Assembly (NCBI RefSeq): GCF_058153355.1
Contig: NZ_CM177019.1
Strand: one strand, 5' to 3'
DNA length: 64,000 bases
Part shown: piece by piece, positions 1 to 64,000 of the stretch
Layout: each line of letters opens with the position of its first letter
Position numbering within the stretch: the stretch's first letter is position 1
The notes under the pieces: generated by a model
Database searches by the model: none
Seen by the model: only the letters and a program-made list of their open reading frames with translations
What the model was told of the DNA's origin: nothing
Made by a program: the position numbers and the translations under genes

Positions 1-1040
1 ATGCGCGACAAGGTCAGCAGGAAGTTGCCCGTCCAGCGGTAATCAATTTTCACGCCCTTCAGCTGCGGAAAGGTTTTCAGCAGTTTCGGCACAACAAGAC
101 GCTCAACGTCATCCGGGTCGCGCGCGCCGTAGACCACGCCGCCGCCGTACAGCAGGCGGTTATCGGCAGTCAGGCGGTAGTAATCAAGAAGATAGTTACA
201 GTCTTCCACACAGTAGTTTTTCGGGATCAGCGAACGGGCTAAATCTTCCGACAGCCGCTCGGTGGTGATCACCTGCGTGCCGCACGGCATGCTGCGTTTC
301 GCCAGTTCCGGCTCTACTTTATCGCCCAGATACGCGTTGCCTGCGACAATCACATACTTCGCCGTCACCTGACCATTGGCCGTGCGCACAACGGCGGGCG
401 TGGTGTGCTGGATCTGCGTCACCGCAGAAAGTTCATACACGCGCCCGCCGTTCAGGCGGATGGCATCGGCTTCACCAATGGCGAGGTTTAGCGGATGAAT
501 ATGCCCACCGCTGTGATCCAGCAGCGCACCAGTGTAGCGATCGCTGGCGACCTCGCGGCGAATAGCGTTGGCGTCCAGCAGCTCCAGCTGTTTATTGCCG
601 TAGCGTTCCCAGTTCTCTTTCTGCTCTTCGAGTGTGGCGAGTTGTTTATCATTCATCGCCACAAACAGGCCGCCGGGGCGATAGTCGCAGTCAATCTGAT
701 AACGTTTGATACGTTCGCGGATGATCTCGCCACCCTCGAACATCATGCTGCCGAGCATACGGGCGGTATCCATGCCGTAGCTTTTTTCGATAACGTCGAT
801 GTCGCGGCTGTAGGAGTTCACAAGCTGCCCGCCGTTGCGTCCGCTTGCGCCGAAGCCGATGCGTGAGGCTTCAAGAACCACCACGTCAAAGCCCGCTTCC
901 GCCAGATGCAGCGCGGAGGAAAGCCCGGTATAGCCGCCGCCGACCACGCAAACGTCGCAGGAAATCGACTCATTCAGCGTGTCGAATGGCGCGTATTTAT
1001 TCGCACTGGCGGCGTAATAACTGCTAGTATGTTCGGTCAT
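1..1040 (-). CDS. puuB: gamma-glutamylputrescine oxidase, N-terminal ~346 codons (C-terminus lies beyond window start)
   Basis: Reverse complement of 1038..1040 is ATG; N-terminus reads MTEHTSSYYAASA; abuts puuC stop; position in puu cluster. Confidence 0.85.
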   Translation of the reverse strand, partial: MTEHTSSYYAASANKYAPFDTLNESISCDVCVVGGGYTGLSSALHLAEAGFDVVVLEASRIGFGASGRNGGQLVNSYSRDIDVIEKSYGMDTARMLGSMMFEGGEIIRERIKRYQIDCDYRPGGLFVAMNDKQLATLEEQKENWERYGNKQLELLDANAIRREVASDRYTGALLDHSGGHIHPLNLAIGEADAIRLNGGRVYELSAVTQIQHTTPAVVRTANGQVTAKYVIVAGNAYLGDKVEPELAKRSMPCGTQVITTERLSEDLARSLIPKNYCVEDCNYLLDYYRLTADNRLLYGGGVVYGARDPDDVERLVVPKLLKTFPQLKGVKIDYRWTGNFLLTLSR

Positions 1041-1041
1041 T

Positions 1042-2529
1042 TCAGGCCTCCAGGCTTATCCAGATGGTTTTCAGTTCGGTGAATTTTTCAAGGGCGTGCA
1101 GGGATTTGTCGCGACCGTTGCCGCTCTGCTTATAGCCGCCAAACGGCACGGTCATATCACCGTCGTTGTAGTTATTGACGAAGACGGAACCGGCTTTCAG
1201 GCGGCGACTCATGCGGTGCGCGCGGGAGAGGTCGCGTGTCCATACCGCCGCGCCAAGTCCGTACTGGCTGTCGTTGGCAAGCTGTAGCGCCTGCTCTTCT
1301 GCTGTGAAACGCGTGACCACCAGCACCGGGCCGAAAATCTCTTCGCGGCTTAAGGACGCATTCGGGTCTACATCCACAAAGATGGTCGGGCCGATGGCGG
1401 CAGCCAGCTCGGCATTACGACCATCCAGCAGCAGTTGCCCTGTGCTTTCGCCTTCCCGAATAAAGCTATGCACCGAGTCAGCGTGGGCGCAGTCGATTAA
1501 GGTGCCCATGGTGGTCGCGGGATCAAGCGGATGCCCCGGCTGCCAGTTTTGCGCCTGCTGTTTTAACAGGGCTAAGAACTCATCGGCGATGCTCTCTTCC
1601 AGCAACAAACGCGTTCCGGCGATGCACACCTGGCCCTGGTTGTAGAAGATACCTGCGGCTGTCGCGCTCGCGGCTTTTTGCAGATCCGGGCAGTCAGCGA
1701 AAACGATGTTGGCGCTTTTGCCGCCCGCTTCCAGCCAGACGCGTTTCATGTTGCTGTCGCCTGCATCTTTCAGCAGTTGTTTCCCGGTGCGGGTCGAGCC
1801 GGTAAAGGCGATAACGTCGATATCGTTATGACGCGACAGCGCCTGGCCCGCTTCATGACCAAAACCCGTCACCACGTTCAGCACACCATCCGGCAGACCG
1901 GCCTCTTTCGCCAGCCCGGCAAGACGAATCGCACTAAGCGGTGATTTTTCCGACGGCTTCAGGACGACGCTGTTCCCTGACGCCAGCGCCGGGCCGAGTT
2001 TCCAGCAAGTCAGCAGCAGCGGGAAGTTCCACGGCACGATGGCGGCAATCACGCCGACCGGTTCACGCACGATCATCGCCAGCTCATGGCTACTGGTGGT
2101 CGCCACTTCGCCATACACTTTGTCGATCGCTTCGGCGTACCAGCGAATGGCGCGCGCCGCGCCGGGAATATCATCACGCAGACTGTGACGAATCGGTTTG
2201 CCGGTGTCGAGAGTTTCCAGCAGTGCCAGCTCTTCGGCGTTGGCTTCCATTAAATCGGCGAGTTTATTCAGTACCGCTTTACGTTTTGCCGGAGAAGAGT
2301 GTGACCAGTCGCCGCGTTCAAATACGCCGCGTGCTGCGCTCACCGCACGGTCGATATCGACGCTCTTGCCGCGGGCAATTTTCGCCAGCGGTGCCTGGGT
2401 GGCCGGATCAACGGTTTCAAAAGTTTCATTTTCCGCCGCAGCAGTATATTCACCGTTAATAAATAAGCGGGTTTCAATGGCGAGACTTAACGCTTTATCC
2501 TGCCAGTAAGCCAGATGATGAAAATTCAT
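1042..2529 (-). CDS. puuC: gamma-glutamyl-gamma-aminobutyraldehyde dehydrogenase (aldehyde dehydrogenase family)
   Basis: ORF track 1042..2625; start moved to internal Met (MNFHHLAYWQDK) matching known N-terminus; 495 aa. Confidence 0.9.
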   Translation of the reverse strand: MNFHHLAYWQDKALSLAIETRLFINGEYTAAAENETFETVDPATQAPLAKIARGKSVDIDRAVSAARGVFERGDWSHSSPAKRKAVLNKLADLMEANAEELALLETLDTGKPIRHSLRDDIPGAARAIRWYAEAIDKVYGEVATTSSHELAMIVREPVGVIAAIVPWNFPLLLTCWKLGPALASGNSVVLKPSEKSPLSAIRLAGLAKEAGLPDGVLNVVTGFGHEAGQALSRHNDIDVIAFTGSTRTGKQLLKDAGDSNMKRVWLEAGGKSANIVFADCPDLQKAASATAAGIFYNQGQVCIAGTRLLLEESIADEFLALLKQQAQNWQPGHPLDPATTMGTLIDCAHADSVHSFIREGESTGQLLLDGRNAELAAAIGPTIFVDVDPNASLSREEIFGPVLVVTRFTAEEQALQLANDSQYGLGAAVWTRDLSRAHRMSRRLKAGSVFVNNYNDGDMTVPFGGYKQSGNGRDKSLHALEKFTELKTIWISLEA

Positions 2530-2678
2530 TATGACTCCTGTTTCACGTGTATCAGATATATGCAGTTTGTGAACGTCAGGGCGCAGAGATCCCCGGGCCG
2601 TATGCCCGTTTATTTCTGGCGACATTCTTTATGGATTGCCGGGCGCATTGCGCTTACCCGGCTTACAGAACAAAAAGA

Positions 2679-3236
2679 TTAAAACGTGGTGGGCGTATGG
2701 GCGCTGATAATTCGGCAAATACCTGCCGACGTATTACTGAAACTGTGCGGGATGCCGGTATTAATGGCATAACTTTGCCCCGCGACGAGGTGGTAATCCT
2801 GACCATTAATCGTCAGAACAATTTCACCTTCCAGTACAGTGCCTATTTCCTCACCCTGATGCTTAATTCTTTCCCCAGTGGTTGTGCCCGGCTGGTAAGT
2901 TTCAAAGATCATCGCCAGCGTGCGATTCGGGTTACCGTTATGAACCAGCTTCATTGACACACCCTGACTGCCCATCTCAATTAAGTCGTCCTGATTAATG
3001 ACGACCTGTGGCTCATCAGGTTTTTCCGGCTCGGAAAAGAATTCCGAGAGTGACAGACCATACACCTTCAGCAGCTTTTGCAGCGTACTGATGGCAGGGC
3101 TGACTTTATCTTGTTCTATCGTACTGATAGCACTGTGAGTCAGCCCGGAGAGTTCGGCGGCACGACGTTGTGAAAGCCCCTGCTGCTGGCGGATTTCCGA
3201 CAAGCGTTTTCCTGGCGCCAGTCCCTCATCACTCAT
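2679..3236 (-). CDS. puuR: HTH/cupin transcriptional repressor of the putrescine utilisation genes
   Basis: 185 aa ORF; N-terminal HTH (RLSEIRQQQGLSQRRAAELSGL) plus C-terminal cupin; synteny. Confidence 0.9.
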   Translation of the reverse strand: MSDEGLAPGKRLSEIRQQQGLSQRRAAELSGLTHSAISTIEQDKVSPAISTLQKLLKVYGLSLSEFFSEPEKPDEPQVVINQDDLIEMGSQGVSMKLVHNGNPNRTLAMIFETYQPGTTTGERIKHQGEEIGTVLEGEIVLTINGQDYHLVAGQSYAINTGIPHSFSNTSAGICRIISAHTPTTF

Positions 3237-3262
3237 ATTTGCATTTCCTTAAACTGTAGTGG

Positions 3263-4027
3263 TCAGAGTCGCTGTTTTTCAGCGATATGGTGCTGACAAG
3301 CGGTGATAAAGCCCTCGAACAATATACGCGAAAGCGCGTATTCGCTACTGTTCCATTCCGGGTGCCACTGTACGCCCAGCGCAAAAGGATGATTGATGAC
3401 GCTAACCGCCTCAACTAAGCCATCCGGCGAGCGGGCTTCAACACGCAACCGTGAGCTAACGACCTTCGCCCCTTGTCCATGCAGAGAGTTTACCCAAAAG
3501 TTGCTACATTCAGGTAACAGTGCAGACAGCAATCCCCCCTCTTCAACCTGAACTTCATGCGACGGTGCATATTGCTGTTCCACCGGCAGTTCGGGATCTT
3601 CCCGATGTTCCAGCAATTCAGGCTGTTCGCACAGCTTGCGATGCAACGAACCACCGGTTGCCACCACCAGTTCCTGTAAACCCCGGCAGATGGCGAAAAT
3701 GGGGATGCGCCTTTCGAGTGCGGCATTAATTAACGCCATGCTCAGAAGATCACGCCCGGGATCGGCGTCAGGCTCATCGCCGTTTTCACCATATAGGTGC
3801 GGCTGCACATTGCTGGGACTACCAGGAAGATAAATACCATCGAGTTTCGGCAAAAGTTGTTCAAGTAATGACGGTTCCGCCAGCGCATGTGGCAGCGCAA
3901 TTGGCAAGCCGCCTGCGTGGATGATGGCATTCAGGTACTTTTCTTGCAGAGTCTGGGTCGCATGACCCTTAAGCCTGTTCCTGCACATTACGACACCGAT
4001 AACCGGATTGTTCATTATATTTTCCAT
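3263..4027 (-). CDS. puuD: gamma-glutamyl-GABA hydrolase (class I glutamine amidotransferase-like)
   Basis: ORF 3263..4039; start taken at MENIMNNPVIGVVM; synteny. Confidence 0.88.
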   Translation of the reverse strand: MENIMNNPVIGVVMCRNRLKGHATQTLQEKYLNAIIHAGGLPIALPHALAEPSLLEQLLPKLDGIYLPGSPSNVQPHLYGENGDEPDADPGRDLLSMALINAALERRIPIFAICRGLQELVVATGGSLHRKLCEQPELLEHREDPELPVEQQYAPSHEVQVEEGGLLSALLPECSNFWVNSLHGQGAKVVSSRLRVEARSPDGLVEAVSVINHPFALGVQWHPEWNSSEYALSRILFEGFITACQHHIAEKQRL

Positions 4028-4039
4028 GCTCAATCTCAC

Positions 4040-4238
4040 AAAGTGGACTAAATTATCGCCATTACTGCGCTTTAAATGACCTTTATGTTCAATATTTTTT
4101 CAATCTAGCAGCGGGTTTTCATTTTTGCAAACTTAATTTAACATTTGACAAACATTTAGTTTGCATACGGATTCGAATGGTGGTCATTATATTTTACGCT
4201 TTGATAACGAGCGGAAAACAAACCAAAGGCGAAGAATC
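4040..4238. promoter_or_regulatory. divergent puuA/puuD promoter region with PuuR-box-like AT-rich element (tggtcattatatttt, about 4178..4192)
   Basis: AT-rich divergent intergenic; element resembles the PuuR recognition motif from memory; not scored. Confidence 0.4.
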
Positions 4239-5657
4239 ATGGAAACCAATATCGTTGAAGTAGAGAACTTTGTTCAGCAGTCAGAAGAGAGGCGGGGTAG
4301 CGCCTTTACGCAGGAAGTGAAACGCTACCTGGAGCGCTACCCGAATACGCAATATGTTGATGTTTTACTTACCGATTTGAATGGTTGTTTTCGTGGAAAA
4401 CGTATTCCTGTTTCAAGCCTGAAGAAGCTCGAGAAAGGGTGTTATTTCCCGGCCTCGGTGTTTGCAATGGATATTCTGGGCAACGTAGTAGAAGAAGCGG
4501 GTCTGGGTCAGGAAATGGGCGAGCCGGATCGTACCTGTGTTCCTGTTCTCGGTTCCTTAACCCCATCTGCCGCCGATCCAGAGTTTATCGGTCAGATGCT
4601 CCTGACCATGGTCGATGAAGATGGCGCTCCCTTTGACGTTGAGCCGCGGAACGTTCTTAACCGCCTGTGGCAGCAGCTGCGCCAGCGCGGATTGTTCCCG
4701 GTTGTAGCGGTAGAGCTGGAGTTCTATTTACTGGATCGCCAGCGCGACGCTGAAGGGTATCTGCAACCGCCCTGCGCGCCCGGCACCGATGACCGCAATA
4801 CACAAAGTCAGGTTTACTCCGTTGATAACCTCAACCACTTCGCCGACGTGCTCAATGATATTGATGAGCTGGCGCAGTTACAGCTGATTCCGGCAGATGG
4901 CGCGGTCGCCGAGGCCTCGCCAGGTCAGTTTGAAATCAATCTTTACCATACCGATAACGTGCTGGAAGCTTGCGATGATGCGCTGGCACTAAAACGCCTG
5001 GTGCGTCTGATGGCAGAAAAGCATAAGATGCACGCCACTTTTATGGCGAAGCCGTATGAAGAGCACGCGGGCAGCGGGATGCATATCCATATCAGTATGC
5101 AAAATAATCGTGGCGAGAACGTGCTTTCTGACGCGGAAGGCGAAGATTCGCCGCTGCTGAAAAAGATGCTCGCCGGGATGATTGACCTGATGCCGTCATC
5201 AATGGCGTTGCTGGCACCAAACGTGAACTCGTATCGCCGCTTCCAGCCGGGGATGTATGTACCGACGCAGGCGTCGTGGGGCCATAACAACCGCACCGTC
5301 GCCCTGCGTATTCCCTGCGGCGATCGCCATAATCACCGCGTGGAATATCGCGTGGCGGGTGCCGATGCCAACCCGTATTTGGTGATGGCAGCGATTTTTG
5401 CTGGTATTTTGCATGGCCTTGATAACGAACTGCCATTACAGGAAGAAGTCGAAGGCAACGGGCTGGAACAGGAAGGCTTACCCTTCCCGATTCGCCAGAG
5501 CGATGCCCTGGGTGAGTTTATCGAGAATGATCACCTGCGCCGCTATTTAGGCGAACGCTTCTGCCATGTCTATCACGCCTGTAAAAATGATGAGCTGTTG
5601 CAGTTTGAGCGCCTCATCACAGAAACAGAAATTGAGTGGATGTTGAAAAACGCGTAA
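4239..5657 (+). CDS. puuA: glutamate-putrescine ligase (glutamine synthetase family)
   Basis: ORF 4161..5657; start at ATG 4239 (METNIVEVENF); 472 aa. Confidence 0.9.
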   Translation: METNIVEVENFVQQSEERRGSAFTQEVKRYLERYPNTQYVDVLLTDLNGCFRGKRIPVSSLKKLEKGCYFPASVFAMDILGNVVEEAGLGQEMGEPDRTCVPVLGSLTPSAADPEFIGQMLLTMVDEDGAPFDVEPRNVLNRLWQQLRQRGLFPVVAVELEFYLLDRQRDAEGYLQPPCAPGTDDRNTQSQVYSVDNLNHFADVLNDIDELAQLQLIPADGAVAEASPGQFEINLYHTDNVLEACDDALALKRLVRLMAEKHKMHATFMAKPYEEHAGSGMHIHISMQNNRGENVLSDAEGEDSPLLKKMLAGMIDLMPSSMALLAPNVNSYRRFQPGMYVPTQASWGHNNRTVALRIPCGDRHNHRVEYRVAGADANPYLVMAAIFAGILHGLDNELPLQEEVEGNGLEQEGLPFPIRQSDALGEFIENDHLRRYLGERFCHVYHACKNDELLQFERLITETEIEWMLKNA

Positions 5658-5959
5658 TACCCCTTGCGGGGTTGTTTCAGCGGCCTGAGCGGAGCCAGGC
5701 CTGACATTTGCTGGTAATCCAGACATTTCCCGGATGTCGCGTTATGGAGCGCAGGCGGCAACGGGCTTCCGTTAACGATTAAGACTGTGACGAGGAAATG
5801 AGATGATGCCGATGATTAAATCCCCGCATGGCGAGGGAGGCTGCGTATGCGCCCCTCCTGCGACTGACTGGACTCCGCCCCCTTTGCTTCCCTTGCTAAA
5901 CAGGTTTGATTTCAGGTCGATACGACCGCAAACCTTATTACGCAGGGGAGGCAGCAATT

Positions 5960-7345
5960 ATGGCTATTAATTCACCACTGAATATTGCTGCGCAACCCGG
6001 CAAAACCCGTCTGCGAAAATCACTGAAATTGTGGCAGGTCGTCATGATGGGCCTCGCCTATCTCACGCCGATGACTGTGTTCGATACCTTTGGCATCGTT
6101 TCCGGCATCAGCGACGGCCACGTTCCGGCATCCTATTTGCTGGCGCTGGCGGGCGTGTTGTTTACCGCGATCAGCTACGGCAAACTGGTTCGCCAGTTTC
6201 CGGAGGCCGGTTCGGCCTATACCTACGCGCAAAAGTCGATTAACCCGCACGTCGGATTTATGGTCGGCTGGTCATCGCTGCTGGATTATCTCTTTTTGCC
6301 GATGATCAACGTTTTGTTGGCGAAAATCTATCTCTCCGCCCTCTTCCCGGAAGTGCCGCCGTGGGTGTGGGTGGTAACCTTCGTCGCCATTTTAACCGCC
6401 GCGAATCTGAAGAGCGTCAACCTGGTCGCTAACTTCAATACCTTGTTTGTACTGGTGCAAATCTCCATCATGGTGGTGTTTATCTTCCTAGTGGTTCAGG
6501 GACTACATAAAGGAGAAGGCGTTGGCACCGTCTGGTCACTTCAGCCGTTTATCAGCGAGAACGCGCACCTGATCCCGATTATTACCGGGGCGACGATTGT
6601 CTGTTTCTCGTTCCTCGGTTTCGATGCGGTGACCACGCTTTCGGAAGAGACGCCGGACGCCGCACGCGTGATCCCGAAAGCCATCTTCCTGACGGCGGTA
6701 TACGGCGGCATTATCTTTATCGCGGCGTCGTTCTTTATGCAGCTGTTCTTCCCGGATATCAGCCGCTTTAAAGATCCGGACGCCGCACTGCCGGAAATCG
6801 CACTGTACGTTGGCGGCAAGTTGTTCCAGTCGATTTTCCTCTGCACGACGTTTGTGAACACGTTAGCGTCTGGCCTGGCGTCACATGCCAGCGTGTCGCG
6901 TCTGCTGTATGTGATGGGGCGCGACAATGTGTTTCCGGAACGCGTGTTTGGCTATGTGCATCCGAAATGGCGGACTCCGGCACTGAATGTCATTATGGTC
7001 GGGGTTGTCGCGTTGTCAGCGCTGTTCTTTGATTTAGTCACCGCGACAGCATTGATTAACTTCGGTGCTCTGGTGGCGTTTACCTTCGTTAACCTGTCGG
7101 TGTTTAATCATTTCTGGCGGCGTAAAGGAATGAATAAAAGCTGGAAGGATCACTTCCACTATTTGCTGATGCCGCTGGTTGGCGCGCTGACGGTGGGTGT
7201 GCTGTGGGTTAACCTCGAGTCAACGTCACTGACACTCGGTCTGGTATGGGCTTCATTAGGCGGCGCATATTTGTGGTATCTGATCCGCCGCTATCGCAAA
7301 GTGCCGTTGTATGAGGGTGACAGAACGCCGGTGAGCGAAACGTAA
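5960..7345 (+). CDS. puuP: putrescine importer (APC superfamily permease)
   Basis: ORF 5906..7345; start at ATG 5960 ([12 protein letters not shown]); multi-TM permease. Confidence 0.9.
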
Positions 7346-7354
7346 TAGTCGGAT

Positions 7355-7393
7355 GCGCGGCGCATTATCCTGCCTGAGGGTAATGCGCCGCGC
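7355..7393. terminator. hairpin with 13 bp perfect stem (gcgcggcgcatta / taatgcgccgcgc) just downstream of puuP
   Basis: Inverted repeat read directly, 10 bp after the puuP stop. Confidence 0.5.
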
Positions 7394-7478
7394 CATTAAC
7401 TATAAAAAGATGTATGACCCGGATCACGAGTGCTATCATCCGCCCTTATGCTTAGCACATTAACCCCAGGGGCAAATA

Positions 7479-7724
7479 ATGAACCACGATATCCCGCTTA
7501 AATATTTTGATATTGCCGATGAGTACGCGACCGAATGCGAAGAGCCTGTCGCAGACGTTGAACGCACACCGCTGGCCCACTACTTCCAGTTACTGCTCAC
7601 CCGTTTGATGAACAATGAAGAGATCAGCGAAGAAGCCCAACATGAAATGGCTGCTGAAGCGGGGATTAATCCCGTACGCATTGATGAGATCGCAGAGTTT
7701 TTGAATCAATGGGGTAATGAGTAA
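7479..7724 (+). CDS. ymjA: small conserved protein of unknown function
   Basis: 81 aa ORF in conserved position between puuP and sapA. Confidence 0.75.
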
Positions 7725-7757
7725 TTATTTCATTGCAGACGCTCGGTCAGTATCGTT

Positions 7758-7788
7758 GCCCGGATAAAGCGTTCACGCCGCATCCGGC
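7758..7788. repeat. REP (repetitive extragenic palindromic) element
   Basis: gcccggataaagcgttcacgccgcatccggc is the reverse complement of the canonical REP consensus. Confidence 0.7.
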
Positions 7789-8036
7789 TAAAAATGACAC
7801 GCACTGCAGCGTGCTTTAATGGGTTTCTCACGATCGTACCGCTCTGCTCCTCGCTAAGTTGTTCTGTGAGTTATAGTTATAGAGAAATCACGGGTACGAA
7901 TGTTGAACAGATGGCGACGTCACCTGTTCAACGACCAACCACACGGCCCTCATTACGACCCCTGAACACAAACGGTAATGGCAAATGTCATTAAATATTA
8001 GTAAGATAGCCTCTTTACATAAAATCCCTTAATATT

Positions 8037-9680
8037 ATGCGCCAGGTATTATCGTCTCTTTTGGTGATTGCTGGACTTGTGAGTGGTCAGGCAATCGCCG
8101 CGCCTGAATCCCCCCCGCATGCTGATATCCGCGACAGCGGTTTTGTCTATTGCGTCAGCGGGCAAGTCAACACCTTTAACCCATCCAAAGCGAGCAGTGG
8201 GTTAATTGTCGATACCCTTGCCGCCCAGTTTTATGATCGACTCCTGGATGTCGATCCCTATACCTATCGCCTGATGCCGGAACTTGCCGAAAGCTGGGAA
8301 GTGCTCGACAACGGCGCGACCTATCGCTTCCACCTGCGTCGCGATGTTCCGTTTCAAAAAACCGACTGGTTTACTCCCACTCGTAAAATGAATGCCGACG
8401 ATGTGGTGTTTACCTTCCAGCGAATTTTTGACCGTAACAACCCGTGGCATAACGTCAACGGCAGCAACTTTCCCTACTTCGACAGCCTGCAATTTGCCGA
8501 TAACGTGAAAAGCGTCCGCAAACTGGATAATCATACCGTTGAGTTCCGACTCGCCCAGCCAGATGCTTCTTTTTTGTGGCACCTGGCGACCCATTATGCA
8601 TCGGTCATGTCGGCAGAATATGCCCAGAAGTTAGAGAAAGAAGATCGCCAGGAACAACTCGACCGTCAGCCGGTCGGCACTGGACCGTATCAGTTATCGG
8701 AATACCGCGCCGGGCAATTTATTCGCCTACAACGTCATGATGACTTCTGGCGCGGCAAACCGTTAATGCCGCAGGTGGTGGTGGATTTAGGCTCCGGCGG
8801 CACCGGACGTCTTTCGAAACTTCTGACAGGTGAATGCGACGTTCTGGCCTGGCCTGCTGCCAGCCAGCTATCTATTTTGCGTGACGATCCGCGCTTGCGT
8901 TTAACGCTGCGTCCGGGGATGAATGTCGCCTATCTGGCATTTAACACCGCCAAACCGCCGCTTAATAATGCCGCCGTGCGCCATGCGCTGGCTCTGGCGA
9001 TCAATAACCAACGCCTGATGCAATCCATCTATTATGGTACGGCTGAAACGGCGGCCTCTATTTTACCGCGCGCCTCGTGGGCCTATGACAACGAGGCTAA
9101 AATTACTGAATACAATCCGGCGAAATCGCGCGAACAGTTGAAGGCGTTAGGGCTGGAAAACTTAACGCTGAAACTTTGGGTGCCCACACGTTCGCAGGCG
9201 TGGAACCCCAGTCCACTGAAAACCGCCGAACTGATTCAGGCGGATATGGCGCAGGTTGGCGTAAAAGTGGTGATTGTGCCGGTAGAAGGTCGTTTTCAGG
9301 AGGCGCGGTTGATGGATATGAGCCATGATCTGACGTTATCCGGTTGGGCGACAGACAGTAACGATCCGGACAGTTTCTTTCGTCCGCTACTGAGCTGCGC
9401 AGCAATACATTCCCAGACCAACCTCGCCCACTGGTGCGATCCGAAATTCGACAGCGTGTTGCGTAAGGCGCTCTCCTCGCAGCAGCTAGCGGCGCGTATT
9501 GAAGCCTATGACGAAGCGCAAAGTATTCTGGCGCAGGAATTGCCCATTTTGCCGCTGGCGTCGTCATTGCGCTTGCAAGCCTACCGTTACGATATCAAAG
9601 GGCTGGTTCTTAGCCCGTTTGGTAACGCCTCCTTTGCTGGTGTGTATCGCGAGAAACAGGATGAGGTGAAAAAACCATGA
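8037..9680 (+). CDS. sapA: periplasmic substrate-binding protein of the Sap ABC transporter
   Basis: 547 aa; signal peptide [21 protein letters not shown]; family 5 SBP; heads sapABCDF. Confidence 0.92.
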
Positions 9681-10642
9681 TTATCTTCACCTTACGCCGC
9701 ATTTTGTTATTGATTGTCACCTTGTTCCTGCTGACGTTCGTTGGCTTTAGCTTGAGCTATTTCACCCCACATGCGCCGTTACAAGGCGCTTCACTGTGGA
9801 ATGCCTGGGTGTTCTGGTTTAACGGCCTGATCCATTGGGATTTTGGTGTTTCCAGCATTAACGGTCAGCCGATTGCCGAACAGTTAAAAGAGGTCTTCCC
9901 GGCGACGATGGAACTGTGCATCCTCGCCTTCGGTTTTGCGCTGATTGTTGGCATCCCCGTAGGAATGATTGCCGGGATTACGCGCCATAAGTGGCAGGAT
10001 AACTTGATCAACGCCATCGCCTTACTGGGCTTTTCAATCCCGGTGTTCTGGCTGGCGCTTCTGTTGACGCTGTTTTGTTCACTCACGCTAGGTTGGTTGC
10101 CCGTTTCAGGGCGTTTCGATCTGCTCTACGAAGTGAAACCGATTACCGGTTTTGCGTTGATTGATGCCTGGCTTTCGGACTCACCGTGGCGGGATGAAAT
10201 GATCATTAGCGCAATCCGTCATATGGTATTGCCCGTGATCACCCTGTCGGTTGCGCCAACAACTGAAGTGATCCGACTAATGCGTATCAGCACTATCGAA
10301 GTGTATGACCAGAATTATGTAAAAGCGGCGGCGACCCGCGGTTTGTCACGCTTTACTATTTTGCGTCGCCACGTTCTGCATAACGCGTTACCTCCGGTTA
10401 TTCCTCGCCTGGGCTTACAATTTTCCACCATGCTGACGCTGGCAATGATCACCGAAATGGTCTTTAGCTGGCCGGGTTTAGGGCGCTGGTTAATTAACGC
10501 CATCCGCCAGCAAGATTACGCGGCCATTTCCGCCGGAGTGATGGTGTGTGGCTCACTGGTCATTATTGTTAACGTGATTTCTGATATTTTGGGTGCCATG
10601 GCTAACCCTCTGAAACATAAGGAATGGTATGCCTTACGATAG
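9677..10642 (+). CDS. sapB: Sap ABC transporter permease
   Basis: 321 aa membrane protein; start overlaps sapA stop. Confidence 0.92.
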
Positions 10643-11519
10643 CGTATACAGCGAAAAGCGCCCGCCGGGCACGCTGCGTACCGCCTGGCGCAAATTTTAT
10701 AGTGATGCCTCTGCGATGGTCGGTCTGTACGGCTGCGCGGGACTGGCTGTACTGTGTATTTTTGGCGGCTGGTTTGCGCCTTACGGAATCGATCAGCAAT
10801 TTCTCGGCTATCAATTATTGCCGCCTTCATGGTCACGCTATGGCGAAGTTTCTTTCTTCCTGGGGACTGACGACCTCGGACGCGATGTTTTAAGTCGTTT
10901 ACTGAGTGGAGCTGCACCAACCGTGGGGGGGGCATTTGTGGTGACGCTTGCAGCGACGATCTGTGGCCTGGTACTTGGCACCTTTGCCGGGTCGACGCAC
11001 GGTCTACGCTCAGCGGTGCTTAACCATATTCTGGATACCTTACTGGCGATCCCTTCCCTACTGCTGGCAATTATCGTTGTAGCGTTTGCCGGACCGAGTT
11101 TGTCGCACGCCATGTTTGCCGTCTGGCTGGCGCTGCTGCCTCGTATGGTACGTTCGATTTACAGCATGGTGCATGACGAACTGGAAAAAGAGTACGTTAT
11201 CGCCGCCCGTCTGGATGGCGCATCAACGCTGAATATTCTCTGGTTTGCTGTGATGCCAAACATCACCGCCGGGCTGGTCACCGAGATCACCCGCGCACTG
11301 TCGATGGCAATTCTCGATATCGCCGCGCTGGGCTTTCTCGATCTCGGCGCACAACTCCCCTCGCCTGAATGGGGAGCGATGCTCGGTGATGCGCTGGAAC
11401 TGATTTATGTCGCCCCGTGGACTGTCATGCTGCCAGGTGCGGCAATTATGATTAGCGTGCTGTTGGTTAACCTCCTTGGCGACGGTGTTCGTCGTGCAAT
11501 TATTGCGGGGGAGGAATAA
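10629..11519 (+). CDS. sapC: Sap ABC transporter permease
   Basis: 296 aa membrane protein; overlaps sapB by 14 nt. Confidence 0.92.
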
Positions 11520-12511
11520 TGCCATTACTCGATATTCGTAACCTGACCATTGAATTTAAAACCGGTGATGAGTGGGTTAAAGCCGTCGACCGCGTAAGTA
11601 TGACCTTAACCGAAGGTGAAATCCGCGGTCTTGTTGGCGAATCCGGTTCCGGCAAAAGTTTGATTGCAAAAGCAATTTGTGGGGTGAATAAAGATAACTG
11701 GCGTGTTACTGCTGACCGTATGCGTTTTGATGATATCGATTTGCTGCGTCTCTCCGCACGCGAACGGCGCAAGCTGGTTGGTCACAACGTGTCGATGATT
11801 TTCCAGGAACCGCAGTCGTGTCTTGACCCTTCAGAACGTGTGGGTCGCCAGTTGATGCAAAACATCCCAGCCTGGACCTATAAAGGCCGTTGGTGGCAGC
11901 GTTTTGGCTGGCGCAAACGCCGTGCCATTGAACTACTGCACCGTGTGGGGATTAAAGATCACAAAGATGCGATGCGCAGTTTTCCCTATGAGTTGACCGA
12001 AGGTGAATGTCAGAAAGTGATGATAGCCATTGCACTGGCGAATCAACCGCGTCTGCTGATTGCTGACGAACCGACAAACTCAATGGAGCCAACAACCCAG
12101 GCGCAAATTTTTCGCCTGTTGACGCGTCTCAACCAAAACAGCAATACCACTATTTTGCTTATCAGCCATGACTTACAAATGCTTAGCCAATGGGCGGATA
12201 AAATTAACGTGCTTTACTGCGGTCAAACGGTGGAAACCGCGCCAAGCAAGGAGTTGGTGACAATGCCACATCATCCTTATACCCAGGCGCTGATCCGCGC
12301 GATACCAGACTTCGGCAGCGCGATGCCGCATAAAAGTCGCCTCAATACGCTGCCCGGCGCTATCCCACTGCTGGAACAGTTACCGATTGGGTGTCGTCTG
12401 GGGCCGCGTTGCCCGTATGCACAACGAGAATGCATTGTGACGCCACGTTTGACGGGGGCGAAAAATCATCTCTATGCCTGTCATTTCCCGCTGAACATGG
12501 AGAAAGAGTGA
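11519..12511 (+). CDS. sapD: Sap ABC transporter ATP-binding protein
   Basis: 330 aa; Walker A GESGSGKS; start overlaps sapC stop. Confidence 0.92.
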
Positions 12512-12512
12512 G

Positions 12513-13319
12513 ATGATCGAAACGCTGCTTGAAGTGCGTAATTTAAGTAAAACGTTCCGCTACCGGACCGGCTGGTTTCGTCGTCAGACCGTAGAAGCGG
12601 TAAAACCCTTGAGCTTTACGCTACGTGAAGGCCAGACACTGGCGATCATTGGCGAGAATGGTTCTGGTAAATCCACGCTGGCAAAAATGCTGGCGGGAAT
12701 GATAGAACCTACCAGCGGCGAGTTATTGATTGACGATCATCCGCTGCATTTTGGCGATTATTCCTTCCGCAGTCAGCGTATTCGCATGATTTTTCAGGAT
12801 CCTTCGACCTCGTTAAATCCCCGTCAACGTATCTCGCAAATTCTGGATTTTCCACTGCGTCTGAACACCGATCTGGAACCTGAACAGCGTCGCAAACAGA
12901 TTATTGAAACGATGCGTATGGTTGGGCTGCTACCGGATCACGTCAGTTACTATCCGCATATGTTGGCACCCGGGCAAAAACAGCGTCTGGGGCTGGCGCG
13001 CGCGCTGATATTGCGCCCAAAAGTCATTATTGCCGATGAAGCCCTCGCCTCACTGGATATGTCGATGCGTTCGCAGTTGATTAATCTGATGCTGGAATTA
13101 CAGGAAAAACAGGGCATTTCGTATATTTATGTTACCCAGCATATCGGAATGATGAAGCACATTAGCGACCAGGTGCTGGTGATGCATCAGGGAGAGGTTG
13201 TCGAGCGAGGTAGTACTGCGGATGTGCTCGCCTCTCCGCTGCACGACCTCACTAAACGACTGATTGCCGGTCATTTTGGCGAGGCATTGACGGCGGATGC
13301 GTGGCGTAAGGACCGTTAG
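12513..13319 (+). CDS. sapF: Sap ABC transporter ATP-binding protein
   Basis: 268 aa; Walker A GENGSGKST. Confidence 0.92.
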   Translation: MIETLLEVRNLSKTFRYRTGWFRRQTVEAVKPLSFTLREGQTLAIIGENGSGKSTLAKMLAGMIEPTSGELLIDDHPLHFGDYSFRSQRIRMIFQDPSTSLNPRQRISQILDFPLRLNTDLEPEQRRKQIIETMRMVGLLPDHVSYYPHMLAPGQKQRLGLARALILRPKVIIADEALASLDMSMRSQLINLMLELQEKQGISYIYVTQHIGMMKHISDQVLVMHQGEVVERGSTADVLASPLHDLTKRLIAGHFGEALTADAWRKDR

Positions 13320-13326
13320 TGTTTTG

Positions 13327-13365
13327 CACCTCATCCTGACAGGCCCCCCCCCTCAGGATGAGGTG
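13327..13365. terminator. bidirectional intrinsic terminator hairpin between sapF and the convergent MFS gene
   Basis: 13 bp arms cacctcatcctga / tcaggatgaggtg around a C-run loop. Confidence 0.7.
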
Positions 13366-13369
13366 TTCA

Positions 13370-14533
13370 TTACTTTTGATTGTCGATTCTGGTGAGAGCA
13401 ACCAGCAATGCCAGCGTATAACACACCGTAATTGCCAGACTCATTTTTAACAGTGTTTCTCCGCCAATTCCCGACAATGGCGCGGCTATACCGCCGAAGA
13501 CAAACATGCTCATCCCCATCAACGCAGACGCCGTTCCAGATTCCTGCGTCCCTACTGCACTCATAGCCTCTGCCCCGCCAACAGTGCCGATGCCGCTACA
13601 AAATGCGATGGTGAAAAATAATGCCACCAGTGCCGGAATGGGCAATTGTACCCATGCGCATAAGACCGTGAGCAATGCACACAAAATTGCCGCTATCAGG
13701 CCACCTCGCAACAATGTCATCGCGTTAATCCGTCGCGCCAGGCGCGAGAAGATCCATGAAGCAATGATAAGTCCGATGCCGTTAAGGCCAAACACCAGGC
13801 TAAATTGCATTGGACTAAAGCCAAATTCCTTCTGCAACACGAACGACGAAGAGCCGATATACGCAAACAAACCGGCCAGCATAAAACTTTGAATCAGGCA
13901 AAAGCGCATAAAAAGGCGGTTCTGCACCACGCTTCGTCCGGTTAATAGCAATGATGAGCCCCTTTTATTTTCTGGCAAGGTCTCATTAATAAATAACAGG
14001 CAGCCCAGCAACAGTACGGTGCTAATTTCAGCCATTACCCAGAATAAAGTGCGCCAGTCAAAAGTGCTAACAATGTACCCGCCCAGCACTGGCGACAACA
14101 CCGGTGCCAGGCCATTCACCGTCATTAACAGCGCAAAAAACTGGGTCAACGTTACTCCCTGATATTTGTCACGAGCAATAGAACGAGAGAGCACCGAACC
14201 ACCCGCCCCCGCGATCCCTTGAATAAAACGCCAGACCACCAGCCAGTAAATATTGTTCGTTGTCGCGCACAAAATGGAAGAAACAATAAACAATAGCAAC
14301 GACAAGATTAACGGACGTTTACGCCCTATTTTGTCGCTCAGAGGGCCAAATAACAGTTGTCCGACGCCAAGACCGATCAGTGATGCAGTCAGGGTTAATT
14401 GCGTTATGGTCGTGGTTGCCGCCAGTTGCTCAGACATCTCCGGCAAAGCCGGCAAATAAAGATCGGTACACATCGGGCCGATACCGGCTAAAAGACCAAG
14501 AATCAATGCCCATGAAAGAGAGACTCTAGCCAT
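13370..14533 (-). CDS. MFS drug:H+ antiporter, DHA1 (Bcr/CflA-like) family
   Basis: 387 aa, about 12 hydrophobic segments; MFS signature GPLSDKIGRKRP; starts 9 bp after the OMF stop. Confidence 0.8.
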   Translation of the reverse strand: MARVSLSWALILGLLAGIGPMCTDLYLPALPEMSEQLAATTTITQLTLTASLIGLGVGQLLFGPLSDKIGRKRPLILSLLLFIVSSILCATTNNIYWLVVWRFIQGIAGAGGSVLSRSIARDKYQGVTLTQFFALLMTVNGLAPVLSPVLGGYIVSTFDWRTLFWVMAEISTVLLLGCLLFINETLPENKRGSSLLLTGRSVVQNRLFMRFCLIQSFMLAGLFAYIGSSSFVLQKEFGFSPMQFSLVFGLNGIGLIIASWIFSRLARRINAMTLLRGGLIAAILCALLTVLCAWVQLPIPALVALFFTIAFCSGIGTVGGAEAMSAVGTQESGTASALMGMSMFVFGGIAAPLSGIGGETLLKMSLAITVCYTLALLVALTRIDNQK

Positions 14534-14541
14534 ATTATTCC

Positions 14542-15915
14542 TTACTTGAGTGATGACATGCCGCCGCCCAGCGACTGCCAGAGCGTGATTCGGTTTGTAA
14601 AATCAGTCAGTTGCAGTGCCAGCAGCTCCTGCTGTGCGCTCCACAAGCTGCGCTGCGCCGTCAACACGGTCAGGTAATCACCAACACCCGCCTGATAGCG
14701 ACGCAAGCCAACATCGACCGTTTGTTGCTCAGCTTTAACATACTGGCGCTGTGCATCCAGTTGCTCTTCAAGCGTGGTCCGCCGCGCCAGTGCGTTAGCG
14801 ACATCTTTAAATGCGCTCTGAACGGTTTTTTCATAGGTGGCAATGAGCCCACGCTTTTGTGCTTCTGCGTAACGAAGCTGCGCCAGATTACTTCCGCCAG
14901 TGAACAGCGGTAATGTGACCGATGGTGCAAATGACCAGATCTGCATTCCGTGGCTGAACAACGACGACAATGCGTCACTGCCCACACCGGCACTGGCAGT
15001 CAGCGAAATCGTCGGGAAAAAGTTAGCCCGCGCCGCGCCAATATCTGCATTGGCGCTCTTCAAATTATGTTCCGCTTCCTGGATATCCGGGCGACGCAGC
15101 AGAACATCAGATGATACTCCCGCAGGAACCAGACTTATCATTTGTTCCGGCAGGCTTTCCAGTGTTCCCGGTAGCAGATTTTCCGCAAGCGTTGTACCTG
15201 CCAGTAAGTTCAGCGCATTTTTATCCTGCATCACTTGTGTCTGATAGCTGGCAACGCTGGCGCGCGCTTGCTGATAAACACTCATCGCCTCACTGACATC
15301 TGTCGCTGCCGCCGTGCCAACCTGTTGCTGGCGCTGGATAATTTTCAATGAGTTTTCTGCACTGGCCATCGTTTCTTTTGCCAGGGCCAGGTTGCTGTTA
15401 TCGGCCGCCAGTGTCAGCCAGGCGGTGCTGATTTCAGCAATCAGCGTTAAACGAGTGTTCTGGGCTGTAAATTCACTGGCAAGCCAGGTTTCCCGCGCCG
15501 CCCGAGATAAACTCTGATTACGACCAAACAGATCTAACGTATAACTGGACACCGTGCCGTCAGCCTCGGCAGTTGTTCCCGTACCATTCGCCAGCGAACG
15601 ACTGCGAGTCGAACTTAAGGCCGCATTCACCGTCGGAAATAACGACGCATTAGTTTGCCCATAGAGCGCCCGTGCTGAGTCAATATCAGCAATCGCTTTT
15701 TGCACATCGCGGTTACTGTTCAGTGCAATGGTTACTACCTGCTGCAATCGGGGATCGTGAATCACCTGCTGCCAGTCATGGCTGATTGCCTTCCCCTGGC
15801 CCTGTGCTCCCGGCAAGGTCGCCGGGATTGGGGATTCAGGCGTACTGTAGTGAGGATCGAGCGAGACACATCCCGCACTCAACAACACCAGAAAAATAAG
15901 AGAACGACGCAACAT
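14542..15915 (-). CDS. outer-membrane efflux lipoprotein, NodT/OprM family
   Basis: 457 aa; lipoprotein signal MLRRSLIFLVLLSAGC; OMF-like repeats; 4 bp after the RND stop. Confidence 0.85.
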   Translation of the reverse strand: MLRRSLIFLVLLSAGCVSLDPHYSTPESPIPATLPGAQGQGKAISHDWQQVIHDPRLQQVVTIALNSNRDVQKAIADIDSARALYGQTNASLFPTVNAALSSTRSRSLANGTGTTAEADGTVSSYTLDLFGRNQSLSRAARETWLASEFTAQNTRLTLIAEISTAWLTLAADNSNLALAKETMASAENSLKIIQRQQQVGTAAATDVSEAMSVYQQARASVASYQTQVMQDKNALNLLAGTTLAENLLPGTLESLPEQMISLVPAGVSSDVLLRRPDIQEAEHNLKSANADIGAARANFFPTISLTASAGVGSDALSSLFSHGMQIWSFAPSVTLPLFTGGSNLAQLRYAEAQKRGLIATYEKTVQSAFKDVANALARRTTLEEQLDAQRQYVKAEQQTVDVGLRRYQAGVGDYLTVLTAQRSLWSAQQELLALQLTDFTNRITLWQSLGGGMSSLK

Positions 15916-15918
15916 AAC

Positions 15919-18900
15919 TTACTCCTGACGGCGCGGTTTACCGGCAAACAAACGTTTCACCAGTACAAAAAACAGAGGAACGAAGAAAATGGCCAGTAAT
16001 GTAGCGGTCAGCGTGCCGCCAATAATGCCCGTACCAATGGCGATGCGGCTGTTCGCCCCTGCACCGGTTGCTATCGCCAGCGGCATTACCCCCGCAATAA
16101 ACGCCAGCGAGGTCATGATGATTGGGCGTAAACGAGTCTGCGCCGCGCGTAATGCCGCACGACTCAAGGAATAACCCTCTGCAACCGCCGCTTCAGCAAA
16201 TTCCACAATCAGAATGGCGTTTTTCGACGACAAGCCGATAGTAGTTAATAGCGCTACCTGGAAGTAAACGTCGTTGTTTAAATCACGCATCCAGGCCGCC
16301 AGCGCCGCGCCAAGAAGCCCCAGAGGGATCACCAGAATGACCGAGAACGGGACTGACCAGCTTTCGTACAGTGCTGCAAGGCAGAGGAAAACCACCAGAA
16401 TAGAAACTGCATACAGACTTAATGCCTGACCGCTCGCCAGTTTCTCCTGCAATGACAAACCACTCCAGGCCCAGGTTGTTCCCGCAGGAAGACTGTTTGC
16501 CAGTTCCTCCATTTTTGTCATTGCATCGCCGGAACTAAAGCCAGTCGCGTTTTCGCCCTGAATTTCATAGGCTGCCGAGCCGTTGTAGCGCACCAGTCTT
16601 TCCGGTCCATACTGCCAGCGGGTGGTCGCAAAAGCAGAGAATGGTGTCATGGCGTTATCGCTACCGCGCACAAACCATTTACCTAAGTCTGACGGCGCAG
16701 AACGAAATTCGCTGTCGCCCTGAATGTAGACTTTTTTCACACGACCACGGTCAATAAAGTCATTCACATAAGTACCGCCCCACGCACTGGACAGGGTGTC
16801 GGTGACATCATTCAAACTCAACCCTAATGACACCGCTTTATTGCTATCAATATCTACCTGCAATTGCGGCATTTGTGGCAAATCATTGGCGCGTACAGAA
16901 TGTAACTCCGGACTTTGATTCGCTTTTTCTATCAACTGATTACGCATTTGCAGCAGTGTTTCACGATCGGTTCCACCGTTAGCTAACAATTCAAACGTAA
17001 AACCATTGCTTTGGCCCAGCCCATCAACGGCTGGCGGCGTCATCGCAAATACCGTCGCATCACGAATTGTGCCCAGCTCTTTGGTAGCCCGTAGGGCGAT
17101 AGCCTGGGCGGTGTTTTCTGCCCCTTTACGTTGAGACCAGTTTTTCAACGAAACAAACGCCATCCCGGTGTTCTGTCCGCTGCCGCTAAAACTGAAACCA
17201 TCAACGGTAAAAATGACATCGGTATTTGCTTTCTCGTTAATCAGGAACCAGTCAACAATCTGGCGATTCACTTCTGCTGTACGGGCAGCGGTCGCCCCGG
17301 CCGGCAGCGTGTACTGCACCATGATTTCGCCCTGGTCTTCAGTGGGTAAGAAACTGCCCGGCAGTTTCCACATCATCAGGGCCATTCCACCACCCAGCAC
17401 GACATAAAGCCCCATCGTTCGGGCTGCACGGCGCAGGACATAAATTACGCCTCGCTGATATTTATCTTCAGTACGGCGGTAAAAGCGGTTAAATGCGCCG
17501 AAAAAGCCTTTTTTATGTGGCGGAACATGCTGGAGGACGGAACCGCACAGGGCGGGAGTCAAGGTCAATGCCACCACCACGGAAAGCAGCATTGCGGAGA
17601 TGATGGTGATGGAGAACTGACGATAAATTACGCCCGTAGATCCCCCAAAGAAGGCCATCGGCAGGAATACGGCTGACAACACCAGCGCAATGGCAACCAG
17701 TGCGCCAGAAATCTCGCCCATTGATTTTTCCGTGGCTTCACGCGCGGGCAACCCTTCGTCACGCATAATGCGTTCGACGTTCTCCACCACCACAATGGCA
17801 TCGTCCACCAGCAAGCCGATCGCCAGCACCATTGCAAACAACGTCAGGGTATTAATCGAATAGCCAAACAACGCAAGAACGCCGAATGTGCCCAGCCAAA
17901 CGACGGGGACAGCTAACGCCGGAATCAGTGTGGCACGCAGGTTTTGCAGGAATAAATACATCACGCAAACCACCAATACGATGGCTTCAAACAGCGTCTG
18001 AATTACGTCCTCTACGGAGATTTTAATAAATTCAGTGCTGTCTTTCGGGTATGCGATGTCGTATCCCTGCGGCATGTTCCGCTGGAATTCGGCAATCTTA
18101 TCCTTGACCAGCGTCGCCGTATTCAGCGCATTCGCACCGGGCGAAAGCATTACAGCAACCCCGGCAGACGGGTGACCGTTAAGTTTGCCGATAGCGGTAT
18201 AATCTTCACTGCCCATCTCAACGCGAGCCACATCTTTTATACGAACAACTGCGCCGTCTGACTGGCTTTTCACGATAATATTTTTGAACTGATCCACCGT
18301 CTGCAAGCGAGACTGCGCACGTACCGTTGCGGTCAGTTGCTGAGTATCCGGTGAAGGCAATGCCCCTATTTTCCCGGCAGTAACCTGCACGTTTTGCGCT
18401 TCAATAGCACTTTGCACGTCTGAAGGCATCAGCGAGTAAGACGCCAGTTTGGCCGGGTCGAGCCAGATGCGCATAGCGTATTCCGCGCCAAAGACTTGCA
18501 GACTCCCCACACCTTCAACACGCGCCAGGGGGTCCTGAACGTTACTGACCAGCCAGTCGGCGATATCCGAACTGGAGGCTTTGTCAGTGGTGTCATACAC
18601 GGCAGCAATCAGCAAAAAGTTGCTTTGTGATTTCTCCACCGTAACACCCGTTTGCTGCACTTCGCTGGGTAGGCGCGACTCCGCCTGCTGAATTTTATTC
18701 TGCACCTGAACCTGTGCAGTATCTGGATCGGTACCTTGTTCAAAGGTCACATTAATACTGACCGAACCATCAGAGCTACTGGTTGAGCTGAAATAGAGTA
18801 AATTATCAAGCCCAGTGAGTTGTTGCTCGATAACCTGAGTCACGCTGTTCTCCAGCGTTTCGGCAGAAGCACCAGTATAAGTGGCTGAAATTTTAATGGT

Positions 18901-19026
18901 CGGCGGTGCAACGTCAGGATATTGCGCGACGGGTAATGTGCGAATAGCCAGAATCCCCGCCAACATAATCAAAATGGCGATAACCCAGGCAAAGACCGGG
19001 CGGCGAACAAAAAAGCGCGAAAACAT
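15919..19026 (-). CDS. RND multidrug efflux permease, HAE1 (AcrB/MexB-like) family
   Basis: 1035 aa; N-terminus MFSRFFVRRPVFAWVIAILIML typical of AcrB-type pumps; 12-TM with two large periplasmic loops. Confidence 0.9.
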   Translation of the reverse strand: MFSRFFVRRPVFAWVIAILIMLAGILAIRTLPVAQYPDVAPPTIKISATYTGASAETLENSVTQVIEQQLTGLDNLLYFSSTSSSDGSVSINVTFEQGTDPDTAQVQVQNKIQQAESRLPSEVQQTGVTVEKSQSNFLLIAAVYDTTDKASSSDIADWLVSNVQDPLARVEGVGSLQVFGAEYAMRIWLDPAKLASYSLMPSDVQSAIEAQNVQVTAGKIGALPSPDTQQLTATVRAQSRLQTVDQFKNIIVKSQSDGAVVRIKDVARVEMGSEDYTAIGKLNGHPSAGVAVMLSPGANALNTATLVKDKIAEFQRNMPQGYDIAYPKDSTEFIKISVEDVIQTLFEAIVLVVCVMYLFLQNLRATLIPALAVPVVWLGTFGVLALFGYSINTLTLFAMVLAIGLLVDDAIVVVENVERIMRDEGLPAREATEKSMGEISGALVAIALVLSAVFLPMAFFGGSTGVIYRQFSITIISAMLLSVVVALTLTPALCGSVLQHVPPHKKGFFGAFNRFYRRTEDKYQRGVIYVLRRAARTMGLYVVLGGGMALMMWKLPGSFLPTEDQGEIMVQYTLPAGATAARTAEVNRQIVDWFLINEKANTDVIFTVDGFSFSGSGQNTGMAFVSLKNWSQRKGAENTAQAIALRATKELGTIRDATVFAMTPPAVDGLGQSNGFTFELLANGGTDRETLLQMRNQLIEKANQSPELHSVRANDLPQMPQLQVDIDSNKAVSLGLSLNDVTDTLSSAWGGTYVNDFIDRGRVKKVYIQGDSEFRSAPSDLGKWFVRGSDNAMTPFSAFATTRWQYGPERLVRYNGSAAYEIQGENATGFSSGDAMTKMEELANSLPAGTTWAWSGLSLQEKLASGQALSLYAVSILVVFLCLAALYESWSVPFSVILVIPLGLLGAALAAWMRDLNNDVYFQVALLTTIGLSSKNAILIVEFAEAAVAEGYSLSRAALRAAQTRLRPIIMTSLAFIAGVMPLAIATGAGANSRIAIGTGIIGGTLTATLLAIFFVPLFFVLVKRLFAGKPRRQE

Positions 19027-20147
19027 CAGGCATTGCCTCCATTAGCCTGAACTTCAACAGCCTTGACGGTCTGCCCTGAAGTGACTTTGGCAGAACCTTC
19101 AACAATCAGTCGGTCGCCGTTGTGCAGGCCGTTCAGCACCAGCCATTTATCACCATACGTTTCTCCCGTTTCGAGCGTTCGCTGCTCTACTTTATTGTCT
19201 TTATTCACCACCAGCGCAGTTGCATTGCCTTTAGCATCGCGCGTAACGCCCTGTTGAGGCGCGAGAATAGCGTTTTCCATCACGCCTTCATCGACACGAG
19301 CGCGAACAAACATTCCCGGTAATAACTGCTGTTGTGGATTGGGGAAAATTGCCCGTAATGTCACCGAACCGGTAGACTCATCCACCGCGACTTCGGTGAG
19401 TTCCAGACGCCCTTTTTCGCTGTAGGTTGTGCCATCTTCCAGAATAAGTGAGACGCTCATGGTGTCACTGTTGGTCGCCAGTGACTGTTTACGCAGACGT
19501 AATAAATCGACACTGGAGCGAGTGAGGTCGACATACATTGTATCCAGACCACGAATAGTCGTTAACGCTGTATCCTGCGACGCGGTCACCAGTGCGCCAG
19601 GGGTTACCGACGAAATACCAATACGCCCCGAAATCGGTGCGGTTACCGTGGTCCAGTCAAGATTAATGCGCGCAGTTTCCAGTGCGGCTTTTTTCGCCTC
19701 TACACTGGCTTTATCTTGTGCACAGGTAGACTGAGCATCATCAGCATCCTGTTGTGAAACACCATTCTCTTTCACCAGTCGGGCATAACGCTGCGCTTTC
19801 TGGCAATCGGCTTTTACCAGTGCCTGTGCTTGTTGTAATGCTGCCCGGGCTTCATTCCATGCAGCCTGATAACTGGCCGCATCAATCTGGTAGAGAGGCT
19901 GTCCAGCCTTGACCAGATCACCTTCCTTAAATAAGCGTTTCTGGATAATTCCCCCAACTTGCGGACGTACTTCAGCACTGAGCGCAGCACTGGTGCGTCC
20001 GGTTAATTCACTGACTACCGAAACCGGTTGAGATTTGAGCGTAACAACGCCGACTTCTGTTTCTGACGGGGATGAATTGTTACTTTGCGTATTATCACAA
20101 CCCGATAAGAGCAGCATTGCCACTACAGATGTTGCTATATACTTCAT
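19026..20147 (-). CDS. RND periplasmic adaptor (membrane fusion protein) lipoprotein
   Basis: ORF 19026..20180; start at MKYIATSVVAMLLLSGC (lipobox); stop overlaps the RND start. Confidence 0.85.
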   Translation of the reverse strand: MKYIATSVVAMLLLSGCDNTQSNNSSPSETEVGVVTLKSQPVSVVSELTGRTSAALSAEVRPQVGGIIQKRLFKEGDLVKAGQPLYQIDAASYQAAWNEARAALQQAQALVKADCQKAQRYARLVKENGVSQQDADDAQSTCAQDKASVEAKKAALETARINLDWTTVTAPISGRIGISSVTPGALVTASQDTALTTIRGLDTMYVDLTRSSVDLLRLRKQSLATNSDTMSVSLILEDGTTYSEKGRLELTEVAVDESTGSVTLRAIFPNPQQQLLPGMFVRARVDEGVMENAILAPQQGVTRDAKGNATALVVNKDNKVEQRTLETGETYGDKWLVLNGLHNGDRLIVEGSAKVTSGQTVKAVEVQANGGNA

Positions 20148-20231
20148 TATTTTCTCCAGGGTGAGAAATACCCTCCTCATTGAAATTAATGAGGATATGT
20201 CAGGGATATTCAGTTATAACGAACCCGCATC

Positions 20232-20247
20232 GCGAAATGAATTTCGC
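20232..20247. promoter_or_regulatory. 7-2-7 inverted repeat gcgaaat-ga-atttcgc upstream of the adaptor gene; candidate TetR operator
   Basis: Read directly; lies between the tetR terminator hairpin and the adaptor start. Confidence 0.45.
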
Positions 20248-20257
20248 AATGAAATAA

Positions 20258-20275
20258 GGGGGATTAATATCCCCC
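20258..20275. terminator. hairpin gggggat-taat-atccccc, T-rich on the minus strand; candidate tetR terminator
   Basis: Perfect 7 bp stem about 20 bp after the tetR stop (minus strand). Confidence 0.5.
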
Positions 20276-20295
20276 GCTATTGGTTAATTCTGTTC

Positions 20296-20862
20296 TTATT
20301 TATTTATCAACATACTAACAATATCCTGATATATTTCCTGCAGATGTTGTGGATCGCTTTTTTGCGGTGTTAAACGACGATAAACCGTACCTTCCATCAT
20401 GGTAGCAAACACTTCAACGCAGCAATGAATGTGATCGTCGCTAAGATGGGGATGCATTCTTTTCATATGTGCACAACCGTTAGCGAACATTCTGGCGTCA
20501 GCTTCTTCAAGCATTGCCATAACCCGCGGGTTGCGTGTGGCTTCTGCAGCCACTTCCAGCATCAGCGCGTCGTCGTCCTCATTTAAGGATTTACGCAAGG
20601 CAAGGACTTCCGGGAAGTGATCGGTACGCGCGTCAATGTCCATTTGGGCAATACGAAAGTCGATGATACGGCGAACCATCTCTTCAATAATGGCGTCTTT
20701 GTTGGCGAAGTAACGATATATCTGACCCACGCTAAGCTGAGCTTCGCTGGCAATTTGCGACATACTGGCGGCATGAAATCCGCAGCGACGAAAACACCGA
20801 CGGGCGGCGTTAATGATTTCATCCTGACGCTGTTTGTGGCGTATCTCCAGCTTGCTGGTCAT
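20296..20862 (-). CDS. TetR/AcrR-family transcriptional regulator
   Basis: ORF 20296..20961; start at MTSKLEI with AGGAG 7 nt upstream; HTH region AARRCFRRCGFHAASMSQIASEAQLSVGQIYRYF. Confidence 0.8.
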   Translation of the reverse strand: MTSKLEIRHKQRQDEIINAARRCFRRCGFHAASMSQIASEAQLSVGQIYRYFANKDAIIEEMVRRIIDFRIAQMDIDARTDHFPEVLALRKSLNEDDDALMLEVAAEATRNPRVMAMLEEADARMFANGCAHMKRMHPHLSDDHIHCCVEVFATMMEGTVYRRLTPQKSDPQHLQEIYQDIVSMLINK

Positions 20863-20887
20863 TTCTGTCTCCTGGCCTATCACTTGG

Positions 20888-20905
20888 TGAGAATGATCAT
20901 TCTCA
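20888..20905. promoter_or_regulatory. 18 bp perfect palindrome tgagaatgatcattctca, 26 bp upstream of the tetR start; candidate autoregulatory operator
   Basis: Read directly on the sequence. Confidence 0.4.
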
Positions 20906-21339
20906 TTTTTGCTAATTATACGTTTCTCCAAAGTAATGGAAAGTATTTTTATCTTATTCATGGTGCATATTCTGATAATGAAGAGATTGTGGAGATTCTG
21001 TGAAGATAGTTGACAATATTAAGTTGGGGTCAATTCATCAGAAAGGCAGCGACTTGTTGTCGCCAGTTCTGTTTTCATCATCAAACTTATCGGAGCTAAT
21101 ACGAATAGTTTCATAGTCAGATTCTATAAGATATTTCCCCAACCTACCCCTTGCAGGCGTCAAGAGTAGATAACGCAAAATGCTCTGTACCGCAGCTTCT
21201 CTCCGGTACAGAAAGCGCAACTATAGCCACCCACAGCCAGGTTGATTATAATAACCGTTTATCTGTTCGTACTGTTTACTAAAACGACGAATCGCCTGAT
21301 TTTCAGGCACAACAAGCATCAACAATAAGGATTAAAGCT

Positions 21340-22128
21340 ATGGGTTTTCTTTCCGGTAAGCGCATTCTGGTAACCGGTGTTGCCAGCAAACTGTCCATCG
21401 CCTACGGTATCGCTCAGGCGATGCACCGCGAAGGAGCTGAACTGGCATTCACCTACCAGAACGACAAACTGAAAGGCCGCGTAGAAGAATTTGCCGCTCA
21501 ATTGGGTTCTGACATCGTTCTGCAGTGCGATGTTGCAGAAGATGCCAGCATCGACACCATGTTCGCTGAACTGGGTAAAGTTTGGCCGAAATTTGACGGC
21601 TTTGTACATTCCATTGGTTTTGCACCGGGCGATCAGCTGGATGGTGACTATGTTAACGCCGTTACTCGTGAAGGCTTCAAAATTGCCCACGACATCAGCT
21701 CCTACAGCTTCGTTGCAATGGCAAAAGCTTGCCGCTCCATGCTGAATCCGGGCTCTGCCCTGCTGACCCTTTCCTACCTTGGCGCTGAGCGCGCTATCCC
21801 GAACTACAACGTTATGGGTCTGGCAAAAGCGTCTCTGGAAGCGAACGTGCGCTATATGGCGAACGCGATGGGTCCGGAAGGTGTGCGTGTTAACGCCATC
21901 TCTGCTGGTCCGATCCGTACTCTGGCGGCTTCCGGTATCAAAGACTTCCGCAAAATGCTGGCTCATTGCGAAGCCGTTACCCCGATTCGCCGTACCGTTA
22001 CTATTGAAGATGTGGGTAACTCTGCGGCATTCCTGTGCTCCGATCTCTCTGCCGGTATCTCCGGTGAAGTGGTCCACGTTGACGGCGGTTTCAGCATCGC
22101 TGCAATGAACGAACTCGAACTGAAATAA
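21340..22128 (+). CDS. fabI: enoyl-ACP reductase (NADH), SDR family
   Basis: 262 aa; [29 protein letters not shown]-terminus; ends AAMNELELK. Confidence 0.95.
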
Positions 22129-22180
22129 TTTGACGGCGGTTTCAGCATCGCTGCAATGAACGAACTCGAACTGAAATAAT
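22079..22180. repeat. perfect tandem direct repeat, 2 x 51 bp, duplicating the last 16 codons plus stop of fabI
   Basis: 22079..22129 and 22130..22180 are identical base for base. Confidence 0.9.
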
Positions 22181-22195
22181 CGTTCTGTTGGTCAA

Positions 22196-22222
22196 GATGG
22201 GCGGCGTTCTGCCGCCCATCAT
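22196..22222 (+). terminator. hairpin gatgggcggc-gttct-gccgcccatc downstream of fabI
   Basis: 10 bp perfect stem; trailing T-run is weak. Confidence 0.5.
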
Positions 22223-22322
22223 CTCTGTTATACCTTTCTGATATTTGTTATCGCCGATCCGTCTTTCTCCCCTTCCCGCCTTGCGTCAGGATAACGATTT
22301 CCTTTACGACCAAGGAGCGCCC

Positions 22323-23450
22323 ATGGAACAACGCCACATCACCGGCAAAAGCCACTGGTATCATGAAACACAATCCAGTACTGCGGAGAATGACGTTCTG
22401 CCTCTGGTCCCGGAAGCCGCAAAGGTTCGCGATCCCTTTCTGCTCGACGTGATCCTTGATGAAGAAACGCTGGCCCCCTTCCTTTCATGGATGGTCCCGG
22501 CGCGCATTCTTGCAGCGGAGTTGTTCCCTGACCAGCTTACTGTGACCCGTTCACAGACCTTCACCGCTTATGAACGCTTGTCGACGGCCCTGACGGTTGC
22601 TCAGGTTTGCGGCGTCCAGCGGTTATGTAACTACTATTCGGCGCGACTTACGCCGCTCCCCGGGCCTGATTCCTCCAGGGAAAGTAATCATCGGTTGGCA
22701 CAAATCACGCAATATGCCCGCCAACTGGCCAGCTCGCCTTCTATTATCGACAACCGATCGCGCCAACATCTGAATGACGTCGGTCTTACTGCCTGGGACT
22801 GTGTGATAATCAACCAAATAATTGGTTTTATTGGCTTTCAGGCGCGGACAATTGCCACATTTCAGGCTTATCTCGGGCATTCGGTACGCTGGTTACCCGG
22901 TCTGGAGATACAAAACTACGCCGACGCGTCACTGTTTGCTGATGAATCAATACGCTGGCGAAGCAGCTATGAGGTGGAAAAACTACCTGAAGAGCACACA
23001 AAAAGTTCTAATGCAGAACTTTGCCAACTGACCGAAACACTCTCTCTCCACCCTATTTCACTTTCCCTTCTCGAAAAGTTGTTAAACAGCACACGGGTCA
23101 ATACACAGCCGGATAATAAGCTTGCGGCGTTGTTATGCGCGCGTATTAATGGCAGTCCTGCTTGTTTTGCCGCCTGTATGAATTCATCAAATGAATATAA
23201 AAAAATCAGCCCCCTTCTGCGCAAGGGCGAAAATGAAATTAACCAATGGGCTGACCGTGATTCTGTTGAGCGCGCTACCGTTCAGGCGATACAATGGCTG
23301 ACCCGAGCACCCGATCGCTTTAGCGCCGCCCAGTTCAGCCCATTACTCGAACACGAAAAATCATCAACGCAGATTATTAATCTGCTGGTATGGAGCGGGC
23401 TGTGTGGCTGGATAAATCGCTTAAAAATCGCGTTGGGTGAGACATATTAA
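22323..23450 (+). CDS. yciW: conserved protein of unknown function (putative oxidoreductase)
   Basis: ORF 22245..23450; start at [12 protein letters not shown] gives 375 aa; synteny between fabI and rnb. Confidence 0.8.
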
Positions 23451-23517
23451 CCTTGCTGCGTCAGACAGATTCGCGTAAAACTGTCAGCCGCTCTAATGGC
23501 CACCAAAATAGACAATT

Positions 23518-25452
23518 ATGTTTCAGGACAACCCGCTGCTAGCGCAGCTTAAACAGCAACTGCATTCCCAGACGCCACGCGCTGAAGGGGTGGTAAAAGC
23601 CACAGAAAAAGGCTTTGGCTTCCTGGAAGTCGACGCGCAAAAAAGTTATTTCATTCCGCCGCCGCAGATGAAAAAAGTCATGCATGGCGACCGAATTATC
23701 GCAGTGATCCACAGTGAAAAAGATCGTGAATCCGCAGAGCCAGAAGAACTGGTTGAACCGTTTCTGACTCGTTTCGTGGGTAAAGTTCAGGGCAAAAATG
23801 ACCGTCTGGCCATCGTTCCTGATCATCCACTCTTAAAAGACGCCATTCCTTGCCGCGCAGCCCGTGGCCTGAACCACGAGTTTAAAGAAGGCGACTGGGC
23901 GGTTGCCGAAATGCGCCGTCATCCGCTGAAAGGCGATCGTTCTTTCTATGCTGAACTAACACAATACATCACTTTTGGTGACGACCACTTTGTACCGTGG
24001 TGGGTTACCCTGGCGCGCCATAACCTGGAAAAAGAAGCACCAGACGGCGTCGCTACCGAAATGCTCGATGAAGGTCTGGTTCGTGAAGATCTGACAGCGC
24101 TGGATTTTGTCACCATCGACAGTGCCAGCACAGAAGATATGGATGACGCCCTTTTCGCTAAGGCGTTGCCGGATGACAAACTTCAGCTGATTGTGGCGAT
24201 TGCCGATCCAACCGCGTGGATTGCTGAAGGCAGCAAGCTGGACAAAGCCGCGAAAATTCGCGCATTCACCAACTATCTGCCTGGCTTCAACATCCCTATG
24301 CTGCCTCGCGAGCTTTCTGACGATCTCTGCTCACTGCGCGCCAATGAAGTCCGCCCGGTACTGGCATGCCGCATGACGCTCTCCGCTGATGGCACCATTG
24401 AAGATAATATCGAATTCTTTGCCGCCACCATCGAATCCAAAGCGAAGCTGGTGTATGACCAGGTCTCTGACTGGCTGGAAAATACCGGTGACTGGCAGCC
24501 TGAAAGTGAAGCAATTGCCGAACAAGTCCGTTTGTTAGCGCAAATTTGCCAACGCCGTGGCGAGTGGCGTAATAACCACGCACTGGTATTTAAAGATCGC
24601 CCGGATTACCGCTTTATTCTCGGTGAAAAAGGTGAAGTGCTGGATATCGTCGCCGAGCCTCGTCGCATTGCCAATCGTATCGTCGAAGAAGCGATGATTG
24701 CCGCGAACATTTGTGCGGCCCGCGTACTGCGCGATAAGCTCGGTTTTGGCATCTATAACGTGCATATGGGCTTTGATCCGGCGAATGCCGACGCGCTGGC
24801 GGCGTTGCTGAAAACCCACGGTCTGCATGTCGATGCCGAAGAAGTGCTCACGCTTGACGGTTTCTGCAAACTGCGTCGTGAACTGGATGCGCAACCAACT
24901 GGTTTCCTCGACAGCCGCATTCGTCGCTTCCAGTCATTTGCTGAAATTAGCACTGAACCCGGTCCTCACTTTGGCCTCGGTCTGGAAGCATACGCCACCT
25001 GGACTTCGCCAATCCGTAAATATGGCGACATGATCAACCACCGTCTGCTGAAAGCGGTTATCAAAGGCGAAACTGCGACGCGTCCGCAGGATGAAATCAC
25101 TGTCCAAATGGCCGAGCGTCGCCGTCTCAACCGAATGGCAGAACGTGATGTTGGCGACTGGTTATACGCACGCTTCCTGAAAGACAAAGCCGGGACCGAC
25201 ACCCGTTTCGCGGCGGAAATTGTCGATATCAGCCGTGGCGGCATGCGTGTGCGTTTGGTTGATAACGGCGCTATCGCCTTTATTCCAGCACCTTTCTTAC
25301 ACGCTGTGCGCGATGAACTGGTTTGCAGCCAGGAAAACGGCACTGTACAAATTAAAGGTGAAACGGCTTACAAAGTGACCGACGTTATTGACGTCACCAT
25401 TGCCGAAGTCCGCATGGAAACCCGCAGCATTATTGCACGCCCGGTCGCGTAA
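23518..25452 (+). CDS. rnb: exoribonuclease II (RNase II), RNB family
   Basis: 644 aa; [16 protein letters not shown]-terminus; synteny. Confidence 0.93.
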
Positions 25453-25462
25453 TCTCCTTTCA

Positions 25463-25493
25463 CGGCCCATTCCTCATGAATGGGCCGTTTATT
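25463..25493 (+). terminator. intrinsic terminator after rnb
   Basis: cggcccatt-loop-aatgggccg followed by tttattt. Confidence 0.7.
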
Positions 25494-25686
25494 TCCCCGC
25501 TCCACCTTCGCCATATCCCGGCAGATTTTTAACTGACTTTCGTTTGAAAACTGGCGTTTTTCCAAAACTGGATTACAAATAAATAGATAAAAAAAACAAT
25601 GCGTTTAGCCGCCGTTAATTTCATGTAAGTCATGTTGTTCCTTTTATTTAACCGCGGACTCCGCTGTTAACCGGAGGATATGCATC

Positions 25687-27672
25687 ATGAAAACCGTTAG
25701 GGAGTCCACAACGTTGTACAACTTTCTCGGATCGCACAATCCATACTGGCGGTTGACGGAAAGCAGCGATGTTTTGCGCTTTTCTACCACCGAAACCACA
25801 GAACCTGAACGTACGTTGCAGTTATCTGCCGAACAGGCTGCTCGCATCAGGGAAATGACGGTCATCACTTCCAGCCTGATGATGAGTCTGACCGTCGATG
25901 AAAGCGATCTTTCTGTGCATCTGGTAGGACGAAAAATCAATAAACGGGAATGGGCTGGCAACGCGTCGGCATGGCATGACACACCGGCGGTTGCTCGTGA
26001 TTTATCACACGGGCTTTCCTTTGCTGAGCAGGTAGTTTCTGAAGCACATTCCGCAATAGTGATTCTCGACAGTCGGGGGAATATCCAACGCTTCAATCGG
26101 TTATGTGAAGATTACACAGGGTTGAAAGAACACGACGTCATTGGGCAAAGCGTGTTTAAACTGTTTATGAGCCGTCGTGAAGCTGCGGCATCCAGGCGCA
26201 ATAACCGTGTATTTTTTCGAAGCGGCAATGCATATGAAGTCGAACTGTGGATACCAACACGTAAAGGCCAGCGGCTGTTTCTGTTTCGCAATAAATTTGT
26301 CCACAGCGGCAGTGGCAAGAACGAGATTTTTTTAATCTGTTCCGGCACCGACATTACCGAAGAGCGCCGCGCTCAGGAGCGACTGCGTATTCTGGCAAAT
26401 ACCGACAGTATCACCGGACTGCCGAATCGTAACGCAATGCAGGAGTTAATCGATCACGCCATTAATCAGGCAGATAACAATAAAGTTGGGGTTGTGTATC
26501 TTGATTTGGATAATTTTAAAAAGGTCAACGACGCTTATGGGCATTTGTTTGGTGACCAGCTATTACGCGAAGTGTCATTGGCCATTTTAAGCTGTCTCGA
26601 ACATGATCAGGTGTTGGCGCGTCCAGGTGGCGATGAGTTTCTGGTACTGGCATCCAATACCTCACAAAGCGCGCTGGAAGCAATGGCATCACGAATTTTG
26701 ACCCGCTTACGACTCCCCTTCCGCATTGGTTTAATTGAAGTTTATACCAGCTGTTCAGTGGGTATTTCACTCTCTCCCGAACATGGTTCGGACAGCGCGG
26801 CTATTATTCGTCACGCCGACACAGCAATGTACACAGCGAAGGAAGGCGGACGAGGACAATTTTGCGTTTTTACCCCAGAAATGAATCAGCGGGTATTTGA
26901 ATATCTCTGGCTGGATACCAACTTGCGTAAAGCACTGGAAAACGATCAGTTGGTTATTCACTATCAACCGAAAATCACCTGGCGTGGCGAAGTACGCAGT
27001 CTGGAAGCTTTAGTACGTTGGCAGTCACCTGAACGTGGGTTGATTCCACCGTTGGACTTTATTTCCTACGCCGAAGAGTCAGGGCTAATTGTGCCTTTAG
27101 GCCGTTGGGTGATTCTCGATGTCGTACGCCAGGTGGCGAAGTGGCGGGATAAAGGCATTAACCTGCGAGTGGCGGTAAACATTTCTGCACGTCAGCTCGC
27201 CGATCAAACCATTTTCACCGCCCTGAAACAGGTTCTCCAGGAACTCAATTTTGAATACTGCCCTATTGATGTTGAACTGACGGAGAGCTGCCTGATTGAG
27301 AATGATGAACTGGCACTGTCTGTTATTCAACAATTTAGCCAACTAGGTGCGCAAGTGCATCTGGACGATTTTGGTACCGGCTACTCTTCACTTTCGCAAC
27401 TGGCGCGCTTTCCGATCGATGCGATTAAACTTGACCAAGTTTTTGTTCGAGATATTCACAAACAACCTGTATCGCAGTCGCTGGTCCGGGCGATCGTCGC
27501 TGTGGCCCAGGCATTGAATCTTCAGGTGATCGCTGAAGGAGTGGAGAGTAAAAAGGAAGATGCTTTTTTAACCAAGAACGGGATCAATGAGCGGCAAGGA
27601 TTTTTGTTTGCCAAACCGATGCCCGCCGTCGCCTTCGAACGTTGGTATAAACGCTATCTGAAGCGCGCATAA
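25687..27672 (+). CDS. pdeR: cyclic-di-GMP phosphodiesterase with PAS, GGDEF and EAL domains
   Basis: 661 aa; GGDEF-type (RPGGDEF) and EAL (EALVRW) motifs present. Confidence 0.9.
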   Translation: MKTVRESTTLYNFLGSHNPYWRLTESSDVLRFSTTETTEPERTLQLSAEQAARIREMTVITSSLMMSLTVDESDLSVHLVGRKINKREWAGNASAWHDTPAVARDLSHGLSFAEQVVSEAHSAIVILDSRGNIQRFNRLCEDYTGLKEHDVIGQSVFKLFMSRREAAASRRNNRVFFRSGNAYEVELWIPTRKGQRLFLFRNKFVHSGSGKNEIFLICSGTDITEERRAQERLRILANTDSITGLPNRNAMQELIDHAINQADNNKVGVVYLDLDNFKKVNDAYGHLFGDQLLREVSLAILSCLEHDQVLARPGGDEFLVLASNTSQSALEAMASRILTRLRLPFRIGLIEVYTSCSVGISLSPEHGSDSAAIIRHADTAMYTAKEGGRGQFCVFTPEMNQRVFEYLWLDTNLRKALENDQLVIHYQPKITWRGEVRSLEALVRWQSPERGLIPPLDFISYAEESGLIVPLGRWVILDVVRQVAKWRDKGINLRVAVNISARQLADQTIFTALKQVLQELNFEYCPIDVELTESCLIENDELALSVIQQFSQLGAQVHLDDFGTGYSSLSQLARFPIDAIKLDQVFVRDIHKQPVSQSLVRAIVAVAQALNLQVIAEGVESKKEDAFLTKNGINERQGFLFAKPMPAVAFERWYKRYLKRA

Positions 27673-27819
27673 GTAGATGAATATATATACTTAGCGATAT
27701 ATTCTGTAATTATATATCGTATTCCCGGATGATAATTAACCGTTGCTGTTAAACACTTCTCTTTTAGCGGCAATTTTTGCATTATTCATTTTCTCCCTTT
27801 TGCTATAAGGATGTCCTTG

Positions 27820-27993
27820 ATGTCTGAATTTGATGCCCAGCGCGTTGCCGAACGTATTGATATTGTGTTAGATATCCTTGTGGCAGGCGATTACCACTCT
27901 GCGATCCATAATCTCGAGATACTTAAAGCAGAACTCTTGCGCCAGGTTGCTGAATCTACGCCAGACATCCCGAAGGCACCGTGGGAGATTTAA
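27820..27993 (+). CDS. yciZ: small UPF0509-family protein
   Basis: ORF 27811..27993; start at second ATG ([18 protein letters not shown]), 57 aa. Confidence 0.75.
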
Positions 27994-28082
27994 CAATCGT
28001 GCCTTCAGGTTTTCCTATTTGAGGATGCCCGGCGCGTCAGTATTTTTTTATTAAGTATTATAACGTTATAAGAATTACAGCG

Positions 28083-28832
28083 ATGAATTCCCGACAACAA
28101 ACTATTCTACAGATGGTCATTGACCAGGGTCAGGTTAGCGTAACCGATCTGGCAAAAGCCACTGGAGTTTCTGAAGTTACCATTCGCCAGGATCTCAACA
28201 CCCTCGAAAAACTGAGTTACCTCCGCCGTGCACATGGCTTTGCAGTTTCGCTTGATAGTGATGACGTCGAAACCCGTATGATGAGCAACTATACACTGAA
28301 GCGTGAACTCGCCGAGTTTGCCGCGTCACTGGTTCAACCGGGCGAAACTATCTTTATCGAAAATGGCAGCAGCAATGCCCTGCTCGCCCGGACTCTGGGC
28401 GAGCAGAAGAAAAATGTCACTATCATCACGGTCAGCAGCTATATTGCACATTTGCTGAAAGACGCGCCTTGTGAAGTCATTTTACTCGGTGGCGTGTACC
28501 AGAAAAAAAGCGAAAGTATGGTTGGCCCTTTGACACGTCATTGCATCCAACAGGTGCATTTCAGCAAGGCATTTATTGGTATTGATGGCTGGCAGCCTGA
28601 AACTGGGTTTACCGGTCGCGATATGATGCGTACCGATGTGGTCAATGCCGTGCTGGAAAAAGAGTGCGAAGCGATAGTCCTGACTGACAGTTCGAAATTT
28701 GGTGCTGTACATTCATACTCCATCGGCCCCGTTGAGCGATTCAATCGCGTGATTACCGATTCGAAAATACGCGCCAGCGATCTGATGCATCTTGAGCACA
28801 GTAAACTCACCGTTCACGTCGTTGACATTTAA
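28083..28832 (+). CDS. yciT: DeoR-family transcriptional regulator
   Basis: 249 aa; N-terminal HTH ([22 protein letters not shown]) plus sugar-phosphate-binding C-terminus. Confidence 0.88.
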
Positions 28833-29100
28833 CCATTTCCCTTCTCTACGGATGATTTGCTGTTTTGCAAATCATCCGCTCTAAGATGATTCCTGGTTGA
28901 TAATTAAGACTATTTACCTGTTATTAACACTCTCAAGATATAAAATTATTATCAGCGATATAACAGGAAGTCATTATCACCTGCGTGATATAACCCTGCG
29001 CGCGAGCGGATTTCACGGAATAATTTCACCAGGCTTATTCTTAGCTATTATAGTTATAGAGAGCTTACTTCCGTGAATCATAAATTCAGGAGAGAGTATT

Positions 29101-29319
29101 ATGTTTGTAACGAGCAAAAAAATGACCGCGGCTGTTCTGGCAATTACCCTAGCAATGTCTCTGAGTGCCTGTTCTAACTGGTCTAAACGAGACCGTAACA
29201 CCGCAATTGGCGCGGGCGCAGGTGCATTAGGGGGTGCAGTACTGACCGATGGCAGTACGCTGGGTACATTAGGTGGTGCAGCCGTCGGTGGTGTTATTGG
29301 TCACCAGGTCGGTAAATAA
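29101..29319 (+). CDS. osmB: osmotically inducible lipoprotein B
   Basis: 72 aa; lipobox LSAC; Gly-rich C-terminus. Confidence 0.9.
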   Translation: MFVTSKKMTAAVLAITLAMSLSACSNWSKRDRNTAIGAGAGALGGAVLTDGSTLGTLGGAAVGGVIGHQVGK

Positions 29320-29416
29320 TCGTAAATAAATGTCGATTATCGACTCGCAATTATAATACGCTTGATTCTGTTCAGTACGAAATAACTGAATAATACACAC
29401 AGTAAAATATTCTGAA

Positions 29417-29441
29417 GCCACGGATATATCCGTGGCTTTTT
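29417..29441. terminator. bidirectional terminator between osmB and yciH
   Basis: gccacggatatatccgtggc followed by ttttt. Confidence 0.75.
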
Positions 29442-29444
29442 ATG

Positions 29445-29774
29445 TTAACCGCCGGCGAGTTTTACCTTCATCCCTTTCGCTTCAAGCAGTGATTTTAATA
29501 AATCGCGCTTATCCCCCTGGATTTCAATAATTCCATCTTTAACTGCCCCGCCGCAGCCGCATTTTTTCTTCAGTTCCGCTGCCAGTTTTGTCAGTTCGGC
29601 ATCATCGAGATCGACACCGGTAATCAAGCAAACGCCCTTACCTTTACGTCCACTGGTCTGACGCTGAATACGCACCACACCGTCGCCTTTAGGGCGTACA
29701 GGGGCCGCTTTTGGCTCATCAATACGTCCGGTTTCCGTTGAGTAGACCAGACGGCTGTTGGAATCACTCATCAT
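29445..29774 (-). CDS. yciH: SUI1/eIF1-like translation factor homologue
   Basis: 109 aa; overlaps the pyrF stop; synteny. Confidence 0.85.
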
Positions 29775-30508
29775 GCACTCCGCTGTAAAGAGGCGTTGAT
29801 CGCTTTCAGCGTTTGCGCTGGATCTACCGATTGCGTTACCGGGCGACCAATCACCATATAATCAACACCAGCCGCCAACGCCTGTTCTGGCGTCATAATG
29901 CGGCGCTGGTCACCAGCTTCACTCCCCTGCGGACGAATGCCCGGCGTAACCAGTTTGAACTCCTGACCGAATACCTGTTTAAAGCGCACAGCTTCCTGAG
30001 CAGAACACACCACACCATCAAGGCCACATTTTTGCGTCAGTGCCGCCAGACGTTCTGCATAATCTGCAGGTGACAGCGTCACGCCAAGATCGGCCAGGTC
30101 GCTGGCTTCCATGCTGGTCAACACCGTCACAGCAATCAAAAGCGGTGCATCTTTGCCAAACGGGACGAGTGCCTCACGCGCTGCGGTCATCATACGCGCC
30201 CCACCGGAGGCGTGAACATTCACCATCCACACGCCTAAGTCAGCTGCAGCAGCGACAGCGTGCGCTGCAGTGTTGGGAATATCGTGAAATTTCAGGTCGA
30301 GGAAGATATCAAAACCACGCTGTTGAAGTTCGCGTACAAATTGAGGTCCAAACAGCGTAAACATCTCTTTGCCGACTTTCAGACGACAATCGCGTGGGTC
30401 GATCTTGTCGACAAAGGCCAGCGCGGCATCACGATTATGATAATCAAGGGCAACAACCACAGGAGAATTCGTAACAGCGCGGGAAGAAGATGAAGCAGTT
30501 AACGTCAT
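29771..30508 (-). CDS. pyrF: orotidine-5'-phosphate decarboxylase
   Basis: ORF 29771..30568; start at [23 protein letters not shown] gives 245 aa. Confidence 0.92.
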
Positions 30509-30699
30509 GACCAGACCTTCTTGATGATGGGCACCGGAAGTGGCGCGAAACAGGTAAACGGCGAGCATTCTACCCGTGGAAATAAAAAATTAACAGTTGC
30601 GATTTCCCCCCTGGCAGGCTTTTCTGCGCCCGAGTTACCGAAGCACAATGGAACATCAATAATTAGTATGTTGTAACTAAAGTCGGATTTTTTTAAAAA

Positions 30700-31869
30700 T
30701 TACAGGCCATCAAGACCGCGAATCGGTTTAATGGTTGACCAGGCCCGACAAGATGGACAATGCCAGTAGAGGGTGTATGCGGTAAAACCACATTTCTGGC
30801 AGCGATAACGAGGCTTACTACGCACCTTCTCGCCAACCATGTCACGCAGCACCATCAGACTCTCTTTGGCACGCCCTTCTTCCGCTTCATTTAAGTGGTA
30901 ATCCATTAGCTTATGGAACACACGCATGGTCGGATGACGCTGAAGCTGACGGGTAATATAGACCTGTGCGGCCTCACTACCGTCGCGCGCTTCGATGATG
31001 TCCGCAAGCATTAGTTCAGCATCGGCACCGGTGTTCTCTTCCACCGCGCGCTGCAGGAACTCTGCCCATTCGGCAGTTTTACCCAACTGCTGGTAGCAGG
31101 TTTGCAGCATTTCCAGCGTTTCGCTGACCAGTTCTCTGTCCTGGGATATCACGCGTTGCAAACTTTCGACGGCTTTGGCGTATTCTCCTTTCGCCATAAA
31201 TACGCGTCCCATCATGATGGATATGCGGGCGCTGTTTTTATCTGCCGCCGCACCTTTTTTTAACAAGGCCATGGCACGATCGAGATCGTCGCTGGCCATA
31301 TGCTGTAGGGCTAACTCGCAGTAGAAATGAGCAATTTCGACGCGCTGCTTATCTTTACCCAGCTTCACCAGGCGTTCGGCAACATCAATTGCTTTCTGCC
31401 ACTCGCTGGTAGCCTGGTAGATTTGTAGCAACTGTTGCAGCGCGCCAATGCGGAAGTCAGTTTCATCGGTCAGTTGATTGAACATGTCTTCCGCGCGGTC
31501 GTATAACCCGGCGGCCATGTAATCACGCCCTAGTTGTTGAATCGCCAACAGACGCTGTTCATAGGTCAGCGAGGCGCTTTCCATTAGGGTCTGATGGATG
31601 CGAATAGCGCGATCAACTTCGCCACGCGAACGGAACAGGTTTCCGAGCGTAAGGTGGGCTTCAACGGTACCCGTATCCTCTTTAAGCATATCGAGAAACA
31701 GGTCTACCGCTTTATCCTGTTGATTACTAAGCAGAAAGTTAACCCCCGCTACGTAATCACGCGACAAGCGGTTGGCTTCATCTTGCTTGTTTTGTTGCGC
31801 ACTTCTGCGGCCCATATACCAGCCATAGGCAGCGGCTACAGGCAAAAGCAGAAACAACAACTCCAGCAT
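30700..31869 (-). CDS. lapB: LPS assembly protein B (TPR repeats plus C-terminal rubredoxin-like Cys cluster)
   Basis: 389 aa; C-terminal CQKCGF...CPSC motif; synteny with lapA. Confidence 0.92.
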   Translation of the reverse strand: MLELLFLLLPVAAAYGWYMGRRSAQQNKQDEANRLSRDYVAGVNFLLSNQQDKAVDLFLDMLKEDTGTVEAHLTLGNLFRSRGEVDRAIRIHQTLMESASLTYEQRLLAIQQLGRDYMAAGLYDRAEDMFNQLTDETDFRIGALQQLLQIYQATSEWQKAIDVAERLVKLGKDKQRVEIAHFYCELALQHMASDDLDRAMALLKKGAAADKNSARISIMMGRVFMAKGEYAKAVESLQRVISQDRELVSETLEMLQTCYQQLGKTAEWAEFLQRAVEENTGADAELMLADIIEARDGSEAAQVYITRQLQRHPTMRVFHKLMDYHLNEAEEGRAKESLMVLRDMVGEKVRSKPRYRCQKCGFTAYTLYWHCPSCRAWSTIKPIRGLDGL

Positions 31870-31875
31870 AGAAAG

Positions 31876-32184
31876 TTATTCCTTCGCCGCTGACGAATGC
31901 GGCGCTACAGCCACGTCAGTCGCGGGTGAAAGCTGGTTTTCCAGTCGCTTTATTTTACGTTCAGCGCGCGCCAGGGAAACACGAACTCGCAGCCAGAACA
32001 GGCCGCAAATCAGCCAACCGATAGCAAACCCCGCAGCAAACAATACCGCCAGCAATGTGGAAATACGGTACTCCCCTTGCGCTAACAGATAATTAAACGT
32101 CACCTGTTGATCGTTCTGCGCACCCAACGTGACCGAAATCACGAAGATCGCTAACACCAGTAAGAAAATGAGTAAATATTTCAC
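31876..32184 (-). CDS. lapA: LPS assembly protein A (small inner-membrane protein)
   Basis: 102 aa, two TM segments; immediately upstream of lapB. Confidence 0.88.
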   Translation of the reverse strand: MKYLLIFLLVLAIFVISVTLGAQNDQQVTFNYLLAQGEYRISTLLAVLFAAGFAIGWLICGLFWLRVRVSLARAERKIKRLENQLSPATDVAVAPHSSAAKE

Positions 32185-32332
32185 ATTACTTCCCGTTATG
32201 TGGTTAGAGCGAATAAATTATGGTCAACTTACCGCAATAGCCCTTTAAAGTACCATTTTCGCGCCGTCTGCGAAATGGCATCCACGCGCATTGTTGATGA
32301 TTTAAGGGCTAAATTCGGAAAATCAACCAGCG

Positions 32333-33097
32333 TTAACTTTCTTGTTCTCGTTGCGCAATTTCGCGATTTTCTTCCGCAGGTGGTGTTAATGGCCCACAAA
32401 TTCGTTGTGCAAGCCACGTTGCTACCGCCACCAGCGCCCACGAAATCAACGTAGCAACCACCAGATCGCGCGGCCAATGCATCCCGAGTAGCAGGCGGCT
32501 TCCCATGACTCCTGTTGCCCAGACCAGCAAGATAGCAATGGTTAACGTTCGCCGACGCGGCCACAGCAACCCAACGGCCAACAGCGCCCAACTGGCAGCA
32601 AACATCGTGTGACCGGACGGAAAGGCAAACCCCGTCTCTTTCTGCCAGTGTGAACGCAAATATTGCGGGATATTTTTCTCTTCAGCCAACTGTTCTTTCA
32701 CTATATTTCCGCGTTCTGCTCGCTTTAAAGTGTAGAACTCATCAACCGGAATATGATGTGTTTTTTCCAGCCAGATAACAAAAGGTCGTGGTTCCTGAAC
32801 TTTGTCTTTGATCCAGGATTTAACACCTTGTCCCACAAGGATCGCCGCCGCCAGAATGGCAAATAACATAATGGCGGCCTTAATGCGAAAACGCAGACAC
32901 CAGAGAAACCAGCCGAATAAAATCAGATGCGTGATGATACCCCAGGGTTGGGTAACGGTTTCAGTAACCCAAAAAGCCGCTTTTAACAGCCAACTTTGTT
33001 CTCCTGGTTGCCAACGCCAGCCAGAAATCCATACAGCTACTGGCATAACAAGCAATAGTGCAGCTCCCACTGCGGTACGTCTGGCAATCGAACGCAT
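32333..33097 (-). CDS. pgpB: phosphatidylglycerophosphatase B (PAP2 family)
   Basis: 254 aa membrane protein; synteny. Confidence 0.88.
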   Translation of the reverse strand: MRSIARRTAVGAALLLVMPVAVWISGWRWQPGEQSWLLKAAFWVTETVTQPWGIITHLILFGWFLWCLRFRIKAAIMLFAILAAAILVGQGVKSWIKDKVQEPRPFVIWLEKTHHIPVDEFYTLKRAERGNIVKEQLAEEKNIPQYLRSHWQKETGFAFPSGHTMFAASWALLAVGLLWPRRRTLTIAILLVWATGVMGSRLLLGMHWPRDLVVATLISWALVAVATWLAQRICGPLTPPAEENREIAQREQES

Positions 33098-33266
33098 GGC
33101 ATCTCCTTTTTGATAAGTCCCACAATCATAACTGAAAATGCCAGTTCCAGGAAAAATTGACAGATTTGTGCCATTCCGTGAACGATCGACGCGTCGTGAT
33201 TAGGTGAACCCCTTCTCGTTATGGCAAAATAAGCCAATACAGAACCAGCATTATCTGGAGAATTTC

Positions 33267-33857
33267 ATGCAGCTTAAACGTGTGGCAGAAGCCAAACTGC
33301 CAACCCCATGGGGCGATTTCCTGATGGTGGGATTTGAAGAACTGGCAACCGGACACGATCATGTCGCGCTAGTCTATGGCGATATTTCCGGGCATACCCC
33401 GGTACTTGCGCGCGTCCATTCCGAATGTCTGACCGGTGACGCCCTGTTCAGCTTGCGCTGCGATTGTGGCTTCCAGCTCGAAGCGGCACTGACGCAAATT
33501 GCCGAAGAAGGCCGTGGTATTTTGCTGTATCACCGTCAGGAAGGTCGTAACATTGGTCTACTGAATAAAATCCGCGCTTATGCACTGCAGGATCAAGGTT
33601 ACGATACTGTAGAGGCTAACCACCAGTTAGGCTTCGCCGCTGATGAGCGCGACTTCACTCTTTGCGCTGATATGTTCAAACTCCTTGGCGTCAATGAAGT
33701 CCGCTTGTTAACCAACAACCCGAAAAAAGTCGAAATTCTGACCGAAGCAGGGATTAATATTGTTGAACGCGTACCGTTGATTGTAGGTCGTAACCCCAAT
33801 AACGAACATTATCTCGATACCAAAGCCGAGAAAATGGGTCATTTGCTGAACAAATAA
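33267..33857 (+). CDS. ribA: GTP cyclohydrolase II
   Basis: ORF 33204..33857; start at ATG 33267 ([16 protein letters not shown]), 196 aa; Cys motif CLTGD...CDCG. Confidence 0.93.
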
Positions 33858-33880
33858 CCCTCTTGCATTGTGTAATTCAT

Positions 33881-33913
33881 TTGCTTGCCGGAAGCAAAAT
33901 AACCGGCAAGCAA
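33881..33913. terminator. bidirectional terminator between convergent ribA and acnA
   Basis: ttgcttgccgg-loop-ccggcaagcaa. Confidence 0.65.
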
Positions 33914-33920
33914 ATACTCG

Positions 33921-36596
33921 TTACTTCAACATATTACGAATGACATAATGCAAAATGCCGTCGTTCTGGTAGTAGGTCAACTCCGTCGCGGTGTCGATAC
34001 GACAACGGCAGGGTACGACTTCCTGGCTACCATCCGCGCGCGTAAACGTCACCGGAACCGTCGCACCGGGTTGTAGACTTTGCAGATCGACAATATCAAT
34101 CTTCTCTTCCCCGATTAGCCCTAACGTTTTACGCGTCACGCCTTGCGGAAATTCCAGCGGCAGGATGCCCATGCCAATTAAATTCGAACGGTGAATTCGT
34201 TCAAACGATTCGGCAATCACAACACGAATACCAAGCAGACGCGGACCTTTTGCTGCCCAGTCACGGCTGGAGCCTGATCCATACTCTTTCCCGGCAATCA
34301 CCGCCAGCGGCGTTTGCTCCTGCTTATAGCGCATCGCGGCATCATAAATAGAGACGACATCACTGTCAGGTAGATGCCGCGTCATCCCCCCTTCAACGCC
34401 AGGCACCATTTCATTACGGATGCGAATATTGGCGAAGGTGCCGCGCATCATCACTTCATGGTTACCACGCCGCGAACCGTAGGAGTTAAAGTCTTTTCGC
34501 TCAACACCCCGACCTTGTAGATATCGCCCCGCCGGGCTATCGGGCTTAATGCTGCCCGCCGGAGAAATGTGGTCAGTGGTAACCGAATCCCCCAGCATTG
34601 CGAGGATCCGCGCACCGTGAATATCTTCCACAGGTGCTGGTGTTGCCTGCATTTCATCAAAGAAAGGCGATAAGCGAATATAGGTTGAATCTTCCTGCCA
34701 ACCGTAGGTATCGGATCGTGTGACGTTAATTTCCTTCCACTCTGCTGTGCCTTCAAAAACTTCTGCGTACTCTTTGCGGAACATTTCTGTGGAGACTTGT
34801 TCTACCGCACGGGCAATTTCTTGTGCCGATGGCCAGATATCTTTCAGATATACCGGATCGCCTTTACGATCGTGACCAATAGGCTCAGAAGCGAGGTTAA
34901 TATTCATATTTCCCGCCAGCGCATAGGCAACCACCAGCGGCGGCGAGGCCAGCCAGTTAGTTTTAACCAGCGGATGGATACGGCCTTCAAAGTTACGGTT
35001 GCCGGACAGCACCGCACCGACGGTTAAATCGCCTTTTTTGATTGCCGTTTCGATAGGATCGGGCAGCGGCCCAGAGTTACCAATACAGGTGGTACAACCG
35101 TATCCCACAAGGTTAAATCCCAGTTCATCCAGATACGGTGTCAGTTTCGCTTTTGCCAGATAATCAGAAACGACTTTCGAGCCTGGTGCCAGCGACGCTT
35201 TGACCCACGGTTGCCGCTTGAGGCCCAGAGTTACAGCTTTTTTCGCCAGCAAACCAGCGGCCATCAGCACACTTGGGTTAGAGGTGTTGGTGCACGACGT
35301 TATCGCAGCAATGACCACCGCGCCATCAGGTAACTGATACTGATGTCCGTTCATAACATAATCGACCGGCTGGCGATCTTTATGCGTGGCATTTACTTCC
35401 AGTTCGTTACTGGCGGCAAATGCTTTTGGTACATCGGGCAGTGCAACGCGATCCTGTGGGCGTTTTGGCCCTGCCAGGCTCGCTTCAACGTCATTCATAT
35501 CCAGTTCTAACGTACTGGTAAAAATCGGTTCATCGCCCGGGTTACGCCACATGCCCTGCGCTTTGGCATATTTTTCGACCAACTCGACCTGATCTTCGCT
35601 GCGCCCGCTTAAACGCATGTAATCGAGGGTGACAGCATCGATTGGGAAGAAGCCACAGGTGGCACCATATTCTGGCGACATATTGGCAATGGTGGCGCGA
35701 TCCGCCAGCGGTAGTGAATCCAGCCCATCACCATAAAATTCGACGAATTTCCCCACCACGCCATGTTTGCGCAGCATTTGGGTAACGGTGAGAACCAGGT
35801 CTGTGGCGGTAATACCTTCACGTAATTTTCCGGTGAGTTTAAAGCCCACTACGTCCGGGATAAGCATGGAAACCGGCTGGCCTAACATTGCGGCTTCGGC
35901 TTCGATCCCACCAACGCCCCACCCCAGCACGCCAAGGCCGTTGATCATGGTGGTGTGCGAGTCAGTACCAACGAGTGTATCCGGATAAGCAATCCATTCA
36001 CCGTCCTGCAATTCGCTCCACACTGCTTTGCCGAGATATTCGAGGTTAACCTGATGGCAAATGCCTGTGCCTGGCGGCACGACGCTAAAACGACTGAACG
36101 CCTGCTTTCCCCATTTCAGGAACACATAACGTTCGTGGTTGCGCTCCATTTCCAGGCGCACGTTTTCTTCAAATGCCTCATCATCACCAAAACGATCGAC
36201 GGTCACCGAGTGGTCAATGACCAGGTCGACCGGTGAGAGCGGGTTAACCTTTGCAGTATCGCCGCCGAGGCGTTTAACCGCTTCGCGCATTGCCGCCAGA
36301 TCAACAACGGCAGGTACGCCGGTAAAGTCCTGCATCAGCACCCTTGCCGGGCGGTAGGCAATTTCACGGTCAGCATGGGCATTTTTCAGCCATCCCACCA
36401 GCGCGTAGATATCCTCTTCGGTAACCGAGTTACCATCCTGCCAGCGCAGCAGGTTTTCGAGCAAAACTTTGAGTGACTTAGGCAGACGGGTGATATCGCC
36501 CAGTGATTTGGCAGCAAGCGGCAGGCTGTAGTAGTGGTAAGTTTTATCTTTGGCCTGCAACGTGTCCTTACTGGCTTCTCGTAGGGTTGACGACAT
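33921..36596 (-). CDS. acnA: aconitate hydratase A
   Basis: 891 aa; aconitase family; synteny. Confidence 0.95.
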
Positions 36597-36736
36597 AGCT
36601 CCTCCTTAATGACAGGGTTGCGAAGCCCTGATTCTCTTCAGGGTGAATATTAAAGATAACACAAACATTGCGTAACGATTTGATAACAACCCAAATTGAT
36701 AAAAGAGGAGAAACCTTGTGGCAAAGCAAATGAAAA

Positions 36737-36752
36737 CCCCGCCGCAGCGGGG
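36737..36752 (-). terminator. hairpin ccccgc-cgca-gcgggg followed by T-run on the minus strand
   Basis: Sits 8 bp downstream of the 26-codon minus-strand ORF. Confidence 0.5.
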
Positions 36753-36759
36753 TCAGGGA

Positions 36760-36840
36760 TCAGTGAGTAATGATCCAGAGGAGTTCGGCCCAGAAGAGCA
36801 TCGACAGAGAAAATGCGCCCATCCAGGACCAATATTTCAT
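36760..36840 (-). CDS. candidate 26 aa hydrophobic small protein (MKYWSWMGAFSLSMLFWAELLWIITH)
   Basis: ATG to TGA, single TM-like peptide, followed by a terminator hairpin; too short for the ORF track. Confidence 0.3.
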   Translation of the reverse strand: MKYWSWMGAFSLSMLFWAELLWIITH

Positions 36841-36968
36841 ATTTGTGTTGATCATAGGCTACACCCTTAACGGTTATTACTTTGTGTTGAGATAACTCAA
36901 CCTGTTATTGCTGCGGTGTATTAAAAGCCCTTTAATTCATTAAAAATGGGTAATAAGAATGATGATAA

Positions 36969-37157
36969 TTATTGTTTCGGCTGATCATCTTCAGCAAACA
37001 GTTCTATAAAGGCTTGCTGCTGCGTTGTTAGTTGCCAGTCGTCTGGAATAACGACGGAACATTCCCGTTTCGTTACTGGTTCATTGTCACTATGCTGACA
37101 TAATGGTGACGACTCCAGTTGCTCCTGACCGACCATAGTTATCCCCACACTTTCCAA
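36969..37157 (-). CDS. yciX: small protein of unknown function
   Basis: 62 aa ORF in the cysB-acnA intergenic region, where K-12 carries ymiA-yciX (from memory). Confidence 0.5.
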   Translation of the reverse strand: MESVGITMVGQEQLESSPLCQHSDNEPVTKRECSVVIPDDWQLTTQQQAFIELFAEDDQPKQ

Positions 37158-37267
37158 ATCAGCAGTGCGACAACCACCCAGAAAAGTGCAGAACCAAGAA
37201 ATACCGCTAGCCAGGCTTTGCGTTTTAATTCAGGGTCCCGGCGGGGTTCCTGATTTCCAGAAGGCAT
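37139..37267 (-). CDS. ymiA: small membrane protein
   Basis: 42 aa MPSGNQEPRRDPELKRKAWLAVFLGSALFWVVVALLIWKVWG (alternative start 37279); overlaps yciX by 19 nt. Confidence 0.5.
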   Translation of the reverse strand: MPSGNQEPRRDPELKRKAWLAVFLGSALFWVVVALLIWKVWG

Positions 37268-37597
37268 TGCTAACCTCATATAATCGCCATCACTTATCAG
37301 CAAGACGTTGAACGATTGGTGTAATTAATCATAAGATGAGACAAATCCTAAAGAAACTTTAGTCAAAAATCCAGCGAATTTACGAATCGTCTCCAGTGAA
37401 TAATTCAATCTTTTGACCTGAAATAGATATTTGAAAACTGGAGTTTGCGAGGCGGGTAATTAGACACTACTTTACAGGTAATTTACCCTATAAATATGAG
37501 GGATAAAAATATTGTGCACGGTATACAAATAAGCAACAAAAGAGAATATATTCCGGCACCTTCGCTACATAAAAGGTGCCGAAAATAACGCAAGAAA

Positions 37598-38596
<999 letters not shown>

Positions 38597-38781
38597 TCAG
38601 AACATCGTTTTTTCGTCACACCTGGCGGGTGATTAATACGATTTAATAATAAAAAAGGTGCTAACTATAACCACTATATCATTTATAGCCTTAGTGTATA
38701 GGTGTGAAGAAAAAATAATATGCAATAAAAAAGGGCCGCTTTCGCGACCCTTTGTTTATAATAACCTGACAGAATTAAAGG

Positions 38782-41379
38782 TTATTTTTTCCCTTCAACC
38801 CATTTGCCATCAACATAAAATGCTGACCAGCCAGTCGCCTTTCCGTCTTTTTCCGAAGAGACATATTGCTGTTTGGTTTTACGGCTAAAGCGAACCATGG
38901 TCTTATTACCTTCCGGATCCTGCTGTGGCGCATCGGCCAGATAACGCAGTTTTTCCGGCAGACGGTCGCGGAAGCGATAAAGCTCTTCCACCAGTGGCGC
39001 ACGTGTTTCACGCGATTTCGGGAAGGTATTGGCCGCCAGGAACACACCGGCAGCACCGTCACGCAGCACGAAATAAGCATCTGATTTTTCGCACGGCAGC
39101 TCCGGTAATGGCACCGGATCTTCCTTCGGTGGTGCCACTTCGCCGTTACGTAAAATCTTACGTGTGTTTTTACACTCTTCGTTAGTGCAGGCCATGTATT
39201 TACCGAAACGCCCCATTTTCAGGTGCATTTCAGATCCACATTTTTCACACTCAACGATCGGGCCGTCATAACCTTTAATGCGGAATTCGCCCTCTTCGAT
39301 CTCGTAACCGTCGCAGGTTGGGTTATTACCACAGACATGCAACTTACGTTTCGGATCGATGAGATAGCTGTCCATCGCCGTGCCGCATTTCGGGCAACGA
39401 CGTTTTGCGCGCAGCGCGTTGGTTTCAGCGTCTTCACCTTCCAGCACGTTCAGCACTTCGTTTTCCGGCACCAGGTTGATGGTGGTTTTGCAACGCTCTT
39501 TCGGTGGCAGAGCGTAGCCGGAACAGCCAAGGAATACCCCGGTGCTCGCTGTGCGAATCCCCATTTTGCGACCACAGGTCGGGCAGTCAATGCTGGTCAG
39601 AACCATCTGGTTCGGGCGCATACCACCCTCTTCGGGATCTTTTTCAGCTTTATCTAACTGCTGGGTGAAATCCGAGAAGAAGTGATCCAGTACAGCTTTC
39701 CACTCTGCTTCGTGATTTGCCACCTGGTCGAGGCTGTTTTCCATCTGCGCGGTGAAGTCGTAGTTCATTAACTCGCGGAAATTCTCTTCCAGGCGATCGG
39801 TGACGATTTCGCCCATTTTTTCCGCATAGAAACGACGATTTTCTACTCGCACATAGCCACGATCCTGAATGGTCGAAATGATCGACGCATAGGTAGAAGG
39901 ACGACCGATACCGCGTTTTTCCAGCTCTTTGACCAGCGATGCTTCACTGAAACGGGCTGGCGGCTTGGTAAAGTGCTGGGCTGGTGTCAGTTCAACGAGC
40001 GTCAGAGCATCGCCTTTATCGACTGCCGGTAAGATACGATCTTCATCGCCTTTACGCAGCGCAGGCATCACTTTCGTCCAGCCATCAAAGCGCAAAATAC
40101 GACCGCGTGCTTTCAGGCGGAAATCGCCCGCACCAACGGTCAGCGTCGTGGAGTCATATTTCGCTGGGGTCATCTGGCAGGCAACGAACTGACGCCAGAT
40201 TAACTGGTACAGTTTCTGCGCATCTGCTTCCATATCCTTCAGCGATTCCGCCATCACATTGACGTCAGAAGGACGAATCGCTTCGTGCGCTTCCTGTGAG
40301 TTTTCTTTGCTGGCGTACTGATTCGGACTTTCCGGCAGATATTTCTTACCAAAATTATCGCTGATATAACCGCGAACCATATTTACTGCGTCCTGACTCA
40401 GGTTGGTGGAGTCGGTACGCATGTAAGTGATATAGCCTGCTTCATACAAACGCTGCGCCATCATCATGGTTTTTTTCACGCCAAAACCAAGACGGGTGCT
40501 GGCAGCTTGTTGCAGCGTAGAGGTAATAAAAGGAGCGCCAGGTTTACTGGTTGTCGGTTTGTCTTCACGTTCCAGCACGCTGTAGCGCGCTTTTTCCAGC
40601 AGACTTACCGCAGCCTGAGTTTGTTCTTTGTTGACCGGGCGGAACGGTTTGTCGTTCTGATGAGTCACCTGCAACGCCAACGCATCACCAGATGGCGTGG
40701 TCGTGCTGGCATCGACTTCCCAGAACTCTTCCGGTACGAACGCTTTAATTTCACGCTCACGCTCGACCACCAGGCGGACCGCCACCGACTGCACACGACC
40801 TGCAGACAGACCACGAGCGATCTTTTTCCACAGCAGCGGCGAAACCATATATCCCACCACGCGGTCCATAAAGCGACGCGCCTGCTGGGCATTAACACGA
40901 TCAATATTCAGCTCACCTGGTTTGTTAAATGCCTGGCGGATCGCGTTTTTAGTAATTTCGTTAAACACCACTCGGCTATAGCGCGCATCATCACCACCAA
41001 TCACTTCCCGCAGGTGCCATGCAATGGCTTCCCCTTCGCGGTCAAGGTCGGTTGCGAGATAGATGTGGTCTGCTTTTTCAGCCAGTTGTTTCAGTTCAGA
41101 GACGACCTTCTCTTTACCAGGCAGCACTTCATAGTGCGCCTCCCAATTGTGCCACGGGTCAACCCCCATACGGTTGACGAGAGCGCCACGTTCATCCTTT
41201 TTAGGCTTTTTAGCCGTCTTGGTGGAGGTAGAGTCGGCACTCTTTTTGGCAGCTGAGCCACTGGTCGGCAAATCGCGGATGTGACCGACGCTGGATTTCA
41301 CCACGTAGTCACTACCCAGATACTTGTTGATCGTTTTGGCTTTTGCCGGGGACTCAACGATGACAAGAGCTTTACCCAT
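38782..41379 (-). CDS. topA: DNA topoisomerase I
   Basis: ORF 38782..41421; start at [17 protein letters not shown] gives 865 aa; C-terminal Zn-ribbon Cys clusters. Confidence 0.95.
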
Positions 41380-41758
41380 ATTCACCTTACCTAATTTGAT
41401 TCTTCCAGGAATGCGTCGCACGTTGATAAACCTTCCACTGGCAACGAGTTACCGATATGGACTCGTTCTCTGCGGATATCAACCCCTTGTCGTGACTCTG
41501 TTCACGAAAATTCAGGTGACTGAGTTAACAGGTCTTGGCCTACAGGCGCTATAGCACGACGGAATTTTGGTCGAATGTCAAGCAAATCTATTGCCAGATT
41601 GACGAAAGCGTCACACTGTACCTGATAAAATCCGATACGCAACTTTATTAGCATGCAAAATCCAAAGTTGCCAGTAAGGCGCTCTTGCCACCAGCGTGGT
41701 ATATTTGTCTGCAAGCCATGCCTGGCGTAGACTAATGTCCTTGTTTAAGGAGTAAATA

Positions 41759-42010
41759 ATGAACAAAGAGACACAACCCATCGACCGCGAAACGCTGTTG
41801 AAAGAGGCCAATAAAATCATTCGTGAGCATGAGGATACGCTCGCAGGGATTGAAGCCACCGGCGTCTCGCAGCGTAATGGCGTGCTGGTCTTTACCGGCG
41901 ACTACTTTTTAGATGAACAAGGATTGCCAACAGCCAAAAGCACCGCGGTGTTTAATATGTTCAAACACCTGGCCCATGTGCTTTCAGAAAAATATCACCT
42001 GGTTGATTAA
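41759..42010 (+). CDS. yciN: small conserved protein (DUF2498)
   Basis: 83 aa; conserved position between topA and sohB. Confidence 0.8.
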
Positions 42011-42014
42011 AGCA

Positions 42015-42047
42015 AAACGCGAGGTCTTACCCTCGCGTTTGTCTTTT
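42015..42047. terminator. bidirectional terminator between yciN and sohB
   Basis: aaacgcgagg-tcttac-cctcgcgttt followed by gtctttt. Confidence 0.7.
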
Positions 42048-43095
42048 ACATCAATGGCTTTTGCCCCCGCTGCCACCAGCGTAGCAACAATCGATCGGCG
42101 CTCTCTGCCGCGCTGCCGGTGAATCGGTCAATGAGTCTTTTACGCTGCATATAGCGTACATTGACCACTTCACGGCCTTCCATCAGGCTAAGAATAACTT
42201 CATCACTGGTGTTGATTTCATCAACCAGGCCTTTCTCTACCGCCTGTTGTCCGTACCAGTGTTCACCCGTTGCCACCTGTTCAATATCCAGAGACGGACG
42301 CATACGCTTCACAAAATCTTTAAATAACTGATGCGTTTCGTTCAGCTCTTCGCGGAATTTCTCCCGCCCTTCTTCGGTGTTTTCACCCAGCAAGGTCAGC
42401 GTGCGCTTATACTGCCCGGCGGTGTGCAGTTCGATATCAATATCTTTGCTTTTCAGGAAGCGGTTAAAGTTGGGCATTTGCGCCACCACCCCAATGGAAC
42501 CCACAATAGCAAACGGTGCGGAAACAATTTTGTCCGCCACACAGGCCATCATGTAACCGCCGCTGGCAGCAACTTTGTCTACCGTAACAGTTAAAGGAAT
42601 GTTTTTATCACGCAGACGCTGCAGCTGCGAAGCCGCCAGCCCGTAACCATGCACCATGCCACCAGGGCTTTCCAGACGTAGCACAACCTGATCCTGCGGT
42701 TTAAATGCTGCGAGTACCGCCGTTATCTCTTCACGTAGCGAGTTCACTTCATGGGCGTCCATGCTGCCTTTAAAATCCAGCACCCAGACGCGAGGTTTAC
42801 TGTCAGTTGCCACCTCGCCCAGTTTGGCTTTCGCTTTTGCGGCTTTCGCTTCTTGCTTGTGCTTTTTCTTCTGCGCTTTATGCCACTGTTTTTGCTGATG
42901 AGTGTCCATCAGCGCCGCGGCCAGTTCTTCTTTCATCTCCTTATACTGTTCGCTGAGATTGTTGACCCGTAACTCGCCACGCTGGCGTTTATTACGTTGA
43001 GCAACATTGACAATAATGGCGGCAATCGCCGCAATCGCTAGCACAACGGTAACGATTTTCGCCAAAAACAAACCATATTCAGACAACAATTCCAC
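42046..43095 (-). CDS. sohB: S49-family inner-membrane peptidase
   Basis: 349 aa; N-terminal TM then Lys-rich linker and S49 peptidase domain. Confidence 0.9.
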   Translation of the reverse strand: MELLSEYGLFLAKIVTVVLAIAAIAAIIVNVAQRNKRQRGELRVNNLSEQYKEMKEELAAALMDTHQQKQWHKAQKKKHKQEAKAAKAKAKLGEVATDSKPRVWVLDFKGSMDAHEVNSLREEITAVLAAFKPQDQVVLRLESPGGMVHGYGLAASQLQRLRDKNIPLTVTVDKVAASGGYMMACVADKIVSAPFAIVGSIGVVAQMPNFNRFLKSKDIDIELHTAGQYKRTLTLLGENTEEGREKFREELNETHQLFKDFVKRMRPSLDIEQVATGEHWYGQQAVEKGLVDEINTSDEVILSLMEGREVVNVRYMQRKRLIDRFTGSAAESADRLLLRWWQRGQKPLM

Positions 43096-43314
43096 GAGTC
43101 CCCACCTTGGTTAAACAACGCTTTGGCTCACAGTTTACAACAGGCATGTTAAGCCGTCTCGCAGAGATGTTATTGCAGCGAAAGTATGACAAAGTATCCA
43201 TTTTGCGGTGTTATCGCCCCAGGCTGATTGAAATGCCCTTCTGTTTCAGGCATAAAGCCCCAAAGTCTTAAAGTACACTGGCAGCGCGACAGACAACGTC
43301 GTTGAGGAGTAGCC

Positions 43315-44073
43315 ATGCATTACCAGCCAAAACAAGATTTACTCAATGATCGCATTATCCTGGTGACGGGAGCCAGCAATGGTATTGGTCGTGAAGCCGC
43401 GATGACGTATGCACGCTATGGTGCGACAGTGATTCTGTTGGGCCGTAATGAAGAAAAATTACGTCAGGTAGCCAGCCACATAAACGAAGAAACTGGGCGT
43501 CAGCCACAGTGGTTTATTCTCGATTTGCTGACCTGCACGTCCGAAGATTGCCAACAACTGGCACAGCGCATTGCCGTTAATTATCCGCGTCTGGATGGTG
43601 TTTTGCATAATGCCGGATTGCTCGGCGATGTTTGCCCAATGAGCGAACAAAATCCGCAGGTCTGGCAGGACGTCATGCAGGTCAACGTTAATGCCACCTT
43701 TATGCTCACCCAGGCACTGCTTCCTTTATTACTCAAATCGGACGCCGGTTCACTGGTCTTTACTTCATCAAGCGTTGGACGTCAGGGGCGTGCAAACTGG
43801 GGCGCTTATGCAGCGTCGAAATTTGCCACCGAAGGGATGATGCAGGTACTGGCCGATGAATATCAGCAGCGCCTGCGCGTCAACTGCATTAACCCAGGTG
43901 GTACGCGCACCGCAATGCGCGCAAGCGCCTTCCCGACCGAAGATCCACAGAAACTTAAAACACCCGCTGATATCATGCCGCTCTACCTCTGGCTGATGGG
44001 CGATGACAGCCGCCGTAAAACCGGCATGACCTTTGACGCCCAACCGGGCCGTAAACCAGGAATATCCCAATGA
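43315..44073 (+). CDS. yciK: short-chain dehydrogenase/reductase
   Basis: 252 aa; Rossmann motif VTGASNGIGREAA. Confidence 0.9.
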   Translation: MHYQPKQDLLNDRIILVTGASNGIGREAAMTYARYGATVILLGRNEEKLRQVASHINEETGRQPQWFILDLLTCTSEDCQQLAQRIAVNYPRLDGVLHNAGLLGDVCPMSEQNPQVWQDVMQVNVNATFMLTQALLPLLLKSDAGSLVFTSSSVGRQGRANWGAYAASKFATEGMMQVLADEYQQRLRVNCINPGGTRTAMRASAFPTEDPQKLKTPADIMPLYLWLMGDDSRRKTGMTFDAQPGRKPGISQ

Positions 44074-44660
44074 GTGATGAACGCTACCAACAGCGTCAGC
44101 AGCGTGTAAAAGATAAAGTGGATGCCCGTGTGGCCCAGGCCCAGGATGAACGCGGTATTATCATCGTCTTTACCGGCAATGGAAAAGGCAAAACCACCGC
44201 AGCATTTGGTACGGCAACACGCGCAGTTGGTCACGGAAAAAAAGTGGGCGTCGTGCAGTTTATTAAAGGCACCTGGCCTAATGGCGAACGAAATCTGCTG
44301 GAACCACACGGCGTTGAATTTCAGGTGATGGCAACGGGCTTTACCTGGGATACGCAAAACCGCGAATCTGATACCGCGGCCTGCCGTGAAGTCTGGCAAC
44401 ATGCCAAACGAATGCTGGCCGATCCTTCACTGGATATGGTTTTGCTCGATGAGCTGACTTGTATGGTGGCGTATGACTATTTGCCACTGGAAGAAGTGGT
44501 GCAGGCGTTAAATGAACGTCCACATCAACAGACGGTGATTATCACGGGGCGTGGTTGTCATCGGGATATTCTTGAACTGGCGGATACGGTAAGTGAATTA
44601 CGCCCCGTCAAACATGCGTTTGATGCTGGTGTTAAGGCGCAAATCGGGATTGATTATTAA
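44070..44660 (+). CDS. btuR: cob(I)alamin adenosyltransferase
   Basis: 196 aa; P-loop GNGKGKTTAAFG; overlaps the yciK stop. Confidence 0.92.
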   Translation: MSDERYQQRQQRVKDKVDARVAQAQDERGIIIVFTGNGKGKTTAAFGTATRAVGHGKKVGVVQFIKGTWPNGERNLLEPHGVEFQVMATGFTWDTQNRESDTAACREVWQHAKRMLADPSLDMVLLDELTCMVAYDYLPLEEVVQALNERPHQQTVIITGRGCHRDILELADTVSELRPVKHAFDAGVKAQIGIDY

Positions 44661-44666
44661 GTGAAA

Positions 44667-44700
44667 GCACCTCAAAAGTTCGCCTCTTGAGGTGCTAATT
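44667..44700 (+). terminator. intrinsic terminator after btuR
   Basis: gcacctcaa-loop-ttgaggtgc then taatttta. Confidence 0.7.
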
Positions 44701-44716
44701 TTAGATACTGAATGGC

Positions 44717-45025
44717 TTAATTAGCCACGGCAAAATTAAGAAGAGCTTGAATTTTATTCAAGTGTGCGGGATATTCCATGTCATTATCCGCATTGACGTC
44801 TTCAATAAACAGTATTAATTCAGTGATCAAATCATTAGCATCTTCATAACTAATACCAGTCAGTTCTGGTGACGTTTGCGAGCCATAATTAATTGTCAGA
44901 TTATTCATTACCGACAAAACCAGAATAAAATATTTGTGACATATATCGCAAGTTGTTCGGTTTCCTAAGGCATAGTACAGCATATTGAGCAATGCCAGTA
45001 TTCGTCGATTTTGCACATCGTTCAT
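44717..45025 (-). CDS. hypothetical 102 aa protein, no signal peptide, no recognisable domain; partner of the upstream lipoprotein
   Basis: ORF with AGGAGG RBS (ttataggaggtcatt-ATG) that overlaps the lipoprotein TAG stop; AT-rich. Confidence 0.7.
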   Translation of the reverse strand: MNDVQNRRILALLNMLYYALGNRTTCDICHKYFILVLSVMNNLTINYGSQTSPELTGISYEDANDLITELILFIEDVNADNDMEYPAHLNKIQALLNFAVAN

Positions 45026-45034
45026 AATGACCTC

Positions 45035-46057
45035 CTATAACATAACTCCGCTGGCAATAAGAAGTTTTGCCAGCTCCTCTGACGCCTGTAGACCACTAAT
45101 AACTTGAGAACGCAGGATCTCATTCCTACGCTCTAAATCCGCTTTAGAAAGAGATTTATTAGCGTATAAATCTTGTAGATGATTTCCTTTATCCATGAAG
45201 GCATTAATAGCTTGTATTGCTGGAGCCGCCGGATCAGATGAACGCAATCTGCTTTCATTAAGATTAATTACTGCACTCAAAAATTCCTGTCTACTCTTTA
45301 ATGTTTTAAATTCTATGTTTTTAGTATTTGCTCGGGCCTTATTATAGTAATAAAAATTATTGCTGATGTTCGCAAAATTATTCCAATCCATTTGCTGCTG
45401 TTTCGTTGCTATATCATCGAGTAAATCTTGTAAATTTCTTTGAAGTCGTGGCCAGTCACTACCTACCGTTTTACCAACATTTTCTGATTTAATCTTCTCT
45501 TTATATAATCCATTGAAATATTGAACTAAATCTTTAACAGCTACAGCTGACTTAGTCAGTTCTTCACCTTCTGAAAGGCCAAGTAGTTTTTGGGCGTTGT
45601 TTGCATGATCGAGCGCCTGATTAAGTAATATAATTTGTTTACTATCGTCAACATCCATATCCACCGTCAACAACTCCACATAGGAGCTCATACTGTTAAC
45701 GACCTCAAGTGAAGCCAGTAGCTTTTGTTTTTCTGTGGTTGCCAATTGAACTTTAGTAACGTCTTTATACGATGTTTTGTCCCCTTTCTCTGATTGCATA
45801 CATAAGGACTCTTTATTAGTATTATTTTCCATAATCGTTTCATAATCAGGTCGCAATGCACAATCCGGATTAGTCGCATAAAAATTAACAAGGAAGTTTT
45901 CACGAGAAGCATAGTATTGTTTAAAGAAACTTGCATTCGCCGCAACCGCCTTGTTACCCGCAGTAATAACAGTTTCAGCTTGTTCATTCTTCAATGCTTC
46001 GGTTGCACAACCTGAAAGCATTAACAGCGATAGAAATAATCCACTATATCTAATCAT
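45035..46057 (-). CDS. hypothetical 340 aa lipoprotein, Asn/Lys/Gln/Leu-rich, unknown function
   Basis: Signal peptide with lipobox MIRYSGLFLSLLMLSGC; GAGGTG RBS; strongly AT-rich. Confidence 0.75.
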   Translation of the reverse strand: MIRYSGLFLSLLMLSGCATEALKNEQAETVITAGNKAVAANASFFKQYYASRENFLVNFYATNPDCALRPDYETIMENNTNKESLCMQSEKGDKTSYKDVTKVQLATTEKQKLLASLEVVNSMSSYVELLTVDMDVDDSKQIILLNQALDHANNAQKLLGLSEGEELTKSAVAVKDLVQYFNGLYKEKIKSENVGKTVGSDWPRLQRNLQDLLDDIATKQQQMDWNNFANISNNFYYYNKARANTKNIEFKTLKSRQEFLSAVINLNESRLRSSDPAAPAIQAINAFMDKGNHLQDLYANKSLSKADLERRNEILRSQVISGLQASEELAKLLIASGVML

Positions 46058-46197
46058 AACCCACCTCTTGACGTTGAGTTTATCTCAGATAATTAAATAG
46101 TAATGTGGCTATTCCCTGGCATTATTCATAAGCAAGTATGAAATTAAATTAAAATACTGCGACTATTTATCATGCTTCAAATGAAGAAAAGGCCCCG

Positions 46198-46217
46198 CAG
46201 GGCCTTTATTTAATACT
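46198..46217 (-). terminator. rluB intrinsic terminator
   Basis: aaaggccc-cgca-gggccttt; on the minus strand followed by ttttcttcattt; 10 bp after the rluB stop. Confidence 0.7.
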
Positions 46218-46226
46218 TAACTTAAA

Positions 46227-47102
46227 TTAACCGTTATTATTACGTCCACCAGAACGACGACCGCCGCTGACCTGGCTGTGACGTTTCACCGCACGACGAA
46301 TTTGATTCGCCTTCATACGACGACGGTCTTTTTCTACAGCAACTTTAGAGCTGGTTTCTGGCGGTAGTTCCACCAGCTCACGCAGATAGTTAGTCTGGGC
46401 AAGATCCAACTCAGTCCAGCCACCGCGTGGCAGACCTTTCGGCAGTGGGATATCACCGTAACGAACGCGGATCAGACGGCTCACCTGCACACCAACCGCT
46501 TCCCAAAGACGACGTACTTCACGGTTACGGCCTTCGGTCAAAGTAACGTTGTACCACTGGTTGATCCCTTCGCCGCCGCTGAACTTAATGGTTTTAAAGG
46601 CTGCCGGACCATCTTCCAGCTGCACGCCACGACTCAAATCACGCAGTTTCGCGTCGTCAACCTGACCAAATACACGCACCGCATATTCACGTTCAACTTC
46701 ACGGCTTGGATGCATTAAACGGTTTGCCAGTTCACCGTCGGTGGTGAACAGCAGCAGACCACAGGTGTTAACGTCCAGACGACCTACGGCAATCCAGCGT
46801 GCGCCACGCAGCTTTGGCAGACGGTCAAATACCGTTGGACGCCCTTCCGGATCGTTACGGGTACACAACTCACCTTCCGGTTTGTAATAGGCCAGAACGC
46901 GACAAATTTGTTCAGCGGACTCACGTACCGAAATCAGGTGACCATCGATACGGATTTTCAATCCAGGGGTAATTTCAACACGATCGCCGAGTTTAGCAAT
47001 TTTGCCATCAACACTCACACGTCCGGCTTCAATAATAGATTCGATTTCACGGCGAGAACCGTGGCCGGCACGCGCCAGCACTTTCTGTAGCTTTTCGCTC
47101 AT
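46227..47102 (-). CDS. rluB: 23S rRNA pseudouridine synthase B
   Basis: 291 aa; N-terminal S4 domain ([21 protein letters not shown]), RsuA-type catalytic core, basic C-tail. Confidence 0.93.
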
Positions 47103-47202
47103 AGAGCTTCCTTTTGGTGTCGCCTTCCCAGGCGTCGAACAGGAGAATCAATGGCGCAGTAGAGCGCCATTTTAAGGCCGCGTAGTATACAGAGTTAAGC
47201 AC

Positions 47203-47823
47203 TTATAAAAAAGGCTTCACATCACCTACGCCTTCACGCAATACGACTGGCGTATCATCGGTGAGATCAATAACCGTTGTCGGTTTCTGCCCGAGATAGC
47301 CGCCGTGAATAATCAAATCCACCTGTTTTTCCAGACGGTCTTTAATTTCTTCCGGATCAGACTCGGTAAATTCGCTGCCTGGTAGCATCAGTGATGTGGA
47401 AAGCATCGGTTCGCCCAATGCTTCAAGCAACGCCTGCGCAATCGGGTTAGAAGGCACACGCATACCGATGGTTTTGCGTTTTTCCTGCAACAGACGGCGT
47501 GGCACTTCCTTCGTCCCCTTCAGGATGAAAGTGTAGTTACCCGGCGTATTGTTTTTCATCAAACGAAACGCAACGTTATCGACAAATGAATAGGTCGAGA
47601 GTTCAGAAAGATCGCGACACATCAGGGTAAAGTTGTGACCGTCCGGCAGCTGGCGAATACGACAAATACGCTCCATGGCGTTTTTATCTTCAATTTTACA
47701 GCCGAGCGCATAGCCGGAATCAGTTGGATAAACAATCACCCCGCCTTTACGCACGATCTCCACCGCCTGGTTGATCAGACGTTGCTGCGGGTTATCAGGA
47801 TGAATATAAAAAAACTGGCTCAT
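47203..47823 (-). CDS. yciO: Sua5/YciO/YrdC-family protein
   Basis: ORF 47203..47859; start at MSQFFYIHPDNPQ gives 206 aa. Confidence 0.88.
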   Translation of the reverse strand: MSQFFYIHPDNPQQRLINQAVEIVRKGGVIVYPTDSGYALGCKIEDKNAMERICRIRQLPDGHNFTLMCRDLSELSTYSFVDNVAFRLMKNNTPGNYTFILKGTKEVPRRLLQEKRKTIGMRVPSNPIAQALLEALGEPMLSTSLMLPGSEFTESDPEEIKDRLEKQVDLIIHGGYLGQKPTTVIDLTDDTPVVLREGVGDVKPFL

Positions 47824-48701
47824 AATTCCCTCTCTGTGGTGTTCTGCGGCTGTTCCCATAGCTGCCAGACGCCTTCAACGCCTGCGGGCAGCCAGAGTTT
47901 ACGACCCAGTTCGATCCACGGACATGGCTGATGAAAATCAGATCCTTGTGATGCCCATAAATGATGCTGACGCGCAAGCGTCGCCAGCTGGGTGCGTTCA
48001 TTGGGCGATTGCTGGCATTGCGCGACTTCCATCGCGTCGCCGTGGTGTTCGGCAAAATGCGCAACCAATCTTTTCAGCCATTTAGCACTAAGATTGTACC
48101 GCCCAGGATGAGCAAGCACCGCCTTACCGCCAGAATGATGAATGACATCAATAGCTTGTTCTATTGTACACCACTGTGGCGGAACGTATCCGGTTTTCCC
48201 GCGCGCCAGATATTTTTTAAAGATATCCGCCATTGAACTGGCTTTGCCACATTCAACCAAGAAACGAGCAAAATGACCGCGCGTCACCGCACCGCCCTGC
48301 GCCAGTCGTTGCGCGCCTTCCAGCGCCCCAAGTATTTGTGCTTTTTCAAGTCTTTCGGCAATTAACTTCGCCCGCTGATTGCGCCGTTCTGTCTGCTGCG
48401 CGAGGAACTCACACATTAGCGGATGAGTAATATCAATATTCAGCCCGACAATATGAATTTCATGATTTTCCCAGACGGTGGATATTTCCACGCCAGGAAT
48501 AAGATTCAGTGCCAGTCCTGAACGTGAAATTTCTTCTCTTGCTGGCGCGATTGCCGCTGTGGTGTCATGGTCGGTGATCGCCAGGGTGCCGACGCGCATC
48601 TCGACTGCACGGTGCACCAATGCTTCTGGCGTCAGGCAGCCATCGGAAGCTGTGGTATGGCTGTGCAGGTCATAAATCACTGCGTAATTCGTGTCGCTCA
48701 A
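47820..48701 (-). CDS. trpH: PHP-domain phosphoesterase (RNase AM)
   Basis: ORF 47820..48782; likely TTG start at 48701 giving 293 aa (MSDTNYAVIYDLHSHTTASDG); start codon uncertain. Confidence 0.8.
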   Translation of the reverse strand: MSDTNYAVIYDLHSHTTASDGCLTPEALVHRAVEMRVGTLAITDHDTTAAIAPAREEISRSGLALNLIPGVEISTVWENHEIHIVGLNIDITHPLMCEFLAQQTERRNQRAKLIAERLEKAQILGALEGAQRLAQGGAVTRGHFARFLVECGKASSMADIFKKYLARGKTGYVPPQWCTIEQAIDVIHHSGGKAVLAHPGRYNLSAKWLKRLVAHFAEHHGDAMEVAQCQQSPNERTQLATLARQHHLWASQGSDFHQPCPWIELGRKLWLPAGVEGVWQLWEQPQNTTEREL

Positions 48702-48775
48702 GGCGCACTCCCGTTTTGGATAATGTTTTTGCGCCGACATCATAACGGTTCTGGCAAATATTCTGAAATGAGCTG

Positions 48776-48810
48776 TTGACAATTAATCATCGAACTAGTT
48801 AACTAGTACG
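48776..48810 (+). promoter_or_regulatory. trp promoter (-35 TTGACA at 48776..48781) with the TrpR operator palindrome cgaactagttaactagtacg (48791..48810)
   Basis: Sequence matches the textbook trp promoter/operator. Confidence 0.9.
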
Positions 48811-48837
48811 CAAGTTCACGTAAAAAGGGTATCGACA

Positions 48838-48882
48838 ATGAAAGCGATTTTCGTACTGAAAGGTTGGTGGCGCACTTCCTGA
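48838..48882 (+). CDS. trpL: trp operon leader peptide with tandem Trp codons
   Basis: Encodes [14 protein letters not shown] then stop. Confidence 0.95.
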
Positions 48883-48924
48883 AACGGGCAGTGTATTCAC
48901 CATGCGTAAAGCAACCAGATACCC

Positions 48925-48952
48925 AGCCCGCCTAATGAGCGGGCTTTTTTTT
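48925..48952 (+). terminator. trp attenuator (3:4 terminator hairpin plus U-tract)
   Basis: agcccgc-ctaatga-gcgggct followed by tttttttt. Confidence 0.92.
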
Positions 48953-48973
48953 GAACAAAATTAGAGAATAACA

Positions 48974-50536
48974 ATGCAAACACAAAAACCGACTCTCGAA
49001 CTGTTAACCTGCGAAGGTGCTTATCGCGATAATCCGACCGCGCTTTTTCATCAGTTGTGTGGGGATCGTCCGGCGACGCTGCTGCTGGAATCCGCAGATA
49101 TCGACAGCAAGGATGATTTAAAAAGCCTGCTGCTGGTGGACAGTGCGCTGCGCATTACAGCATTAGGTGACACTGTCACAATTAAGGCGCTCTCCGGCAA
49201 TGGCGAAGCCCTGCTGACACTACTGGATAACGCCCTGCCCGCTGGGGTCGATAATGAGCAATCGCCACAATGCCGCGTACTGCGCTTCCCCCCGGTCAGT
49301 CCACTGTTGGATGAAGACGCCCGTTTATGCTCCCTTTCGGTTTTTGACGCTTTCCGCATATTGCAGAATCTGTTGAATGTACCGAAGGAAGAACGAGAAG
49401 CAATGTTCTTCGGCGGCCTGTTCTCTTATGACCTTGTGGCGGGGTTTGAAGATTTACCGCAATTGTCAGCGGAAAATAACTGCCCTGATTTCTGTTTTTA
49501 TCTCGCTGAAACGCTGATGGTTATCGATCATCAGAAAAAAAGTACCCGTATTCAGGCCAGCCTGTTTGGTCAAAATGAAGAAGAAAAACAACGTCTCACT
49601 GCTCGCCTGAACGAACTTCGCCAGCAACTGACCGAAACCGCGCCACCGCTGCCGGTAGTTTCCGTGCCGCATATGCATTGTGAATGTAATCAGAGCGATG
49701 AAGAGTTCGGTGGCGTAGTGCGTTCGTTGCAAAAAGCGATTCGCGCCGGAGAAATTTTCCAGGTCGTGCCATCTCGCCGTTTCTCACTGCCCTGCCCGTC
49801 ATCGCTGGCGGCCTATTACGTGCTGAAAAAGAGTAATCCCAGCCCGTACATGTTTTTTATGCAGGATAATGATTTCACCCTGTTCGGCGCGTCGCCGGAA
49901 AGTTCGCTCAAGTATGACGCCTCCAGCCGCCAGATTGAGATCTACCCGATTGCCGGAACACGCCCACGAGGACGTCGCGCCGATGGTTCACTGGACAGAG
50001 ACCTGGACAGCCGCATTGAACTGGAGATGCGTACCGACCATAAAGAGCTTTCTGAACATCTGATGCTGGTGGATCTCGCCCGTAATGATCTGGCACGCAT
50101 TTGCACTCCTGGCAGCCGCTACGTAGCCGATCTCACCAAAGTTGACCGTTACTCTTACGTGATGCATCTCGTCTCCCGCGTGGTCGGTGAGCTGCGCCAC
50201 GATCTTGACGCCCTGCACGCTTACCGCGCCTGTATGAATATGGGCACGTTAAGCGGTGCCCCGAAAGTGCGCGCCATGCAGTTAATTGCCGAAGCGGAAG
50301 GTCGTCGACGCGGCAGCTACGGCGGCGCGGTAGGTTATTTCACCGCACATGGCGATCTCGACACCTGCATTGTCATCCGTTCGGCGCTGGTGGAAAACGG
50401 TATCGCCACCGTGCAAGCCGGTGCTGGCGTAGTCCTTGATTCTGTTCCGCAGTCGGAAGCCGACGAAACCCGTAATAAAGCCCGCGCTGTACTGCGCGCT
50501 ATCGCCACCGCGCATCATGCACAGGAGACTTTCTGA
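48974..50536 (+). CDS. trpE: anthranilate synthase component I
   Basis: 520 aa; stop overlaps the trpD start (tgATGg). Confidence 0.95.
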
Positions 50537-52131
50537 TGGCTGACATTCTGCTGCTCGATAATATCGACTCTTTTACTTATAACCTGGCAGATCAGTTGCG
50601 CAGCAATGGGCATAACGTGGTGATTTACCGCAACCATATTCCGGCGCAAACCTTAATTGAACGTCTTGCGACCATGAGGAATCCGGTGCTGATGCTTTCT
50701 CCTGGCCCCGGAGTGCCGAGTGAAGCAGGTTGTATGCCGGAACTCCTCACCCGTTTGCGTGGCAAGCTGCCAATTATTGGCATTTGCCTCGGACATCAGG
50801 CGATTGTCGAAGCTTACGGGGGCTATGTCGGTCAGGCGGGCGAAATTCTTCACGGTAAAGCGTCGAGCATTGAACATGACGGTCAGGCGATGTTTGCCGG
50901 ATTAACAAACCCATTGCCGGTGGCGCGTTATCACTCGCTGGTTGGCAGTAATATTCCGGCAGGTTTAACCATCAACGCCCATTTTAATGGCATGGTGATG
51001 GCGGTGCGTCATGATGCGGATCGCGTTTGTGGATTCCAGTTCCATCCGGAATCCATTCTCACCACCCAGGGCGCTCGCCTGCTGGAACAAACGCTGGCCT
51101 GGGCGCAACAGAAGCTGGAGCCGACCAACACACTGCAACCAATTCTGGAAAAACTGTATCAGGCGCAGACGCTTAGCCAGCAGGAAAGCCACCAGCTTTT
51201 TTCTGCGGTGGTGCGTGGTGAACTGAAGCCGGAACAACTGGCGGCAGCACTGGTCAGCATGAAAATTCGCGGCGAGCACCCGAACGAAATCGCCGGAGCA
51301 GCAACGGCGCTACTGGAAAACGCCGCGCCGTTCCCGCGCCCGGATTATCTGTTTGCTGATATCGTCGGCACAGGTGGTGACGGCAGCAACAGCATCAACA
51401 TTTCTACTGCCAGTGCTTTTGTCGCTGCGGCCTGTGGACTGAAAGTGGCGAAACACGGTAACCGCAGCGTCTCCAGTAAATCTGGCTCGTCAGATCTGCT
51501 GGCTGCGTTCGGTATCAACCTGGATATGAATGCCGATAAATCGCGCCAGGCGCTCGACGAGTTAGGCGTCTGCTTTCTCTTTGCACCGAAATACCACACC
51601 GGATTTCGCCACGCGATGCCCGTTCGCCAGCAACTGAAAACCCGCACCCTGTTCAACGTGCTGGGGCCACTGATTAACCCGGCGCATCCGCCGCTGGCGC
51701 TAATTGGTGTCTACAGCCCGGAACTGGTGCTGCCAATTGCCGAAACCTTGCGTGTGCTGGGGTATCAACGCGCAGCGGTGGTGCACAGCGGGGGGATGGA
51801 TGAAGTTTCATTACACGCGCCGACAATCGTTGCCGAACTGCATGACGGCGAAATTAAGAGCTATCAGTTGACCGCTGAAGATTTTGGCCTGACACCCTAC
51901 CATCAGGAGCAACTGGCAGGCGGAACACCGGAAGAAAACCGTGACATTTTAACACGCTTGTTACAAGGTAAAGGCGACGCCGCCCATGAAGCAGCTGTCG
52001 CGGCGAATGTCGCCATGTTAATGCGCCTGCATGGCCATGAAGATCTGCAAGCCAATGCGCAAACCGTTCTTGAGGTACTGCGCAGTGGTTCCGCTTACGA
52101 CAGAGTCACCGCACTGGCGGCACGAGGGTAA
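50536..52131 (+). CDS. trpD: bifunctional anthranilate synthase glutamine amidotransferase / anthranilate phosphoribosyltransferase
   Basis: 531 aa fused TrpG-TrpD. Confidence 0.95.
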
Positions 52132-53493
52132 ATGATGCAAACCGTTTTAGCGAAAATCGTCGCAGACAAGGCGATTTGGGTAGAAGCCCGCAAACAGCAG
52201 CAACCGCTGGCCAGTTTTCAGAATAAGGTTCAGCCGAGCACGCGACATTTTTATGATGCGCTACAGGGTGCACGCACGGCGTTTATTCTGGAGTGCAAGA
52301 AAGCGTCGCCGTCAAAAGGCGTGATACGTGATGATTTCGATCCGGCACGCATTGCCGCCATTTATAAGCATTACGCTTCGGCAATTTCTGTACTGACTGA
52401 TGAGAAATATTTCCAGGGGAGCTTTGATTTCCTCCCCATCGTCAGCCAAATCGCCCCGCAACCGATTTTATGTAAAGACTTTATTATCGACCCTTACCAG
52501 ATCTATCTGGCGCGCTATTACCAGGCCGATGCCTGTTTATTAATGCTGTCGGTGCTGGACGACGATCAGTATCGCCAGCTCGCTGCTGTAGCCCACAGTC
52601 TGGAGATGGGCGTGCTGACCGAAGTCAGTAATGAAGAGGAGCTGGAGCGCGCCATTGCATTGGGAGCAAAAGTCGTTGGCATCAACAACCGCGATCTGCG
52701 TGATTTGTCGATTGATCTTAACCGTACCCGCGAGCTTACGCCGAAACTGGGGCACAACGTGACGGTAATCAGCGAATCCGGCATCAATACTTACGCCCAG
52801 GTGCGTGAGTTAAGCCACTTCGCTAACGGCTTTCTGATTGGTTCGGCGCTAATGGCCCATGATGATTTGAACGCCGCCGTGCGCCGGGTGTTGCTGGGTG
52901 AGAATAAAGTGTGTGGTCTGACGCGTGGGCAAGATGCTAAAGCAGCTCATGACGCGGGCGCGATTTACGGTGGATTGATATTTGTTACAACGTCACCCCG
53001 TTGCGTCAGCGTTGAACAGGCGCAGGAAGTGATGGCTGCGGCACCGTTGCAATACGTTGGCGTGTTCCGCAATCACGATATTGCCGATGTGGTGGACAAA
53101 GCTAAGGTGTTATCGCTGGCGGCAGTGCAACTGCATGGTAATGAAGATCAGCTGTATATCGACACTCTGCGTGAGGCTCTGCCAGCAAACGTCGCCATCT
53201 GGAAGGCTTTAAGTGTCGGTGAAACTCTTCCCGCGCGCGATTTTCAGCACATCGATAAATATGTATTCGACAACGGTCAGGGCGGGAGCGGACAACGTTT
53301 CGACTGGTCACTGTTAAACGGTCAATCGCTTGGCAACGTTCTGCTGGCGGGTGGCTTAGGCGCAGATAACTGCGTGGAAGCGGCACAAACCGGCTGCGCC
53401 GGGCTTGATTTTAATTCTGCTGTAGAGTCGCAACCGGGCATCAAAGACGCACGTCTTTTGGCCTCGGTTTTCCAGACGCTGCGCGCATATTAA
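52132..53493 (+). CDS. trpC: bifunctional indole-3-glycerol-phosphate synthase / phosphoribosylanthranilate isomerase
   Basis: 453 aa. Confidence 0.95.
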
Positions 53494-53504
53494 GGAAAGG
53501 AACA

Positions 53505-54698
53505 ATGACAACATTACTTAACCCGTATTTTGGTGAGTTTGGCGGCATGTACGTGCCACAAATCCTGATGCCTGCTCTGCGCCAGCTGGAAGAAGCTTTT
53601 GTCAGCGCGCAAAAAGATCCTGAATTTCAGGCCCAGTTCAACGACCTGCTGAAAAACTATGCCGGGCGCCCAACCGCGCTGACCAAATGTCAGAACATTA
53701 CAGCCGGGACGAACACCACGCTGTATCTGAAGCGTGAAGATTTGCTGCACGGCGGCGCGCATAAAACTAACCAGGTTCTGGGCCAGGCTTTGCTGGCGAA
53801 GCGGATGGGTAAAACCGAAATCATCGCCGAAACCGGTGCAGGTCAGCATGGCGTGGCTTCTGCGCTTGCCAGCGCCCTGCTCGGCCTGAAATGCCGTATT
53901 TATATGGGTGCCAAAGACGTTGAACGCCAGTCGCCTAACGTTTTTCGTATGCGCTTAATGGGTGCGGAAGTGATCCCGGTGCATAGCGGTTCCGCGACGC
54001 TGAAAGATGCCTGTAATGAGGCGCTACGCGACTGGTCCGGCAGTTATGAAACCGCGCACTATATGCTGGGCACTGCAGCTGGCCCGCATCCTTACCCGAC
54101 CATTGTGCGTGAGTTTCAGCGGATGATTGGCGAAGAAACGAAAGCGCAAATTCTGGAAAGAGAAGGTCGTCTGCCGGATGCCGTCATCGCTTGTGTTGGC
54201 GGCGGTTCGAATGCCATCGGCATGTTTGCAGATTTCATCAACGAAACCGACGTCGGCCTGATTGGTGTAGAGCCAGGCGGTCATGGTATCGAAACTGGCG
54301 AGCACGGCGCACCGTTAAAACATGGTCGCGTGGGCATCTATTTCGGTATGAAAGCGCCAATGATGCAAACCGAAGACGGGCAGATTGAAGAGTCTTACTC
54401 GATTTCTGCCGGACTGGATTTCCCGTCAGTCGGCCCGCAACACGCTTATCTCAACAGCATTGGACGCGCTGATTATGTGTCAATCACCGATGATGAAGCT
54501 CTGGAAGCCTTCAAAACGCTGTGCCTGCACGAAGGGATTATCCCGGCGCTGGAATCCTCCCACGCGCTGGCCCACGCACTGAAAATGATGCGCGAAAACC
54601 CGGAAAAAGAGCAGCTACTGGTGGTTAACCTTTCCGGTCGCGGCGATAAAGACATCTTCACCGTTCACGATATTTTGAAAGCACGAGGGGAAATCTGA
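53505..54698 (+). CDS. trpB: tryptophan synthase beta subunit
   Basis: 397 aa; PLP-dependent fold; stop overlaps the trpA start. Confidence 0.95.
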
Positions 54699-55504
54699 TG
54701 GAACGCTATGAATCTCTGTTTGCCCAACTGAAGGAGCGCAAAGAAGGCGCATTCGTTCCTTTCGTCACCCTCGGTGATCCGGGCATTGAGCAGTCGCTGA
54801 AAATTATCGATACGCTAATTGAAGCCGGTGCTGACGCGCTGGAGTTAGGTATCCCCTTCTCCGACCCACTGGCAGATGGCCCGACGATTCAAAACGCCAC
54901 ACTGCGTGCCTTTGCGGCAGGTGTGACCCCGGCGCAGTGCTTTGAGATGCTGGCACTCATTCGCCAGAAGTACCCGACCATTCCGATCGGCCTTTTGATG
55001 TATGCCAACCAGGTGTTTAACAAAGGCATTGATGAGTTTTATGCCCAGTGCGAAAAAGTCGGCGTCGATTCGGTGCTGGTTGCCGATGTGCCCGTGGAAG
55101 AGTCTGCGCCCTTCCGCCAGGCCGCGTTGCGCCATAATGTCGCACCTATCTTTATTTGCCCGCCGAATGCCGACGAGGATTTGCTGCGCCAGATTGCCTC
55201 TTATGGCCGTGGTTACACCTATTTATTGTCGCGTGCGGGCGTGACCGGAGCTGAAAACCGCGCCGCGTTACCTCTCAATCATCTGGTTGCGAAGCTGAAA
55301 GAGTACAACGCTGCGCCTCCATTGCAAGGATTTGGTATTTCCGCCCCGGATCAGGTAAAAGCAGCGATTGATGCAGGAGCTGCGGGCGCGATTTCTGGTT
55401 CGGCAATTGTTAAAATCATCGAGCAACATATTAATGAGCCAGAGAAAATGCTGGCGGTACTGAAAGCTTTTGTACAACCGATGAAAGCAGCGACGCGCAG
55501 TTAA
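54698..55504 (+). CDS. trpA: tryptophan synthase alpha subunit
   Basis: 268 aa; [28 protein letters not shown]. Confidence 0.95.
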
Positions 55505-55511
55505 TCCCACA

Positions 55512-55537
55512 GCCGCCAGTTCCGCTGGCGGCATTTT
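55512..55537 (+). terminator. trp operon terminator (trp t)
   Basis: gccgccag-ttccg-ctggcggc followed by attttaa. Confidence 0.85.
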
Positions 55538-55885
55538 AACTATCTTTAATGAAGCAGGAAAAATCCTAAATTCATTTATTATTTATCTTTTTACCGTTTC
55601 GCTTACCCCTGACGTACGTCAACTTACGTCATTTTTCCGCCCAACTGTAATATAATCGAACAAATTAATTCCGCAACATGACACCAGTAAAATCAATAAT
55701 TTTCCCTAATTCACTTATTCCTCAGGCAATTGTTAATATATCCAGAACGCTCATCAAAATATATTTCCCCTCTTCGCCTCTCGTTACGCTTAATTTGACT
55801 AATTCTCATTAGCGACTAATTTTAATGAGTGTCGACACACAACACTCACATTAATGAAACAATGCAACGCAACGGGAGAAATAAC

Positions 55886-56065
55886 ATGACCGAACATCGT
55901 GGTGGTTCAGGAAATTTCGCCGAAGACCGTGAGAAGGCATCCGACGCTGGCCGTAAAGGCGGTCAGCATAGCGGCGGTAATTTTAAAAATGATCCGCAAC
56001 GCGCATCCGAAGCGGGTAAAAAAGGCGGTCAACAAAGCGGTGGTAATAAATCAGGAAAATCCTGA
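55886..56065 (+). CDS. yciG: small stress protein with KGG repeats
   Basis: ORF 55829..56065; start at ATG 55886 (MTEHRGGSGNFAED), 59 aa. Confidence 0.8.
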   Translation: MTEHRGGSGNFAEDREKASDAGRKGGQHSGGNFKNDPQRASEAGKKGGQQSGGNKSGKS

Positions 56066-56150
56066 TTCACCGTTAATTATTAATATCAGCTGAGAAAGAT
56101 AATTGCATCTGCGGGCCGTATGGCTCGCAGTGATTTCACTGGAGAAAAAT

Positions 56151-56651
56151 ATGAATACGAAGTCCATTGAAGATGTATTTATTCACCTGCTTTCAGACAC
56201 CTACAGTGCAGAAAAACAATTAACACGGGCACTAGCAAAACTCGCAAGAGCAACATCAAACGAAAAATTAAGTCAGGCTTTTCATGCACACCTCGAGGAA
56301 ACTCATGGACAGATTGAACGTATTGATCAAGTTGTGGAATCTGAACCGAACCTGAAAATTAAGCGCATGAAATGTGTGGCAATGGAAGGTCTCATTGAAG
56401 AAGCTAATGAGGTCATCGAAAGTACCGAGAAAAACGAAGTACGTGATGCCGCACTAATTGCCGCTGCACAGAAAGTTGAGCACTATGAGATCGCCAGTTA
56501 TGGGACATTAGCGACACTGGCTGAGCAATTAGGTTATCGTAAAGCAGCGAAGCTTCTGAAAGAAACTCTGGAAGAAGAAAAGGCCACCGACATGAAACTA
56601 ACTGATCTGGCCCTTAATAACGTAAATAAGAAAGCAGAAAATAAAGCCTGA
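56151..56651 (+). CDS. yciF: ferritin-like DUF892 stress protein
   Basis: ORF 56103..56651; start at ATG 56151 (MNTKSIEDVF), 166 aa. Confidence 0.85.
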   Translation: MNTKSIEDVFIHLLSDTYSAEKQLTRALAKLARATSNEKLSQAFHAHLEETHGQIERIDQVVESEPNLKIKRMKCVAMEGLIEEANEVIESTEKNEVRDAALIAAAQKVEHYEIASYGTLATLAEQLGYRKAAKLLKETLEEEKATDMKLTDLALNNVNKKAENKA

Positions 56652-56696
56652 AATATGAACTTTAACTTTTAGTCATTTTATAAAGAGGACATTTTC

Positions 56697-57203
56697 ATGA
56701 ATCGTATTGAACATTATCACGACTGGTTACGTGACGCCCACGCAATGGAAAAGCAAGCAGAATCTATGCTTGAATCCATGGCCAGCCGCATAGATAATTA
56801 TCCTGAGCTACGCGCTCGTATTGAACAACATCTTAGTGAAACCAAAAACCAGATTGTACAACTGGAAACTATTCTTGATCGCAATGACATTTCACGTTCA
56901 GTCATTAAAGATTCTATGAGTAAAATGGCTGCACTTGGGCAGTCAATCGGTGGTATATTCCCTTCTGATGAAATAGTCAAAGGCTCTATTAGCGGATATG
57001 TCTTCGAGCAATTTGAAATCGCCTGTTACACCTCACTATTAGCAGCAGCAAAAAATGCCGGTGATACAGCTTCAATTCCAACCATCGAAGCGATTTTAAA
57101 TGAGGAAAAAGAAATGGCCGAGTGGCTGCTTCAGCATATTCCGCAAACAACTGAGAAATTTTTAATACGCTCTGAAACTGATGGCGTAGAAGCGAAGAAA
57201 TAA
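56697..57203 (+). CDS. yciE: ferritin-like DUF892 stress protein
   Basis: 168 aa; paralogous to yciF. Confidence 0.85.
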   Translation: MNRIEHYHDWLRDAHAMEKQAESMLESMASRIDNYPELRARIEQHLSETKNQIVQLETILDRNDISRSVIKDSMSKMAALGQSIGGIFPSDEIVKGSISGYVFEQFEIACYTSLLAAAKNAGDTASIPTIEAILNEEKEMAEWLLQHIPQTTEKFLIRSETDGVEAKK

Positions 57204-57261
57204 TACCCTTTATGCCATGTCCTTATTGACCCCGTAATTACGGGGTCATTTTTGTGCGGAA

Positions 57262-57900
57262 TTAAAAACGATATCCTGCTGAGAACATAAACACCCACGG
57301 ATCGAGGCGTACGCTATCGTGTTGCTGTGCACCGCCCAGTTTATAATTGGCGGTGGTATCGATATCCATGTACCACACTGACATGTTAACCAACCAGTCA
57401 CGGTTAATCAGATAATCAACCCCCACCTGCCCGGCAGCTCCCCAGGAATCTTTCAGACTGAGATCGGAAAGCCCCGCCTCTTTGCCATGATCGTTAAATC
57501 CATTATCAAAGAAGGTGGTGTAGTTAATACCTGCCCCAACGTAAGGACGGAATTTGCTGCTGGCATCACCAAAATACCACTGCGCCATCAGTGTTGGCGG
57601 CAGATGATGAACGGTTGCAATATCGCCGGTCGCCCGGGTGCCGATTTTATGGCGGAACGGCGTCGCTGCCAGCAATTCCACACCAATGTTATCGGTCGCC
57701 ATATAAGTAAACGTCAGGCCCAGTTGCGTGTTATTGGTCACGCTGAATCCACCCAGACTTCCTAACGTACCACCAGCACCTTCTGTTGGACGTACGGTTG
57801 CAGAACCTGCACGCATAAAAAATTCGCCTGCTTCATGCGCAAAGGCACTGCCAGAGAGAAGAGTTGTTACTGCCAAAGCCGCCACTGTTAACTTTTTCAT
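57262..57900 (-). CDS. ompW: outer membrane protein W (8-strand beta-barrel)
   Basis: ORF 57262..57978; start at MKKLTVAALAVTTLLSGSAFA signal peptide; ends in aromatic-X-F (YRF). Confidence 0.92.
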   Translation of the reverse strand: MKKLTVAALAVTTLLSGSAFAHEAGEFFMRAGSATVRPTEGAGGTLGSLGGFSVTNNTQLGLTFTYMATDNIGVELLAATPFRHKIGTRATGDIATVHHLPPTLMAQWYFGDASSKFRPYVGAGINYTTFFDNGFNDHGKEAGLSDLSLKDSWGAAGQVGVDYLINRDWLVNMSVWYMDIDTTANYKLGGAQQHDSVRLDPWVFMFSAGYRF

Positions 57901-58256
57901 ATCCGCTCCGTCGTTATGGTTATAAAAACGTGACGAATATACCCACATTGGAGTAACAAATGATCCTACATAGATCACATTACATATGATAATTCACCCT
58001 TTATTGATCTGGATTAATTTAGAAGTTGCACTGGAAATCCTGGTTAATGTGATTTAAATCAATTTTTAAATATTTTCGCTACGCAAATATTAACTCGCTC
58101 GCCACTTGCAGCGGTTTGCCCACGCCTGAAGGCCAGCAATTACCTCCGCTTTACAAAGATATGCTTTTCCATACAAGACCTGATGCTGCCACCCGAGGCT
58201 TAACCAGGGTACAATTGCCCGCTAATTAACACCTGCATAAAACTCAAGGAGAGTGC

Positions 58257-59000
58257 ATGTCTATCACGGCGCAGTCCGTATACCGTGACACCGGAAATTT
58301 CTTCCGTAATCAATTTATGACCATTCTGTTGGTATCGTTGCTATGTGCGTTTATCACAGTGGTGTTAGGGCATGTTTTCTCACCCAGTGATGCACAGCTT
58401 GCACAGCTCAATGACGGCGTGCCCGTTAGCGGCAGTAGTGGGTTGTTCGACCTGGTGCAGAATATGTCACCGGAACAGCAACAAATTTTGCTGCAGGCTT
58501 CAGCGGCGTCCACTTTTTCAGGATTAATCGGTAACGCCATTCTCGCCGGAGGCGTAATATTAATTATCCAGCTGGTGTCTGCGGGTCAGAGAGTCAGTGC
58601 GCTTCGAGCTATTGGTGCCAGTGCGCCGATATTGCCAAAGTTATTTATTCTGATTTTTCTGACTACCCTTTTAGTACAGATTGGCATCATGCTGGTGGTC
58701 GTTCCGGGAATTATCATGGCCATTTTACTGGCTCTGGCACCGGTGATGTTGGTACAGGACAAAATGGGCATTTTTGCCTCGATGCGCAGCAGTATGCGGC
58801 TGACATGGGCGAATATGCGTCTGGTGGCACCCGCGGTACTGAGCTGGTTGCTGGCAAAAACACTATTGCTACTTTTTGCCTCTTCTTTTGCCGCATTAAC
58901 CCCGGAAATTGGTGCCGTACTGGCGAACACCTTGAGCAATCTGATTTCAGCCGTACTGCTCATCTATCTGTTCCGCCTGTATATGTTGATTCGCCAATAA
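58257..59000 (+). CDS. yciC: UPF0259 inner-membrane protein
   Basis: 247 aa, multi-TM; synteny. Confidence 0.85.
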
Positions 59001-59029
59001 CCTTAAGCATTTGATTACGGAATCGTAAA

Positions 59030-59569
59030 ATGAAGCAGTTTCTTGATTTTTTACCGCTGGTTGTCTTTTTCGCGTTTTACAAGATTTATGACATCTATGC
59101 GGCTACTGCGGCGCTGATCGTCGCCACGGCGATTGTGCTTATATATAGCTGGGTTCGCTTTCGTAAGGTTGAGAAGATGGCCCTGATCACTTTTGTTCTG
59201 GTGGTCGTCTTCGGTGGCTTGACGCTGTTCTTCCACAATGATGAGTTTATTAAATGGAAGGTTACTGTCATTTATGCCCTGTTTGCAGGTGCCCTGTTAG
59301 TCAGCCAATGGGTGATGAAAAAGCCGCTAATTCAGCGGATGCTGGGTAAAGAACTCACGCTGCCGCAACCGGTATGGTCGAAGCTGAATCTGGCCTGGGC
59401 TGTTTTCTTTATCCTTTGCGGTCTGGCAAACATCTACATCGCATTCTGGCTGCCGCAAAATATTTGGGTCAACTTTAAAGTGTTTGGCCTGACCGCTCTT
59501 ACCTTAATCTTCACATTGTTAAGCGGTATCTATATCTACCGCCACATGCCGCAGGAAGATAAATCCTAA
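59030..59569 (+). CDS. yciB: inner-membrane septation-associated protein
   Basis: 179 aa, 5 TM; synteny. Confidence 0.85.
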
Positions 59570-59673
59570 CCAGACTGCCAGTCCTTCGGGGCTGGCACTG
59601 TATCTCCTCTGTTCTCCTCAGGAAAATCATAGTAGCATCGCGCCTGTGATTTTCCTTTTAAGTCGGTTTTACC

Positions 59674-60072
59674 ATGTCTACAACACATAACGTCCCTCAG
59701 GGCGATCTTGTTTTACGTACTTTAGCCATGCCCGCCGATACCAATGCCAATGGTGACATCTTTGGTGGTTGGTTAATGTCACAAATGGATATTGGCGGCG
59801 CTATTCTGGCGAAAGAAATTGCGCACGGTCGCGTAGTGACCGTGCGGGTTGAAGGAATGACTTTCTTACGACCGGTTGCGGTCGGCGATGTGGTGTGCTG
59901 CTATGCACGCTGTGTCCAGAAAGGGACGACATCGGTCAGCATTAATATTGAAGTGTGGGTGAAAAAAGTCGCGTCTGAACCCATCGGGCAACGCTATAAA
60001 GCGACAGAAGCATTATTTAAGTATGTCGCGGTTGATCCTGAAGGAAAACCTCGCGCCTTACCTGTTGAGTAA
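59674..60072 (+). CDS. yciA: acyl-CoA thioesterase (hotdog fold)
   Basis: 132 aa; synteny. Confidence 0.88.
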   Translation: MSTTHNVPQGDLVLRTLAMPADTNANGDIFGGWLMSQMDIGGAILAKEIAHGRVVTVRVEGMTFLRPVAVGDVVCCYARCVQKGTTSVSINIEVWVKKVASEPIGQRYKATEALFKYVAVDPEGKPRALPVE

Positions 60073-60111
60073 TAGTCAAAAGCCTCCGGTCGGAGGCTTT
60101 TGACTTTCTGC

Positions 60112-60831
60112 TTACTGAATTTCGGTGGTGCCGTTAATTTTAAACAGGATATTCACCACAATCCCACTGCCTGGCTTACCCGGCTCATAACGCCATCTGC
60201 GCATCGCATTTTTCACCTCACGCTCAAACATGTTCGCAGGCTTGGCTGAGAGGATTTGCACGTTATCCACGCGACCATCCGGCGTGACATCAAATTTAAC
60301 TTTAACCTGCCCTTCAATGCGCAATGCCTGTGCTCGTGCCGGATACTGCGGCTGATTGCGACTTAATGCGCGTGGTCCTGAAGCCACACTTGTAACCGGC
60401 TTGCTGGTTGCAGCCGTCGCCGTACTTGATGTCGGGCGCGCGGGTGCCGTATTTTCAAACGGTGATGCCGGACGCGATTCTACGGGTTTGACATCGCGTT
60501 TTGGCTGCTCCTGTACCTTTTTCACCGGCTTCGGTTTTGGCTTAGGTTTCGGCTTAGGCTTTTCAATGACCACCGGTGCTTCTTTTGGCGGTTCAGGGAT
60601 CGGCTCAGGTTCCGGTTCTGGCTCTACCACCGGCTCCGGTGGCGGCTGAACGGCTTGTGGCGGTTCGAGATCCGCAGGCGCAACCATCGTGACAGAAATT
60701 GGCTGCGCAGGCGCAGGTAGTTCAATAACCTGATGTACCGAGGTATAGAGCAGACCCGCCACAACAGCACCATGAATGCAGACCGAAAGTAACGTCGGCC
60801 AGGGGAAGCGGCGAGGTAAATCAAGGGTCAT
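60112..60831 (-). CDS. tonB: TonB energy transducer
   Basis: ORF 60112..60882; start at [15 protein letters not shown] gives 239 aa; (EP)n/(KP)n proline-rich spacer. Confidence 0.95.
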
Positions 60832-60875
60832 TGAAGTCATAATCATTTCAGTAGAAAAACTAGGCCTCGATTTTA

Positions 60876-60900
60876 AATGCAAATAGCAATCATATTCAAT
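60876..60900 (-). promoter_or_regulatory. Fur box in the tonB promoter
   Basis: Minus-strand atgaatatgattgctatttgcatt resembles the Fur consensus; 45 bp upstream of the tonB start. Confidence 0.55.
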
Positions 60901-61054
60901 AAGGCAAGACGATCAGGATCAGTGAAAATGTCATTTTTGGCGTAATTGACCTTACTTTATGCATGGTCTTAACAAAGACATCATCTTTCCGTTGCAGATC
61001 TTCGCCCTTTCAAATAACGTACTTTACAACTTTCCCGAACAAGGAGTTGTGCCC

Positions 61055-61351
61055 GTGTTGTATGTTATTTACGCTCAAGACAAAGCTGATAGCCTCGAAA
61101 AACGCCTTTCCGTTCGTCCGGCACATTTAGCACGTTTACAGTTACTGCATGATGAAGGTCGATTGTTGACCGCCGGTCCAATGCCAGCAGTAGACAGTAA
61201 CGATCCAGGGGCTGCGGGATTTACTGGCTCAACCGTTATTGCTGAATTTGAATCGCTGGAAGCAGCTCAGGCCTGGGCCGATGCTGACCCGTACGTAGCG
61301 GCAGGAGTCTATGAACACGTTTCAGTGAAACCATTTAAGAAAGTGTTCTGA
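61055..61351 (+). CDS. yciI: YciI-like protein
   Basis: ORF 60959..61351; GTG start at 61055 preceded by AAGGAG; 98 aa ([10 protein letters not shown]). Confidence 0.8.
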
Positions 61352-61651
61352 ATAGAGATTCAATATTTAAGGGCACGGTTTTAGCAACCGTGTTCTAGTT
61401 TGGCCTTTCCTTATAGGTCGGTCAGTGCATTCCCCCCCACAAGCAGATAATAACTTTATCTGTATTTCTTTATATGATGTGAGCATATTCAGGAAAAATG
61501 CCCTTTCCTGACGCAGAGTTGCTCACTCAAAACCTTTGATTACTTCAGATAAAGTCATCTACTATTGTTTAACACATTCACGCGCTGCATGTATGTTCAG
61601 AAAATGTGCACGTTGAGATAATTAAACAAAATTGTGGTTACAGAGGTATCA

Positions 61652-62905
61652 GTGAGTCACTGGACTACATTCAAACAAACAGCAACAAATTTATGGGTGA
61701 CCCTACGGCACGACATTCTCGCGCTGGCCGTCTTTTTAAATGGATTGCTTATTTTTAAAACAATCTATGGTATGTCGGTCAATTTGCTTGATATTTTCCA
61801 TATCAAAGCCTTTTCAGAGTTAGATCTCTCCTTGCTGGCAAATGCCCCACTCTTTATGCTCGGCGTCTTTCTTGTCCTGAACTCCATTGGCTTACTGTTC
61901 CGGGCAAAGCTCGCATGGGCAATCAGTATCATTTTGTTGTTGATAGCGCTAATTTACACCCTGCATTTTTATCCCTGGCTGAAATTTAGTATTGGATTTT
62001 GCATTTTTACGCTGGTGTTTTTGCTGATACTGCGCAAAGACTTCTCCCACAGTAGCGCCGCAGCCGGGACAATTTTCGCATTTATTAGTTTCACGACGTT
62101 ACTGTTTTACTCCACCTACGGTGCGCTTTATTTAAGCGAAGGTTTTAATCCGCGAATAGAAAGTTTGATGACCGCGTTCTATTTTTCGATAGAAACCATG
62201 TCAACCGTCGGCTATGGCGATATTGTCCCTGTTTCTGAATCAGCACGATTGTTCACTATTTCGGTCATTATTTCCGGCATTACCGTTTTTGCCACCTCCA
62301 TGACTTCAATTTTTGGTCCGCTTATCCGCGGGGGATTCAACAAACTTGTAAAAGGAAACAATCATACAATGCATCGTAAAGATCATTTTATTGTTTGCGG
62401 GCATTCGATTCTCGCCATCAATACGATTCTGCAACTGAATCAACGCGGACAAAATGTAACGGTTATCAGCAACTTGCCTGAAGATGATATTAAGCAACTT
62501 GAGCAACGCTTAGGTGATAACGCTGATGTTATCCCCGGTGACAGTAATGACAGTTCAGTATTAAAGAAAGCAGGAATCGATCGATGCCGGGCCATTCTGG
62601 CGCTGAGTGATAACGACGCAGATAACGCGTTTGTTGTACTCTCGGCAAAAGATATGAGCAGTGATGTCAAAACAGTTCTCGCCGTCAGTGATAGCAAAAA
62701 CCTTAATAAGATTAAGATGGTACATCCGGATATTATTCTCTCGCCGCAACTGTTTGGCAGCGAAATTCTGGCGCGGGTCTTAAATGGTGAAGAGATTAAT
62801 AATGATATGCTCGTTTCAATGTTGTTGAACTCCGGTCATGGCATTTTCAGCGATAACGATGAACAAGAAACGAAAACTGACAGCAAAGAATCGGCGCAAA
62901 AATAG
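61652..62905 (+). CDS. kch: voltage-gated potassium channel
   Basis: ORF 61634..62905; GTG start at 61652 (MSHWTTFKQT), 417 aa; selectivity filter TVGYGD; C-terminal RCK domain. Confidence 0.9.
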   Translation: MSHWTTFKQTATNLWVTLRHDILALAVFLNGLLIFKTIYGMSVNLLDIFHIKAFSELDLSLLANAPLFMLGVFLVLNSIGLLFRAKLAWAISIILLLIALIYTLHFYPWLKFSIGFCIFTLVFLLILRKDFSHSSAAAGTIFAFISFTTLLFYSTYGALYLSEGFNPRIESLMTAFYFSIETMSTVGYGDIVPVSESARLFTISVIISGITVFATSMTSIFGPLIRGGFNKLVKGNNHTMHRKDHFIVCGHSILAINTILQLNQRGQNVTVISNLPEDDIKQLEQRLGDNADVIPGDSNDSSVLKKAGIDRCRAILALSDNDADNAFVVLSAKDMSSDVKTVLAVSDSKNLNKIKMVHPDIILSPQLFGSEILARVLNGEEINNDMLVSMLLNSGHGIFSDNDEQETKTDSKESAQK

Positions 62906-63273
62906 AGTTTGAAGACGAAAGGGCAAACTTATTGGGCACCGCAATGGTGCCCAGAACATTTAGATATTGTAGATCGCAAACAATAACGAGTTACGCTGTT
63001 TGTTTAGAATGCACTTCCTGATGCTGTGGATACGCATATTTCGGCGCGACTGCCCCTCAAGCCAACGCGATTTACGTCGGCTAGCCTGACGCTGCATGCG
63101 CCAGCGCCCCACTTCCGTTCTACTCCGCTTCATGTTAACTACTCTATGCAATAACAGAATGGTCATTATACCCCCGACCCCGACGCTGACCAGTGCTTTT
63201 CCCGCGTTTTTATTTGCCAGATGAATCCATATGCGTAAACTCATAACAATGCGCTTTCAAAAGGATTTCTAAT

Positions 63274-64000
63274 CTATGACAACCGTTTATACGTTGGTGA
63301 GTTGGTTGGCCATTCTGGGATACTGGTTGCTCATTGCAGGCGTAACTTTACGCATTCTAATGAAACGACGCGCAGTTCCCTCCTCGATGGCCTGGCTGTT
63401 GATCATTTACATTCTGCCCTTAGTCGGAATTATTGCCTATCTTGCCGTTGGCGAGCTCCATTTAGGCAAACGCCGCGCTGAGCGCGCCAGAGCGATGTGG
63501 CCTTCCACCGCAAAATGGCTTAACGACCTTAAAGCCTGTAAGCATATCTTCGCCGAAGAAAACAGCAGTGTCGCAGCGCCATTATTCAAGCTTTGTGAGC
63601 GTCGTCAGGGGATCGCTGGGGTCAAAGGGAATCAGCTGCAACTGATGACCGAATCAGATGATGTGATGCAGGCGTTAATCCGCGACATCCAGCTCGCTCG
63701 CCATAATATTGAGATGGTGTTTTATATCTGGCAACCCGGCGACATGGCGGACCAGGTGGCAGAATCTTTAATGGCCGCTGCACGTCGTGGTATTCATTGC
63801 CGACTAATGCTCGACTCCGCCGGAAGTGTGGCTTTTTTCCGCAGCCCGTGGCCAGAGCTAATGCGTAATGCTGGCATTGAAGTGGTCGAAGCATTAAAGG
63901 TCAATCTGATGCGTGTGTTTTTACGCCGTATGGATCTGCGCCAACATCGCAAGATGATCATGATTGATAATTACATCGCTTACACCGGCAGCATGAATAT
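63274..64000 (+). CDS. clsA: cardiolipin synthase A, N-terminal ~242 codons (continues beyond window end)
   Basis: ATG at 63274; [24 protein letters not shown] segments and first PLD-type region; no stop within the window. Confidence 0.88.

Follow-up and report, generated by a model that had tools for sequence, protein, structure and literature searches.

A two-gene cassette for a lipoprotein and a small acidic partner between rluB and btuR in Escherichia: a candidate envelope module

We examined the interval between rluB and btuR in a stretch of DNA of 64,000 nucleotides (NCBI RefSeq assembly GCF_058153355.1, contig NZ_CM177019.1), hereafter the window, whose positions are used throughout. 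Two genes lie there in the same orientation on the minus strand, as an earlier sequence-only reading of this DNA had claimed: the list of open reading frames gives a lipoprotein precursor gene of 340 aa (45035..46057) and a gene for a small acidic protein of 102 aa (44717..45025). The upstream edge of the cassette is the hairpin that terminates rluB (AAAGGCCCTGCGGGGCCTTT, with a T-run behind it), which both the terminator scan and an inverted repeat placed at 46188..46207 on the minus strand; the hairpin itself was thus rightly recognised in the earlier reading, while its proposed position (46198-46217) was about 10 nt off. Direct reading of the minus strand shows an AT-rich region 5' of the lipoprotein gene (46058..46187), with the ribosome-binding site of this gene, GAGGTG, at 46062-46067; a scan of the same region and strand found no strong sigma-70 consensus. 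At the other end, a hairpin with 13-nt arms and 92% complementarity (44666..44696, assigned to neither strand; inverted repeat and terminator scan) corresponds to the terminator that had been noticed on the btuR side, and it is probably a bidirectional terminator serving the small gene and btuR. The junction of the two genes was also read directly (45031..45037, minus strand): the TAG of the lipoprotein gene (45037-45035) overlaps the AGGAGG of the small gene (45036-45031), whose ATG follows at 45025-45023, leaving an intergenic gap of 9 nt. This arrangement, exactly as first described, strongly supports translational coupling of the small gene to the lipoprotein gene.

The composition of the cassette was as deviant as had been suspected. 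Windowed GC was 0.31-0.42 over 44650-46300 against ~0.48-0.57 in the flanks, gene GC was 0.368 (lipoprotein) and 0.356 (small gene) against 0.51-0.53 in rluB, btuR and yciK, and GC3 was 0.30 and 0.34, respectively, against 0.46-0.53 in the same three genes. No direct or inverted repeats, att-like sites or mobility genes flank the cassette, no phage genes and no secretion or exchange machinery were found near it, and an Rfam search of the region returned only chance-level matches, all below threshold. Between the allele groups described below, pN was 0.16-0.21 and pS 0.56-0.82 over the two genes; since pN lies below pS and the small protein has a confident fold, both ORFs are genuine genes. The cassette is a self-contained accessory two-gene module.

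The lipoprotein begins with MIRYSGLFLSLLMLSGC, in which codons 1-16 form the signal peptide and Cys17 closes the lipobox LSGC. We accepted a lipobox when a positively charged n-region and a hydrophobic h-region preceded [LVI][ASTVI][GAS]C and its Cys fell no later than residue 35. The PROSITE PS51257-style pattern was matched by the window protein and by 18 of the 20 family members, and the remaining two still have L-[TS]-G-C. The lipobox Cys was invariant in both family alignments (20 and 15 members), so that the lipobox claimed from the letters, and with it the predicted signal peptide, held on closer examination. Asp at position +2 retains lipoproteins in the inner membrane of E. coli; residue +2 is Ala in the window protein and Asp in none of the 20 family members, therefore outer-membrane sorting is predicted. 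No TM segment was found in the lipoprotein or its 20-member family set. Together, these features strongly support a Sec/Lgt/Lsp-type lipoprotein, predicted to reside in the outer membrane.

Across the 20 members, only C17, C66, C86 and Y126 are invariant, which leaves no catalytic signature, in line with the initial impression that no catalytic motif could be recognised. The richness in Asn, Lys and Gln was also real: these residues account for 23.5% of the mature lipoprotein, compared with 12-18% of the proteins encoded nearby. A non-enzymatic, largely helical mature part of ~320 aa is strongly supported as a prediction. The structure model, built on a shallow alignment of 10 sequences, gave an all-helical mature part at low confidence (pLDDT 48.6), and its AFDB matches outside its own family were weak and unreliable (one PilJ/NarX-like entry and several MCP/HK sensors). 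The most variable stretch comprises codons ~61-112 (45722..45877, minus strand; sliding pN and alignments), where sliding pN reached 0.36-0.44 compared with ~0.2 over the rest of the gene. It holds the Cys66-Cys86 loop plus an indel between alleles, and the family alignments show indels and little conservation between these two residues. Cys66 and Cys86 probably form one periplasmic disulfide that would staple a hypervariable loop. The best-conserved portion of the gene across the family is its 5' end.

The 102 aa protein is acidic (pI 4.4) and has neither a signal peptide nor a known domain (Pfam, NCBIfam), as had been read from its sequence. Its AlphaFold2 model is a four-helix bundle (pLDDT 84.5, pTM 0.79), and a small acidic cytoplasmic four-helix-bundle protein is strongly supported by this prediction. 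The fold search matched only generic four-helix bundles. Among known systems, the four-helix executioner or adaptor domains (MLKL 4HB, plant CC/CC-R, HeLo-like) and the four-helix export chaperones FliT/FliS come nearest. Cys26, Cys29, His30 and His88 are invariant only inside the Escherichia/Citrobacter group; the C26-x-x-C29-H30 motif is absent from the distant partners, and the model places the N-terminal helix in the bundle with confidence. Partner proteins are mostly acidic and carry a signal peptide in no lineage, and we rejected a haem c (c-type cytochrome) or Tat-exported reading of the small protein, given a CxxCH that is accompanied by a signal peptide in none of them. RefSeq wrongly calls one variant of the small protein an amino acid kinase, and the pair is otherwise annotated as hypothetical.

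Neither protein fell into a known family in the databases searched. Pfam had no family for the two window proteins or for 35 family members, and no toxin domain for any of the proteins. NCBIfam gave nothing of use for the window and distant proteins, with only a signal-peptide-level hit to Lpp/OprI (13.9 bits vs a cutoff of 43), so that no match to a housekeeping family was obtained from either collection. PADLOC-DB v2.0.0 matched neither window protein and gave only chance-level matches (E 0.003 or worse) for the distant members and their partners; PHROGs gave no family at E<=0.01 for the window and distant proteins, and PDB sequence profiles matched neither family. A literature search by accession and locus names found no paper on either gene.

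We then compared the junction across genomes. In K-12, rluB and btuR are convergent with 39 bp between them and no cassette, which agrees with the near adjacency that the earlier reading gave for this strain. The cassette was carried by 1234 out of 5426 complete E. coli genomes (23%), invariably at rluB-btuR, and was missing from the other 77%; presence and absence thus vary among strains, and the pair is far from universal at this site. Matches on plasmids proved to be mis-assembled chromosome pieces. The E. coli copies fall into at least two allele groups, some are pseudogenised by a frameshift or IS1, and the carriers of allele A include ST131 and many human clinical isolates. The identical rluB-btuR site is occupied by the pair in E. 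albertii, E. whittamii and a Citrobacter, and the close family had only two carriers among 100,044 species representatives. The Citrobacter locus has its upstream region and rluB terminator in common with the window cassette, including the blocks TAGTCGCAG and TTTCATACTTGCT(T/C)ATGAA; the rluB hairpin is kept in allele B and in Citrobacter and is missing at the K-12-type empty site. GC3 of the Citrobacter copy is 0.39-0.49, compared with 0.30-0.34 in the window genes.

The allele groups differ over a tract with sharp edges that comprises the small gene and the 3' four-fifths of the lipoprotein gene (44695..45870, assigned to neither strand; 60-nt sliding identity, pS and Megablast). Sliding identity was 0.38-0.88 within the tract and 0.93-1.00 beyond it, pS was 0 over codons 1-45 and 0.05 over codons 31-60, and Megablast placed the breakpoint at window position 45842. 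At the other edge, the 44666-44696 hairpin is 93% identical between the groups, whereas the adjoining coding DNA is only 52-70% identical. The allele proteins are homologous end to end (55-66% identity), and both genes are under purifying selection (lipoprotein gene, pN 0.21 and pS 0.56; small gene, pN 0.16 and pS 0.82). Within the tract the groups differ to synonymous saturation while dS in the flanks is 0.04-0.15, thus the alleles are far older than the flanks. Alleles so much older than the surrounding genome are a pattern also known from surface-antigen and conflict loci.

Genome comparison shows an old presence/absence and multi-allele polymorphism in Escherichia, fixed at rluB-btuR. The locus has persisted through retention and loss and/or has been moved by homologous recombination through the flanks. 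The insertion proposed in the sequence-only reading stands as a discrete, AT-rich, strain-variable two-gene unit with its own terminator and tight coupling, but the recent gain that the proposal implied is not supported: E. albertii, E. whittamii and Citrobacter have the pair at the same position, the upstream region and terminator are shared with Citrobacter, the alleles are saturated and there are no flanking repeats or mobility genes.

An exhaustive profile search recovered ~30 distant full-length homologues of the lipoprotein, the most distant group being confirmed as homologous by an hhalign probability of 99.7%. Eleven loci were examined, not all of them independent and with the Escherichia/Citrobacter site counted as one; 10 of these 11 have a gene of 96-108 aa placed 2-25 nt downstream of the lipoprotein gene. 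These comparisons show that the pair is conserved as a unit across distant proteobacterial lineages, in unrelated contexts. The search elsewhere in genomes that had been suggested did find the pair in a prophage and in a TA/transposase island. In particular, one pair lies between gpS and gpV of a P2-like prophage of Buttiauxella, with a GC of 0.34-0.40 against 0.55-0.61 for the surrounding prophage, and another lies inside a VapBC/Fic/transposase island. Several pairs occupy plain housekeeping neighbourhoods, and no shared neighbour is conserved among the distant homologues, so that gene context was uninformative in this respect. A search of 50,697 phage genomes and 2.9 million IMG/VR contigs returned no match to the family, hence the phage link rests on the one Buttiauxella prophage. 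A spanin or lysis role was rejected, since that prophage already has its own LysC.

The gpS-gpV slot is one of three recognised moron sites in P2-like phages (PMC6823313). The Buttiauxella pair sits exactly where P2 has the nonessential Orf30 and R18C another ORF of unknown function; it differs from Orf30 in length and, unlike Orf30, has the orientation of the late genes. The criteria for a moron are a deviant GC, a promoter and a terminator of its own, and a place in a phage genome as an addition relative to related phages; the outer-membrane lipoproteins Cor and Bor are among the known cases (PMC3594210). Deviant GC was found in the window cassette (0.36-0.37 vs 0.51-0.53) and in the Buttiauxella pair, and of the two transcription signals the window copy has the terminator hairpin at 44666-44696 and no strong sigma-70 consensus upstream. 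As for location, the window copy is flanked by two core genes, rluB and btuR, and is not part of a prophage. The lipoproteins Cor (phi80, N15 and HK022), Llp (T5) and Bor (lambda) resemble the cassette in being compact, of deviant GC and equipped with their own terminator and a lipobox, but no sequence relationship to it was detected (Pfam, PHROGs). Moreover, Cor, Llp and Bor are of roughly 60-100 aa and encoded by single genes, whereas the cassette lipoprotein has 340 aa, is helical by prediction and comes with a cytoplasmic partner (10/11 loci).

Cor and Llp are phage-moron outer-membrane lipoproteins that work by blocking entry. Our preferred reading, which we hold tentatively and as somewhat short of even probability, is that the pair may be an envelope-level exclusion or protection module of the conflict type, with the small acidic four-helix protein as its cytoplasmic partner. 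The envelope lipoprotein would block or occupy the entry route of an external agent (a phage, possibly a colicin or a contact-delivered effector), and selection would favour diversity in its variable loop. Before export, while the helical precursor of the lipoprotein is still cytoplasmic, the small partner would associate with it as a dedicated holder or chaperone, or as a stoichiometric regulator. An accessory, conflict-related role is suggested by the AT-richness both in E. coli and within the Buttiauxella prophage, by the presence in 23% of genomes with pseudogenised copies, saturated alleles and a pN peak in the Cys-Cys loop, and by the settings in the P2 gpS-gpV moron slot and the VapBC/Fic/transposase island. 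Against exclusion stand the lack of homology to known exclusion or defence proteins (PADLOC, PHROGs), the single prophage link, the several housekeeping contexts, the poor lipoprotein model and the absence of a detected promoter. The exclusion model also does not account for why an exported protein should have a cytoplasmic partner, and the role given to the partner is pure inference.

The order of the genes, a large exported protein followed by a tightly coupled small acidic partner without a signal peptide, would also suit a toxin-immunity-like pair, in which the lipoprotein, or its variable C-terminal four-fifths, would be membrane-active or harmful on the outer membrane or on vesicles and the acidic partner would neutralise it. 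The myxobacterial lipoprotein toxins SitA with their immunity protein SitI, and the colicins with their Im-type four-helix immunity proteins, share with the cassette this succession of an exported protein (with a lipobox in the cassette) and a small acidic cytoplasmic partner. Polymorphic toxins likewise have a conserved N-terminus and a remainder that varies with the partner between alleles, and in the cassette it is exactly the partner and the C-terminal ~270 aa of the lipoprotein that differ, the alleles having codons 1-60 and the two outer edges in common. The pairing of the two genes in 10 of 11 loci and the old alleles kept side by side would also fit. We nevertheless consider this reading unlikely. 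Unlike SitA/SitI and colicin/Im, the cassette lacks a toxin domain as well as an escort or delivery system, and invariance is confined to three Cys and one Tyr; its alleles are homologous over their full length, unlike the swapped unrelated domains of polymorphic toxins. The partner and the mature lipoprotein would be in separate compartments after export. SitA depends on TraAB outer-membrane exchange, which is not known from Escherichia, and no secretion or exchange machinery lies near the cassette. Finally, the 5' end common to the alleles is also the best conserved across the family and would be a natural crossover point; ordinary recombination can also explain the co-varying C-terminal part and partner.

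Allele A in ST131 and in many human clinical isolates, a hypervariable disulfide loop and old alleles like those of surface-antigen loci would be expected of an outer-membrane or surface lipoprotein that aids survival in a host (serum or complement resistance of the kind given by Bor, Iss and TraT, or adhesion) and whose loop is shaped by immune pressure, and phage-borne outer-membrane lipoproteins in such roles are known, for example Bor (PMC3594210). We regard such a host-interaction factor as rather improbable, as the lipoprotein has no homology to Bor, Iss or TraT, none of the methods run predicted surface exposure, the distant homologues include environmental metagenomes and high-GC lineages unlikely to be host-associated, and the conserved cytoplasmic partner would be left unaccounted for. 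There is similarly little probability that the lipoprotein is an ordinary helical protein of the periplasm, of a binding or sensor-like kind and with no part in conflict, assisted in folding or export by a dedicated cytoplasmic helper, and that the pair was ancestral at this site in Escherichia and Citrobacter before many E. coli lineages simply lost it: the occupied sites in E. albertii, E. whittamii and Citrobacter, the Citrobacter GC3 drifted towards the host as in long residence, the purifying selection on both genes, the homologues amid housekeeping genes and the weak likeness of the low-confidence model to PilJ/NarX-like and MCP/HK periplasmic helical sensor domains all fit it, but they are set against a persistently deviant GC, two carriers of the close family among all species representatives, 77% of E. 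coli without the cassette and some copies inactivated, the prophage moron slot and TA/transposase island, an allele divergence far above that of the flanks and fold matches too poor to trust.

Returning to exclusion or protection at the envelope, it is possible, though doubtful at present, that the pair founds an unrecognised and scattered two-component envelope system (a helical outer-membrane lipoprotein plus a four-helix partner) for phage exclusion or interbacterial conflict, with ancient alleles under balancing selection at a fixed Escherichia site and occasional carriage as prophage cargo. The family has no coverage in Pfam, NCBIfam, PHROGs, PADLOC or the PDB and is nonetheless present in roughly one in four complete E. 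coli genomes, and assays with phage panels, colicins and competitors would have in this pair a cheap and well-defined candidate. Even if it were inert in such assays, it would be a new lipoprotein family in need of a name. Should the pair prove to act in exclusion or defence as a new module, it would help to account for the unequal susceptibility of strains to phages within clinically important lineages.

The two genes lying between rluB and btuR, one for a 340 aa lipoprotein (45035-46057, minus strand) and one for a 102 aa partner (44717-45025, minus strand), are real genes and constitute a real, well-delimited, uncharacterised two-gene module. Windowed GC was 0.31-0.42 over the cassette versus about 0.5 on either side, and gene GC was 0.368 (lipoprotein) and 0.356 (partner), compared with 0.51-0.53 for rluB, btuR and yciK. 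GC3 reached 0.30 and 0.34, respectively, and Asn, Lys and Gln made up 23.5% of the mature lipoprotein versus 12-18% in proteins encoded nearby. The lipoprotein N-terminus (MIRYSGLFLSLLMLSGC) matched a PROSITE-type lipobox with Cys17 followed by Ala at +2; the E. coli +2 rule therefore predicts sorting to the outer membrane. Its TAG stop (45037-45035) overlapped the AGGAGG (45036-45031) that precedes the start codon (ATG) of the second gene by 5 nt. Terminator and inverted-repeat scans recovered one hairpin after rluB (46188-46207) and another, with 13-nt arms, between the small gene and btuR (44666-44696). Thus, the sequence-only reading was correct on the AT-rich gene pair, the lipobox, the stop codon within the ribosome-binding site and the presence of both terminators, and misplaced only the rluB terminator, by about 10 nt. 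A sub-threshold match to the sRNA STnc130 (Rfam; 24.3 bits against a gathering score of 55, E 0.93) covered the cassette upstream region on the opposite strand (46081-46216, plus strand) and is most likely due to chance.

rluB and btuR converge in K-12, as in many other strains, across 39 bp that hold one unrelated hairpin. The cassette was present in 1234 of the 5426 complete E. coli genomes; all matches but one were chromosomal, and every inspected copy was located between rluB and cobO/btuR. The window-type allele was found in 775 genomes (95-99.8% identity), ST131 strains among them, while 459 genomes carried a second allele group, itself comprising sub-variants, with about 74% DNA identity to the window type (65% protein identity for the lipoprotein, 72% for the partner). 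Mosaics were found in 34 genomes. The two groups differed over a tract with sharp edges (~44695 to ~45870) that covers the partner gene and all but the first fifth of the lipoprotein gene; lipoprotein codons 1-60, the upstream region and the btuR-side hairpin were 93-100% identical. Between groups, pN and pS were 0.21 and 0.56 for the large gene, and 0.16 and 0.82 for the small gene. Synonymous sites within the tract were close to saturation, whereas dS in the flanking genes was 0.04-0.15, so the alleles are far older than their host genomes. Over the last ~60 nt of btuR (44575-44634) identity between backgrounds dropped to 0.88, and dS was higher in btuR (0.145) than in yciK (0.04); the exchanged tract may thus sometimes extend into btuR. 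Inactivated copies included a frameshift (strain JNE21-009) and an IS1 inside the counterpart of the lipoprotein gene 45035-46057 in the complete genome of MSB1_4I. Many database copies from draft assemblies were 'partial', ending at the edges of ~100 kb contigs, which, taken with that IS1, suggests that this AT-rich gene is repeatedly hit by IS elements or split by assembly breaks.

The cassette had been read as a discrete insertion. Its AT-rich, foreign-looking character stands, but a recent insertion is not supported, since the pair occupies the same site in E. albertii (84-87% identity), E. whittamii (65-76%) and Citrobacter sp. ANG330 (55-63%); an AFDB entry indicates that C. amalonaticus carries it likewise. 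The Citrobacter and Escherichia loci had the rluB terminator in common, as well as blocks of upstream sequence, the Citrobacter cassette had GC3 raised along with that of its host (0.39-0.49), and no repeats or mobility genes were found flanking the cassette. Among 100,044 species representatives, the close family matched only in E. albertii and E. whittamii. With the site shared across taxa and only two representatives matching, the locus is old and site-fixed but patchy, its history being one of loss in many lineages, homologous recombination via the conserved flanks, or both. In the E. albertii type strain NBRC 107761 (~3624-3626 of that locus), the lipoprotein match was split in two by a one-base change of frame near codon 243, either a frameshifted pseudogene or a draft-sequence error. 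A second presence/absence polymorphism adjoins the cassette: yciQ (DUF2207, ~631 aa), which separates rluB from yciO in K-12 and the remaining E. coli loci inspected, is absent from the window (rluB 46227-47102, spacer 47103-47202, yciO 47203-47859), from the closest strain, 2017-02-2CC, and from E. albertii and Citrobacter. It appears present in E. whittamii, judging from a 2.1 kb gap.

Neither product matched Pfam, NCBIfam, PADLOC, PHROGs or PDB sequences, in line with the earlier claim that the second holds no recognisable domain. The RefSeq name of one partner variant from E. coli GPEC606 (WP_001000713.1, 1501-1809 of its locus), 'amino acid kinase family protein', had no supporting Pfam or NCBIfam match; the protein has nowhere near the length of that family and the name is probably a misannotation. 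A profile search run exhaustively over 1.84 billion representatives gave 54 hits, about 30 of them full-length (324-357 aa, 16-26% identity), and hhalign confirmed the distant homology (99.7% probability over 318 columns). No Pfam domain was detected in the 35 family members scanned. Across the family only the lipobox Cys, Cys66, Cys86 and Tyr126 were invariant, a pattern suggesting a periplasmic or envelope protein that is stabilised by a disulfide and has no enzymatic activity. A gene of 96-108 aa followed the lipoprotein gene by 2-25 nt in 10 of the 11 loci examined, counting the Escherichia/Citrobacter site as one locus (two further contigs ended too early to tell); the exception had a 269 aa gene instead. 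Distant partners were highly diverged and mostly acidic, and no signal peptide or TM segment was found in partners of the homologous loci. Since the CxxCH-plus-His cluster of the Escherichia partner was not conserved in them, a haem c interpretation can be discarded and a metal site common to the whole family is improbable.

Neighbours of the homologous pairs were not conserved. In Buttiauxella agrestis the pair (GC 0.34-0.40 versus 0.55-0.61) was located between gpS and gpV of a P2-like prophage, a slot that holds the nonessential Orf30 in P2 and is one of three recognised moron regions in P2-like phages (PMC6823313). Another pair lay within an island that also encodes VapBC, Fic and a Y1 transposase, one adjoined a DDE transposase fragment, and others sat amid housekeeping genes. 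At one distant locus (L013, 4108-6960), two genes directly preceded the pair, 41 nt upstream: one for a 509 aa phosphoesterase of the phospholipase C type (PF04185) and one for an unknown protein of 413 aa. This layout is reminiscent of effector plus lipoprotein-immunity operons, though no other locus showed it. Searches of 50,697 phage genomes and of IMG/VR recovered no copies. Plasmid hits proved to be mis-assembled chromosome. The module is the pair alone, mobile and only rarely phage-borne.

The small protein was modelled confidently as a four-helix bundle (pLDDT 84.5, pTM 0.79); the lipoprotein model, all-helical with one short hairpin, was unreliable (pLDDT 48.6). The sequence comparisons strongly support an exported lipoprotein whose gene is coupled to that of a cytoplasmic four-helix protein, the two forming a conserved, accessory and polymorphic pair in which purifying selection is combined with hypervariable loops. 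Lipid modification and cellular location are predicted. We infer a conflict-type envelope function. By analogy with the moron lipoproteins Cor and Bor (PMC3594210), we tentatively favour exclusion or protection at the envelope, in which the partner would hold or regulate the lipoprotein precursor in the cytoplasm. A toxin-immunity-like pair would fit the gene order and the joint variation of the partner and the C-terminal part of the lipoprotein as one tract, but it seems unlikely, as a toxin signature is absent and the alleles are homologous over their full length. A host-interaction factor and an ordinary envelope or sensor-like protein are each somewhat less probable still. The pair broadly matches the concept of a moron-like accessory cassette, yet belongs to no described family, and, in a species of clinical importance, it offers phage, colicin and competition assays a cheap, specific target.

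Follow-up and report, generated by a model that had tools for sequence, protein, structure and literature searches.

A 100-bp yciO–rluB spacer in Escherichia coli, probably an intact family-wide arrangement that alternates with the yciQ layout of K-12

In the RefSeq annotation of Escherichia coli K-12 MG1655, yciO (b1267) occupies positions 1324098-1324718 and is followed by yciQ (b1268, 1324746-1326641) and rluB (b1269, 1326852-1327727). The yciQ product is 631 aa long and matches the Pfam families DUF2207 (PF09972) in its N-terminal part and DUF2207_C (PF20990) in its C-terminal part, and the gene has been included in the K-12 operon yciVOQ (PMC3946193). Moreover, yciQ was classed as extended-core, and not as core, in a pan-genome study (PMC12595684), and strain-engineering papers use its locus as an integration site, as their titles state. 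The first-pass annotation of the DNA studied here had given, with some reservation, the K-12 order trpH-yciO-yciQ-rluB and a yciQ product of roughly 630 aa in the membrane; both points agree with the MG1655 annotation, where yciO and rluB are not direct neighbours. Another described system for comparison is the integration hotspot between conserved core genes, a general concept from pan-genome studies of the Enterobacteriaceae. The yciO–rluB junction resembles such hotspots in that one pair of core genes encloses cargo that is unrelated from genus to genus. Unlike them, no integrase or tRNA appears to be involved, and the inserts rejoin the shared sequence at a specific hairpin sequence of 16-18 bp, which is duplicated around some of the islands.

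The stretch analysed here (64,000 nt of contig NZ_CM177019.1), hereafter the window, corresponded in its positions 4-64000 to K-12 1365268-1307921 at 95-98% identity, and it runs opposite to K-12 across the puu–sap–fabI–topA–trp–tonB region. Around the junction it carries yciK (43315-44073) and cobO/btuR (44070-44660) on the + strand, two unannotated ORFs (44717-45025 and 45035-46057), rluB, yciO and rnm/trpH on the − strand, and trpE on the + strand from 48974. The rluB gene (46227-47102), assigned from the ORF list and the annotation of matching genomes, encodes a 23S rRNA pseudouridine-2605 synthase of 291 aa with 99.7% identity to that of K-12 by TBLASTN. Furthermore, yciO (47203-47823 in the ORF list) encodes 206 aa, annotated as L-threonylcarbamoyladenylate synthase-like or as a putative RNA-binding protein, with 99.5% identity to the K-12 protein by TBLASTN. 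It closes the rnm(trpH)-yciO unit, its annotation is the same in strains 2013C-4282 and 2017-02-2CC, and in the matching genomes the annotated rnm/trpH gene measures 882 bp and overlaps the start of yciO. According to the ORF list, the gap between yciO and rluB spans 47103-47202, exactly 100 bp, and holds no credible gene: the only ORFs touching it are mechanical ones of 51 aa (−) and 57 aa (+), both overlapping the rluB start out of frame. The earlier claim that the two genes lie 100 bp apart without an ORF was borne out in this way.

When the window was aligned to K-12 MG1655 by BLAST, the gap in homology fell exactly at the yciO–rluB junction. The left block (window 49000-47203) extends in K-12 up to 1324718 and ends precisely with the yciO stop codon (47203-47205, − strand), and the right block (window 47136-46226) begins at K-12 1326818, 34 nt before the rluB ATG. 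The flanking genes are common to both genomes at 96% nucleotide identity, and the last 34 nt before rluB, which comprise a hairpin and the ribosome-binding site, are identical. K-12 differs in having yciQ and, ahead of rluB, a longer upstream region (~180 bp) that includes an additional hairpin, both of which the window lacks. The segment specific to the window is thereby reduced to 66 bp (47137-47202, − strand), facing a K-12 cassette of 2,099 bp that comprises yciQ and the larger part of the intergenic DNA around it. When the 66 bp were aligned locally to the 2,099 bp on both strands, only chance matches emerged, and the idea that they are a diverged remnant of yciQ was rejected on these grounds. 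Moreover, the ORF list showed no DUF2207 ORF between yciO and rluB, and TBLASTN with K-12 YciQ as the query found no similarity in the whole 64-kb window (best E = 1.1).

To place this junction among the Enterobacteriaceae, one genome per species was surveyed with YciO as the query, which yielded 80 loci. In 34 of them yciO and rluB were 100-112 bp apart, always with the conserved box described below, a share of 34/77 when restricted to the informative species loci; in 33 of the 80 the distance was 0.2-4.8 kb, and in 10 further loci rluB lay past the 3-5 kb of flank at hand. The window spacer (47103-47202, − strand), a gene-free short form termed form A, was found to be orthologous to that of many Enterobacteriaceae, aligning from stop codon to ATG with the short spacers of 17-23 other species, including E. 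albertii, at least eight Citrobacter, the Enterobacter cloacae complex, Lelliottia, Buttiauxella, Franconibacter, Silvania confinis and Dryocola. In E. albertii, Citrobacter and the Enterobacter cloacae complex, the spacer again measures ~100 bp and has the box TATACT+ACGCGGCC, hairpin 2 and the ribosome-binding site in common with the window; hairpin 1 is placed alike, but its stem sequence differs from that of the window through compensatory changes. In addition, a clear T-run follows hairpin 1 in Enterobacter, unlike in Escherichia and Citrobacter. Compared to Citrobacter, the window spacer showed 92% identity and the flanking coding DNA only 84-85%; since the spacer is more conserved than the coding DNA next to it, it is under constraint. 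All four features of form A were found in the window, namely the gap of ~100 bp, the box, a hairpin of variable sequence, and the invariant hairpin with AGGAAGCTC-ATG.

Reading the spacer on the − strand from the yciO stop codon, the conserved box TATACT + ACGCGGCC (together TATACTACGCGGCC) appears at 47176-47189 and combines a −10-like hexamer with a G+C-rich stretch after it. The box was defined as TATACT + (A/G)(C/T)(G/C)CGGCC at most 30 nt past the yciO stop, as found in the window, and its hexamer was invariant in 24 of 24 aligned spacers. In K-12 and in the genera bearing inserts, rluB is preceded by a homologous box, TAGTAT or TAATAT + GTGCGSCC. TATACT matches the sigma-70 −10 consensus in five of six positions; the −35 element 16 bp upstream is weak (TTTTTA by eye), and a consensus promoter scan made no call there. 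The box may be an rluB promoter with a G+C-rich discriminator or, alternatively, a conserved single-stranded element in the 3′-UTR of yciO. The consensus promoter/terminator scan called another site, TTAACT-18-TAAAAT, which was set aside for not being conserved beyond Escherichia and Citrobacter.

The box is followed by hairpin 1 (AAAATGGCGC-TCTACT-GCGCCATT, 47150-47173, − strand), which was present in both the MFE and the centroid folds. Every orthologous spacer had a G+C-rich stem of 8-11 bp at the same place with a different stem sequence, and RNAalifold found compensatory changes in three of the four consensus pairs. The window version has an 8-bp stem and the tail TGATTCTC, a weak U-tract for which the terminator scan made no call, and the Enterobacter orthologues end in a T-run (TTTTT or TTTTTG). 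Judging from this layout, which resembles that of a Rho-independent terminator apart from the weak U-tract, hairpin 1 may end the rnm–yciO transcript. Hairpin 2 (GACGCCTGGGAAGGCGAC; invariant form GACGCCTGKGAAGGCGAC; 47119-47136, − strand) has five base pairs, invariant in 24 of 24 sequences, and a GNRA-type loop, which is GGGA in the window and GUGA elsewhere. It marks both the right edge of K-12 homology and the point where all the inserts of other genera rejoin, and it may belong to the 5′ leader of rluB. Finally, the Shine-Dalgarno sequence AAGGAAG of rluB (47107-47113, − strand) is situated 4 nt upstream of the ATG, and AGGAAGCTC-ATG was invariant in all aligned species.

From this arrangement we infer that the spacer would probably carry the signals for ending the rnm–yciO transcript and for starting and leading that of rluB. 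No Rfam 15 covariance model matched the window between 46900 and 47400 at E ≤ 10, and an Rfam search of the K-12 region gave chance-level matches only. The literature found on yciQ, on rluB together with yciO and on rluB transcription starts held no functional or transcription-start data for the junction. A further-reaching proposal takes the spacer as an undescribed cis-regulatory leader of rluB, composed of a stringent-type promoter, a 5′ hairpin and the GNRA hairpin, with short and long forms existing across the Enterobacteriaceae and with the invariant hairpin serving also as the insertion point of cassettes, yciQ being one old cargo; it is a tentative idea whose odds are well below even. 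More speculatively still, hairpin 2 would resemble helix 93 of the 23S rRNA, which lies next to the RluB target U2605, and by this analogy the hairpin could allow RluB to regulate its own expression. The conserved elements of the spacer provide in any case a small, testable lead on rluB transcription.

The K-12 intergenic region between yciQ and rluB was recognized as a longer variant of the same upstream region, with a TAGTAT+GTTGCGCC box, an extra strong hairpin and hairpin 2. A module of this kind, ~150 nt long, was observed upstream of rluB in K-12 (locus L001, 7680-7852) and in 19 other loci from about a dozen genera. Its order is a TAGTAT+GTGCGSCC box, a variable hairpin, a second hairpin (CAGTGAGTYAR…) with a T-run, GTATACCA and the invariant hairpin, and it had no match in Rfam. 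The possibility that the long module represents one extremity of a mobile element (an integron attC site, for example) was rejected, as the module contains the promoter-like box of the short form and occurs irrespective of the cargo.

In all 28 of the 28 loci bearing inserts, homology resumed exactly at GACGCCTG, and the cargo between yciO and rluB was unrelated from genus to genus. Trabulsiella carries a Na/sulfate-type symporter (a tartrate-type transporter), two further ORFs and a LysR regulator; Silvania and Cedecea carry PAAR-domain proteins (PAAR toxins), Leclercia an Hcp protein and Salmonella arizonae the remnant of an IS integrase core. Other cargo comprised LysR and AraC regulators, a LysE exporter, an alpha/beta-hydrolase, and DUF4136, HNH and DUF4225 proteins. 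Furthermore, a direct repeat of ~16 bp, GACGCCTGTGAAGGCG (also given as GACGCCTGKGAAGGCG), corresponding to hairpin 2, flanks the islands of three genera, those of Silvania hatchlandensis (L048, 5677-8440), Cedecea sulfonylureivorans (L049, 5680-10395) and a Buttiauxella MAG (L081, 5680-7680), the last of which includes the DUF4225 protein. These repeat-flanked islands are bordered by an entire short spacer towards yciO and by an entire long form towards rluB. The listed ORF sizes of the cargo islands included none in the range of an integrase. The cargo site is empty in the window, for which this variability is therefore no more than context.

Within E. coli, a total of 5,426 complete genomes were considered. 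The genes yciO and rluB were contiguous in 1,441 of them, the spacer sequence itself was matched in 1,445, and yciQ was present in 3,967-3,991. As the short-spacer and yciQ counts sum almost exactly to the total, the two states are almost mutually exclusive, with yciQ in ~73% of the complete genomes, K-12 included, and the short spacer in ~27%. The common short-spacer allele, 94.8% identical to that of the window over a 96-bp query, was found in 1,431 genomes, including O111:H8, O22:H8 and O178:H19 strains; over the full 100 bp, the identity of the window spacer to that of O111:H8 was 95.0%. Only 14 genomes had a spacer at least 95% identical to that of the window, 7 of them at least 99%, and it was 100% identical in 2013C-4282 (NZ_CP027579.1) and 2017-02-2CC (NZ_AP027764.1). 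Strain IAI1, the phylogroup B1 reference strain, presents rnm-yciO, 100 bp and rluB without yciQ, with the same spacer architecture as the window, from which it differs in having no AT-rich insert of 1.57 kb between rluB and cobO. Regarding the other state, yciQ alleles showed 94-100% identity to K-12, and damaged copies were detected: O157:H7 strains have lost an internal part of the gene, IS1 interrupts it in an O6:H16 strain, and it is frameshifted in Z0117EC0005. As a side observation, records labelled as plasmids matched this chromosomal DNA in nine places for rluB–yciO, in three for the short spacer and in three for yciQ.

The closest relatives of the window on the rluB side were Z0117EC0005 and about eight other genomes, which match it at 99.6% identity from cobO, across the AT-rich insert and rluB, as far as 47136. 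Z0117EC0005 carries yciQ according to its annotation, and the other relatives probably do so too, because their match also stops at 47136. Between the window and Z0117EC0005, 8 differences were counted over 2,137 bp on the rluB side and 25 over 540 bp in the junction-side part of yciO, with fewer again in rnm. Moreover, the window yciO allele differs by ~4-6% from every other E. coli allele examined. The presence of yciQ in the closest rluB-side relatives, combined with the jump in SNP density at the junction, indicates that homologous recombination swaps the two states. They would be old alternative alleles passed between lineages via recombination through the highly conserved flanking genes. 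Here, a short tract would have exchanged the 3′ part of yciO with the short spacer against the 3′ part of yciO with the yciQ cassette, one end of the tract lying at or near hairpin 2. The exchange could have gone in either direction, the window lineage gaining the short spacer or its relatives gaining yciQ. Separately, the adjoining trp side of the window (47203-57000, with yciO, rnm and the trp operon) showed unusually strong and uneven divergence between E. coli strains, with 93-96% identity to K-12, O111:H8 and even the closest relatives in many 1-kb bins. These alternate with bins of at least 99%, giving an overall range of 93-99% in 1-kb bins and a mosaic of recombination tracts.

The reading preferred for the junction, to which a probability of about 0.85 is given, is that the 100 bp are the intact yciO–rluB spacer of the family and not what a deletion left behind, that yciQ is an accessory gene, and that the two layouts are old alternative alleles exchanged by recombination. 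A recent, clean deletion of yciQ from a K-12-like ancestor would agree with the nearest rluB-side relatives carrying yciQ, in frameshifted form in Z0117EC0005, and with the decay of the gene in the O157:H7 and O6:H16 strains mentioned above. However, the 66 bp at 47137-47202 cannot be the product of a deletion, being absent from K-12 and orthologous to the spacer of other genera, and the adjoining yciO allele changes along with the spacer. It would also have had to remove the K-12-type rluB upstream region (~180 bp), which is missing from the window too. That region was kept in Escherichia sp. E1V33 (L004, 5618-6042), where a gap of 424 bp holds the yciQ start (…TTCCAnGGATGGA…ATG) and the long rluB upstream module without any gene. 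A similar gap was found in Intestinirhabdus alba (L038, 5618-5840), with an apparent yciQ start (…TTCCAnGGATGGA…ATG) followed by the long module and again no gene. By their sequence, both gaps look like remnants of yciQ deletion; in contrast to E1V33, no residual yciQ and no K-12-type flanking intergenic DNA were found at the window junction, and a recent deletion is accordingly rated as very improbable. Even less credit is given to the short gap being an artefact of assembly or sampling, or to yciQ having been relocated in the genome. Such a reading draws on this genome being covered by the 64-kb window only. Against it, no YciQ homologue was found in the window, 1,445 finished genomes show the identical junction, 7 of which match the window at 99% or more, and 5,426 − 3,991 leaves 1,435 genomes without a yciQ match, so that about ten or more short-spacer genomes, and few beyond these, could hold yciQ elsewhere.

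The polarity of the change is the point on which the evidence is more divided. The short spacer is probably ancestral for the family, as we infer from its being the commonest and most widely spread state. Were yciQ instead the ancestral resident of the Enterobacteriaceae, the short spacer would be derived from a single loss, spread by descent and recombination. In line with this, a YciQ homologue of 55% identity with the same DUF2207 domains occupies the same site in Klebsiella spallanzanii, an apparent 5′ remnant of yciQ persists in Intestinirhabdus, and the longer rluB upstream module of K-12 recurs in at least 20 loci spread over about a dozen genera, with the Pseudocitrobacter long form having a first hairpin like hairpin 1 of the short form. 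On the other side, the short form is the most frequent (34 of the 77 informative loci) and has the widest spread, as far as Buttiauxella and Franconibacter; only 2 of the 80 loci proved to hold yciQ itself, and the other cargo is unrelated between genera. An ancestral yciQ is considered unlikely, although less so than a recent deletion. The yciQ state is nevertheless also old, given the K. spallanzanii homologue, the yciQ 5′ region of Intestinirhabdus and two Escherichia outside E. coli, MOD1-EC7003, which has yciQ, and E1V33, both with a yciQ-type layout. Within Escherichia, the yciQ state could predate the short spacer. Returning to the preferred reading of two old alleles, the comparison with K-12 in the first-pass annotation needs a correction of polarity, since the window holds the widespread Enterobacteriaceae arrangement, which is probably not a loss relative to an ancestral layout.

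The difference found is a real but ordinary one in gene content between strains, already known in kind, and yciQ had already been listed as non-core. K-12 is not the reference state for the yciO–rluB junction: roughly one E. coli in four, some well-known B1 strains among them, has rluB directly adjoining yciO. In this respect, yciQ behaves as a dispensable accessory gene, being frameshifted, deleted or interrupted by IS1 in several lineages and, as far as titles of strain-engineering papers tell, serving as a neutral integration site. A more general caution is that not every difference from K-12 is a loss. Finally, the result marks the trp–topA region as mosaic and rich in recombination.

The first-pass annotation had also proposed that accessory content in this region departs from K-12 at several points, which was confirmed by two more inserts in the window. 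An AT-rich insert of 1.57 kb (44661-46225) separates cobO/btuR from rluB, which are only 39 bp apart in K-12. Its G+C content is 35-38% vs. ~51% in the flanks, and its ORFs, both on the − strand, encode 340 aa with a lipoprotein-like N-terminus (…LLMLSGC) and 102 aa; a Pfam and NCBIfam search of both assigned no family. The insert is contiguous with rluB in ~775 E. coli genomes and its alleles are very divergent, with only ~70% identity to 2013C-4282 in that stretch. The other insert relative to K-12, of 7.9 kb (13319-21216), takes the place of the ycjD region between sapF and fabI. It contains five ORFs, all of them on the − strand, for a TetR regulator, a membrane-fusion protein, an AcrB-type RND pump, an outer-membrane factor and an MFS transporter.
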